From positions 73,100,001 through 73,164,000 of the forward strand of contig NC_086097.1 of the NCBI RefSeq assembly GCF_963921235.1: a stretch of DNA of 64,000 nt, read 5' to 3'. This stretch comes from Mobula hypostoma. Its lineage: Eukaryota. Positions 1 to 64,000 of the stretch are shown in pieces. The translations under genes and the position numbers were made by a program. Under the pieces are notes generated by a model that had not been told where the DNA came from, ran no database searches, and worked only from the letters and a program-made list of their open reading frames with translations. The stretch's first letter is position 1. Every line of letters begins with the position of its first letter.

Positions 1-744
1 CATTGTCTCCTAAGCTCCACCCCCAGTGATCTGCCTCTGTGCATAGTTGCTATTCAATATTTATGGAATGATAGTGAGTATTAACCCAAGTGTTTATAGG
101 TTTGTCACAGTTTGGCACAAAGTCTGGAACATAATCGTGAATTTAGTTTGTGAAAGAGAATTTGAGAAAAATGTTAATCAGTTGCATTCCTACTAGTTAT
201 TCTTTTTTTATCATTTAGCCTTGTTTTAAATCAAGCAAACTGATACCTCGCAAGACATTGTTTTTATAATGTTTTGAATAGTAAGTTGGAGTGTGGCCAG
301 TTGTAAATTTTGTTAATATCCAAACAATGATAGATTAATGTCTTAAGCTGTATAGTGGAATAAATTGACAGTGGTATTCCACAGTGTTTCAAAGAACTTC
401 CGAGAGGTGTCTTTATATTTATTGCCAGGTTGAAGTCCTTTTTAAAGAAACAAAAATGTCTGTTACAGGTAGTTATGTCGTTTGGAAGAATGTAAGGAAT
501 TGACTCCAAAAATATGTCATTGTTTAAAGACAAGTGTAAAGTCTAAAACCAAAATATTATGAAAGGCAAGTCTTTGGTTCAACATTGTATGTTTATTTTA
601 GTTGGGAAATATTTTTTCTTTATTCATATCTGTGTTTCTACATCCTACTACTGTTAAAGGTTCAAAGAATAAGTTATTCAGGGTAATTTTTTTTGTTGAT
701 CACGTTTGGCAAGTTATGATGCAAATAATTTTTTGTAAGTATAT

Positions 745-995
745 TGTTCCTATTCTGTTGAACAGTGCTTTAAGGTCATTGTATTTAGGAAGGCTGGTCA
801 TGTTGAACAGCAGCCAGTTTGCAAACTTCTATAAACAACACTCTGATTATAACCATATATTCAGTTTCATTTATGTTGATTGACGGATATGTTTGTCAGC
901 AGAACAGATAACTCCATTCTGCAATTTTTGAAATCTTGCCTTGAGGTTTTTGACATACACTTGACACTAGGAAGAGCTTTGGTTCAATATCTCTT
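745..995 (-). repeat. Ancient Deu-domain SINE remnant (SacSINE1/AmnSINE1-like)
   Basis: Degenerate resemblance by eye to the Deu domain (cagcagccagtttgca...tgttgattgacggata...gataactcc...gaaatcttgcc...ttggttcaatatctc). Confidence 0.45.
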
Positions 996-1099
996 GGTTT
1001 ACTAGGCTTGATTTAATAGCACAAAAATATTCTGGAATGAAGGATGGCTTTGATGGCTCTGGGTCTGTTCCAGGCTGTAGTTTAAAGAATGGGGGGTGG

Positions 1100-1530
1100 G
1101 GGTGAATCTTTGTTATACTTCTGTAGATGTGCAGTGAAGAGGGTGTTAACTGGCTGCATCATGGCCTGGTATGGAAACACCAGTGTCCTTGAATGGAAAA
1201 GCTTACAAGAAGTACAGCTTGCTCTAACATGGGTAAATCCTTCTCCACCTCTGAGCATATTTACATCAAGTGCTGTCACAGTAAAAGCAGTTTTCATCAA
1301 AGACCATTACCCATCCAGGCCATACCTCCTCCTTGCTGCTGCGATCAGGAAGGAGAACAGGAGGTTTGGGATCCACACCACCAGCTTATTACCCCTCAAC
1401 CATCAGGCTCTTGAACCAGAGGGGATGACTTCACTCACCCCATCACTGAAATGTTCCCACAACCTATGGACTCACTTTCAAAGACTCTTCATCTCATGTT
1501 CTTGATATTCATTGCTTGTTACTTGTTTAT
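1100..1530 (+). mobile_element. Rex1/Babar-like LINE 3' fragment; tail resumes at about 2681-2715
   Basis: FCRCAVKRVLTGCIMAWYG C-terminal motif; same 3'UTR as copies at 4300-4750 and 28750-29230. Confidence 0.8.
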
Positions 1531-2680
1531 TATTTATTATTATTACTTTATTGTCACCAAACAATTGATACTAGAGCGTACAATCATCACAGCGATATTT
1601 GATTCTGTGCTTTGCGCTCCCTGGAGTACAAATCGATAGTAAATAGTAAACATTTAAATTATAAATCATAAATAAAAAAGGGAAAGTAAAGTAGTGCAAA
1701 AAACTGAGAGACAGGTCCGGATATTTGGAGGGTACGACCCAGATCCGGGTCAGGATCCGTTCAGCAGTCTTATCACAGTTGGAAAGAAGCTGTTCCCAAA
1801 TCTGGCCGTACAAGTCTTCAAGCTCCTGAGCCTTCTCCCGGAGGGAAGAGGGACGAAAAGTGTGTTGGCTGGGTGTGTTGCGTCCTTGATTATCCTGGCA
1901 GCACTGTTCTAACAGCATGCGGTGTAAAGTGAGTCCAAGGACGGAAGATTGGTTTGTGTGATGTGCTGGGCTGTATTCACGATCTTCTGCAGCTTCTGGT
2001 CTTGGACAGGACAACTTCCATACCAGGTTGTGATGCCCCCTAGAAGAATGTTTTCTACGGTGCATCTGTAAAAATTAGTGAGGGTTTTAGGGGACAGGCC
2101 AAATTTCTTTAGTTTTCTCAGGAAGTAAAGGCGCTGGTGGGCCTTCTTGGCAGTGAACTCTGCTTGGTTGGACCAAGTCAGGTCATTTGTGATATTGACC
2201 CCAAGGAACTTAAAGCTTTTGACCTGTTCTACTTGCGCACCACCGATGTAAATGGGGTCGTGCGGTCCGCTACTCCTTCTGAAGTCAACAGCCAATTCGT
2301 TTGTCTTGCTGACGTTGAGGGATAGGTTATTGTCTTCGCACCATGCCACCAGGTTCTTCATTTCATCTTTATACTCAAACTCATCATTACCCGAGATACG
2401 GCCTACAATTTGTGGTGTCATCAGGAAACTTATATATTGAGTTTGATGGAAACTTGGCTACACAATCATGGGTGTACAGTGAGTACAGCAGGGGGCTGAG
2501 TACACAGCCTTGTGGGGCACCGGTGCTCAGAGTGATTGTAGAAGAGGTTGTCCTCTATTTTTACAGCCTGAGTCCTGTCTGTGAGGAAGTTGAAAATGCA
2601 GCTGCAGATCTGAGTGCTGAGGCCTAGGTTCCGGAGCTTAGGAATCAGTTTATTTGGAATGATGGTATTAAAGGCAGAGC
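1531..2680 (-). mobile_element. Younger Rex1/Babar-like LINE, 5'-truncated, nested in the previous element's 3'UTR
   Basis: ORF 1909-2421 (WCEDNNLSLNVSKT, FKFLGVNI, KAHQRLYFLRKL); AATAAA plus (TAA)n tail on the minus strand near 1535-1552. Confidence 0.9.
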
Positions 2681-2734
2681 TGTATTTGCACAGTTTGTTG
2701 TCTTTTGCACACTATGTACCCGCTGGAGTTTGTA

Positions 2735-4760
2735 TCTAGTGGAATCTGCTATGCCACCCTAAGGAATGCCTACAGTTCAATCCTAGACCAAAATCATTTG
2801 GCTGTCCTCCCCTCACCTGCATCTCAGCAGAGGCTAAAGAGCAAGGCTGCAGAAGGACAATGAAGGGGTGGTTGTGGGAGGTAAAGGAGCGGCTATTGGT
2901 TGGCTTCAGGTTAGTGGACGAGGCTATGTTCAAGGACTCATCTGAGGATCTGAGCGAATACACCATGGTTGTCAGGGACATGACTAAAACAGTTGCAGAT
3001 GAGTGTGTACCCACAAAATCATTCAAAGTCTTCCCCAAGAAGAAGCCCTGGATGAACCATGAGACCTGCCATTTGCTGAGGGCCAGATCAGTTGTATTCA
3101 GGTCTGGCAACCAAGTAAGACATGAGGTCCAGATACAATCTCTGGAAAGCCATCTCACATGTGAAATGGCAATTCTGGACCAAACTTATCACAAAGGATG
3201 CTTGATGGCCTTGGCTGGGCTTGAATGCTATCACTTCCTACAAATTGAAACCAATCAACTTAGGTTTTTCCAAATGCCTTTTATACTCACTTTCACCAAC
3301 AAAAGATGGAAGCATCTTCAGGAACACTCACTGCTCCCCGATGACCCCATGATTGCAGTCTCTGGGGCCAACATGAGAACATCCTTCAGGAGGGTAAATC
3401 CACAGAAAACATCCTGCGTAGATGGGGTACCTAGTCGAGTATGAAAGACCTGTGCTGGACATCTGGTTGTAGTGTTCACTGATATCTCTAATCTCTCGCT
3501 TCAGCACACTGAGATACCCATCTGCTTCAGGCAGACTTCAATTATGCTGTTACCTAAGAATCTGGCTCAGTGAGTAGTACTTGCATGCATTGTGATGAAG
3601 TGCTTTGAGAGGATGGTGATGAAACATATCACCTTCCTGAGAAGCAACTTAGATCCACTTCAATTTATCTACCATCACAACATGTCAACAGCAGATGCCA
3701 TTTCATTGGCTCTTCATTCAACTCTGGAACATCTGGACAGTGAAGATACATGTATCAGGATTCTTTTAATTGATTACAGCTTGGCATTCAATATTATCAT
3801 CCCCTCAAAACTAATTGATAAGCTTCAAGCTTATCATTATCTTCTTGTGCAACTGGATCCTCGATTTCCTCACTTCAGACTCTAGTCAGTTCAGATTGGC
3901 AATAACATCTCCACAATCACAAGGCTGTGTACTTAGCCCCCTGCTCTACTCACTTTCTACTTGTGACTTTTAGGTTGAGCACAACTCCAATGTCATGCTG
4001 ATGCATTTTTTAGTGGAATGAAAGTGGAATCAGCATGCAGGAGGGAGATTGAAAACCTGGCTGAGTGGTGCCACAACACCAACCTCCCATTCAATGTCAG
4101 GAAAGTGAAGAGCTGACTATTGACTTTAAAAGGAGGAAACTAAGTTTCATGAGCCAGTCCTGATCAGGGAATCAACTTTAAATTCCTTGGTGTTATAATT
4201 TCAGCATATCTGTCCTGGGTCCAGCACGTAAGTGCCATTATGAAGAAAGCACAGCAGTGCCCCTACTTAGAAGTATGTGGCAGGTTGTCTAAAACTTTGC
4301 CAAACTTCTGTAGATGTGTGGTGGAGAGAGTATTGACTGGCTTCATCATGGCCTGGTACGAAAACACCAATGTCCTTGAACAGAAAAGCTTACTAAAAGT
4401 ACTGGATTCAGCCCACTCCATCATGGGTAACCACCCCCACCATTGAGCATATTTACATGGAGTGCTGTGGCATGAAAGCAGTATTCATTATCAAAGACCA
4501 TTGCTATGCAGGTCATGCCTTCTTGTTGCTACCATCAGGAAGGAGGTACAGGAGCCTCAGGATCCACACCACCAGGTTCAGGATCAGTTATTACCCTTCA
4601 ACCATCAGGCTCTTGAGCTAGAGGGGATGGCTTCACTCACCCCATCACTGAACCATGCACTCTCTTTCAAGGACTTTTCATCTTATGTTCTTGATATTTA
4701 TTGCTTATTTATTATCATTTCTTCCTTTTTTTATTTGCACAATGTATTTAGCACACTGCC
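2735..4760 (+). mobile_element. Decayed Rex1/Babar-like LINE (endonuclease end, RT, 3'UTR)
   Basis: Frameshifted fragments [46 protein letters not shown]. Confidence 0.85.
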
Positions 4761-5424
4761 ATGTTTGTATATTTTGCATTCCCTTTAAACTCAATGGGCT
4801 TGCTAGAAAAAGTTATTACACTACCATTTAATATATAAAGAAATAAAAGCAATTGCATCTAATGGTGACAAATACGCTAGTTCTATATTACCTGTGTCCC
4901 AGGCGTGTTGAATTATTGCAGTTTGACTGTACTTACAGAATGAAGACTGACCTGTCCGATTTTTACGCTTAAGTTTATGTCTCTGATCCAGATGAACCTC
5001 CTCCCGTACTTCAAATTACCCTATCCATCAATCATCTGTTCCTTTCTTTTGTTCTCGTGTTTGTTTCTGCCTAGATTTTCTATGATCACACCTAAGGGTA
5101 ACTAAATTACATTCATATGGAGATAAGTCTGAGTGGCTAGTTTCCAAAGTCCAAAGTAAATTTATTAACAAAGCATGCATATGTCACCATATACTATCCT
5201 GAGATTCATTTTCTTGCAGGCATTCACAGGAGTGCAGCAAAATGTATTGGACCTCCCAGTGTTGTAGTTTTCCCTGAAATTCTGGTTTTGTGAACTTGAT
5301 AGATTTTGAGGCAAGGAGTTTGAACTTGGCTTATATAGGATTACATTCCAGATCAGCTGTGATCCTGTTGAATGTTGGGCTCAGTTCAATTGGCTGTGTG
5401 GCTGACTCCTGTTCCAATGTTCTT

Positions 5425-5535
5425 AAATCAGCACTGCACTGGAATGTCAGCCTCCATAAAGTCTCTCGAGTTGAATTTGAATCTACCGCGACCTGGCTTG
5501 GTTGGGGCACTTTTATTGATCCACAGCTGACACAA
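5425..5535 (-). repeat. tRNA-derived SINE head remnant (SacSINE1-like)
   Basis: cagcactgcactggaatgtcagcct...aagtctctcgagttgaatttgaatc...cacagctgaca resembles the reverse-complemented head of shark Deu-SINEs. Confidence 0.5.
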
Positions 5536-6974
5536 ATGAACCTGCACCAGGATTGATTGTATAGAAGGAGTTACATTTGATGTTTATTTGCTTTCTTTCC
5601 TTTGTAAAACTTGAAGCAGGCAGATGCTGTCAGGGTTTGGACAGCAGCACTTTTTCACATGGTCCTGTCATTATTTTCCCAGTACCTGCATTGTTCAGTA
5701 GAATTACCATATTCAAAGCTTTAATAAAAAAATAAGGTTTGATATCACCAGCATCCAGGGGGATTTTAGTGTCTATTTTGTTAATGTTGTTGGCTTTATT
5801 GTTTTATATATTGACTTGAAATAAAACAAAGACTTGGCTGATGAACTGGTAACCTATGAAATTTTAGAGGTACTAATGCTGCAGAATTTTATTAATGCAG
5901 TAGAACCTGTCCCTGTGTGTGCGCGCAGTATTTATGATTGGACTACACCCGTCAGATTTAAGGTAATATTCTTGAAATGCATTAATCATAGCCTTCAGGC
6001 AAGAGTCTTCTGGTATTCTACATTTCTGAGGCGAATTAGGCAACCCGGTGCGAGCTGTTTATAGTGCTTCTTGCTTGAAGTGACTAGCATTTTTGTTTCT
6101 GAGAAAGTCAGTTTTGTTGTACTGGATTCTTGGATTACAACTGGGGTTTGAAAAGACATTCTTCATTGTTGCCTGTTTTCTTTCGTAAGTATGAAAGTAC
6201 ATTTAAAAAAAATCTTTGTCGAGGATTAGGAAATTCACCACAATTGTTATTAATAACCTGATTAATTTTGTTCTGGAAGATGGTGATATTTTTCAGTGTC
6301 ATTTTGCTACACTTTTTGCCTCTTCCTGAGAATATTTGACAACTGTGCTAATCATTGTGAGAGCTGCTTGCTAAGTAGAAATTCAAAACTTAAGGGGCAG
6401 ACAGTTTTCTTATTTATGATGAGAAGCTATCTCTAGGACTTAATTGAGTTTTGTTTAAGCACACCTGAAATGGATTAAACACCAAATGTTAATGCTTTGA
6501 TCTTGGCAGATGACTTTTTTCCCTCCCTTGACCTTGCCTCCATATTAGCTTTTTGCTCCTGTTTTATACAGTTTGCATAAGTTCGAAAAGTCTAGTATCT
6601 GCTTTTCACAGATAATGAAATAAATGCCATTGTTGAGCATCTGTTCCACATCAAACTGCTTTGTCTTTTTAGATGGGGAAATAAGAAAGGCTCTGCTGAC
6701 GCTGTAAAGGCAGCAGTGAATTTGATCACCAATGGATGTCGTGACTAGGAGGTCCGTTCCACAATATGTGAAGTGGGCCTCATTTTCTGAACTCTTCCTG
6801 TGATCTTTTATTATTAGACGGCAGTGTACTGCAATGAGAACATTGGTAGAGGTCATTGGTCTCAACACAGGTTCAGGCTGTCCCCTCATGAGCTCTCATG
6901 AATGGAGTTCGGCCTCCAAGCATGCACAAATATAAGCATTGTGCAGCTCGACTAATGTTCTAGCGCTCCTTGGT

Positions 6975-7730
6975 TAATGGGTTTACTGTTTCACATGTAC
7001 CGAGATATGGTGAAAAACCTGTCTTGCAGGGTGTCCTTTCATTTCATTTAAGAAACTGCTATGAGGCAGTACAAGTTAAAATAATAATAAAGTGCTGGAT
7101 AATCTGTTAGTGCAGGTAGAAAATAGGGTGCAAGGTAATAACAAGGTAGATTTTTGTGAGGTCAAGTGTCTATCTTATTGTACTAGGGTGTGATTCAGTA
7201 GTCTTATTATGGTGGGTAGAAGCTGTCCTTGAGCCTGGCTTTTGTCTTGGTTCTCATGGTAAGCGGGAGAAGTAAATGGCAGAGATGGGAGGGGTTTTTG
7301 ATTATGCTGGCTGCTTTACTGAGGTATTGACAAGTGTAGATGGAGTGGAGGCTGGTTCCTGTGATGTGGTGACCACAGCTCTCAGCTGTTTCTTGCAAAC
7401 ATGGGCAAAGCAGTTGCCATACCATGCCTTGATGCCTTTGGATAGCACATTTTCTATGGTGAGGGTTAAAGGGGACATGCTAAATTTATTTGCTTCCTGA
7501 GGAACTAGAGATGCTGGTGAACTTTTTTGACTGTTGCTTCAACTCGGTTGGACCAGGACAAGCTGTGGTGATATGAATATGAAGGAATATGAAGCATTCA
7601 ACTCTCTTGACCTTAGTGCTATTGATGTAGACAGCAGTCCATGCATTTCACCCCCCCCCGCCCGCCACTTCCCTGAAGTTGATAACCAGCTTTATTGATT
7701 TGTTGGCATTGAGGGAAAGGTTGTTATGAA
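6975..7730 (-). mobile_element. Rex1/Babar-like LINE 3' fragment
   Basis: LSKAASIIKNPSH motif (ORF 7207-7425) and family-type 3' end. Confidence 0.75.
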
Positions 7731-7739
7731 TTAAATCTG

Positions 7740-8240
7740 TTGACCCTTCCTTATAAACATTGACCCTGAACTCCAATTGCTTCCACGGGAAGAAACACCC
7801 TAACCACAGCTACCCATCATGATTGGTCGAAATCTTGGCTGTTTTAATTATAACTCCAGCAGATACATGTCAGGCCTCTCCATCTTCTCCTTATAAACCA
7901 ACCCGTCCATTACAGCTTCAGTATAGTAAACTTTGCTGAATTTGTTCTATTGCGTGGACTTCTTTCGGTAAGGAGATCAATATTGTCCTGGATGAGATCT
8001 TGGATTTGTTAGATATGACTGAAGCATAGCCTTCCTGCTTTTGTATCCTGTTCCCCTAGCAATAAAAATGACGATGTTCTGTTGAACATTTCCAGTTACT
8101 GACTGTGACTGCGTTTTGCTTATAGACATACAGGTCCAGCTGCATCGCAGGGCTCTTCAATCTCTCATCATTTATATAATATATGACTTTTTTGTTTTTC
8201 TCTCAAAATGGACAATTTCATGTTTTTCCACATTATGTAG
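7740..8240 (-). mobile_element. Highly decayed CR1-like fragment
   Basis: Residual similarity to the CR1 3' regions elsewhere in the window. Confidence 0.45.
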
Positions 8241-8584
8241 GCAACTTGCACATTATGGGATGGTTATATTCCAAAATAAGGGTTTGCATCACAATTTTCC
8301 AAAATCCAAAGCTTCATCTTTTGTGCATGCATCAAGAAATATAAATTGAAGCAAAAAAAAATTGTGTTGAATGATCTACTCTTTATTTCCACATATTCTG
8401 TGAGAGCAAATCTTACTCCATATCAAATTTCTGGTTAATGATTTTAAATTCTGTCAGGGTGGAATTCTGTAACCTGAAGGGCCATTACATGAGGGATGCT
8501 TGTCCTTTTCCAAGTTTTCCATTCATCTAACTTGTACATATAGACACCTTTTGTCTTGGAGGTTTTCATAATTAAAACAACACA

Positions 8585-8725
8585 ATTCCAATTTGTTTAT
8601 TTATTGTACTTGTATTGAACCATATAGTGAAATGCGTTGTTTGTGTTAACAACCAGCACAGCCTAAGGGTGTGCTGGGGGGCAGCTGACAAGTGTCACTA
8701 CACATCCCAATGCCAACATGTTTGG
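8585..8725 (-). repeat. Short interspersed repeat 3' end; related copy in opposite orientation at about 42915-42990
   Basis: gggtgtgctggggggcagctgacaagtgtcactacac is reverse-complement-similar to gtggtgacacttgtgggctggccccagcataccc. Confidence 0.55.
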
Positions 8726-10049
8726 GCTATCTAACATTGTCATACAATGAAGGCAGCATTTCAAGAGAGTTGCTGTGACTTAGTTGGTCAAATGAGTTCA
8801 AAGTACAGTAAATTAGGGAGTTGTCTTCCTTTATGGGGCAAGATTAATTTTGCCAAACAGGGATGTTAAATGTTTGGATTCCTTTACTCTTTGTATTTTT
8901 CAAGTGTTGCTTTGTGTTTCAGATTAGGTGATCTTAATTACAATTTAAATCCTATCTTAGATTCAAGTTGATTAGAGCTGCAGAGCCAATCATACATTCT
9001 CTACCACCATCAACCTCTCCCTGATCTTTTGACATTGAGAATCAAGAAGTTTCCTGCTAAATCCACTGTTTCACCTCCTGCAAAACTGCCGATATCCATT
9101 CCTGTGACATTTTGCCTTATTTAACCATACATTTGACATGATTTGGTATAGTTCTCAAAGAAGCTTTTCTTGCCTCACAACCTCTGCTTATAAAATTCCA
9201 ATTCATTCACAATTCTGTCATTAAGTCCTACTTGCTGGAAACTTTTTGAAATCCTGGAATTACAACTCTTCTTCCTCTATATTTCTGTTTTATATCATTC
9301 AAGCTAGATAGCAATTTTAATAAATTATAAACTTTAAAGCATCATTTTAACATCTACCTCCTAACTATGTAATGCATAGCTTTATGGTGTTATAATTGAG
9401 GCAACAAATGACTTGAGTACACAGTACTATAAACAATTTTTTTGGGAAATAATTTGTACTTGACACTGTCATCTTGCTCCAGAGTATCATTGTTCCTCCA
9501 GCTTTTGATGAGATTCTGCCAGCCAACTATTGGACATTCGGCACCAAGAAACTGAATGTGGCTCTGACTAAGTTTTGTTTCAAATTCCAGTCCATGGGCA
9601 AGATGCTAATAAACAGCCAACATGGTTGTACATGGTTACTGTAAACATCCTTGATTTGATAAGATCATTCAGATCCTGTTCAAGACAGCTGCTGGCAATC
9701 CAGTGTTGAAGCAAACACCTGAATTTGTCCTTTTATCCATAGTACTATGGTGAGTATGTTTAGAATCCAAGACAACTCTGCTCTTTTAGCATGAGCTGAA
9801 TTTCATTATCAAGTTGTGCAGCATGTGGGACAAGGCTTTCATAAGTATAGATCAAGTAATTCCTATTGTTAATTCATGCTCAATTTCGTTCTGATGATTT
9901 AAAAAAAACGATTGAGAGAACCATTATAGTGCATTGCACAATCTATTTCAATTTGCGCAGGCTTTTCACTGTAGGGGACTTTTTTTATATATAGTGAGGT
10001 CCCAGAGTTGAAGTTGTATAGCACAGGGTTGAAATTGGCTTGCCATGTA

Positions 10050-10922
10050 AATCAAGGTTCAGTTATTATCAAAGCATGTATCCATATACAACTCTGAAAT
10101 TTGTATTTCTCCAGGTACCCATGAAACAAAGAAAGAACATGAAAGTCGTTCAGAGAGTAACATCAAACCCCCCCAACTTACGAAAAGTAAAAGGCACCCT
10201 GATAATCAACCCCTGAAAACACCCCTCCCCTCACACAAAATGGAACAGGAACATCGACCCCCCCCCCACACCACCAAAAACAAAAAACGAACAGGGCATC
10301 AACCCCACACCGCCCAAACACCCCCTTTGCGCAACAAAACTGAAAAGGAACGGGTGATTAAAAAAACAGAGTATAAAAGCCATAGGTCTGAAAATGTCCA
10401 CAGTCCATAAACACAATAGTCGAAACCATAAACAGAATTCTACGATTTCCACTGACATTCATCAAAAGAGAGGGACACCGTGAGGCAGAGAGGCCTACCT
10501 GCCTGCCACAATAAGCCACACAGCGATAGGCCGCTCACCGACTCCTTCTCCAGCAGCGATCAAAAGGCAGGCAGTCCGCGCTGAAACTCTCACTCGCAGT
10601 CCGCATTCGCTTCATTGTCTCAGTCTTCCTCACACTTTAATCGATGATCATCGGACACTTAAACGGCGAAATGAAGTCGGACACTGGCTCACGCCCTGTC
10701 TCGAAGTTACTTGACATCAAGGCCGTCTGAGTCCCAGAATCTTCTTGGAGCCAGTAAAGCACTGGATCACTCAAAAGATCTCCAAGCTGTAAATTGCAGT
10801 CTCTAACACACTTAAGGTGAAAAACAAGTGTAAAAGAAGTTTTTTTTTTAAAAAAAATCTGTGTTCGTTTATTCTCTGGAAGATGCTGACTGAGGGAGCA
10901 TTGTATGCTGGCGCCACCTTGA
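10050..10922 (-). mobile_element. Non-coding, GC-richer retroposon-like insertion with Rex1-type tail
   Basis: Minus-strand 5' end CAAGGTGGCGCC; 3' end GATAATAACTGAACCTTGA like the Rex1-like tails; CpG-rich relative to flanks; no credible ORF. Confidence 0.6.
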
Positions 10923-11080
10923 CCTGATCACAATAAAGAATGCTGAAATCTTTGCCCACCTACATCCATCCTTTTGCCTATGTATGCCTGCCTTGTAATT
11001 ACAAGATTGTTGGCTTTCAAAGACCCTTTAGTAAACAAACACATGTAACAAGTGACTTGTTTAAGTACTTAGTTAAAAAA

Positions 11081-12900
11081 CGACACCCTCCCCACAGTAG
11101 ATGAAGTCAGGAAGGCAGTGAAGCAACTCTCCTGTGGCAAAGTGCCAGGACCCGATGCAATCCCTGCTGAGGTATACAAAACAGGAGGCCCTGTCATGAT
11201 GCAAAAGCTGACTGTACTCTTTCAGTCCATGTGGAAAAAGGGACAGGTCCCGCAACAGCTGAAAGATGCCAGCATAGTCCACATCTACAAGAGGAAAGGC
11301 AACTGCCAGTCTTGCGACAACCACCGAGGCATCTCCCTCTTGTCCATTGCGGGGAAGATTCTGTCCCGCGGCCTGCTCAACTGCCTTCTCCAACATCTTG
11401 AGCAAGATCTGCTCCCAGAAAGCCAATGAGGCTTCCGTGCTGAACGTGGGACCGCAGACATGATTTTTGCTGCGCGCCAACTCCAGGAAAAATGCCAGAA
11501 ACAACACAGCGACCTCTTCGTGACCTTTGTCGATCTAACCAAGGCTTTTGATACGGTCAGCAGAGAAGGCTTGTGGAAGATCATGGAGAAGTTTGGCTGC
11601 CCCAGCAAGTTCATCACAATCGTCCGGCAGTTCCACAACGGTATGATGGTGAAAGTTCTGGATGACGACGAGTTGGAGGCATTCCCAGTGACAAGTGGTG
11701 TCAAACAAGGCTGCACTCTTGCCCCGACTCTGTTCAGTATGGTATTCTCTGCCATGCTGACAGATGCCTTCTGTAACTACGAAGAAGGAATCCACGTCAG
11801 GTACAGGACTGACGGCAGGTTGTTCAACCTTAGGCCCCTGCAGGCAGTTACAAAGGTGCAAGAGACTGTCATCAGAGACTTCTTGTTTGCTGATGACTGC
11901 GCACTCAACGCCAGCACAAAGCAGGAGATGCAGCGTGAAATGGACTGCTTCTCACACGCCTGCGACAACTTCTGTCTCACTATCAGCACCAAAAAAACCG
12001 AAGTTATGTACCAGCCTGCCCCAGGAAAGCCATACCAGGAGCCGCGCATCACGGTGAAGGGCCAGAACCTCTAGGCAGTTGACAACTTCACCTACCTGGG
12101 CAGCATACTCTCTCGCGCAGTGAACATAAACGCTGAGGTCAACAACAGGATTGCCAAAGCCAGCGCCGCCTTTGGGAGACTCCGTGAGAACGTCTGGGAG
12201 CGGAGAGGACTCAGCCTTACCACCAAGCTGAAGGTCTACCGTGCAGTGGTCCTTACCACCCTCCTTTACGCCAGCGAGACCTGGGCTGTCTACAGCAGAC
12301 ATGCCAAACAGCTCAACCACTTTCACCTGAGCTGTCTCCGCAGACTCCTCCACATCAGGTGGCAGGACAAAGTCCCTGACACGGAAATCTTGGAATGAGC
12401 TGGGCTCTGCAGCGTCTACACCCTCCTGCTGAAAGCCCAAGCCAGGTGGGCTGGACATGTGGTCAGAATGCCAGACAGCCGATTGCCTAAGCAGCTGCTT
12501 TACGGAGAATTGTGTCAGGGCAAGCGCTCAGTTGGGGGGCAGAAGAAACGTTACAAAGACTGCCTCAAAGCGTCCCTTAAAGGCCTGGGTGTCGACATCA
12601 ACACGTGGGAGACGCTTGCCCTCGACCGTCCAGCTTGGCGCAGCAAGATCACCACAGGAGCCCGTGCAGCTGAAGTCAGGCGCATCATTGAGGCGCAACG
12701 AAAATGTGCTGTGCGCAAGGCCCGAGCAGCATCCACTGCCATGACAGCACCCACCCACTTGTGTCCCACATGTGGGTGAGCCTTCAGGGCCCGGATTGGC
12801 CTCATCAGTCACCTCCGGACCCACAGCAACCAATCTCCCATTTGACTTTGAAGCCATGGTCATCTTCAACTACGAAGGACGAACAACAACAACAACAACA
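11081..12900 (+). mobile_element. RTE-clade LINE, 5'-truncated, young; RT plus C-terminal C2H2 finger
   Basis: One reading frame with PGPDAIPAE, FVDLTKAFD, GVKQGC, LFADD, CPTCG..HLRTH; (CAA)n tail at about 12881-12900; 10-bp TSD AGTTAAAAAA at 11071-11080 and 12901-12910. Confidence 0.95.
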
Positions 12901-13589
12901 AGTTAAAAAAAAAATAATGCTGGTTTTCTTGACTATCACTTTGATTTGAGCACAGCCAATAGAGCAACTGTAATCTGTGTAAATTGTGGTGAGAAACTAT
13001 GTTCCATGTGACAGACTGCACCAGCCAAGACAATTTAATAGCTTTTATGTTGGTTGATGACGCTTGCGCAATTCTGATTCCCAGCTGCAAGACTGATAAA
13101 ATTGTAGTGTTATTTTCATTATAATTTGAGCAACTGATTCAGATACACATTTTACTGAATGTGCCTAGTGAACCTTGAAAATTTAAAGCACTCCTTTTTA
13201 TAAACTGAGAGAATACTAATATTGGCTTCTGACAAAACTTTGGATGGCAAACCAGTCAGAGAGCATATTTCAGGACTGGCAGTACACAGTGAAGAGAATC
13301 TTGTTTAATGTGTGCTCTAACCACAGAGCAAGTTCTCAGTTAATTCCAAATTAGTGTGAGCAAACACAAATCCAAGACATCTATAGCAAAACATAGTGAG
13401 TTTCTGTACTGCCAGTTTTCAAATGATGGATGCTGCAAATATGTTTTGTGGTCAGTTCTCAGAATCAGCAAGATAAGTGGGTGATTCATTTAGTGGGTGA
13501 TTTATATACTGACTCTCATCTTATTTGGTAGAAAAATGATATTGAAAAGTAATTATTATTATAGCAGTGACAGTGCTTCAGAAATAAAC

Positions 13590-15560
13590 TCATAACTGTG
13601 TGGCCAGGCACAGCTCAGATGCCATCTATAAATTTAATGGCATAACTGTTGTTGGCAGAATCTCAAATGGCGATGAGAGGAATAGAGGAGTGAGATACAG
13701 TAGATAGGCTGCTTGAGTAGTGTAGCAACAACAGCCTTGCACTCAGTGTCAGTAAGACCAAGGAACTGATTGTGGACTTGGGATGGGGAAGTCAGGCAAA
13801 TGCATATCAGTCCTCATCAAGAGGTTAGCAGTGGGAGAGTAGCTTTAAGGTCCTGTCTGTCAGCGCTTTATATTTGTGACGGTGGGATGAAGTACAGCTC
13901 CAATGCCATATTTAAGGTTGTTGATGTTGGCCAAATCAAAGGTGGTGATAAATCAGCATATCAAAATCAGGTTTATTATCACTGGCATGTGACGTGAAAT
14001 TTGTTAATTTAGCAGTAGTGGTTCAATGCAATACATAATCTAGCAGAGAGAAAAAAATAAAAAACAATAAATAAACAAGTAAATCAATTACGTATATTGA
14101 ATAGATTTTAAAAAGTGCAAAAACAGAAATACTGTATATTTTTAAAAAGTGAGGTAGTGTCCAAAGCTTCACTGTCCATTTAGAAATTGGATGGCAGAGG
14201 GGAAGAAGCTGTTACGGAATCGCTGAGTGTGTGCCTGCAGGCTTCTGTACCTCCTACCTGATGGTAACAGTGAGAAAAGGACATGCCCTGGGTGCTGGAG
14301 GTCCTTAATAATGGATGCTGCCTTTCTGAGACACTGCTCCCTAATGATGGCCTGGGTACTTTGTAAGCTAGTGCCCAAGATGAAGCTGACTAGATATGCA
14401 ACCTTTTGCAGCTTCTTTCGGTCCTGTGCAGTAGCCCCTCCATGCCAGACAGTGATGCAGCCTGTCAGAATGCTCTCCATGGTACAACTATAGAAGTTTT
14501 TGAGTGTATTAGGAGGGAGATTGAAAATCTGACTGAGTGGTGTGACAACAACCTCTCACTCAATGTCAGCAAAGCCAAGGAGCTGATTATTGATTTCAGA
14601 AGGAGAAGGAGGAAACCAGAGGTCCATGAGCCAATTCTCATCAGGAGATCAGAGGTGGAGAGGACTGACAATTTTAAATTCCTCTGTGTAGTCATCTCAA
14701 AGGATCTATCCGAGGGCCAGCATGTAAGTGCCATTACGAAGAAAGACATTTACAATGATTTTGCATGTCATCCAAAACTTTGACAGATTTGGATGCGTGG
14801 TGAAGATGGTGGCTGCGAACAATGCAATGTCCTCCAGATGTTTCACAAAACTACTTCTTTCACTTTTGTCTTTTTCTTCCAAATGTGGCTCTGCTACTGT
14901 TGGAGCCTGTGATCTAAATTTTGATGGTGTTTTTTCAGGCTGATTGAGCTTTGCTGTCTCCAAGAGTGTTTTGTGAATCTCAGATGGTATATGGTAACAT
15001 ATACTGTATGTACTTTGATAACAAATTTACTTTGAACATCTCTTGTAGATCTATCCTGGGCCAAACATATTCATGCAGATATGAGGAAGGCAAGTCAGTG
15101 GCTATATTTCATTTAGGAGTTTGAGGAGATTTGGTATGTCACCAAAGAGTCTTGCAAATTTCTACTGATATATCATGGAGAGTAATCTGACTAGTTGCAT
15201 CACCATCTGTATGGAGGCACCAACGCACAGGATTGGAAAAACCTGCAAATTCAGTCAGTTACAATAAAGGGAACAATCCTTCCTACCATTGAGAACATCT
15301 TCAAAACGCAATGCCCTAAGAAGTTGGCATTCATCATTAAGGAAAATCTCTGCCCAGGCTATGCCCGCTTCTCATTGGTACTATCAGGGAGTTGGGATGG
15401 AATTTCTGAATGGACCAGGAATACTACCTGTTCTTTTGCTCATTTTGCACGTTTTAAATATTTCTTTGTGTATTACACTATGCTGCTGCTGCTGCAAAAC
15501 AACATATTTCATTTTGTACTGTATGCCAATAATAATGAACCTTTTTCTGATTCTGAAGTA
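13590..15560 (+). mobile_element. Nest of three Rex1/Babar-like fragments (outer + 13590-13863/15036-15560; middle + 13864-13960/14510-15037; inner - 13961-14509)
   Basis: Interrupted RT motifs resume colinearly across each junction; inner ORF 14169-14480 (ESILTGCITVWHG..LLPSGRRYRS). Confidence 0.8.
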
Positions 15561-15564
15561 CTCT

Positions 15565-15632
15565 GCTTGTAAAGTGCTTTGGGGTATGCTGAAATTGTCA
15601 AAGGTATGAAATATAAATGCAAGTCTTTTCTG
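15565..15632 (+). repeat. Deu-SINE-type 3' tail remnant
   Basis: gtaaagtgctttgggg...atataaatgcaagtcttttc. Confidence 0.45.
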
Positions 15633-16699
15633 ATTAGTCTCTTACTTCAAAAGATATGAGCCAAACTGCTTAATTTGCGATTTGCTGCTGCTCCACTTGG
15701 AAGGAATTAATCTAATGTTTTTTTAATTGAGCTAATAAAATGCTGGTGGTAGACCTTGCTAGATAATTCTGGAGCACTAGTCTGCAAGAATTTTTTTTTT
15801 TTTTTTAAAAAGGTCTACGTTTCTGACCTTTTTAAAATTATCAGTTCTCAGACCATTACTTTGAGGCAGAAGGGATAAGGAAGTATTTCTGAGGGCAAAT
15901 TGTGACTGATTCCTTCACTATTAATATATGTAATAGTATCTACTTGAGTATCATAAAAATACAAATTAGGAACAGAATTTGGCCAAAAAGTCCAGATGTA
16001 ACAAACTGGAATTTTTAAAAATACGTGTTGGTAATTTTCAGCAGGTTAGACCTCATCCCCAGCAGAGGAAAGGGTAACATTTAAGTCTGATTTTTCAGAC
16101 GTTGATCTGAAATTTGCTTTATTTCTCTTTCCACATTTCTCGAAGTGATTTGTCTACAGCTTCCAGCTTCCATGTGGTCGTTGAGAAGCAGAACAGGCTT
16201 TCCTGTACTTCAGAGAGGGCCATAAGGGAAAGCACTTTATTATAATAGAGCTTGTTTGAAAGTGGAAATTATTACAGAGAAACTGTTAAATTTTAAGAAA
16301 GAAAATTTGTTTGTTTTACATTCAGAGGATTTTTGCGATCGCTGTTATATTTAATTTTGCTGGTTGAACATAAGTTTCATGGAATCTACTGGTGTCCCAT
16401 GACATAGTATGGAATCAGGAGACTTGCTGGACTAGTGAGACTGGCACTGCAGGGATTGGGTGATGGAAGTTCATCTGGTGCTGCATTAGGTAGGGGGGGG
16501 CGGTGATGTAGTATTGGTCAGTGGAGCCACAAGGAGAGTGTTCTGAGGAAGCACAGGTGTAGGGGGAGTGTACTTGTAGCGATGGGGTTGGGGTCTCATG
16601 TTGTACAGCATGGAGGTGTGCAAATTGTCCCACCGAGTCTGTGTAGCCATTAAGCAGCTCTTTGCAATAATCATACACGTTCTTTTTTTATTCTTGCCA

Positions 16700-18090
16700 C
16701 ATTGTCATCATTGTTGTCCACTCTCCACTGGGCTTTGGAGCACATGGACAACAGCAATGTACATGGTATGTCAGGCTGCAGTGTATCGATTACAACTTGA
16801 TATTCAACAACAGCATCCTCTCAGAACCAATCAACAAGGTTCAAAACCTGGCCTCTGTACCTCTGCAACTAGATCGTTGACTTCCTCATTGGGAGATGAC
16901 GGTCAGTATGGATCAGTAACTTGTTGCATGCTGCTCCCTGCAGATTAATTTTTTATATTAGTTCATTTGTCCATGAGTAATGTAACTTGTTATGTTAATA
17001 GTTCAACTTTTTTGCATCTAATTTATGTCTCTTAGGAATTATTCTGCTCTGTAATTGTTTTACCTTTTCTAGCCCAATGCACTGTATAATGATTTGATTT
17101 GTATAAACAGTATACAAGACAGGCTTTTCATTGTATCTTGGTACATGTGACAATAATAATCCAATACTAATACCAATCTCCTTACTGATAATCGGCACAG
17201 ACACACACCTTAAAGGTGCATGGTTAGTCTATTGCTCTACGCTCTATACACTTGACTGTACACTGCCAAAATGCCATCTATAAATTTGCTGATGACATCA
17301 GTTGTTGGCAGAATCTTGGATGGCGACAGAGGTGTACAGGAGTGAGAAGGATCAGCTGGTTGGGTAGTATTGCATGAACAACTTCAGTCTGTCAGCAAGA
17401 CTAAGGAACTGATTGTGCACTTCAGGATGGGGAAGTTGGGAGAACACACACACCAGTCCTCATTAAGAGGTCAGTAGTGTAAAGGATGAACAGATTCAAG
17501 TTCCTGGGCGTCAGCATTTCAGAGGATCTATCGTAGGCCTGAGACATTGATGCAGTCATGAAGAAGGCACGCCAGTGGCTCTGCTTCATTAGGAGTTTGA
17601 GGATATTTGGTGTGTCACCAAAGACTCTGACAAATTTCTATTGATGTATTGTGGAGGACATTCTGACTGGTTGTATCACTGCCTGGTATGAGGCTCCAGT
17701 GCACAGGACCAAAAGAGGTTGTAGAGGGTTGTATACTTGGGCATCTCCATCATTGGTATGGCCCTACCTACCATTGAGGACATCTTTAAAAGGTGGTGGC
17801 TCAAGAAGGTGGTATCCATTATTAAGGACCCTCATCATCTGGGACATATCTTCTCATTACTACCATTGGGAGGAGGTATAAGAGCCTGAAGTCACAGAAT
17901 GTTTTAAGAATGGCTTCTTCCCTCCTGCCAGTGGATTTCTGAGTGATCCTTCAACACTGACTCACTATACTGCTTTTGCACTATTTGTTTATTTATTGTG
18001 ACTTGTAATTTAGTGTCCTGCACCGTACCGCTGCCACAAATCAACAAATTTCACCACATTCTCATTGATAATAAAGCTGCCGCTGACCTC
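16700..18090 (+). mobile_element. Two Rex1/Babar-like fragments (16700-17180 with (CCAATA)n tail; 17200-18090)
   Basis: KFADD-like codons at 17281-17296; EDILTGCITAWY motif. Confidence 0.7.
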
Positions 18091-18129
18091 CCAGGCTCTA
18101 CCACTCACCTACACGTTCCGGCTGTTAAC

Positions 18130-18295
18130 AGTAGCCAGTTAACTTAACAACTCTCATGTTTTCAGGCTGTGGCAGAAAAGAACTGCATTGTCCAAGGAGA
18201 ACGTGCAGACTCCACACAGTATCTGAGGTCAGGCTTGTACCCAGGTCACTGGAGTTGCGAGGTAGCTGTTCTACTTACTGTACGACGGTGCTGTC
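18130..18295 (-). repeat. tRNA-derived SINE remnant (V-SINE/HE1-like)
   Basis: ggagaacgtgcagactccacacag...cccaggtcactggagttgcgaggtagc; related to 54440-54675. Confidence 0.55.
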
Positions 18296-20877
18296 AGTCA
18301 TCGGTTGTTTAAAATACTTGAACTTTAATCTGGCCTATTTTATATACCTGAGCCTATAGGTACCTCTTATTAATGATATTTATAGTGGTCATATATTAAG
18401 TAAAATTTATGCTCCATATTCATGGTCTTTTACTGCTCTCCAAGTAATTCCACAAATAAGCCTTCAAAGTTTATGTTCGTGTACCTGAATTGCTTCACCT
18501 AAGCTACTGCTTCTTGCTGCCCTGATGTACAGTTCACAAGAATAAATTTTGCACAAAATCATGTGTTTGCTTGTAATCAGGATGTTACCAGTGACAGTCT
18601 GATACATTAGATGCTGTAGGTTGTCAGTGTTTCAATGCATTGAGAAAATTGGACAGGATTTTACAACTGACCGCGCAATGAATGGAAGATTATTAAGTCC
18701 CACTGCACAGCACAGATTTTCTGACGTTGGTTCTAGGAGTACTTCAAACAGGAAATGTGTATTAAATAAGCATTCAATTTTGTGGTGATGCCGCTGTGTG
18801 GGTGATTATGATGGCAATGTGTAGGAATGCAAATCAGTGCAGTGTGCTGCTTAGTCTGCTGTACTGCAGAGCGTCTAGGTCGGAAAAAAACAACTCTTGA
18901 TTTCTGGGCCTTGGTCCAGTACTTGCTTTAAAGCGGTAAATGTCTCCAAGAGGTCTCCTATCTGCTCATTTTCTGCATTGCCATCAATGTAAAATGTCCT
19001 GCTTAGAAGTGATTGATGGGCTCTGTAATAATTTATTTGCTCGTCATCATTATAATGGATGTAATTTTGAAAGTTTTGTTTGGGCAATTGAGAGTAATTT
19101 CCTTTGAAATGGATAACTTTTGTCATAACTGGGAAAAAAATTGATTTTCAAATATGAAACTCTAGAATGAAAATTTGATAATGTGGGCAAGTGACCTCCA
19201 TCAATGCTTTGGTGTTAGATTTAACCAAACCACGATAGAGATGGTTGCACATCTACTGGCAGCTGCCTCTTCTGCGCAAGTAACTTCGTTAAATTGTCTA
19301 AGCTAGGACTAGAAGTGTTATTGAACAAAAAGCAAGATTTTGCAGATACAGAAATGACTGTGACTGACACTGCAGCCGATTCTTGTACTGCACTACTGAC
19401 TTTGTATACAAGTCTTTGTGGAGACAGAGCAAAGCCTTAATTCCTTCAGCATACCGGATAACTTTCGACAGTACATTGAGGCAGTGCAAGGTAAAATGAT
19501 GTGTGTGGAATAAAATGTACAGAGAAAATGCATAAGCTCATTGCTACACATGGGTTGTTCAGAACTAGTAAAAGATAATTAAACTACTTGGAGAAGTAAG
19601 GAGCAAGAATGGGAACAGAGTATAGTGCATTTGAAGTACTGCAAATACAGTAAAATGTCTAACTCCCTAACTCATGATTGCTTTGTTCAGAAATCCCAAT
19701 GGCTTGGCATCTTGTTCTCTGGGGCCTTGTTGGATGTGTATATATATGTATATGTGTACATGCATATATCTGTGTGTATAAATTAATATAGTTTTTGTTT
19801 TAGAATTACAAAACATAATGGAGAGAGATGTTTGGACATAAAGTGAAAGCGCATGAATGTGGAGCTAAAACTGAAGATCAGCCATGATCTTGTTGAATTG
19901 GGTTTGATGGGTAGAACAGTAGTTTCTGCTGATCTTTTATCTGAGGGAAAATCGGCAATTAAAGTACTGTAGTTGGGAGAGAGTGGCACTACTGTATGTA
20001 TTGGATTCTTAATTTGGATGGCAGGGACTTCTGTTTATGTCTGCATAATTTTGTATTTAACACAATCTGAATTCCACTTTCCTTTTGGCAAGCACTGATC
20101 TTCTTGTGTAACACTACACCACTGAACACTTGAAATACCAGTCTTGCATTATCAAACAGGCTTTCTTAGAATCAAAACTAACTTTGGCACAAATGTGCTT
20201 CACTTTGAACAACTATGTCCTTACTTTGTGTCCTTAAGCTGATTTAATTTAGCTTCTGTGTCGGCAGAACTAACCTTCAGACAGCTTGATGTGTACCTGT
20301 GGAAATATAATTTAAAAATAATGAAATGAACATGTAAATAGCTTTTGGCATAAATTATCTGTTGGTGATAAATTTATAGCTTTGAATTAGTGATGTCATT
20401 CATTGGAGGATTAGAATTTTAGTTTGAACAGATTTTTCATCTTAGCTTTGATTGAGACAATCTTCAATATAAAAAGGAATTCAAACCAAGAATTGAGTTT
20501 GATGCTTTTTCAGTTGATGGCATTGAAAGAGTTGACACAAAGTCTTGTCAAAGTTTTAGGCTATAAGGACTTACTGCATTGTGCTTTGAATAAGACATTA
20601 CCAGTACCTTTTCTCTAAAGTGGATGGAAATGATTGCATGTGAGAAAAGTTCCTTTCTTGCTTCACATTCTAACCTGGCCCACATTGAGGACGATGAAAC
20701 AATGAGAACATATAGTAACTCTTCAGATATTTTACTGGTGGGGATACCTTGGCTAAACCCAGTCCTGCTTTTTTTTTCTTCTGTTGGCACTCACTAAAGC
20801 TGTCCTGGACACTTATTCCTGGTTAAACATTATTTCCTTTTAGCAGCCCTATTGTGTCTCACCTATGAGTACCTGAT

Positions 20878-21615
20878 CAACACACATAGTACGCTGGAGG
20901 ATAGCATCTATAGAAGTGAATAAACAGTCATAATTTCAGATTGAGACCCTTCTTCAAGACCAAAATGGAAGAGGGAAGACACCAGAATAAAAAGGAGGTG
21001 GGGAGGAGAAGATGATAGTTAAAACCAAGAGGATGGGAAAGTAAAGAGCTGGAGAAGAAGGAATCTGACAGGAGAGGAAAGTGGACCACAGGAAAAAGGG
21101 GAGGGGAGGAATGATAGGCAGGTGAGAAGAAGTAAAAGGCCATTGGGGAAGAGAAGAAGAGGCAAGGGGGAGTGGAAAAAATTACTGGAAGGAGAAATCG
21201 ATATGCATGCCATAAGGTTGGAGGACACCCAGATGGAATACAGGGTGTTACTCATCTTGGCACAAGAGGCGGCCATGGAACGACATGTTGGAATGTGAAT
21301 GGGAATGGGAATTAAAATGTTTGGCCACTGGGAAGTTCTACTTATGGCAGAGGTGCTTGACGAAGCAGTCCCCCAATTTATGATGGGTCTCACCAATGTG
21401 GAGGAGGCCATGTCAAGAGCAGCAGACGCAATAGACAACCCTAGCAGATTCACTCATAATGTGTTGCCTCACCTGGAAGGACTGTTTGGGACCTTAAATG
21501 GAGGTGAGGGAGGAGGTAAATGAGCAGGTGAAGCTCTTGGGTTGCTTGCAGGGATATGTGCCAATAGAGAGATTAGTGGTGAGGGTCAAATGGACAATGG
21601 AATCATGGAGGGAGC
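20878..21615 (-). mobile_element. Penelope-like element 3' part (GIY-YIG region plus terminal repeat)
   Basis: Same terminal repeat, purine-rich tract and GIY-YIG-coding DNA as 22588-23935. Confidence 0.8.
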
Positions 21616-22565
21616 AATCTTAGATTGGGTGGCTTGTAATAACCCAGATCTTATTAGGGTGCTTAATATAAAGGAACCCTTTGGAGGCGGTGACCGCAAT
21701 ATGACTGAATTCGTACTGCAATTTGAGAGGGAGAAGCACAAGTCACATATATCAATATCGCAATGGAATAAAGGGAATTGTGGAGGCATGAGAGAGGAGC
21801 TTGCCCAGGTGGATTAGAGGGTGATACTGCTAGGGATTATGGCAGAGTAGAGATTGCTGAAGTTTCTGGGAATAGCTCATAGGTACAGGATAGATATGAC
21901 CCACAGAAGAAGTTGTTCTCAAATGGCAGGGGTGGGCAACCATGGCTGACAAAGGAAGTTAAGGACTACTTAAAAGCCAAGGATGCAGCAATAACATAGC
22001 AAAATTGAGTGGGAAGTTTAATGATTGGGAAGCTTTTAAAATCCAACAAAAGACAACTAAAAAAGCTATAAGAAAAAAAGGTGAAATATGAGGATAAACT
22101 AGCTAATAATATAAAGCAGGACACTAATTTTTTTTCAATTATATGAAGAGTAAATGGGAGTTGAGAGTTGATATTGGACCACTGGAAAATGATGCTGGTG
22201 AGGTAGTAATGGGGAACAAAGAAATGGCAGATGAACTTAATGGGTACTTTGCATCAGAGGATGGAGAGCATGCCTTATGAGAATAGGTTGAGTGAACACG
22301 GCCTTTTCTCCTTGGAGCGAAGGAAGATGAGAGGTGACCTGATAGAGTGTATAAGATGATGAGAGGCATTGATCATGTGGATAGTCAGAGGCTTTTTCCC
22401 AGGGCTGAAATGGTTGCCACAAGAGGACACAGGTTTAAGGTGCTGGGGAGTAGGTACAGAGGAGATGTCAGGGGTAAGTTTTTTTTTTTACTCGGAGTGG
22501 TGAGTGTGGAGCTTAGAAAAATAGAGGGCTATAGATAAGTCTAGTAACTTCTAAGGTAGGGACAT
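21616..22565 (+). mobile_element. CR1 LINE fragments (endonuclease C-terminus/tether, then a 3' end)
   Basis: AILDWV.CN.PDLI..EPFGGGDRNMTEF; YKMMRGIDHVDSQRLFP..TRGH. Confidence 0.85.
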
Positions 22566-22587
22566 GATAACATTCACCATATCCAGA

Positions 22588-23935
22588 GAAACACACACAA
22601 AATGCTGGAGGAATTCAACAGGTCAGGCAGTATGTATGGAATTGAATAAATAGTAGACATTTCAGGCCAAGACTGTTCTTCAGGACTGGAAATGGAGCAA
22701 AAAATACACTTTTATAAAGAGGTGAGTGGAGGGGAAGGAGAACTTGCTAGAAGGTGACAGTTGAAGATATGTGGGTGGGAAAGATAAAGGTAATGGAGAA
22801 AAAGAAATCTGATAGGAGAGGAGGATAGACCATGGAGATAGGGAAGGAGGAGGGGCACCAGGGGGAGGTGATAGTCAGGTGAAAAGAGATAAGAGGCTAG
22901 AGTGGGGAATAGAAAAGGAGGAGGGGAATAAACAGGAGGAGTAATCAATGTTCATACCATCAGGTTCGAGGCTACCTGGACAGAATATAAGGTGTTGCTC
23001 CTCCATCCTGAGAGTGGCATCATCATGGTAAAAGAGGAGGCAATAGACTGCTGTGTTGGAAAGGGGATAGGAATTAAAGTGGTTGGCCACCTGGAATTTC
23101 CACTTTTGGCTGATGGAGTGGACGTGCTCGATGAAGCGGTCTCCCAATTTATAACGAGTCTTTCCAATATAGAGGAGGCCACATTGGGAGCACAAAATGC
23201 AGTAGACCCCAGCTGATTCAGAGATGAAGTGCAGCCTCACCTGGAAGGGCTGTTTAGGGCCCTGAATAGGCAGGTGCTGCATTTCTGTTGCTTGCAGGGA
23301 TGTAGTGCCTGGAGGAAGATTAGTGTGGAGGGCCAAATAGACAAATGAATCGTGGAGGGAGCGACCTCCAGGGAAAGTGGAGTGATGGTGGGAGTGGTAA
23401 AGATATATTTGGTGGTAGGATCCTATTGAAGATGGCGGAAGTTGTGGAGAATGATGTGTTGGATGTGGAGGGTTATGTAATGGTAGGTGAGGACAAGAAC
23501 TCTATCCCTGTTAAGGTGGCAGGAAGATTGGGTGAGTGCGGATGCCAGAGAAATAGAGGAGATGTGGGTGAGGACAGCAGTGCTGGAGGAAAGGAAACCC
23601 CTTTCTTTGAAAGAGGATATCTCTGATGATGTGGAAAGGAAAACCTCATCCTGGGGAGACACATGTAGAGACAAAGGAACTGAGAAAAGGGAATAGAATT
23701 TCTACGGGGTTTAGGGTGAAAAGATTTACGTATAGTCTAGATAGTTATGGAAATTGATATGTTTATAAAATATGTCGGTAGATAGTTTGTCTCCAGAGAT
23801 GGAGACAATGAGATTAAGAAAAGGAAGAGAGGTGTCAGAAATGAGTGATGAATTTAAGGGCAGGGTGGAAGTTGATGAAATTGACAAACTTAGTATTGGT
23901 ACATGAAGCAACAGCACTGCAGTCGTCAGTGTAGT
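22588..23935 (-). mobile_element. Penelope-like element: RT C-terminus, GIY-YIG endonuclease, terminal repeat with decayed hammerhead motif
   Basis: LPFLNL...LSTDIFYK..HNYLDY (PLE RT) and VYCILCSQCGLLYIGKT..LGDRFIEH (GIY-YIG); minus-strand CTGAAGA...GAAATGTC at 22652-22688. Confidence 0.9.
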
Positions 23936-24049
23936 GCAGGATCTGCAATGGCCAGCACCTGTATGTGGTGAGATCTTTTCATACAGGTCAGTGATTATGA
24001 TGTATCTCTTGTTCACACTTGTTTAAAATTAAAAATGAGTTAGATTCTA

Positions 24050-24730
24050 TAATACAAGATGATGTAGGAAAAAATTAGGCCATTCGGCCCATTGAGTCTT
24101 CTCCGCCATTCCATCCTGGCTGATTTATTATCCCACTCAACCCCAATCTCCTGCCTTCTCCCCGTAACTTTTGACACCCTGATTAATCAAGAACCTATCA
24201 ACCTCCATCTTAAATATACCCAATGACATCTGTGGCAGTGAATTTCGCAGATTTACCACCTCTGGTTGAAGAAAGTTTTCCCCATCTCTGTTCATCTGTC
24301 AATTCTGAAGGCCGTGCCCTCTGGTCCTAGATTCTCCCATTATTAGAAACATCCTTTCCACATCCTCTCTATCTTGTCCTTTCAATATTTGATAGCTTTT
24401 AATGGGACACCTGCCCCCACCCCCCAGTCTTCTAAACTCCAGCAAGTGAAGGCCCAGAGCCATCAAATGCTCCTCATATGTTAACCCTTTCATTCCTGGA
24501 ATAATTCTCGTGAACCTCTTCTGAACCCTTTCCAACGACAGCACATCTTTTCTTAGATAAGGGACCTGAAACTGCTCACAATACTCCAAGTGTGATCTAA
24601 CCAATGTCTTATAAAAGCTTGGCATTACTTCCTTGCTTTTGTATTTAGTTCCCTCAAAATGATTGCTGACATTGCATTTCCCTTCCTTGCCACTGACTCA
24701 ACTTGCAAGTTAACCTTTAGGGATATCCAG
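24050..24730 (-). mobile_element. CR1 LINE 3' end
   Basis: YKTLVRSHLEYC..LERVQKRFTRIIPG..SRTRGH; CR1 3'UTR. Confidence 0.9.
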
Positions 24731-25199
24731 GTGAAGGTGGCAAGAACATGGAGAGCCTTAAATATTGTGTTGCTTGGAGTCAGCAAACACAGGGTGAACA
24801 ACACTTGGCTCGAGTTAGGGCATAGCCAGTGTATCTTAATGAGCAGTGAGAAATGGGTGTGACGTTTGTCGGTCATGAATTTGAATAACTAGGTTTATTG
24901 TAGCAGGAACAGGTGGGGTTTACTGCAGCATATAAATTGAAGCTTGTGTGGAATGAGAAACAAAACTATGGGTAGGAAAAAAGTCTAGTTAAATTCCAAA
25001 CACTCACCATCTGGAGGGAACACTTCACTGTATCTTGGTACATTTTACATTGGTACAATTTACATTGAAGCTTTGGTTCAGTAGCAAAAAAAGCTTAAAG
25101 ATCTAACAGTGTGATAAATTGGTCACGCAGCCATCCTATAGAGTCATCTGCAGTTCACTTTTTTTTAATCTCGTGTACAGTGTAGTTTGTAAAAGCACT

Positions 25200-25385
25200 G
25201 GAGAAGCAAGAAATTGCAGTTGCTGGAATCTGGAGCAACATGGTACTGGAAAAACTCAGTATGTCCAGCAGCAGCTGTGGGGTGAAATGAACAGTCAACG
25301 TTTTGGGTCGAGACCTTTCTGTCCATTGCCTTCCATAGCTGTTACCTGACCCAACTGAATTTCTCCAGCACGTTTTGTGTATTCC
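25200..25385. mobile_element. Penelope terminal-repeat fragment pair in inverted arrangement
   Basis: cagtcaacgttttgggtcgagacc followed by the reverse-oriented ctgacccaactgaatttctccagcacgttttgtgt. Confidence 0.7.
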
Positions 25386-26964
25386 TTGGAAAAACAATCG
25401 ACTGTTTTCATGTTGACTTTCTCTTTAAGTTTGGGAGGAACTACTCTCAGAATGCAGCATTATTCAATGTCAACAAACTTCATAATTTGCTAGAATTAAT
25501 ATTCTTTGTTAAGAGTAAGAATTTGTTTTCACTTTCCTTTGATGTCTTGTGATACAATTTAGACAATGGATCATTTTTTTCTCCTCCAATTGGACTGGTT
25601 TTCAATATTTTGAAACTTCCTCCTATTGATTCAGATATAATTTTTTCCCCCACTGTAGCCTTTACCCTTGTATTTTCGCTGCATTACAGAGCTCTCCTGG
25701 TGATCAAGCTCATTGTTCCCATCTCATATAGCCTAATTCCTCTATGCCCATTACCTGATTGGATTTCCACTTAGAATCTGCTGACTTTTCAACTCCTCCT
25801 TCATCTGCCACTTTGGTTTTTTCATTCTCTCTGATATCGCACTTGGTTATATGAGACAAACCTCCTGGAACCCTTTCCCTTCTATTGCTCAAATGCTCAT
25901 TTTTGGCTCTCGTTATCTGGCATGAACAGTTTCCTTTCCTCAAGCATGCTTGTTCTTCCTTTCAAAGATGTTACCAGTCTTTACTCAAATTACGTCGCTG
26001 ACTTACAATATTTCTTTCAGATCCTAGAGCTTACAATTCTTTCTAATGGAATAATACAATTCAATATACTCAGTGCCAGAAAAAACTGTTAGTCTTGTAG
26101 GATCGAACTACAATTTAGGAATCTTATTTTAGATATACCTGGCATCATTGCTGCTTCAGTTAATACGTTAATTTTTGAATGACTCAGGATCTGACCGGGC
26201 ATTGTTTCAGTTAATCTGATAAATCTTCTGTTGGGATCTGGATGCTTGTTTAGAAAAATTCTCAATCCATTCCGTAAATTGAATCCTTTTATTTGGTTGT
26301 ATTTGGTACAGTTTGGATTTTGATCAATGGATGAATTTTCTTGAGGGCACTTCAAATAGCCTGCATTCACTTCAAGGATCCGATGGAGCTAAGTTCAGCT
26401 GCACATCCAAAACACAGCATAATGTACATCAGCAATGACAAACTGTCAAATTCTGGCTTGGGGCCTGATCCATAGCCACTTGACGGCTCAGTGGCAACAC
26501 CCTTATCTCCAAGCTTGAACGAGACATTGTCCCTGGATAGAAGTATTTTAGGGGGGAGGGGTGGGGTGTAAAGTTAGCAAGTTACTAATAATCCATAATG
26601 CTGCTAAATAATATGTTAAGCTCTATTACAGTTTTGTTCTCAATCAGCCAATGTGCTGTCAGACTCTGAGATTTAATTGGAGTCTGTTGCTCTTTCTTAA
26701 TCCTTTCCAGAGTTTAATTGTGCAGAGTTTTTTTTCTGAACTACGTGCTTGCAAGTATTTTTATTCCCTGATGATCTCAAGGGTCAGTACTTTTGGTGAA
26801 GGTTCTATACTGAAGATGTTTTGATTTTCTAAAATAATTCTAGTTTGTGTAAGATGTGATTTTTAAAAAAAAAATTAACTTGGGTAGATTATAATAATTT
26901 TATTAAAAGTAAATCTAATTAAATAGTACAGAGAACTGAAATGTATATTTGTTTTATCTTTTAG

Positions 26965-27002
26965 ATTCAAAATTGAGCTGCTTTCTCTTCTACCTTTCCA
27001 AG
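26965..27002 (+). other. STXBP6: Probable 5'UTR part of the STXBP6 first coding exon
   Basis: Follows the acceptor AG at 26963-26964. A second possible AG acceptor lies at 27001-27002. Confidence 0.6.
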
Positions 27003-27156
27003 ATGAGTGCCAAATCTGCTATCAACAAGGAGATTTTTGCTCCACATGATGAGAGAATGCTTGCAGCCGTCCAGGTCAAACGAAGAACCAAAAAAAAGAT
27101 TCCATTTCTTGCAACAGGAGGTCAGGGGGAATATTTGACCTACATCTGCCTGTCAG
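27003..27156 (+). CDS. STXBP6: First coding exon of syntaxin-binding protein 6 (amisyn); 154 coding nt, phase-1 donor
   Basis: Translates MSAKSAINKEIFAPHDERMLAAVQVKRRTKKKIPFLATGGQGEYLTYICLS, nearly identical to the vertebrate amisyn N-terminus as I recall it. Donor TCAG|GTAAAG at 27156/27157. Polypyrimidine acceptor TTTTATCTTTTAG| ends at 26964. Confidence 0.95.
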
Positions 27157-27894
27157 GTAAAGTTAATGTGACAGTTGTTTTGCTTCCTTCATTGACATCT
27201 TTCTGATTACTTAATTAAATGTCAGCAGCTAATGAAGAGATGAAGTGGTGTACATTCAAATAAAATTAGACGGGCAAAACTCATTCATTTATCTTCAACT
27301 TGGGACAAAGCAAAAGGGGTTAAACTAGTGTTATGTTGTGCAGTCAGTCTGAAAAACTTTTAAGACTTGTAAGAATATTCATGAAAAGAACGGGTATGCA
27401 TTTTTAGAATGGAGGTTGTGCAATTACAAAAATGCTTCACGGGCGTTGTCTGTACTCCGAACTGCTTTGGATTGATTTGTCTGTTCTTACACACTGTCTT
27501 GTGATCAGTTTGAGACCAAGGAAAATCTAGGTTAATAATGAATATGGTTCATTGTGTAGGAAAATAACTAAAGGGCAGGAGAGAATATGTATTAGTGCTG
27601 TGGTGTGAAGTTAGCAATTTGAGATTGCAATCTCACATTGTTATGGAAAACAAAGATAGATAAATGTAATCACTTCTAGGCTGTGGCAAAGAAATTTCAT
27701 TACCAATATTTGTCTATTACTTATAATGAAAAATGGTTATAATGTCCTTTGTGTAAGAGAGCCTGTGATCTTACCAACTGTTTGGTACAGCTTCATCTAA
27801 TCTTGGGTATCACTTAGTCCCAAACTGAGTTGGTTCTTAGTAGCCATAGACAATTAATACTACGTTATTTACACTCAAATATATAAACTACTGT

Positions 27895-28500
27895 ACAACA
27901 GGGATGTGATGCTGAGGCTTTATAAGGCACTGGTGAGGCCTCACCTTGATTATTGTGTACAGTTTTGGGATCCTCATATTAGAAGAGATGTGCTGGCATT
28001 GGAAAGGGTCCCGAGGAGGTTCACAAGATGATTCCAGGAATTAAAGGATTATCATACGAGGAATGTTTGATGGCTCTGGGACTGTACTGGCTGGAATTGA
28101 GGAGGATGGGGGGTATCTCATTGAAACCTTTCGAATGTTGAAAGGACTAGACAGAGTAGATGTGGAAAGGATGTTTCCCATGGTGGGAGAGTCTGGAACA
28201 AGAGGGCACAGCCTCAGGATAGAGGGGTGTCCATTCAAAACAGAGATGCGGAGAAATTTCTTTAGCCAGAGGGTGATGAATTTCTGGAATTTGTTGCCAC
28301 ATGCAGCTGTGGAGGCCAGGTCATTGGATGTATTTAAGGCAGAGATTGATAGGTTCTTGATTGGACAAGACATCAAAGGTTACAGGGAGAAGGCCGGAAA
28401 ATGCGGTTGAGGAGGAGGAAAAAAGGATCAGCATGATTGAATGGCGGAACAGACTTGATGGGCCAAATGGCCTAATTCTGCTCCTATGTCTTATGGTCTA
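27895..28500 (+). mobile_element. CR1 LINE 3' end
   Basis: LIETFRMLKGLDRVDVERMFP..TRGHSLRI..NFFSQRV; 3'UTR ending ctcctatgtcttatggtct. Confidence 0.9.
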
Positions 28501-29233
28501 ACAACCGTTCACTCAATGTCAGCAAGACTAAGGAGCTGGTTATTGACTTCAGGGGGTGGAAACTGGAGGTCCATGAGCCAGTCCTCATCAGAGAAGTCAG
28601 AGGCGGAGAAGGTCAGCAACTTTAAATTTCTCAGTGTTATTATTTCAGAAGACCTGTCCTGGGCACAGCACATATGTAGTTACAAAGAAAGCACAGCATC
28701 ACCTCTACTTCCTTAGAAGCTTGTGAAGATTCAGTATCTCATCTAAAACTTTGAACTTCTACAGATGTGTGGTGGAGGGTATATGGCTGGTCACATCATG
28801 GCCTGACATAGAAACACCAGTGCCCTTGAATGGAAAATCCAGCATCCATCATCAAGGACCCCCACCACCCACACCATGCACTCTTATCATTGCTACCATC
28901 AGGAAGAAGGTACAGGAGTATCGGGACCCACACCATCAAGTTCAGGAACAGTTAATACCCCTCAACCATCAGGGTCTTGAACCAGAGGGGATAACTTCCC
29001 TCGATTTCACTCACCCCATTACTGAACTATTCCCACAACCTACAGACTCACTTCCAAGGATTCTTCTTCTTGTATTCATGATATTTATTGCTTTTTTTTT
29101 CTCTTGTGTTTGCACAGTTTGCTGTCTTTTACATATTGTTTGTCTGTCCTGTTGGGTACGGGCCTTTCATTGATTCTATTGTGTTTTGTGGGTTTTCTAT
29201 GTATGCCTTTAAGAAAATGTATCTCAGGATCAT
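28501..29233 (+). mobile_element. Rex1/Babar-like 3' fragment; tail resumes at about 30551-30583 after a Tc1 insertion
   Basis: SNFKFLSVIISEDLSW and NFYRCVVE motifs; tail ataaatttactctgaactt. Confidence 0.8.
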
Positions 29234-30550
29234 ATACAGTAACTTGAAAAAGTATTCAGCTCTCAACCCTTTGTTCACACAAATGAGCATTATAACCATG
29301 GACTTCGATCAATTTACCAGACTTTTTATTTGTGAATCACGTACTCCTTTTTCAAAGTAGAGTCCAAAAAACAGGGTACAGTGAAAAGCATGGAAAAACT
29401 AAAAATTTGAAAACTGAAATGTCAGTAGTTCAAAAGTATTCATCCCCTTTTTATTAGTACTTAGTTGAACCATCTCTTGCAGCTATTCCAACCTGTAGTC
29501 CTCTTGGATAATGCTCTATTAGCTTTACACAGTGTGACAAAGCAAGATATGCCCATTCCTCTTGCAAGATTGCTCAAGCTGTGCCAGGTTAGCTGGGCAG
29601 CTGTTGTGGCAGCAATCTTAATGTCTTGCCAGAGATGTTTGGGTTAAGGTCAACTCTAACTGGGCCATTCAACAACATTAATTTTCTTCACTCGAAGCCA
29701 CTCCATGCTTGCAGTGGCAATGTGCTTTGCGTCATTGTTCTGCTGAAAAACTAACTTCCTCCCCAGTTTTAGCTTTCTGGCAGAGGCTAGCAGGCTTTTT
29801 ATCCAGGGTATCTCTGTATTTAGCAGCATTCATCTTCCCATCAACCCTGACCAGATTTCCAGTCCCTGATGCTAAAAAGCATCCCCATAGCATAATGCTA
29901 CCCCCACCATACTTTACAGTAGGGTTGACGTTACCTGCCTGGTGTGCAGTATTACTTTTATGCCACACATACTGTTTGGTGTTGAGGCCAAAAAGTTTCA
30001 TAGTAGTCTCAACCACAAAACAACCTTCCAAAACTTTACAATACCTTCCAAGAGAAGCTTTTCAATGTCTTTACGGAAAGGGCATGTTTTTTTTTTTAGC
30101 CAGGACTGCTTCCTTGCCACTCTTCCGCAAATGCCCATTTTTGCCAAGGCCTTAGAGACTGTAGAGCCATGAACTTCATCTCCAGTTGCAGCCACTAATT
30201 TCTGCAGCTCATTCAGATTGACGGTTGGTATCACAGTAGCCTCTCTTACAAGTGCCATTCTTCTCTGGCAACTGAGTTTAGAAAGGTAGCCTGACCTAGC
30301 CAGTGAGTCAGTGGTTTCATATTTTTGCCACTTTTTTATGATGGGATGCACTGAGCTCTGAGTTGTGTCAGTGCATTTGAGATGGTCTTATACTCTTCCC
30401 CAGATTTGTGTTTCTCTATTATCATTTCCATGACTTGTCATGAATGCTCTTTTTATCCTCATTTTGGTTTGGTCTGTTAAAATTCTACCATACTGTTGGA
30501 CCTTAGAGAGGGGATATTTATTCTTATGAATGTATTGAAAACACACACTG
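29234..30550 (-). mobile_element. Tc1-family DNA transposon, decayed
   Basis: [33 protein letters not shown] and HTH region; left end TA-CAGT with repeated AAAAGTATTCA motif (IR/DR-like); right TIR largely missing. Confidence 0.9.
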
Positions 30551-30584
30551 GATGTACCTTGGTAATAAATTTACTCTGAACTTT

Positions 30585-31380
30585 TATTCTGTTTAATTGA
30601 GCCAACGGTTAACAGGGACAGCCACTTATTTGGGACAACTCTTAAAGAACAAAAATTGAATTGAGAAAATAGTTAGAATTCCCTTAGTTTATTTGGGACA
30701 CTATGCCAATTAATTGGGACAGGAGACTGTTGCCAAAGTTTCTAACTAGTGCCAATCACGTTTACTTGCATGGCCATGAGATGCTACACCGTGCTTAAAG
30801 CAAACAGTTATTAAATAGTGTCAGTTTTGTGTGTTTGTGTGTGATTTTTGTCTGTGATTGTTGGTGAGAAATAAACATAGAGAATTGGGATCTGTTTTGC
30901 TCACTGCGGTTTCAAGTATTCAAGCATGGAGATTGCAGAAACAGCCGAGAGTGAAAATGAAATGATTTCACTACTTCAAAAAGTTAGGAGCTGTAAAGAA
31001 TTAAAGTATCGACAATCATCTTCAGTATGAAGATTTGGAGGATGCAGTTGTCAGAAGCATTGTATGAAGGCAGTCCATTATCTGAACTAGGTACCTGTGC
31101 CGATTTTGTTCAGTTACAGTCAATCAAAAGAAAACCAGACGAATTTCTCCGTCAATAACAATTGTGAACTAATACAGTTTATAGTACTGTGGACATATTG
31201 GTAGTGTTCTAATTTGTTCTGTATTTCATTTAAATATATAATTTGTTATTCAGTTCAACTATAGTTTGTCTTTTTTAATATTCTTTTAATCAGTTCCATG
31301 AAATTAAGGCTAATTTGGGCAGCTGCTTAATTGGGCCAAAGTGTACTGGTCCCAATGTACCTAATTAATCGGAATCCAAT
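30585..31380. mobile_element. Tigger/pogo-like non-autonomous DNA element
   Basis: Degenerate inverted ends (attctgtttaattgag / cctaattaatcggaat) and repeated ttaattggg motifs. Confidence 0.55.
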
Positions 31381-32064
31381 TTTTAAGTTGGTCATTTAAA
31401 TTCTTTCTTTTGTTATTTTTAGATCCATTGACCATTTTTCTCAATAACCTTTATCCTCTGTATGGTAATACTGTATACGAAAGCCACATAATTTAAACAG
31501 GTATTTAATTCCAATCAGTAGTTAGCCGGCAAACTTTACTCTTTACATTTCAAGTGTCAAAGATGTGTGCTTTGTCACTTGTTAATAATTTTTTGATTCT
31601 GCTATCTTTATTATGGTTTTTCTATCACTTCATATGGGGTCTTCTGAAAAAAGGTTGAAGACTCAAGAATTATGGCTGTAAATGAAGCTTCATGTTTGCA
31701 AATTGAAGTAGAGCCTGATCTTGCAAAAAATTGATTTTGCTTCTTTCTTCAAACTGGCAAAGCTCTTGGATTTTATATTTTCAGTAGCAAAATTAGATTG
31801 TCAGAAACTGATATAGCAATATTTCATAAATACCAATCAAATTATATTATTAGATAAGATTGAAGAAGCATTACTGTAACTTTTTAGTAGTTAGGGATTA
31901 TGCAATAAGCAATCTACTCTGACAGTGCAGTAAATGAGTGTGAACCTCTTTTAATGCATTCACCTGAATTCTGTATGGAAATGTCCAAGCTATTTGTGTT
32001 TATCATTAGAGCTTGCATAATGATTTTAAAAATTATTTTTAATCTGTTTGAATTATCATAGAAT

Positions 32065-32340
32065 TTTAGTCCTGGTTTAAAGTCAGGTTTATTATCACTG
32101 ACTTGTATAACATGAAATCTGTTGTTTTTTCCAGCAGCAGTACAGTACAAAGGAATAAAGTGTTACTATAAATTGCAAAACAGTGCAAAAAAGGAAGAAT
32201 GAGAAGGTGTTCATAGACCATTCAGAAACCTGATAGCAAAGGGGAAGAAGTTCTTATAAAATCTTGAATGTTAACCTCCAGGCTCCTGTACCACCACCCT
32301 GACAGTAGTAGAGCGAAGAGGGTGTGTCCTGGATAGTGAT
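32065..32340 (-). mobile_element. Rex1/Babar-like 3' fragment; continues at about 33148-33200
   Basis: Colinear with the copy at 13961-14400. Confidence 0.7.
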
Positions 32341-33017
32341 TTTTTTAGATTAGATTATGAGAACACTCAGTCCTCTTTTATTGTCATTTAGAAATGCATA
32401 CATGCATTAAAAAATGATACAATGTTTCTCCGGAGGAATATCACAGAAAACAAGACAGACCCAAAGACTAACACTGACAGAACCACATAATTATAACATA
32501 TAGTTATGGCAGTGCAAAGCAATACCATAATTTGATAAAGAACAGACCATAGGCACAGTAAAAAGAAGTCTCAAAGTCCCGAATCAATTGACTCCCGAGT
32601 CCCCGATAGCAGGCGGCAAAAGGGAGAAACTCCCTGCCATAAACCTCCAGGCACCGTCAACTGGCCGTCCCTTGGAAGCAGCTGACCCCAGCCGACCCTG
32701 AGTCCATCCGTCCGAAAACTCTGAGCTTCCGAGCAGCCTCTCCGATACAGCCTCCCCGAGTGCTATCCTTGCCGAGCGCCTTCGACCTCTCCCCGGCCAC
32801 TGAAACATACAAAGCCGAGCATTTTGGGGCCTTCAGCTCCGGAGATTCCGGTTACCACATAGTAGCAGTGGTAGCAAAGCAGGCATTTCAGAAGTTTTCC
32901 AGGTGTTCTGCTGTGCTCTCACGTCTGACTCCAACAAATCAGGATTATGCATGGTCCCCTACTTGACAAATAACAGATATTCATCACTGAAGTGGCCGCG
33001 TGTGCTACCGCCATCTC
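32341..33017 (-). mobile_element. Non-coding CpG-rich retroposon-like insertion with (AATCT)n tail
   Basis: Minus-strand 5' GAGATGGCGG at 33008-33017; tail TCTCATAATCTAATCTAA; CpG-rich body; no credible ORF. Confidence 0.65.
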
Positions 33018-33073
33018 CCCCCGCCCCCCCCCCTTACAGATTCAAAGATCATGATCTATCTAGGGAATATGTG

Positions 33074-33853
33074 GTTGGGGTTATTACTTTTTCTAAAAAA
33101 GTATATTAATCTGGCCAAGATGTTTATGTAAATTTGTTTGTGATTTATGCTGCCTTCGATAGTGGGGAGGGTTGTGCCTAGGATGGAGCTGGCTGAATCT
33201 ATGTATTTGCTTGTACAGTTCCCCATTGACTTGCACCTGTTTAAGTTCTCCATTGCAATCATCTCACTCCTTTGCTCAATTGTCATCTAACTCAGTGTTC
33301 CGTTTTTGCTGTTGCCTATATATTTTGAAAAAGTGTGCTAAACACTTTAATGTCTCAATATCAGTGATAACGTTGGTCTAAGTACTCTCTTAAGCACCTC
33401 GCCCTTTTAATCTTTCCAGTCATTCATGGGTTGGGAATTTTTTTTCTTGTTAAATAGTGCAGTTGTGTTAGAGCTCTACTGAAGTGTTAACTTCTGCACT
33501 TCCTTCAGCTATCTGGGCTGTACTCTGTGAAATTCCTTTGAACTCTTCACTGTATGAAACTCCTTTTATTTAAGATGCTCAGTAAAGTGCATATCTTGGA
33601 GAAACCTCTTCATTTATCTGTCCTAATGTCTCAGGCTCAATGTCCAGTTGTTTTTTGGAAGCATCCAATGAAGTTCCTCCCAACAAATATGAACATTTTA
33701 TTTAGTCAAACATACTGTATACGTACAAGTTATTGAGAAATATTTCATAGTTGCACTGAGAGGATGAGATTCAGTTTTACAGTTGGAGTTATTACTTTTT
33801 CTAAAAAGTATATTAATCTGCCAAGATGTTTATGTAAATTTGTTTGTGATTTA
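33074..33853 (+). repeat. Direct duplication: 33074-33147 and 33782-33853
   Basis: GTTGG(G/A)GTTATTACTTTTTCTAAAAA(A)GTATATTAATCTG(G)CCAAGATGTTTATGTAAATTTGTTTGTGATTTA present twice, with three differences. Confidence 0.95.
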
Positions 33854-34061
33854 ACTATAAGGATTGTAAAGGGAAAATCTCTTGCCACCCCTTCATTTTG
33901 TTTATGTACTTAGTCCTGCCTTTGAGGTTAATTAATCAAAATTCCTAATTACAATTATGTAATGAAATTAACTGCATAATAGCCCATTCTCTTTAATGTT
34001 GGACCGTTGCTAAATTTAGAAAGCAGCACTCAGAGAATAACGAGGAGCAAAGATCTTTTTT

Positions 34062-34510
34062 GTGAATCAGAATCAGATTTATTGTGACACGTTGTGAAAT
34101 ATGTTGTTTTGTGGTAGTAGTGCAAAATATAAAAAATTAAGTTACAAAATTAAAATATACTAAATAATTAGTGCAAAAGGCATGCCGTCTTTGTGGTTGC
34201 ATCAAGGTGTTGGGACTAGGATGCCCAGGAACTTAAAGCTGCTCATTCTTTGCATTACTGACCCCTCAATGAGGTCTGATGAATGATCTCCTGATTTCCA
34301 ATTCCTGAAGTCCAGAATCAATTCCTTAGTCTTGTTGAGTGTGCTGTTCTCATGACACCCCTCAACCAGCAAATCTATCTCTCTGCTGAAAGCCTTGTCG
34401 TCATCTGGGATTCTGCCTGCAACAGGTGTCATTGGCAAATTTATAGATGGCATTTGAGCTATGCCTAGTCACACAATCATGAATAGAGAGAGTAGAGTAC
34501 AAGGCCTAAG
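34062..34510 (-). mobile_element. Rex1/Babar-like fragment with (GAATCA)n tail
   Basis: LNKTKELILDFR..SSFKFLG (ORF 34202-34453). Confidence 0.75.
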
Positions 34511-35369
34511 TTACTAAATTGTACTTTTATAATAGTTAGGATATGTCTTGACTTTTAGTGTGAGAGTGAGAAGCATTTTTAATAGAAATATACCCTCTTA
34601 TTCTTGTACAAATAAACCATTACCTAAATGATTAATTCTGCTCCCTCAAATGTACATAATTGCTTTCAGATGTCAGCTTGATTCCTGGTGTAAACTTATC
34701 TAGCCATGTTTGAAGATTTGTGCACATTTGTCTGACCTAATTCTTACTATATTCCCAATAAGTTAATGCTATTTTATTTTTGTTGTTCTGCCCTCTTTCA
34801 CCAAAATATGACTTCACTTCTCTACAATCAATTCCTTAGTCACATACCCTCTATCTTACTAGTTTGTTCCTGTCCTGATATTTTACTTTTTTTTCTTTTG
34901 TGCATTGCTTTTCCCAGTTTTTTATAATCTGGATCCTTTGAGAGTTTAACCATCTGCAAGATATGAACTTGCATCAGAAGGGAATGATCCTAATATTGAC
35001 TGTGGCCAGTACCAGATACTTGAATAGTAATAATATGCTTCTATTCAATGATTTAAACAACTTTGTATTGATTCTGTCACTGACCCTTTTAGCCTTGGAC
35101 TGTAATTTTGCTGGCAAGTTTAAAGTGTAAGTTATGAAACTTCAAATTTGCCCTAACCTCAGAAATTTTGTCCACAGTCCTTGAAAAGAATGTGACCAAG
35201 TTAATCGAATGTGATTTACTTTTGTCCAAATTGAATGCCAGTTAATTTTGTTCTGTATTTTTGTCTGTTTCCTTAGCCCTGGTAGTTTAATTAGTTTGCA
35301 GTTCCTAGATTTACCTTTTCAAATGGAGTATGACATTTGGAGTCAGTGAATTTTCACGTAACAATTTAA

Positions 35370-38300
35370 TCCATAAGTCATAATACATAGGAGCAGAATT
35401 AGGCCACTTGACAAATGAGTCTGCTGTGTCATTCTATCGTGGTTGATTTATTATCCCTCTGAATCCCATCCTTCTGCCTTCTCATAATTTTTGACACCCT
35501 GACTAACTTCCACTTTAAATGTTTTCAATGACTTGGCCTCCACAGCCATCCATAGCAATAAATTCTACAGATTCACCACCCTCCAGTTAAAGAGATTCCT
35601 CCTCATCTATTCTAAATAGATGTCCCTCTATTCTGAGGCTGTGTTCTTGGTCCTACACAACCACTATAGAAAACTTCCTCCAACTCCACCCTATCTAGGC
35701 CTTTCAATATTCAATAAGCTTCAGTGAGATCCCCGCTCATTCTTCTAAACACCAGCAAGTACAGGTTCAGAACTTTCAAATTCTCCTCGTCTGTTAAGCC
35801 TTTTATTCCAGTGATCCTTCTCAGGATCCTCTCCAAGGCCAGTACACCTTTTAGGTAAGGGGCCCAGAACTACTCACAATATTCCAAGCGTGATTTGAGC
35901 AATGCCTTATAAAGTCTCCACATCACATTCTTGCTCTTTTTTTCTCCTGCTCTTCCAATGTATACCAACATTTCATTTGCCTTCCTTGCCACCAAATCAA
36001 CCTGCAAATTAACTTTTAGGAAATCCTGCACAAGGACTCCCAAGTCCCTTTGCACCTCTGATTTTTGAATTTTCTCCCCATTTTTTAAGTAACTTGTCTA
36101 TGTATGCCTTTATTTCTTCTACCAAAGTGCATGACCATACACTTCCCTGCACTATATTCCATCTACCGCTTCATTGCCGGCTCTTTCAATCTGTCTAAAT
36201 CCTTCTACAGACTACCTGCTTCCTCAACACTACCTGCCCTCCACCTATCTTTGAATTGTCTGCAAATTTGGCTACTAAGCCATCAATTCTGTCATCCAAA
36301 TCATTGACATATAATGTGAAAAGAAACGGTCCCAATACCAACCCCTATGGATTACAACTTGTCATCAGAGGCCAACAAGAATAGGCCCTCCTTATTCTCA
36401 CTCTGCCTCCTTCCAGTCAGCCAATCTTTTATCCATGCTATCTATTGTTCCAGTAATACCATGGGCTCTTATCTTGTTAAGCAGTCTTTTGTGCGGCACT
36501 ATGTCAAAGGCCTTCTGAAAATCTAAGTAAACAACATCCACTGAGTGTTTTTTGTCTATCCTGTCTGTTGTTTCCTCAAATTTCATCCTTAATAATGGAC
36601 TCCAACATCTTCCCAACCACTGAAGTCAGACTAATTGGCATATAATTTTTTTTCTTTTGTCTCCCTTCCTTTCATAAAGAGTGGAGTGACATTTGTAATT
36701 GTCCAGTCCTCCAGAATCATTTCAGAATCTAGTGATTCATGTTAATTACAAATGCCTGCACAATCTCTTCAGCTGTTTTTTTGAGAACCCTGAGGTATAG
36801 TCCATTTGGTGCAGATAACTTGTCTACCTTCAGACCCAAGCACCTTTTCCTAATTAATAGCAACTACACTTACCTCTACCCCCTGACACTCTTGAATTTC
36901 TGCCACTCTGCTAGTGTCTTCCACAGTAAGGACTAACAATATTTATTGTCCTACCCCCACCCACCCCCACTACTACTACTTTCAGTGGTCCAATATCTAC
37001 TCTGTTAAACATAGAACAGTACAGCACAGTACAGGCCCTTCAGCCTACATTGTTGTGCCAACCCTCAAACCCTGCCTCCCATATAACCCCCGCCCCTTAA
37101 ATTCCTCCATATACCTGTCTAGTAGTCTCTTAAATTTCACTAGTGTATCTGCCTCCACTACTGACTCAGGCAGTGTATTCCACACACCAACTACTCTGTG
37201 AGTAAAAAAACCTTCCTCTACTATCCCCCTTGAACTTCCCCTTGTATTGAGCATTGGTGCCCTGGGGAAGAGGTGCTGGCTATCCACTCTATCTATTCCT
37301 CTTAATATCTTGTATATCTCTATCATGTCTCCTCTCATCAACCTCCTCTCCAAAGAGTATAGCCCTAGCTCCCTTAACCTCTGATCATAATCCATACACT
37401 CTAAACCAGGCAGCAACCCGGTTAATCTTCTCTGTACCCTTTCCAATGCTTCAACATCCTTCCTATAGTGAGGTGACCAGAACTGGACACTACTCCAAGT
37501 GTGGCCTAACCAGAGTTTTATAGAGCTGCATCATTACCTTGCCACTCTTAAACTCCATCCCTCGACTTATGAAAGCTAACACCCCATAAGCTTTCTTAAC
37601 TACCCTATCTACCTGTGAGGCAACTTTCAGGGATCTATGAACATGTACCCCCAGATCTCTCTGCTCCTCCACACTACCAAGTATCCTGTCATTTACTTTG
37701 TACTCTCTCCTCTCTTTTACTCATTATATATTTGAAAAGATTACCTTCATATTTCATAGTTTCTCTCCTTACTGTTTTTTTTCAACTGCTTTCTGCTGGT
37801 TTTAAAAAGTTTTCCATTCTTCTACCTTCCCATTAATTTCTGCTCTCTTCTATGGCTTCTTTTGCTTTTGCACTGTCTTTGACTTCCTTTGACAGCCATA
37901 GTTGTCTCATCCTCCCTTTGGAATACTTCATCTTTGGGATGTATCTATGCTGCACCTTCTGAATTGCTCCCAGATACTCCAGCCTTTGATGATTTGCCAT
38001 CACACCTGCTACTGTCCACTTTCAATCAACTTTGGCCTGCTCCACTCCGCTCTCATGCCTCTCAGTCCATTACTCACACTGTAATACTGATACATCTGAC
38101 TTCATCTTCTCCCTCTCAAACTGCAGGGTTAATTTTATCATATTATGATCACTGCATCCGAAGTGTTTCTTTATCTTAAGCTCCCTAATCAAATCTGGCT
38201 CATTACACTACCCCTAATCCAGAATTGCCGTTCTCCTGGTGGGTTATCAAGCTGCTCCGAATAGCCATTTACTAGGCATTTTACAATTCCCTCTTGGAAT

Positions 38301-39050
38301 CCAGCACCAACTTGATTGTCCCAATCTACCTGATTCAAGTTAGATCCTTGTATGTTAAACTCTCAACAATGATCTTCTTTCAGCCATGACTCAGTGAAAC
38401 TCACAAAATCATACCTGTCAATCTCTAACTGCACTACCAGGTCATCTACCTTATTCTGTATACTGTGTGTATTCGAATATAACTCTTTCCACCCTGTATT
38501 CATCACCCTTTTCTATTTTGCCCCTATGTTATACTTATCCCACTGACTGCAGTTTTGTCCAGTATTCATCTTGTCCTTGCAGTCTCGCTACACAGTACAT
38601 CGACTTGTTTACCAACTGCCCCATCCTCAGTCTTATCACTCCAGTTACTATCTCCCTGCCAAATTAGTTTAAATCCTCCCCAACAGTTCTAGCAAACACA
38701 TCTGCGAGGATACTGGTCCCCCTCTGGTTCAAGTGTAACCTGTCCTTTTTTTATAGGTCATACCTTCCCCAGGGTAGATCCTAATACTGTAATCGAGAAA
38801 TCTGAAACCCTGCAGCCACTTCTGCAGCCATTCATTCATTTGTACTATCATCCTATTCCTGCTTGACTAGTACGTGGTATTGGCAGTAATCCAAAAATCA
38901 CTACCTTGGAGGTCCTGCTTATCAGCCTCTTCCCTGACTGCCTAAAGTCAGTGAGCAGGACCTCTTTCCCCCTTTCTGCCCATGTCATTGGTACCAATGC
39001 TCACCATAACCTCTGGCTGCTCACCCTCCCTATTGAGAATCTTCTGGATC
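35370..39050 (-). mobile_element. Long decayed CR1 LINE including part of ORF1 (SGNH-esterase-like); interrupted by another CR1 at about 37005-37700
   Basis: RT motif VDVVYLDFQKAFD; minus-strand EGEQPEVMVSIGTND near 38985-39030; CR1 3'UTR at 35370. Confidence 0.85.
37005..37700 (-). mobile_element. Nested CR1 3' end of a different subfamily
   Basis: ORFs 37045-37446 and 37490-37672 (EQRDLGV, YKTLVRPHLE); host sequence resumes at tactct on both sides. Confidence 0.85.
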
Positions 39051-40407
39051 CATTTGACAAAGTGCTGCAAATGTTAAAGCTGTGAAGGTGGAGCATTGGC
39101 AACTTCAGTTGCCACCTTTGCTTCCTTGATAACTGAGGAATCATCCCTTTTACAGCAGGTGACTTCTATTTTAAGAATACCTAACTTTTAATTGCCTTTT
39201 CTATTAAATATCACTGCTACCTTCATTGGCAGAATCCTTGTTGGAGAAGGCAGTTCTGAAATAGCATCTATACCTCTGTTCAAAATGTCTTTGTAATTTT
39301 AAAAGTCAAAGGCTGCATATGCTAGAAATCTGAAAAAAAAACAAAATGCATTGTCAGTTCTGACTTTCAGATGATCTTGTCAGCTCTTTGATGTACATGC
39401 TGTTTTAAATCTGTGAGTAAGGGCGTTGGTCCTCCTTAAGCTAGTTTCATGAAAACACATCATTTTGCATATTCCCTTTGTGTTTCTCTGTGCAATGCTT
39501 TGGAATATCTTGAGGTGAATGTGAATGCATGCGCCAGCTTGATGTTGAGGTGTGGCTCCACGGTCTCGTATGAGGAACAAAAATGTGATTTTTTTTCATT
39601 GATTACTTCATAATAGCCTTGTAGTTTTTAAAAAGTGCTGATTTTAGAACAACGCTGATTTTTGCAGTGAAGTCATGCCACTTATTCCCTGAAAGATGTT
39701 GCAATCGAACAATCCTTGCACAGTGGACAAACAGTTTTCCAGTTGCATTTGCTTTAGGTGTTAGTTAATGGGGATCCTAATGCTTAACAGCTGTACTGTT
39801 GGGTCAAATGGGCTGTGGAGCTGATTACTGAAGAAGTTTCTCAAAGCAACATAAGGAAAAAACAATTTTAAGCATGTTCAAACCTTTTGCAGAGGCTGGA
39901 ATCATTTTTTGGAATACAAACAAAGATTAAAGCAGAAGCTGAAACATCACTTAAATTATTTTAAATACAAAATATTATGAAATATTTATCCACAAACAAA
40001 TTGTTCAGTAAAAATTACAGCTTTATAGGGCATTTAAAAAAAATCTTGTCTTCTCCAATAAAGCTTACCATTTTTGAGATTTTGAGTAGTGAGAATAGTT
40101 TGCCTATGTCTGGACATTCTGCAAGATTAATGTTCACTGTAAAAAAAAATGTTGAAAAGCAGTGCATCCTGTTCAGGGGCAGGGAGTTGCTGAAACTTCA
40201 GTCTTTCTGGTTAATTACATGTATAGACTCTGTATGCTGATGCCTGCATCAAGGGTGCAGATTCATATTAATTCTTCGTACATTCATAATGTTCAGGCCT
40301 TTTATGAGGATTACAAAATTGCAGAAATATGAATAAGCAAGATTAGCATTCTGAAAGAATTCTAATTAAGAACATTATCCATATCCCTTCCCCGTAACAT
40401 TATCTCA

Positions 40408-40705
40408 ACAAGAGAAAATCTGCAGATGCTGGAAATCAAAACAACACACATAAAGTGCCTGAGGAACTCAGCAGGCCAGGCAGCATCCATGGAAAAAAGT
40501 ACAGCTGACGTTTCAGGCTGAAGCCCTTCAGCAGGGCTGAAGAAGAAAAGCTGAGGAGTAGATTTGAAAGGTCTAAAGATTTCAAATCTACTCCTCAGCT
40601 TTTTTTCTCCAATTCTGCCGAAGGGTTTCAATCCGAAATGTCAACTGTACTTTTTTTCCATAGATGCTGCCTGGCCTGCTGAGTTCCTGCAGCTTTTTGT
40701 GTGTG
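40408..40705. mobile_element. Palindromic Penelope terminal-repeat insertion with variant hammerhead motif
   Basis: Inverted arms about 40445-40568 / 40580-40706; imperfect 20-bp TSD (17/20) at 40388-40407 and 40706-40725. Confidence 0.85.
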
Positions 40706-41899
40706 TTCCCCATAACGTTATATCACCTTTGCAACCTCTTTCAAATTCCTTACAACTGATCTCGTATCTATGCTCCATCAGCTGTTGAGGCTTCAATCAT
40801 CTAAGCTAATATAAGTTGTTGATAAAAGCAGTCAGCTTCAGGTAGAAAATGTTTTGTCAGAACTAAAGCTGTAACCTACCCCCTCTATTTTTGTACCTAA
40901 CGTCCTCACTTGCCTATTGACTTGATCAACTTGAGTGTTAATTGGAGGCTGAGAATTGTTTGCTTGTTCAGCACATATTGAACCAAATGGAATCCAAGCT
41001 GAAAGTTCATGAAAGAGCAGCTAATTAGTATGTGTTCAGTATCGCACAATTGTGACTGATCAGAAGACGTTAAATCAACTAAAGCTTCCAAGCAGCAATA
41101 AAATTAGCTTACACCAGCACTTTAAATGAAGGAAATTGTACTGGTTGAGCCTCATTGGATATCTATTTTCAGCATCCAATAAGACTTGACTTGCTAATTA
41201 TCCTTTTGAGAATTTATAGCTGACCACTCAGTATTCTGGAAATGTTCCCACTATCCACCCTCCAAGTGCTAAGTGTTTTTATTTTTGCCTTAGCTTTGGG
41301 TTCATTAGGCTAAAATATACTCAGATGTACTTCATATGATATTATGTGCATATCAATATCAAACTGATATTTTACTGTTCATTACTTTTTCATATGCTGC
41401 ATGAGTAACGTGAAGTTTGAACTTTAGAGCAGTACAGATCAACATGGTGATGACTGATTGAAATCTATTAAATGTTTTCGTGACATTTATAGGAAGAGGG
41501 CAATAAAGACAACTGAATCCTTAAAAGGCACGTTAAGGATAGGAATAGAAACCAGGAAGGGTCATTCAGCCCACTGTACCTGATCCATTATTATTCAGTA
41601 TGATTGTGACTGGCCTTTCAATTCAGCAGATGAAGAAATTGCTGATAAATTATTAGTTGTAATTTTTCAGATGCAATGCAATTTAATCAAGAAAAATGAG
41701 AAAGAGTAACCAGAAAATTATTGACTACATATACTGTAATCTACTTGAGAATTTTGAACCAAATAGAGTGTCATTATTATGTGTAATTGGTAATTTGTGC
41801 CTAGTGAAACAGTTGACTGATGGATCGTCTTGCTATGGAGTTTTTATATTTTAGTGGAATGCATTTGTTATAATACTTAAATATTTACAGTTTATCATC

Positions 41900-42675
41900 T
41901 AATAAGTATTTTAATCTCCAAATCTATCATATCGATTTACCACCTTTCAGTCTTTTGGTACTAGTCCTGTGGCCAGTGAGGACGCAAAGATAGTCAACAT
42001 CCCAGCAATCTCTTCCTTCACTTCCTGTAGAAACCTGGGGTATATCCAATTTTCCCCCAGGGACTTGCCCATCTTAAAAACTCCCAACACTGTCTCTTTC
42101 TTAACCTCAACATGCTCCAGCATGTTCTGTGCTGACCTCACATTTGTCAAGCTTTCTCTCACTGCTGAATACTGAAACAAAGTATTCATTAAGGACCTCC
42201 CCTATTTCCTCCATTTCCAGAAATATGTTTCCTCATTTATTCCAGCCTGATCCACCTTCATTCTATTCACCCTCCTGGTACATGTTGACCAGCTTGGGGG
42301 TTTTCCTTAATCCTAATTGCCAAGGCCTTCTCATGTCACTTTGTAGCTCTCCTATGTCTCTTCTTAAGTTCTTTCCTGGCTACCTCATAACACTCAAGAG
42401 CCTTATCTCATTTCTGCTGCTTAAACCTTCTTTCATCATCTTGACTAAATGCTTCATCCCACTTGTCAACCATGCTTCCTTCACTCTACCATCCTTTCCC
42501 TGTTTCATTCGGAAAAACCTATCCAGAATAGCATGCAAGTGGTCCCTAAGCATTCTTCACTTTTCTGCTGTGCATTTCTCTTTAAGAACATCTGCTCAAT
42601 CCTATTGTAATTCACCCTCCCCCAATTACATACTTGCCCATAACCATTTGCACCTATCCTTGTTCATGGCTGTAC
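41900..42675 (-). mobile_element. CR1 LINE internal fragment
   Basis: KSLGENWIYPRFLQEVKEEIAGML..SSLATGLVPKD (SPGPD-like region). Confidence 0.75.
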
Positions 42676-43329
42676 CATTTATTACAAATCAATCTGATAA
42701 GAGTTTTCTAAGTTCATTTATTGAAAAGTGTGTTCCTATTCCAAGTTAAATGTTCTGGGAATGGAGTACTGTGCAGACAGGAGGCATAAAGGTCATTGAC
42801 TTTCTAGGTATATGAGTTGGTGACATTGACGTTCAAGGCCAAGTGTTTGGGGTCCCGTTATTGAGTCCAGAATTTGAGACCTGGAGTTCAGGGTACTTTG
42901 TGGATATGCAACGTTTGAACTGGAATATGTGGTGACACTTGTGGGCTGGCCCCAGCATACCCTGCGTTGTGTTCTTTGTTAATGCCTCACCCCTCAGAAT
43001 GTCACGTTACTTTTACTACTTAAACTAAAAGTGTCTAATTCATATATTGTACTGCTTTCAATTAATTTTTGTTTCAATCTTGCTTTGAAATTTGTATATC
43101 AGTTTATGTGACTTCAGACAATGAGCTTTATTAATACTGAAGGTGCTCCTGTGTTTGTTCATGCAAGAAGAATCTGTTATAAAGGTAGCTTTGACTGCTG
43201 ACCAGTGAAAGGAACAAGACTCTAGTCCAGTGTTGTACACCCGAGTTAGGGAAGTGTGTAGGGCTGGGCTGTGTCTGTAAATAGTTGCAGCAGTGATAGA
43301 GCCTGCATTGTTTAGGTTGAGGTAGTTTA

Positions 43330-43730
43330 TGATCATTTATGATCCTTCTGTTAAATTCGAAGAGACTTGGAGGCCATTTATTCAATACTTTCATATGATG
43401 TAGTTTGACCCTCTCCAAATCTATTCTGCTACTTTTAAATATATGGAGAGAGGAGCGGAGTTAATGACACCATTGGTTTTATCTGATGTAACATAATAGC
43501 CCATTTCTTTTTCGTTTTGGGACATTTCTTTTTTCTTTTTCCATGATATTTTTGTATTTTTTTTCTATATACTACTATAGTGGTACTCTATAAGATTTTG
43601 GGAGGTTAATATCTGTGTATTAACTGTGTTCATATCTATGTATATTAATTATTAAGAATGTAATCCCAATAGCTTTGTATCAATTCTTTGTAATGTTTGA
43701 GAATTTGATATTAATAAAAAAAATTGAAAA
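43330..43730 (+). mobile_element. L1/Tx1-like LINE extreme 3' end with TSD
   Basis: Encodes YDPSVKFEETWRPFIQYFHMM* (resembles an L1 ORF2 C-terminus), AT-rich 3'UTR, AATAAA and A-rich tail; perfect 16-bp TSD AGGTTGAGGTAGTTTA at 43314-43329 and 43731-43746. Confidence 0.8.
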
Positions 43731-45142
43731 AGGTTGAGGTAGTTTAATTTCATTTTTCATTTTTTTTAAGAACTCAGAAACTTGTGAACAAGCATTATGG
43801 TATGCTACTATCACAAAATTAAATTGCTCTCCTGTTGACTGATTGCAGTGACTTTGACTTTTTAGTGAACTGTGCAAATTCAGAGTTTGTTTGCCTACGG
43901 AAATGTTGTTATTAATGGTCTTGGAGACTTCTATGCTAGATTGCTCTGTTCTTGAGCTAGCACTTCACATATTCCATGATACAGAATGCCTCACATTTTT
44001 GGCTACCGATCAAGTTGTGCAGTGATCCACAAAAGTTGCATTAATTAGGAAACTTGTGCCAGGAATGTGATCCTGTTTTTTTTTGCTGGATTGAATATGT
44101 TGATTGATAGCTTAAATGATAGAAATGTGTTTAAGTAAAATAAATCATCATTCTGATTGTTTAGGGGAGGCCCTTATGGCATTTAACATTTGTTCAGAAT
44201 GGTCGCATTGTTATATTTTCTATCATATTCCTTTACCTGATATTTTACTTATTGAAATCAGTATATCGGTGCAGGGAATATATTTTAATGTAATTTTTTT
44301 GGTATGATTAGTGGATTTTACACCTCGCATCATAACTGAATGACAGTCATATTTTTCTATAAATAGTGATGCTTCTGCAAGAACAGGTGAATTGTTTTTG
44401 ATCTCCATTCTCAGTATGTGAATTTCATTATCTACAAATTTCTTCTTGCCCATTCCACTTCAAGACTGAAAGCTGTGCAGTCTCTGCATTTGCTTTGATA
44501 GCTGAGTAGAGTTCTCTGAATTTCCAGAGATAATCATTTTTGGTCTGTACTCAAAGTTACTACACGTGAATGCACTGAAACCTGATTCTACAACATAGTT
44601 ATGATTTCTCCCAGCTTGTACATGCAAACTGAAGGTTTGTAATGAGCAAGATTGTACACATAGTTTGGAATATAAAATATTCAGTTTTAAATTATAGTAT
44701 CATTGTTGTCTTATATTATAGTATTTTATTTATTTGGACATAAATTTAATAGAAATCAACTGACTAAGGCTTTAATTTTAAAACCTCTGCAATATAGTTA
44801 CATATTCAGAGACGTCGTGGTCAGTGTACTGCATACAAATTGCAGCATTAGTGTTAGAACAGAATCTCCCCACTTTTTTTAATCTGTATTGACTAAAATC
44901 AGAAAATGTGTTTATATTTAAGGTTTGGAATTGATTGCTGGACTACATCACATTGTCTAGTGATAGATTTTGACAGTAGTGGTGCACGAGGGGTTTGTAG
45001 CTGGGGGATGTTTCTTACTGTGTGTAATTTTTTTTAATATAAAATGTCGTTTTACTAAATTGGGCAGACGTTTGGGAAGTTTGGTATTGCACACAGTGTA
45101 GAGTGATCAAGGTTTGTAGCAAAAGGCAGATTCAAAAATGGA

Positions 45143-45248
45143 AACAGCAGAGTCCTGACGAAGGGTCTCGGCCTGAAACGTTGACTGTACCTCTTCCTAG
45201 AGATGCTGCCTGGCCTGCTGTGTTCACCAGCAACTTTGATGTGTGTTG
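45143..45248 (+). mobile_element. 106-bp solo Penelope terminal-repeat insertion
   Basis: Perfect 12-bp TSD TTCAAAAATGGA at 45131-45142 and 45249-45260; body matches the PLE termini elsewhere in the window. Confidence 0.9.
45151..45186 (+). ncRNA. Minimal type I hammerhead ribozyme motif (PLE-type)
   Basis: AGTC-CTGACGA-AGG(GTCTCGG)CCT-GAAAC-GTT-GACT: stem I AGTC/GACT, core CUGANGA, stem II AGG/CCT, GAAA, palindromic ACGT stem III, GUU cleavage triplet. Confidence 0.8.
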
Positions 45249-45544
45249 TTCAAAAATGGATGTCCTTTTTACATTATTATCATGAGATGAGTTTGGCAGA
45301 TTGTTTGCTTTTATTTGTGAGCAGAGTATTTGATGGATTGAATACTCAATTGTACTAAACTGGAATGTTCAGCTGACTGCCTATCCTGTCAAATCCTGCC
45401 TGTGGGACCAAAGATGTTCCAATTTAATAAAATATATTCCCCCTCTGCTCTTTGTTAAAGGGCGTTGTCAGAAATGAATAAACTGAATTTAATCCAGACA
45501 TTCAGAACAATAACCAAATTATAATGAAGCATGGTTTCAGATGG

Positions 45545-45830
45545 CCATAGAGCTGTACGACGTAGAAACTGCCCTTTTGACCCACTGTGTCAATGCTGAA
45601 CATCTATGCTTATATGTACCAATCCCACTTGCATTAAATCCATACCCCTCTATGCCCTGCTCATTCAGTTATTTGCCCAGATACATCTTAAATCTTGTTG
45701 CTGTTCCTGCCTCCACTGCCACCTCAGGCAGCTCATTCCAGATACCAATTACTATTTGGGGGGAGAAAAAACTTCCTGAATCTCCTTTAAACCTCTTCCC
45801 TGTTACTTAAGCCCAAGGCCTCTGGTTTTA
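45545..45830 (-). mobile_element. CR1-type 3' end fragment
   Basis: cctgcctccactgccacctcaggcagctcattccag matches the CR1 3' regions at 37140 and 63545. Confidence 0.65.
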
Positions 45831-46079
45831 GGGAGTGAATTTTAATTTGGATATGGCCAAAGAGCTCTTGAATTAATGAAGTTTAGCACTCCACTGATGT
45901 ATCTGCTGTAAATGAAGTACAATAAGAGCTACTTTCTGTTTTCTGATCTGTCTTTTCTCAAGCTGGGATCTTAGTAAGAAATTAAATTTTTTCTCCTAGC
46001 ACTGGCTGTTTAAAAATAAGTGTGGTATACAGGCAAGAGAACAATTTTCTTTTTCAAACACACCTTTATCATTATAAAG

Positions 46080-46510
46080 GAGAGGCAAGCTTTAGTGGGA
46101 GTAGCCATTTTGAGAGGGCTGCCTTGAGGCAGTTAAGTTCATAGTGTGGGCTTCGATGAGTAGGATAAGTAGTGACTATGTAAGGTTTTTAATCTTACTA
46201 TCGTAATTGAAGGTAGTAGACACAAGTTATGGAGGCTAGGTGGTGCCATGTTCTACCTATAGTTTGAAGTTAATGTTTCAAAGTCCCTGACATCATGGAA
46301 GTCCTTCGTATATGGGGAGATGGGGTGGGTTAAGAGTGCTGGATGTTGGGGTTGGGGGGGAGGAGAGGGATGATGGAAGGTAATTCTGTTGTGTGGAAGG
46401 CAGATTGATGTTCCTGTGGTTGCATGTTGACAAATAGACTTCTATGTGCTTGGGTCAAGGATATCTCTGAGTAGCTGCTGGACATTCTGAAAGGCTGACC
46501 AGCTAGAGGT
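46080..46510 (+). mobile_element. CR1 5'/ORF1 remnant
   Basis: gtcaaggatatctctgagtagctgctggacattctgaaagg (VKDISE.LLDILKG) resembles the CR1 ORF1 esterase region. Confidence 0.5.
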
Positions 46511-48735
46511 AGTGATGCTTATAAAAAGTATTTACCCGCCCCCCCCCCCCACACTTTGGAATTTTTCATGTTATATTGTTTTACATTATTGAATCATAGT
46601 GGATTTAATTTGGCTTTTTGACACTAATCAACAGAAAAGACTTGTGTCAGAGTGAAAGCAAATTTCTACAAATTTGTGGTAAATTGGATTAGTAAGTATA
46701 CAGATGATAGTAAGATAGGTGGTGTGGATGATGAGGTAGGTTTTCAAAACTTGCAGAGAGATTTAAGACAGAAGAGTGGGCTGAAAGATGGCAGATGGAG
46801 TTTAATGCTGAAAAATGTGAGGTGCTACATTTTGGTAGAACTAATCAAAATAGGACATACATGGTAAATGGTAGGGCATTAAAGGGTGCTGTAGAACAGA
46901 GGGATCTAGGAATAATGGTGCATAGTTCCCTGTCTCATGTGGATAGGGTGGTGAAGAAAGCTTTTGGTTTGCTGGCCTTTATTAATCAGAGCATTGAGTA
47001 TAGGAGTTGGGATGTAATGTTGAATTTGTATAAGGCATTGGTAAGGCCAAATCTGGAGTATTGTGTACAGTTCTGGTCACCGAATTATAGGAACGATGTC
47101 AATAAAATTGAGAGAGTACAGAGGAGGTTTACTAAAATGTTGCCTGGGTTTCATCTCCTAAGTTACAGAGAAAGGTTGAACAAGTTAGGATTTTATTCTT
47201 TGGCGCGTAGAAGGTTGAGGGGGTCTTGATAGAGGTGTTTAAAATTATGAGAGGGATTGATAGAGTTGACGTGGTTAGACTTTTTCCATTGAAAGTGGGG
47301 AAGATTCAAACGAGGACATGGGTTGAGAGTTAGAAGACAAAAGTTTAGGGGTAACATGAGGGGGACTTCTTTACTCGGAGAGTGGTAGCTGTGTGGAATG
47401 AGCTTCCAGTAGAAGTGGTTGAGGCAGGTACAATGTTGTCGTCTAAAGTTATATTGGATAGATATATGGACAGGAAAGGAATGGAGGGTTATGGGCTGAG
47501 TGCAGGTCGGTGGGACTAGGTTAGGGTAAGAGTTCGGCATGGACTAGAAGGGCCGAGATGGCCTGTTTCCGTGCTGTAATTGTTATATGGTTATAAATTG
47601 GTCTAAATTTATTATAATTATTAAACACAAAATAATTGATTGCATAAATACTCACCCTCTTGAAGTCTGTATTTAGTAGATGGACCTTTGGTAGCAATTA
47701 TAGCCTTGAGTCTGTGTGGATAGGCACAGAGCTTTGCACAACTGGACACTGCCATTTTTCCCCATTCTTCTGTACAAAACTGCCCAAGCTCTGTCAGATT
47801 GCATTGGGATCATGAATGAACAGCCCTTTACAACTCTAGCCACAAATTCTCAATTGGATAGACTCTGACGTGGCCACTCCAGGAGATTAACTTTGTTGTT
47901 TTTAAGCCATTCCTGTGTAGCTTTGGTTTTGTGCTTGGAATCATTGTCTTGCTAGAAAACAAATCTTCTCACAAATTGCAGATCACTTGCAGACTGCAGG
48001 TTTTTCTTGAGGATCCCCCTGTATTTTGCTGCATTTATTTTACCCTCTACCTTCACAAGCCTTCCAGCACCTGCTGCAGTGAAGCATCCCCATAGTATGA
48101 TGCAGCCACCACCATGCTCACGGTAGGGATGATGTGTGGTATTTGGCGTACACCAACATAGTGTTTAATCTGATGGCCAAAAGCTCAATTTTGGTTTTAT
48201 CAGACCATAGAACCTTCTTCCAGCTGAGACTCCCACATAACTCCTGACAAACTCTAACTGAGATTCCATGTGAGTTGTTTTTTTTTCCAACAGCGGCTTT
48301 CTCTTTGTCATTTTCCCATAAAGCTGCAACTGGTGAAGCACCCGGGCAACAGTTGTTGTATACACAGTCTCTCTCATCTCAGCCACTGGAGGTTGTAACT
48401 CCCCCAGAGCTGTCATAGGTCTCTTGGTGGCCTCCCTCACTAGTCCCCTTGCACGGTCACTCAGTTTTTGAGGATGGCCTGCTCTAAGCAGATTTATAGT
48501 TCTGCCATATTCTTTCCACTTCTTGATTGAACTATACTCCAAGGGGTATTCAGTGACTTGGAAATTTTCTTCCATCCATCTCCTTACTAGTGCTTTTCAA
48601 CAACCTTTTCATGGAGTTGCTTGGAGTGTTCTTTTGCCTTCATGCTGTAGTTTTTGCCAGGATACTGATTCACCAGCAGTTGGAAATTCCAGATAAAGGT
48701 GTGTTTTTACTACAGTCAATTGAAACATCTTGACT
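46511..48735 (-). mobile_element. Tc1-family DNA transposon, decayed, split by a CR1
   Basis: ORF 48165-48575 (IKKWKEYGRTINLLRAGHPQKLSDRARGLVREATKRP); catalytic-region DNA at about 48000-48160; repeated aagtatttaccc/aaatactcaccc motifs at about 46525 and 47645. Confidence 0.85.
46676..47595 (+). mobile_element. CR1 LINE 3' part inserted in Tc1; close sibling of 55290-56205
   Basis: YTDD, MEFNAEKCEVLHFG, LYKALVRPNLEYC; tail tgttatatggttata. Confidence 0.92.
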
Positions 48736-49300
48736 ACAGACATGAAAGTAAGGAGGTTATGTTCCAATATTATAAAACTTTGGTCAGACCTAGGCTTATG
48801 TGCTTTTCTGGTCACCATTTTATGGGAAGGACAGGACAGCACTGGAGAGGGTGCAGAGCAGAGTCACTAGGATGTTGCCAGGGGTGGAACAGCCCAGTTA
48901 TGAGAAGAGACTGGAGAAACTCTTCATGGAGTAGAAGAGGTTAAGAAGAAACATGATTAAGATATAGAAAATTTGGAAGTTTACATGTAGTGGACTATCA
49001 GAAGTTCTAAGTTAGTTAAAAAGTAGAGGATATAGATTTTGAGTGAGGGGGAAAAGATTTGGAGCAGATACAAGGGAAAATTTCTTCAAGAGAGTGTTAA
49101 GTTCTGGGAATGATTTGCCAGAAAGAGTGGTTGAAGATAGGTGACTGACAGCATTCAAGTGTTTAGACGAGAACTTGAATCACCTAGACACAGAAGGCCA
49201 TGAATCAAATGCAGGAAGATTGTATTAATATGGAAAACTGTCTACTGGTTGATATGGATGAGTTAGCCTGAATGTCCTGTTTCTGTGCTATATGACTCAA
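48736..49300 (+). mobile_element. Old CR1 3' end
   Basis: SKEVMFQYYKTLVRP; tail cctgtttctgtgctatatgactc. Confidence 0.75.
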
Positions 49301-51261
49301 ATCTGTCTATTAGTCTGCTACATAATGGGTATTTGTGTGTACTCGAGATTCATTCCTGGAGTTCTTCTGTTCCACAAACCCATTCACAGTGTAGAGTGGG
49401 ATCAAACAGGCAGTGTGATCACTCCAACACTTTTCTCAAACTTCCTCACCACATAATTGTGTCTTGCTTTCAACAAGTTTAGTGCCAAAAATAGAGGATA
49501 CCTGCAGACAACTGGGAATCTATTGAACTTCTGTTGCTTAACCAGGATCACTGCAGCCTCATTCATTGCGTTGCGGAGTGTAGAGGGTGCAGGCAACTAT
49601 GCATTTCAGAAGTGATGAGGTGTACAAGAGAAAGAACTTTACATTAAACATATGTAAAGCATAGGTCCTCTACCTGCTGTATAGCACCACCCCGATAAGA
49701 AAGTTCTAGCATAATATTGTGGAAAATGTTTAACCATTTCTTGATGAAGACAGCCATCAAGGATGAAATTTACCTCTACCTTTAGTGTGGCAGCATAGCT
49801 TTCAAATTGGAGGGTTATATATTCAGAGATTCAGACCTCAAACTTGGCTCAAATCTCATGGTGCACTGGTCATTTGTGATTATCTCCCACCCATATGCTT
49901 GAGACATTACATACCTGCAAGTGGGAAGCTCAGAATATTAGAGCAGGGCCACTGTGTTCTGAACAATATCTTCAAATGCACTGTCAGGATAAACAAGGAA
50001 ATACTGGTAGCTTCACCCAGGCCACTGTACCCAGCATCTAATCACCTTCCACTGATGCCAAAATGTTCTTGTGCCTAACACAAATGGATGGTCATCTCGG
50101 TTTCTTTGAAGTTTTTGCACAATAATTGCATTATCAGCAATTTATTGCAGTTTATAGATTGTTAAATCAGTTTCTCAGCATGAGCATCTTGAGTTCTTTA
50201 GTAACTTGTGTAGATTCAAAAGATTTTTTTTTACTCTAAGCATAATCAAAATCTGATGTTAAGCAAATGATGGCAGTACCCAGGCCAGGTGGCGACTATA
50301 GAGCAGGAAGCAAAGTTGCTTCATGTGTACAGGCATCACAAGAGTCACTTAAAATCAAAGAAAAAAAAGCAAAATACTGCAGATACTGAAATATAGTCAG
50401 AAGCTTCTGGACCAATAAGCTGATGTCACATTTGTGGAATTACAATTGATTTCAGGTTGATGAACTTTTATTAGAAGTGGAAAAAGTTTGTAGTAAATGG
50501 TTTTAAGATGCAGCAGTGGGGCAGAAGAAAGAGAATTACTCTGAGGATGGTGGACAAGTAATTAAGTGACATAAAGGGTGATTTTGCAGTGGAGGTGTAA
50601 ATATAGACGTATAGATGAATAACAAATTTGACCTATCTGACCTGAGAGTTTGCATCATTTTCTGTCTTTTTCAACCTATGTATCACTATTTGCCCTTGAC
50701 AGTAGTGAATTCTTCCTTCAGATTATAGCCTACTGATCCCTGCTGGCAGATATGTGTGCACTGAGAAATAAAAATTCCCTTTATCTCCTGCTCTCCCTTA
50801 TTCCACAACTGAATTGCCTGTGGAAAACACATTGTTGTTTTTACAAATGGAAGTTACCTTTGGCAAGACACCAGAAACCTATCCGCAAATTAACATATTT
50901 AGGATTAAAAAAAGAGACATTATTTTACAACGTCACTTTGATTAACTTGGTATGTGCTGAATGTTTGGTTGTGGTGACTCAGTAGCTAGTGGCACAAATA
51001 GAACCACATTGACTGAAGTGGGCTGAAATTCTGACAAAGTATTCAATTTGCTGACTCAAAGTTGTTTTAATCTCTTGTCAAGCAGAATCAGACCAACTCG
51101 TGTTTCCTCAGTGAGTCAGACTGCTCAGGAAAGCTAACTTGTGTTCTGCTTCTGTTAATAGTTTAATCATGACATTGTATCTATTTCAAAGGTATTGTCC
51201 ATTTAAAATATCTAGTTCACACCTGACACCAGTGTATTTCTCACCCAATCTTCATTTGTTA

Positions 51262-51658
51262 TCACCCAAGAAACTCTGCTAATGCTGGTAATCCAGAGCA
51301 ACTTGCACAAAATGCTGGAGGGGCTCAGCAGGTCAGGAAACAGTCGATGTTTCGGGCTAAGATCCTTTAAGCGTCTTCCCCCTTCCTTTCCAGTCCTGAA
51401 ACCCTTTCTTCTATGGTCCACTCTCCTCTCCTATTAGATTCTTTCATCTCTAGCCTTTTACCTTTCCCATCCAATTGGCTTTACCTAGCCCATTCTAGCT
51501 AACCACCTTCACCCCGCCTTTTATTCTTGTCTTTCCCCCTTCCTTTCCAGTCCTGAAAACACCATTGATACTGCCCTTACCTGCATCTCCTCCATTCCCC
51601 TGACAACCATGCACATCCCACTTCCCGCCATCTTAACAGAGAGATAGTTCCTCTAGTC
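51262..51658. mobile_element. Penelope-like fragments (inverted terminal repeat plus RT C-terminal part); continue at 53112
   Basis: cacaaaatgctggagg..cagtcgatgtttcgggc terminal repeat; 51560-51658 is homologous to the reverse complement of about 23500-23600. Confidence 0.75.
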
Positions 51659-53111
51659 CTGAGGTTCCCAACTTTTTTTCTCCGAGCCTGACGTCGGTGG
51701 TGGGAAAGATGCTGGAGTCAATTATAAAAAATGAAATTACGACACATCTGGATTGCAGTAACAGGATCGGTCCGAGTCAGCATGGATTTACGAAGGGGAA
51801 ATAGTGCTTGACTAATCTTCTGGAATTTTTTGAGGATGTAACAATAAAAATGGACAAGGGAGAGCCAGTGGATGTAGTGTACCTGGACTTTCAGAAAGCC
51901 TTTGATAAAGTCCCACTTAGGAGATTAGTGGGCAAAATTAGAGCACATGGTATTGGGGGCAGAGTACTGACATGGATTGAAAATTGGCTGGCTGACAGAA
52001 AACAAAGAGTAGCGATTAACGGGTCCCTTTCGGAATGGCAGGCAGTGACCAGTGGGGTACCGCAGGGTTCAGTGCTGGGACTGCAGCTGTTTACAATATA
52101 TATTAATGATTTAGATGAGGGAATTAAAAGTAACATTAGCAAATTTGCGGATGACACAAAGCTGGGTTGCAGTGTGAATTGTGAGGAGGATGTTATAAGA
52201 ATGCAGGGTGACTTGGACAGGCTGGGTGAGTGGGCAGATGCATGGCAGATGCAGTTCAATATGGATAAATGTGAGGTTATCCACTTTGGTGGTAAGAACA
52301 GGAAGGCAGATTATTATCTAAATGGAGTTAAGTTAGCAAAAGGGGAAGTACAACAAGATCTAGGTGTTCTTGTACATCAGTGGCTGAAAGCAAGCATGCA
52401 GGTACAGCAGGCAGTGAAGAAAGCTAATGGCATGCTGGCCTTTATAACAAGGGGAATTGAGTACAAGAGCAAAGAGGTCCTTCTGCAGCTGTACAGGGCC
52501 CTGGTGAGACACACCTGGAGTACTGTGTGCAGTTTTGGTCTCCAAATTTGAGGAAGGACATTCTTGCTATTGAGTGAGTGCAGCGTAGGTTCACAAGGTT
52601 AATTCCCGGGATGACGGGACTGTCATATGTCAAGAGATTGGAGCAACTGGGCTTGTATACTCTGGAATTTAGAAGGCTGAGAGGGGATCTGATTGAAACA
52701 TATAAGATTATTAAGGGATTGGACACACCAGAGGCAGGAAACATGTTCCCGATGTTGGGGGAGTCCAGAACCAGAGGCCACAGTTTAAGAATAAGGGGTA
52801 GGCCATTTAGAACAGAGTTGAAGAAAAACTTTTTCACCCAGAGAGTGGTGGATATACGGAATGCTCTGCCCCAGAAGGCTGTGGAGGCCAAGTCTCTGGA
52901 TGCTTTCAAGAAAGAGATGGATAGATCTCTTAAAGATAGCGGAATCAAAAGTTATTGGGATAAGGCAGGCACTGGATACTGATTGTGGATGATCAGCCAT
53001 GATCACAGTGAATGGCGGTGCTGGCTCGAAGGGCCGAATGGCCTACTCCTGCTCCTATTATCTATTATGCCATGAACCAGTACCATTAAGAAAAGGGTGG
53101 TTAAACCCCTG
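51659..53111. mobile_element. Short hAT-like MITE (51659-51679 plus about 53066-53111) split by a CR1
   Basis: Degenerate TIRs CTGAGGTTCCCAAC / GGTTAAACCCCTG; degenerate 8-bp flanks ctctagtc / ctccttgt. Confidence 0.55.
51680..53066 (+). mobile_element. CR1 LINE, RT domain to 3' end, relatively young
   Basis: ORF 51808-52551 (YLDFQKAFD, SGVPQGSVLG, FADD) and ORF 52578-52982. Confidence 0.95.
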
Positions 53112-54032
53112 CTCCTTGTCTTTACTATCACCTCATGAGCCTCTAGATCCAACTTTCACCATCTCTTCAGCTTCCACCATCTTCAAAGGAATGCTATCAC
53201 CAAACAGATCTTTACCTCCCCCACCCCACTGTCAGCTATCCACAGGGATCACTCCATCTATGATTCATTTGTCCTTTTGTGCCTCCCAACACTTATTCCT
53301 GCAAGCAGCTACAGTGCCACACCTGCCCATTCACCTCCTCTCTCACCTCCAGTCAGGATCACAAACAGTCCTTCCAGGTGAGGAAACACTTCACCTGCAA
53401 ATCTGCTGGGGTCGTCTGTTGTATTTGGTTCTCCTGATGTAGCCTCTTCTACGTTGGTGAGAGCCATCGTTAATTTGGGGACTGCTTCTTTGAGCACCTC
53501 CATTCCATCCACCAAAATCGGAACTTCCCAGTGGCCAAACACTTTAATTCCAGTTTCCATTCCTGTTCTGATATGTTGGTCCACAGCTGCTGCTTGTAAC
53601 ACGATGAGGCCATCTTCAGGGCGGAGGAGCAACACCTTGTTTTCCATCTGGGTAGCCTCCAACATAATCACAAGAATATCAATTTCTCCTTCCAGTAATT
53701 TTTTTTTCTTCCCTCCTTCTCTTCCCGTCTTCTATTCCCCACTCTGGCCTCTTACTACTTACCTGCCTATCACTTCCCCCTGGGTCCCTTCCTCCTTCCC
53801 TTTCCACTCTCCTCTCCTATCTGATTCCTTCATCTCCAGCCTTTACCTTTCCCACCCACCTGGCTTCACCTATCACCTTCAAGCTATCCTTCACCCCCTC
53901 CACCCTCCCACCTTTTTATTCTGGCGTGTTCCCCCTGCCTTGTCTCAGAGCCTGAAATGTCGACTATTTGTTCATTTCCATGGATGCTGTCTGACCTGCT
54001 GAGTTCCTCCAGTATCTTGTGTGTGGTGCTTT
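53112..54032 (+). mobile_element. Penelope-like element 3' part with GIY-YIG and terminal repeat
   Basis: Homologous to the reverse complement of 22600-23500; pyrimidine tract, then gcctgaaatgtcgact...gagttcctccag (hammerhead 5' core deleted). Confidence 0.85.
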
Positions 54033-54439
54033 TCTTTAATATCACTGCTTTCTCTCCACAGTTACTGCCAAAGCTAATGAGTATTTCAAACACATTTAGT
54101 TTTTTTTATTTTTAGGAATGGAGAGAGACAAAGAGGTGGAAGGAAAGGCAACAAAGCAGAGGGGTCCAGAAAATCTGTGTAGCTTCAACATTTCCGCCTC
54201 CATCACTTCTCCAGCACCACCACCACAATAAAAATAAACTCTCACTTTTGTTCCTAACTATTGTCAAGTTTGCCTGGGGTAACAAGTCACTGAGTTTTAA
54301 CAAAAAGGCCTGAGCCTGCAACTTGTGTCACAGGTGCTTCATTGGTGCTCTGCTTTTGTGTTAGCAATTGCCTCCTGTGAGGCTGTCTTGCTCACTGAGC
54401 CCACCAACCATCAAACACCAAATGTTTAGACTGATCCTA

Positions 54440-54675
54440 TTTTAGCCCATTTTATTTCACCTGAATTCTACCACACCAAGAACATTGTACAGTGTCCAAT
54501 TAGCCTTCCAGCCAGTATGTGTATAGGATGTGGGGAAACACTGAATTATGCAGGGGAAACGGGCCTGGCTATGGGAAGAGTGTTTGTACTCCACACAGAC
54601 AGCATCAAAGGTCAGGGCTGAGTCCAGATTGCGGGAGTTGTGAACTAGCAGCAGCACCACCACTGAACTGTCAAA
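54440..54675 (-). repeat. tRNA-derived SINE (V-SINE/HE1-like)
   Basis: ccaattagcc...ggatgtggggaaacactg...actccacacagacagc...gtcagggctgagtccag. Confidence 0.6.
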
Positions 54676-54989
54676 GCCACCCTCTGTGTAGAGCAGATAC
54701 AATTAGGGCAATTTAATAGAGGTATTCAAAATTGAGGGCTTTTGCAGTAACCTGAATAATAATGGCAGAGAGGACAGAAAATAATGAGTGTAGTGGCAAA
54801 ATTGATCCAAATGAAACAATTGCTGCCAGCCTGCGACCCCACGGAGTTGTTATACTTGTGTGACACACCCACAGCTCCTAAAGATTGTTCCAAAGAGTTG
54901 AATTCCCATTTCTGATTCTTTTATTAGCAATTAGCAAACATACTATTAAGCATTATTGAGCATTATATCAGCGATCAGGAAAGATACAG

Positions 54990-56205
54990 GAAAGATTCAG
55001 GAAAGGTTACTAGGAAAGTTGACAAGGGTAAAGCGGTGGATCTTGCCTATATGGACTTCAATAAGGCCTTTGACAAGGTTCCACGTGGAAGGTTAGTTAG
55101 CAAGGTTCAATCGTTAGGCATTAATATCGAAGTAGTAAAATGGATTCAGCAGTGGCTGGATGGGAGACGCCAGAGAGTAGTGGTGGATAACTGTGTGTCA
55201 GATTGGAGGACGGTGTGTAGCGGTGTGCATCAGGGATCTGTACTGGGTCCAATGTTCTTTGTCGTATATATTAATGATCTGGATGATGGGCGGTAAATTG
55301 GATTAGTAAGTATGCAGATGACACTAAGATAGGTGGCGTTATGGATAACGAAGTAGGTTTTCAAAGCTTGCAGAGAGATTTAAGCCAATTGGAAGAGTGG
55401 GCTGAAAGATGGCAGATGGAGTTTAATGCTGAAAAATGTGAGGTGCTACATTTTGGTAGGACTAATCAAAATAGGACATATATGGTAAATGGTAGGGCAT
55501 TGAAGAATGCTGTAGAACAGAGGGATCTAGGAATAATGGTGCATAGTTCCCTGTAGGTGGAATCTCATGTGGATAGGGTGGTGAAGAAAGCTTTTGGTAT
55601 GCTGGCCTTTATTAATGAGACCATTGAGTATAGGAGTTGGGATGTAATGTTAAAATTGTATAAGGCATTGGTAAGACCAAATTTGGAGTATTGTGTACAG
55701 TTCTGGTCACCGAATTATAGGAAAGATGTCAATAAAATTGAGAGAGTACAGAGGAGGTTTACTAAAATGTTGCCTGGGTTTCATCTCCTAAGTTACAGAG
55801 AAAGGTTGAACAAGTTAGGTCTTTATTCTTTGGAGCGTAGAAGGTTGAGAGGGGACTTGATAGAGGTATTTAAAATTATGAGGGGGATTGATAGAGTTGA
55901 CATGGATAGGCTTTTTCCATTGAGAGTGGGGGAGATTCAAGAAGTGGACGTGAGTTGAGTTAAAGGGCAGAAGTTTAGGGGTAACATGAGGGGGAACTTC
56001 TTTACTCAGAGTGGTGGCTGTGTGGAGCGAGCTTCCAGCAGAAGTGGTTGTGGCAGGTTTGATGTTGTTGTTTAAAGTTAATTGGATTGATATATGGACA
56101 GAAAGGGAATGGAGGGTTATGGACTGAGTGCAGGTCAGTGGGACTAGGTGAGAGTAGGAGTTCGGCATGGACCAGAAGAGCCGAGATGGCCTGTTTCCGT
56201 GCTGT
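54990..56205 (+). mobile_element. CR1 LINE RT to 3' end, inserted in the BEL LTR; tail remnant at about 59234-59248
   Basis: YMDFNKAFDKVP, SGVHQGSVLGP, YADD; tail tgttatatggttata displaced by the next element. Confidence 0.92.
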
Positions 56206-56207
56206 TA

Positions 56208-59200
56208 TTAGACCATAAGACAAAGGAGCAGAAGTTGGCCATTCGGCCCATCGAGTCTGCTCCGCCATTTTATCATGAGCTGATCCATTCTCCCATTTAG
56301 TCCCACTCCCCCGCCTTCTCACCATAATGTTTGATGCCCTGGCTACTCAGATACCTATCAATCTCTGCCTTAAGTACACCCAATGACTTGGCCTCCACTG
56401 CTGCCCGTGGCAACAAATTCCATAGATTCACCACCCTCTGACTAAAAAAATTTTCTTTGCATTTCTGTTCTGAATGTGCGCCCTTCAAACCTTAAGTCAT
56501 GCCCTCTCGTACTAGACTCCCCCATCATGTGAAACAACTTTGCTACATCCACTCTGTCCATGCCTTAACATTTGAAATGTTTCTATGAGGTCTCCCCTCA
56601 TTCTTCTAAACTCCAAGGAATACAGTCCAAGAGCGGACAAACTTTCCTCATATGTTAACCCTCTCATTCCCGGAATCATTCTAGTGAATTTTCTCTGTAC
56701 CCTCTCCAACGTCAGCACATCCCTTTCTTAAATAAGGAGACCAAAACTGCCCACAGTACTCCAAGTGAGGTCTCTCCAGCACATTATAGAGCCTCAACAT
56801 CACGTCCCTGCTCCTATACTCTATTCCTCTAGAAATGAATGCCAACATTGCATTCGCCTTCTTCACTACTGACTCAACCTGGAGGTTAACCTTAAGGATA
56901 TCCTGTACGGGACTCCCAAGTCCCGTTGCATCTCTGAACTTTGAATTCTTTCCCCATTTAAATAATAATCTGCCCGTTTATTATTTCTGCCAAAGTGCAT
57001 AACCATACACTTTCCAACATTGTACTTCATTTGCCACTTCTCTGCCCATTCTTCCAATCTATCCAAGTCTCTCTGCAGATTCTCCATTTCCTCAGCACTA
57101 CCGGCCCCTCCACCTATCTTCGTATCGTCAGCAAACTTAGCCACAAAGCCATCTATTCCATAATCCAAATCATTGATGTACAATGTAAAAAGAAATGGCC
57201 CCAACACGGACCCCTGTGGAACACCACTGGTAACTGGTAGCCAACCAGAATAGGATCCCTTTATTCCCACTCTCTGTTTCCTGCCAACGCTCTATCCGCG
57301 TATGTAACTTTCCCATAATTCCATGGGCTCTGTTAAGTAGCCTCATGTGTGGCACCTTGTCAAAGGCCTTCTGAAAATCCAAATATACAACATCCACTGC
57401 ATCTCCTTGTCTAGCCTACTGGTAATTTCCTCAAAAAATTGTAATAGGTTTGTCAGGCAGGATTTTCCTTTAAGGAATCCATGCTGAGTTCTGCCTATCT
57501 TGTCATATGCCTCCAGGTACTCTGTAACCTCATCCTTGACAATCGACTCCAACAACTTCCCAACCATCGATGTCAAGCTACACACATCAAAGTTGCTGGT
57601 GAACGCAGCAAGCCAGGCAGCATCTGTAGGAAGAGGTGCAGTCGACGTTTCAGGCCCGAGACGAAGGGTCTCTGCCTGAAACGTCGACTGCACCTCTTCC
57701 TACAGATGCTGCCTGGCCTGCTGCGTTCACCAGCAACTTTGATGTGTGTTGCTTGAATTTCCAGCATCTGCAGAATTCCTGTTGTTTATCAATGTCAAGC
57801 TAACAGGTCTATAATTTCCTTTTTGCTTCCTTGTCCCCTTCTTAAATAGCGGAGTGACATTTGCAATCCTCCAGTCCTCCGGAACCATGCCAGAATCTAT
57901 CGACTTTTGAAAGATCATCGCTAATGCCTCCGCAATCTCCACAGCTACTTCCTTCAGAAAACACGGGTGCATTCCATCTGGTCCAGGAGATTTATCTACC
58001 CTTAGACTATTCAGCTTCCTGAGTACTTTCTCTGTCGTAATTGTGACTGCGCACACTTCTCCTCCCTGCCACCCTTGAGTGTCCGGTATACTGCTGATGT
58101 CTTCCTCAGTGAAGACTGATGCAACATACTTGTTCAGTTTCTCTGCCATCTCCTTATCTCCCATTACAATTTCTCCAGTATCATTTTTTATCGGTCCTAT
58201 ATCTACTCTCACCTGTCTTTTACTCTTTATATACTTGAAAAAGCTTTTAGTATCCTCTTTGATATTATTTGCTAGCTTCCTTTTTTTAGTTAATCTTTTC
58301 CCTCTTAATGACCTTCTTGGTTTCCTTTTGTAAGGTTTTAAAAACTTCCCAATCCTCTGTCTTCCCACTAATTTTTGCTTCCTTGTATGCCCTCTCCTTT
58401 GCTTTAACCTTGGCTTTGACTTCTCTGGTCAACCACGTTTGCATCCTTTTTCCATTTGAAAATTTCTTCTTTTTTGGAATATACCTGTCTTGCACCTTCC
58501 TCGCCTTTCGCATAAACTGCTGCCACTGTGCTCTGCCGTCCTTCCCGCCAGTGTCCCTTTCCAGTCAACTTTGGCCAGTTCCTCTCTCATGCCACTGTAA
58601 CTTCCTTTACTCCACTGAAATACCGACACATCAGATTTCGGCTTCTCTTTTTCAAATTTCACAGTGAACTCAATCATGTTATGATCACTGTCTCCTAAGG
58701 GTTCCTTCACCTCAATCTCTCCAATCACCTCTGGTTCATTACACAATACTTAATCCAGTACAGCCGACCATCTAGTGGGCTCAATAACAAGCTGTTCTAA
58801 AAAGCCATCTCGCAGACATTCTACAAATTCTCTCTCTTGAGATCCAGTGCCAACCTGATTTTCCCAATCCACTCGCATGTTGAAATCCCCCACAATTATC
58901 ATAACACTGCCCTTCTGACAAGCCTTTTCTATTTCCTGTTGTAATTTGTAGTCACATCCCTGCAGCTGTTTGGAGGCCTATAAATAACTGCCATCAGGGT
59001 CCTTTTACCCCTGCAATTTCTTAGCTCAACTCATAAAGATTCTGCACCTTCCGATCCTATATCACCTCTTTCTAATGATTTAATATAATTTCTTACCAAT
59101 AAAGCCATGCCTCCCCCTCTGCCTACCTTCCTATCTTTCCGATACACCGTGTATCCTTGGACGTTCAGCTCCCAGAGACATGCATCCTTTAGCCAGGTCT

Positions 59201-59232
59201 CTGTGATGGCCACAATAACATACCTGCCATAT
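56208..59232 (-). mobile_element. CR1 LINE with most of ORF2 (APE endonuclease plus RT), frameshifted
   Basis: VIVAITETWL, GDSDHN, KSPGPDGMHP, NYRPVSLT, QHGF, SGVPQGSVLGP, FADD. Confidence 0.95.
57581..57787. mobile_element. Palindromic Penelope terminal-repeat insertion inside the CR1
   Basis: 75-bp inverted arms 57581-57655 / 57674-57748 with one mismatch; 15-bp TSD ATC(G/A)ATGTCAAGCTA at 57566-57580 and 57788-57802. Confidence 0.92.
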
Positions 59233-61888
59233 CTTGTTATATGGTTATACACAGTACCCAGCTACAAACTGCCATAAAATAAGCATGAATATGTAACTTA
59301 TCCCTTTATTGCCATGCCCCTACTAATGTAACTAGTTACCATAAGAAACATGATAGATATGCAACACAGAATACATGGCTGCTACATTCCAGCCCCCTAA
59401 TCATTATACTATAATAATTATAACGGCATGCTACGAAGATACAGGAGACATGAAATCTTAACATTTACACAAATGTTCTCCTTTGGTAAGCAGTCCATCT
59501 TGGACTTTGCCCTCCTGCCAAACCAGGTTGTTCCTCTTGACCACATTCAGAAAAATCTGTCTTGAAACTCTGTAGCTAGAGCTCAGCAAAGTGCAAAACT
59601 GAAGTCCCGTTAACGGTTCTGGCAGAAAGTAGTTTCTTCCATCATCATGGTCTCCTTTCAATGGTCCATTAACATTCCAGCCTACCACTGTTATGATTTC
59701 ACAGGGACTATCGTTAACACCGTGGATCAATTCCAACAGCTCAAATACTTTAACCACATTCATCCCTATCAATAGCTCAATTTCTGGCAAAAAAAGGCAT
59801 TCTTCAGGTGAGACCATTCCTGAAGATCTCCTTGATGAAGAATATTCCCTTTGTGGACAGGCATATGTTCCTATGTATAGATGTTAGACAACTTGCATTA
59901 GTTTTTACTGTCCAAGCCATCCATTCACAATACTGAAATGAAGTAGCTACTCACAACATTTTCTTGATCTGTGGTGCATAAGGGAATGCGTGTTCCTTCT
60001 CCTGTTAGGTTGAGCTTGTTCATGAGACTCACTGTACAGAACACTGCAGTACTCCCTTGATCTAGGAGAGCATAAGTAACTACTGTCTTGTTACTCTTCT
60101 TAGATTTCACCTGAACTCAAATTAGAGGAAGTTCACAATCATAATCATAAGACCATTAGACACCAGGGCAGTACTCAGTCCTGTGTTTGCTTCATTTATG
60201 GCTTATTTGGAATCTGCACCTTTTTCATCAGCTTCAGGCTCAGTTTCACTTTCCACAGTACCGTGGTGGCAATGCTACTTCCTTTAGCTTGAGAATAAAT
60301 TTGTGATCTAGTTTTGTTCACACCTTTACTTACTGCTGGCAATGTAGCCTTGTATACCTTCCCAAACATGGGTGTGTAACAATCTTCATTTGCCTTTCAA
60401 TTAAAATCAACAATGTCAGTGAAAGTAACCTTGTGGTTCTTTCTTGCAGCTCATATACCCTTGATCTTCATTCTTTTCTAAGCTCATTGGGCAATTTACC
60501 TATGACAATCTTCATATCAGCAGGCATGTTCAACTCGTGCATGCCTTGCAAGTCTTCCATGGTATTGCAACAACTTGAGAAAAAGACTGTAGTCTTGAAG
60601 AGTTTTTGTGTCTTCAGATTTTTAATATGCTACCAAGAAAGAGCCTTTTCCATGTCGGCACAACAATTATCTGCTCATCGACAAAGATTTCCTGGGGTAA
60701 AGCTTGAGCCTTCAGTGCACCATTTAGACCTTTCTTATCTGAAACGCAAGTGTCATTGTACACTGTGTCCTATTGGATATGGCACAGGCTCAGAGTACCT
60801 CTTTGGTGCAGGCTGAGAGTGAACCACCCCTTGGGTTTTAAACTCGTGGCTCATAGTCTTTTGATTCTGAAATGTATCCAATTTGACACTGAGTATGCTG
60901 GATTTTCTCTGTTCCATGCCAACATAGGAACTCTCACCAAAGAACTGTTCTGCTGGAGCATGTTTAGCACTCAGAGCATATGAAGCCCTTAGCACTTTAA
61001 CTCTGGCCATCTTGGCTGCGATTTCTTCTTGCAATTTAAACTCCTCCATGTTCCTCCAAAGCTGATCCACCTGCTGTTCCTGGCTTCTTCAAAGCTGTCC
61101 CTGGTCTTTTCGAAGCTGTTCTACCTTTTTCTTCAAGGCATGCTTATTCCTCACCCATCTGTTGTCTTGTGTATAACTGAGCTAAATCAGCCTCCGTTGT
61201 AATGTTCAGACACACAGGACATCATTCTGCTAGGAACGGAGCGTGTTCCATGCATATTAGACATGCTGTCTTCAGCGCGTACGCATCCTGTAACTTATCA
61301 GTTGTCACAGCTTGCTCTTTGTCTTCATAAATATTTTCATTTTCCTCAGGGAACTGACCTCCAACAGCACGTTTATTTAATTTCTCTCTTAGCTTCAAGG
61401 TTGCTGCTTCCAGCTGAAATAATTTTGTCTTCCAAGTGCACAGATGAGACAAAACAATGTCAGTTTCAATTCAGCTTTTCAACGATAGAAGCAATTCAAT
61501 TATTTCAATTCTTCAGCATTCAACAGAACCACGGGTCGAACACTTCAGGCAGCCACCACTACAGCTTTCCAGTCTAATCCAGTTGGACACGACAACGTTG
61601 ACCACTTCAAAACTGTTTCAAATTCATACACACAGCGTGAAACAACAAAGGTCATACTTGCCATAAGCCACTCTAGGCTAGTGCTTCCAACTTCTCAGAT
61701 ACATCTGAGTGTTGATGTTCATTTGGTGTAACTGTTGAACCTTTGCTAACAAAATGCAGCAGCAAAATTGATTGAAATTGATCCAAGCGAAACAATTGCC
61801 ACCAGCATATGACCCCACAGAGTTGCTAAATTTACATGACTTGCCCACAGCTCCAATGATTGCTCCAAAGAGTTGAAGTCCCTTTTTG

Positions 61889-62240
61889 AAACATGAAAAA
61901 TTCTGCAGATGCTAGAAATCCGAAGCAACACAGACAAAATGCTGGAAGAACTCAGGCCTAGACCCTTCATCACGACTGGAAAGGAATTGGAGAGGAGTCA
62001 GACTAAGAAGATGGGGGAAGAGGAGGAAGGTGGCAGGTGTTAGGTGAAACCCGGGAGAGTGGGAGGGCGTGAAGTAAAGAGCCGGGAAGTTGATTGATGA
62101 AAGAGATAAAGGGCTGGAGAAGGGGAATCTGATGGGAGATGGATGAAGACTGTGGAAGAAAGGGAAGGGGGAGGAGCACCTGAAGGAGGAGATGGGCAAG
62201 TAAGGAGATAAAGTGAGAGCAGGAAACAGGAATGGGGAAT
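61889..62240 (-). mobile_element. Penelope terminal fragment inserted in the BEL 5' LTR
   Basis: ctgcagatgctagaaat..caaaatgctggaagaactcagg..gacccttcatcacgactgg followed by a purine tract. Confidence 0.85.
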
Positions 62241-62824
62241 TGGCAAATATACAATTAAGCATTATTGAGTGTTATCTCAGCGATCAGCAAAGACATGACC
62301 TCTGAGGTTCCAAAGATACAGACTGCCATGAAATAAGCATGAATACTTGTCCTGTTTGCTATTACCACACCCTCACTAACGTGACTGACTTGTTACTGTA
62401 ATAAACCCACAGCAGAGAATACATGGCTCCTATGATGCCAATGGTTTTTCTATACAAATTGTGTGACTAAACAGTAGCGGAGATAGTATTTTTTTGAACA
62501 AGAATGAATATAAGAAAATGCTAAGTCAGCACTGATATGAGGTTAGAGCAAGAGAATGGGACAACTTGAAAGACCAAATAACAAATGAGTCGAATGGCTC
62601 CCTCTGGTGTTGTATGATTCCATACACAAGAAGATGCTCCAGATAATCCATCATGGTTGTAAAGATCATTTGAAGATGGTCCCTCATTTAAATGAAGTTT
62701 GCATGTCCAAGTAATTGCAATCATGTTTTTACCTTAAAATTGCTCTGTAACAAAGCAGTGGCAGTGTTGAATGTTCTGAAGAAAGTTGCTGGACTAAGTG
62801 TTATTCTGTCACATACCCTGGATA

Positions 62825-63260
62825 AAGCAGAATCAGAATCAAGTTTATTATCAACGGCATTTCGTGAAATCTGTGGGCATAGCAGCAGCAGTACAATGTA
62901 ATATGTGATAATATTGAAAGTAAAAAAATTAAATCAATTACAGTAAGTATACAGTATATGTATATATAAATATATTTAAAATCGTGCAAAAATAGAAGTA
63001 GTATAGTTTTTAACAAAGTGAGGTGGTGTTCATGGGGTTCAATGTCCAATTAGGAATCGTATGACAGAGGGAAAGATGCTGTTCCTGAATTGCTGAGTGT
63101 GTGCCTTCAGGCTTCTTCACGTCCTTCCCAGTGGTAACAATGAGAAGAGGGCATGCCTTGGGTGATGGGGTTCGCCTTTCTGATACACCACTCCTTGATG
63201 ATGTCTTGGATACTACGGAGGCTAGTACCCAAGAAGGAGCTGACTAATTTTACAAGTAGC
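62825..63260 (-). mobile_element. Rex1/Babar-like 3' end
   Basis: (AGAATC)n tail; colinear with 13961-14400. Confidence 0.8.
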
Positions 63261-63374
63261 ATCTTATTGAAGTCATGCAAGCAGATGAGAGTTATGCACC
63301 TAGCTTTTCCCGTTGTCAAATTGGGCAAGATATCTGCTTTGATATTTCAGTAGTTCTGCAACATTGCGATGGAT

Positions 63375-64000
63375 AACAGGTGCAGGAGTAGGCCATTCGG
63401 CCCTTCGAGCCAGCACCACCATTCACTGTGATCATGGCTGATCATCTACAATCAGTACCCCGTTCCTGCCTCTCCCCATATCCCTTGATTCTGCTATCTT
63501 TAAGGGCTCTACCTAACTCTCTCTTGAAAGCATGCAGAGAATTGGCCTCCACTGCCTTCTGAGGCAGAGCATTCCACAGATCCACAACTCTCTGGGTGAA
63601 AAAGTTTTTCCTCAATTCTGTTCTAAATGGCCTACCCCTTATTCTTAAACTGTGGCCTCTGGTTCTGGACTCCCCCAACATCAGGGACATGTTTCCTGCC
63701 TCTAGTGTGTCCAATCCCTCAATAATCTTATATGTTTCAATCAGATTCCCTCTCATCCTTCTAAGTTCCAGTGTATACAAGCCCAGTTGCTCCAATCTTT
63801 CAACATATGATAGTTCCGCCATCTCTGAAATTAAGCTCGTGCACCTACACTGCACTCCTTCAATAGCAAGGATGTCCTTCCTCAAATTTGGAGTCCAAAA
63901 CCACACACAGTACTCCAGGTGTGGTCTCACCAGGGCCTTGTACAACTGCAGAAGGACCTCTTTGCTCCTATACTCAACTCCCTATGTTATGAAGGTCAAC
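63375..64000 (-). mobile_element. CR1 3' end, runs off the window; close sibling of 52430-53066
   Basis: ORF 63442-63945 (YKALVRPHLEYC..RTRGHSLRIRGRPFRTELRKNFFTQRV). Confidence 0.95.

Follow-up and report, generated by a model that had tools for sequence, protein, structure and literature searches.

An extremely short insertion with a target-site duplication in Mobula hypostoma, very probably a Penelope-like element end with a passive hammerhead motif

Can a mobile unit consist of little more than a hammerhead ribozyme, and could such a unit cut the transcript of the gene that hosts it? This question is raised by a 106-bp insert in the stretch of Mobula hypostoma DNA analysed here (64,000 nucleotides, referred to as the window). 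An earlier note had described it as a TSD-flanked (target-site duplication) mobile unit, either retrozyme-like or an extremely truncated Penelope-like element (PLE), which could nick the nascent STXBP6 intron if it found a partner copy. Our analysis points strongly to a plainer answer: the insert is a real, TSD-flanked insertion and very probably an ordinary, if extremely short, piece of the terminal-repeat end of an abundant PLE, in which the hammerhead is likely a passive passenger.

The perfect 12-bp duplication (TTCAAAAATGGA) reported in the earlier note is present as described, with 12 of 12 positions identical at 45131-45142 and 45249-45260 and 106 nt in between; the odds of such a 12-mer occurring by chance at one given place are 1.3e-7.

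45131..45142, plus strand: left copy of the TSD; 9 of 12 bases are A/T; single copy at the empty site in runs X12 and X13
45249..45260, plus strand: right copy of the TSD, from repeat comparison and empty-site contigs

Contigs of four sequencing runs (four of the 24 listed) were aligned on 44800-45600, X5 being a second sample of organism A, X6 organism B, X12 organism C and X13 organism D. In organisms C and D, one contig each links 45130 to 45249 and skips 118 nt, with 12 letters that fit on either side, i.e., an empty site with one target copy. The empty site that the earlier note had proposed to look for in related species was thus found in both, and a TSD arising by chance is ruled out by it. 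In organisms A (X5) and B (X6), contigs lie over each insert junction, and none of those listed covers the whole stretch. The four runs are accordingly divided into two with the empty site and two with filled junctions, where contigs demonstrate presence and not absence, so that an empty allele in A or B is compatible with the data. Leaving gaps aside, the locus contigs differ from the window at 0 letters in X5, 14 of 760 in X6, 20 of 682 in X12 and 26 of 681 in X13, and many of the differences are common to C and D against A and B. Because the empty site is found in C and D, the filled junctions in A and B, and the sequence differences are shared along the same line, the 106-bp insert is a genuine insertion, and it probably dates to an ancestor shared by A and B, after the split from C and D. 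It is of modest use as a clean presence/absence marker that separates A and B from C and D. A 10-nt direct repeat immediately upstream (44992-45001 and 45111-45120, 119 nt apart) is likely a chance occurrence.

The host gene was located through a single exon.

27003..27157, plus strand: start-codon exon of STXBP6 and the GT donor after it, from protein identity and the donor

The plus-strand translation of 27003-27155 is identical in 51 of 51 residues to the start of the named Mobula hypostoma STXBP6 protein, and the insert lies about 18 kb downstream on the same strand, which bears out its earlier assignment to the STXBP6 sense strand. Within the 64-kb window, no further STXBP6 exon was found downstream. 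Judged from the gene structure, the insert most likely sits in the intron after the start-codon exon. Creation of a splice acceptor by the insert was considered and rejected, as the pyrimidine tract that the family carries before the AG at 45151-45152 is absent here.

The insert itself is composed of two parts, the longer of which begins with the hammerhead motif.

45143..45150, minus strand: 8 nt lacking collinearity with the element, likely the 3′ tail tip in inverted orientation
45151..45248, plus strand: 98-nt PLE pseudo-LTR end that stops at the inner 3′ end, without the tail
45151..45186, plus strand: minimal type I hammerhead motif, from sequence; predicted site after U45182
45151-45154/45183-45186, plus strand: hammerhead stem I, 4 bp
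45155-45161, plus strand: CUGACGA box
45162-45174, plus strand: stem II region, with wobble pairs
45175-45178, plus strand: GAAA box
45178-45181, plus strand: palindrome ACGU, replacing stem III
45182, plus strand: position 17, a U

The phrase “little more than a hammerhead” needs correcting on two points: the motif accounts for just 36 of the 106 nt, and collinearity with the element is lacking over the first 8 nt. The 98-nt part shares 94-95% identity with the copies at 57660-57751 and 57580-57662 and 79-82% with six older copies, and its 3′ end is that of the TSD-flanked, ~900-nt copy at 53115-54028. Upstream of 45151, contigs at least 85% like the insert carry on into the pyrimidine-rich UTR that the long copies also have. 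The 8 nt at 45143-45150 are unlike the element's upstream sequence, the relatives having a pyrimidine tract at that place. In the closest relative, the tail tip (57779-57786) taken as minus strand agrees with them in 7 of 8 letters; as a background, 0.27% of window 8-mers match this well near the tail tip and 12% do so anywhere in the repeat end, and a second, equal source (7 of 8) is the reverse complement of the insert's own 45215-45222. The variants of X6 include G>A at 45147, at a distance of 31 letters from the end of a contig, as would be the case for the locus contig, whose end is at 45177; if this change in the X6 table does belong to the locus contig, the 8 nt of the organism B copy would match the tail tip exactly. 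An A at 45147 is also seen in one contig of X12 and three of X13, and because both runs have the empty site, junctions like that between 45143-45150 and 45151 may recur at other loci. The insert is likely the smallest case of a two-arm layout, with an inverted arm of 8 nt and a main arm of 98 nt.

The same terminal repeat is plentiful in the surroundings of the insert. A BLAST search of the insert against the window returned nine other matches at E<=0.001, to which longer queries added two, and 11 other pieces of this repeat lie in eight other insertions, of about 0.2 to 1.4 kb, within 64 kb. Including the insert, the nine family insertions range in size from about 0.1 to 1.4 kb and have common 3′ ends. 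Related contigs number 4,442 to 24,649 per run, with nearly all of their depth on the insert, a figure that is not a copy number; the PLE family is a very abundant repeat. Three of the window copies are particularly informative.

22588..23978, minus strand: longest family copy, ~1.4 kb, decayed; RT end, Cys linker, GIY-YIG, 3′ UTR, hammerhead region and inner 3′ end
53115..54045, plus strand: ~900-nt family copy with a GIY-YIG remnant, an insert-like 3′ end and a 17-nt duplication with 2 mismatches
57566..57802, both strands: closest relative, an inverted two-arm insertion within another retroelement; duplication of 14-15 nt with 1 mismatch

In the longest copy, the GIY-YIG domain is detected by PF01541 (E 8.8e-5; 23.2 bits versus a cut-off of 22.6), and tblastn and the translation agree with the layout of the copy. 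Altogether three copies (22588-23978, 53115-54028 and about 20880-21620) extend upstream into remnants of the RT end, the Cys cluster and GIY-YIG; the insert is 80-82% identical to the ends of these three, of which the copy at 53115-54028 is about nine times longer than the insert. The extremely truncated PLE considered in the earlier note is supported by this repeat end shared with GIY-YIG-bearing copies, and the widely differing lengths of window relatives with the same 3′ ends argue for a simple truncated PLE. The tail of a CR1 or other LINE is ruled out, since the long relatives encode GIY-YIG. No autonomous element of the insert's own subfamily was seen in the window, where the two 94-95% relatives are themselves short. 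The family is likely of the Neptune type, as assigned from the Cys linker motif with only decayed RT ends in the window, because a Zn-finger-like linker between RT and EN marks Neptune and Nematis, as described by Craig et al. (2021, PMC8557442), and the vertebrate PLE groups are Neptune and Poseidon according to a preprint in which one cartilaginous fish was sampled (Li et al. 2026, 10.64898/2026.07.22.740005). A pattern scan found no further copies in metagenome contigs, viral contigs or prokaryote genomes, none of which is expected to carry ray DNA.

Twelve aligned 3′ ends, read by eye, fall into two classes: seven stop within a few bases of the inner end, and five continue 36 nt further. 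This 36-nt tail, present on 5 of the 12 ends, is absent from the main arm of the insert. Inverted pairs with one arm of each end class are found at 57581-57787, 40407-40707 and 25205-25390; in the closest relative, a short minus-strand arm (57581-57662) adjoins a plus-strand arm with the 36-nt tail (57660-57787). TSDs were found for four of the nine family insertions in the window, and the search returned none for the other five. The insertion at 57566-57802 is young and lies within an RT-encoding, LINE-like copy on the minus strand, between the ORFs 56866-57291 and 57727-58428 that flank it, and the 5′ core box is gone from both of its arms. An older inverted two-arm PLE insertion of ~300 nt at 40388-40722 forms a long near-palindrome, with a duplication of ~16 nt containing mismatches. 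At 51262-51560, a minus-strand PLE piece with the tail stands beside two plus-strand UTR pieces, both of which end a few bases inside the hammerhead core; no TSD was found there. The minus-strand PLE end at 61885-62240 carries an internal deletion of ~48 nt, having lost the 3′ half of the hammerhead and kept the tail. On the minus strand at 22685-22707 and 61975-61997, as in contigs, a pyrimidine tract and CAG directly precede the hammerhead. They resemble a 3′ splice site of the spliceosomal kind, placed where stem I begins. For the Penelope intron of Drosophila virilis, an end at this very position is described (PMC4209133), and the present family may carry a similar intron.

Under our preferred explanation, the element's own protein would have cut A/T-rich DNA, and reverse transcription would have ended after fewer than 100 bases. 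Both cut DNA ends would have primed, one at the inner start site to give the 98-nt arm and the other at the tail tip to give the 8-nt inverted arm. Such two-sided priming would resemble that of the larger two-arm copies and be in line with the two start sites used in vitro by an anole PLE: as reported in PMC11167929, the anole protein cuts and extends both strands in vitro from two start sites bounding the tail, and the tail, inverted arm and 5′ truncation are among the PLE traits described in PMC8557442. The insertion, its TSD, the empty site, the GIY-YIG homology, the two classes of 3′ ends and the inverted copies are the observed part of this explanation. Speaking against a PLE stub are the similarity of only ~80% to copies with coding remnants, the TSDs at just four of nine insertions and the fact that the insert holds the sole full core among 12 slices, as well as the A at 45147 in runs with the empty site and the second, equal source of the 8 nt. 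The insert may be a very compact natural case in which both sides primed, each at one of the two start sites flanking the tail; on twin priming in PLEs, the titles and abstracts of a limited literature collection held nothing on point. If two-sided priming is true here, it would extend the in vitro result, obtained on a Poseidon element (PMC11167929), to a likely Neptune-type family of cartilaginous fishes.

Two other origins for the insert were weighed against this one. It might belong to a discrete non-autonomous mini-element of ~106 bp, consisting of the tail tip plus the hammerhead repeat end and copied by PLE protein, which we regard as improbable. Such an element would agree with a 5′ boundary at the base of stem I, with the change at 45147 in eight contigs of three runs (four of them in runs without the insertion), with a summed depth at 45147 of 82-136 in X6, X12 and X13 versus 6-8 in the flanks, and with several of the listed joints, which resume at 45150-45152. 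However, these joint and depth figures represent a handful among tens of thousands of contigs, and the count at 45151 is inflated, since the alignment of any relative that continues upstream has to break off there. Moreover, no second copy with the insert's junction occurs among the 11 other window pieces, and no site is listed where many molecules begin or end, contigs being weak for such a test. That ray genomes hold a recurring ~106-bp mini-element, in which an inverted tail tip meets the PLE repeat end at the base of stem I, is likewise unlikely. If true, such a unit would represent the shortest product favoured by two-sided priming, or else a non-autonomous family that propagates itself, and would rank among the smallest hammerhead-bearing mobile units, and a recurring junction class would matter more. 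There is very little chance that the insert is a solo monomer of a non-LTR retrozyme, spreading via self-cleaved circular RNA. According to Cervera and de la Pena (2020, PMC7229834), non-LTR retrozymes occur in tandem, carry type I hammerheads of the canonical form and are expressed as circles; the insert is like them in being non-coding (no ORF), in its type I hammerhead motif, in its long TSD and in its kinship to PLE repeats, from which animal retrozymes derive according to the Li et al. preprint, where monomers are also reported. Yet its hammerhead is of the minimal PLE type without helix III and not of the canonical retrozyme type, no tandem array was found in 44000-46500, and its 3′ end coincides with that of long PLE copies, with which it is collinear. 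A unit defined by cleavage would be expected to begin after position 17; the insert starts at 45143, 40 nt before the base following position 17, and is thus off the cleavage site. The retrozyme-like option of the earlier note is therefore not upheld for this insert, which is not tandem and whose ends are not set by cleavage. As a separate observation, a few contigs of X6 read to about 45217-45226 and restart at 45150-45151 (the one whose direction is given goes back 77); they might stem from retrozyme-like arrays elsewhere in the genome, built of ~75-nt tandem units that each hold a whole hammerhead.

A further reading concerns the function rather than the origin of the insert: its hammerhead, helped by PLE protein or by a partner RNA acting in trans, would be active, nick the nascent STXBP6 intron and affect the gene. 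The motif is on the sense strand and, as the earlier note had stated, all core letters are present (CUGACGA, GAAA and the U at position 17); in a descriptor scan with a 4-bp stem I on both strands of the window, 45151-45186 was the only site. GUU is a permitted NUH site, RNAs of so abundant a family are likely plentiful, and the insertion has been kept in organisms A and B. Against activity, however, U17 takes the place of the family's C, which makes up 94, 89, 82 and 71% of the summed contig depth of relatives in the four runs, and GUC and GUA are the fastest hammerhead sites in the review PMC3138052, which lists GUU as allowed; our literature search found no report comparing hammerhead rates at GUU and GUC. 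The new 5′ junction removed the upstream C, so that stem I has one pair fewer than in copies retaining this base, and the pair probabilities of stems I and II are 0.18-0.31. G10.1 faces U45174 and not the conserved C, or alternatively an A-U pair closes the stem without the extra base; a U opposite G10.1 is common to most window copies and so possibly a family trait. In the folding model, the active dimer geometry is predicted at -8.9 kcal/mol, two monomers reaching -16.8 and the best cofold -25.1; these scores are weak evidence, as folding models omit tertiary contacts and Mg and penalise all hammerheads. Compared with shuffled sequences, the 106-nt fold has a z of -0.09, which is uninformative either way about the hammerhead. 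Among the 12 window slices compared, only the insert keeps all four core marks, and the window contains no other sense copy with an intact core that could serve as a partner. The Rfam check suggested by the earlier note gave no hammerhead at the gathering score in the whole window and none at E<=10 in 44900-45500; a hammerhead without stem III would not be expected to score in these models.

Published work on related motifs points the same way. As reported in PMC4209133, a single minimal hammerhead gave no detectable cleavage and dimers gave low cleavage; dimer cleavage of PLE hammerheads was also addressed by Lunse et al., as cited in the review PMC6765202. The anole PLE motif is described in PMC11167929 as cleaved only with PLE protein and as dispensable for insertion, with no RNA-seq reads ending at its site, and eight of nine frog retrozyme dimers are reported without product in the Li et al. 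preprint. The motif is also missing from two close relatives and hence is not a conserved host element. We infer that the hammerhead is probably inactive or nearly so in this setting; nicking of the STXBP6 intron appears unlikely, and the full scenario with an effect on the gene extremely so. The matter would carry more weight if host introns were nicked at a measurable rate by the sense-strand members of this very abundant family.

Compared with known systems, the insert is closest to 5′-truncated, EN+ PLEs of the Neptune type. As described in PMC8557442 and PMC11167929, these share with the insert and its family the hammerhead repeat end, a variable 5′ truncation, an optional tail of 30-40 nt (36 nt here), inverted 5′ arms, which are clear in three other window insertions and likely in the insert, and an A/T-rich target, and the long relatives in the window likewise carry the RT end, the Cys linker, plus GIY-YIG at the C terminus. 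The differences are only of degree, the insert being ~100 nt long with a likely inverted arm of 8 nt. Its motif resembles the minimal hammerheads that metazoan PLEs carry (Cervera and de la Pena 2014, PMC4209133) in the core boxes, the lack of a true stem III, the palindromic 15.2-16.2 and the short helix I (4-5 bp), but differs from them, as they are described there, in the U facing G10.1, the short helix II and the U at position 17. According to the same source, these minimal motifs are mostly single and come from truncated PLEs, by the thousands in fish, coelacanth and frog genomes; the hosts named in the part drawn on here are fishes, coelacanth, Xenopus and reptiles, cartilaginous fishes not being among them. 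Because single minimal hammerheads from truncated PLEs are already widespread in vertebrates, the insert as it stands matters little. On PLEs or hammerheads in sharks and rays, nothing on point was found by title or abstract in the limited literature covered. The conserved hammerheads in amniote introns, for example that in RECK (PMC6155905), are likewise type I motifs in sense orientation; however, these are described as conserved across whole classes, whereas the motif of the insert is young and minimal, the insert being absent at the orthologous site from organisms C and D at a flank divergence of 3-4%.

Apart from the PLE family, the window holds a fairly intact, RT-encoding LINE remnant on the plus strand at 11073-12779 (RVT_1, E 2.7e-23; three ORF pieces). 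This remnant looks RTE-like, and the ORFs at 29682-30387 and 48165-48596 resemble remnants of Tc1/mariner transposases.
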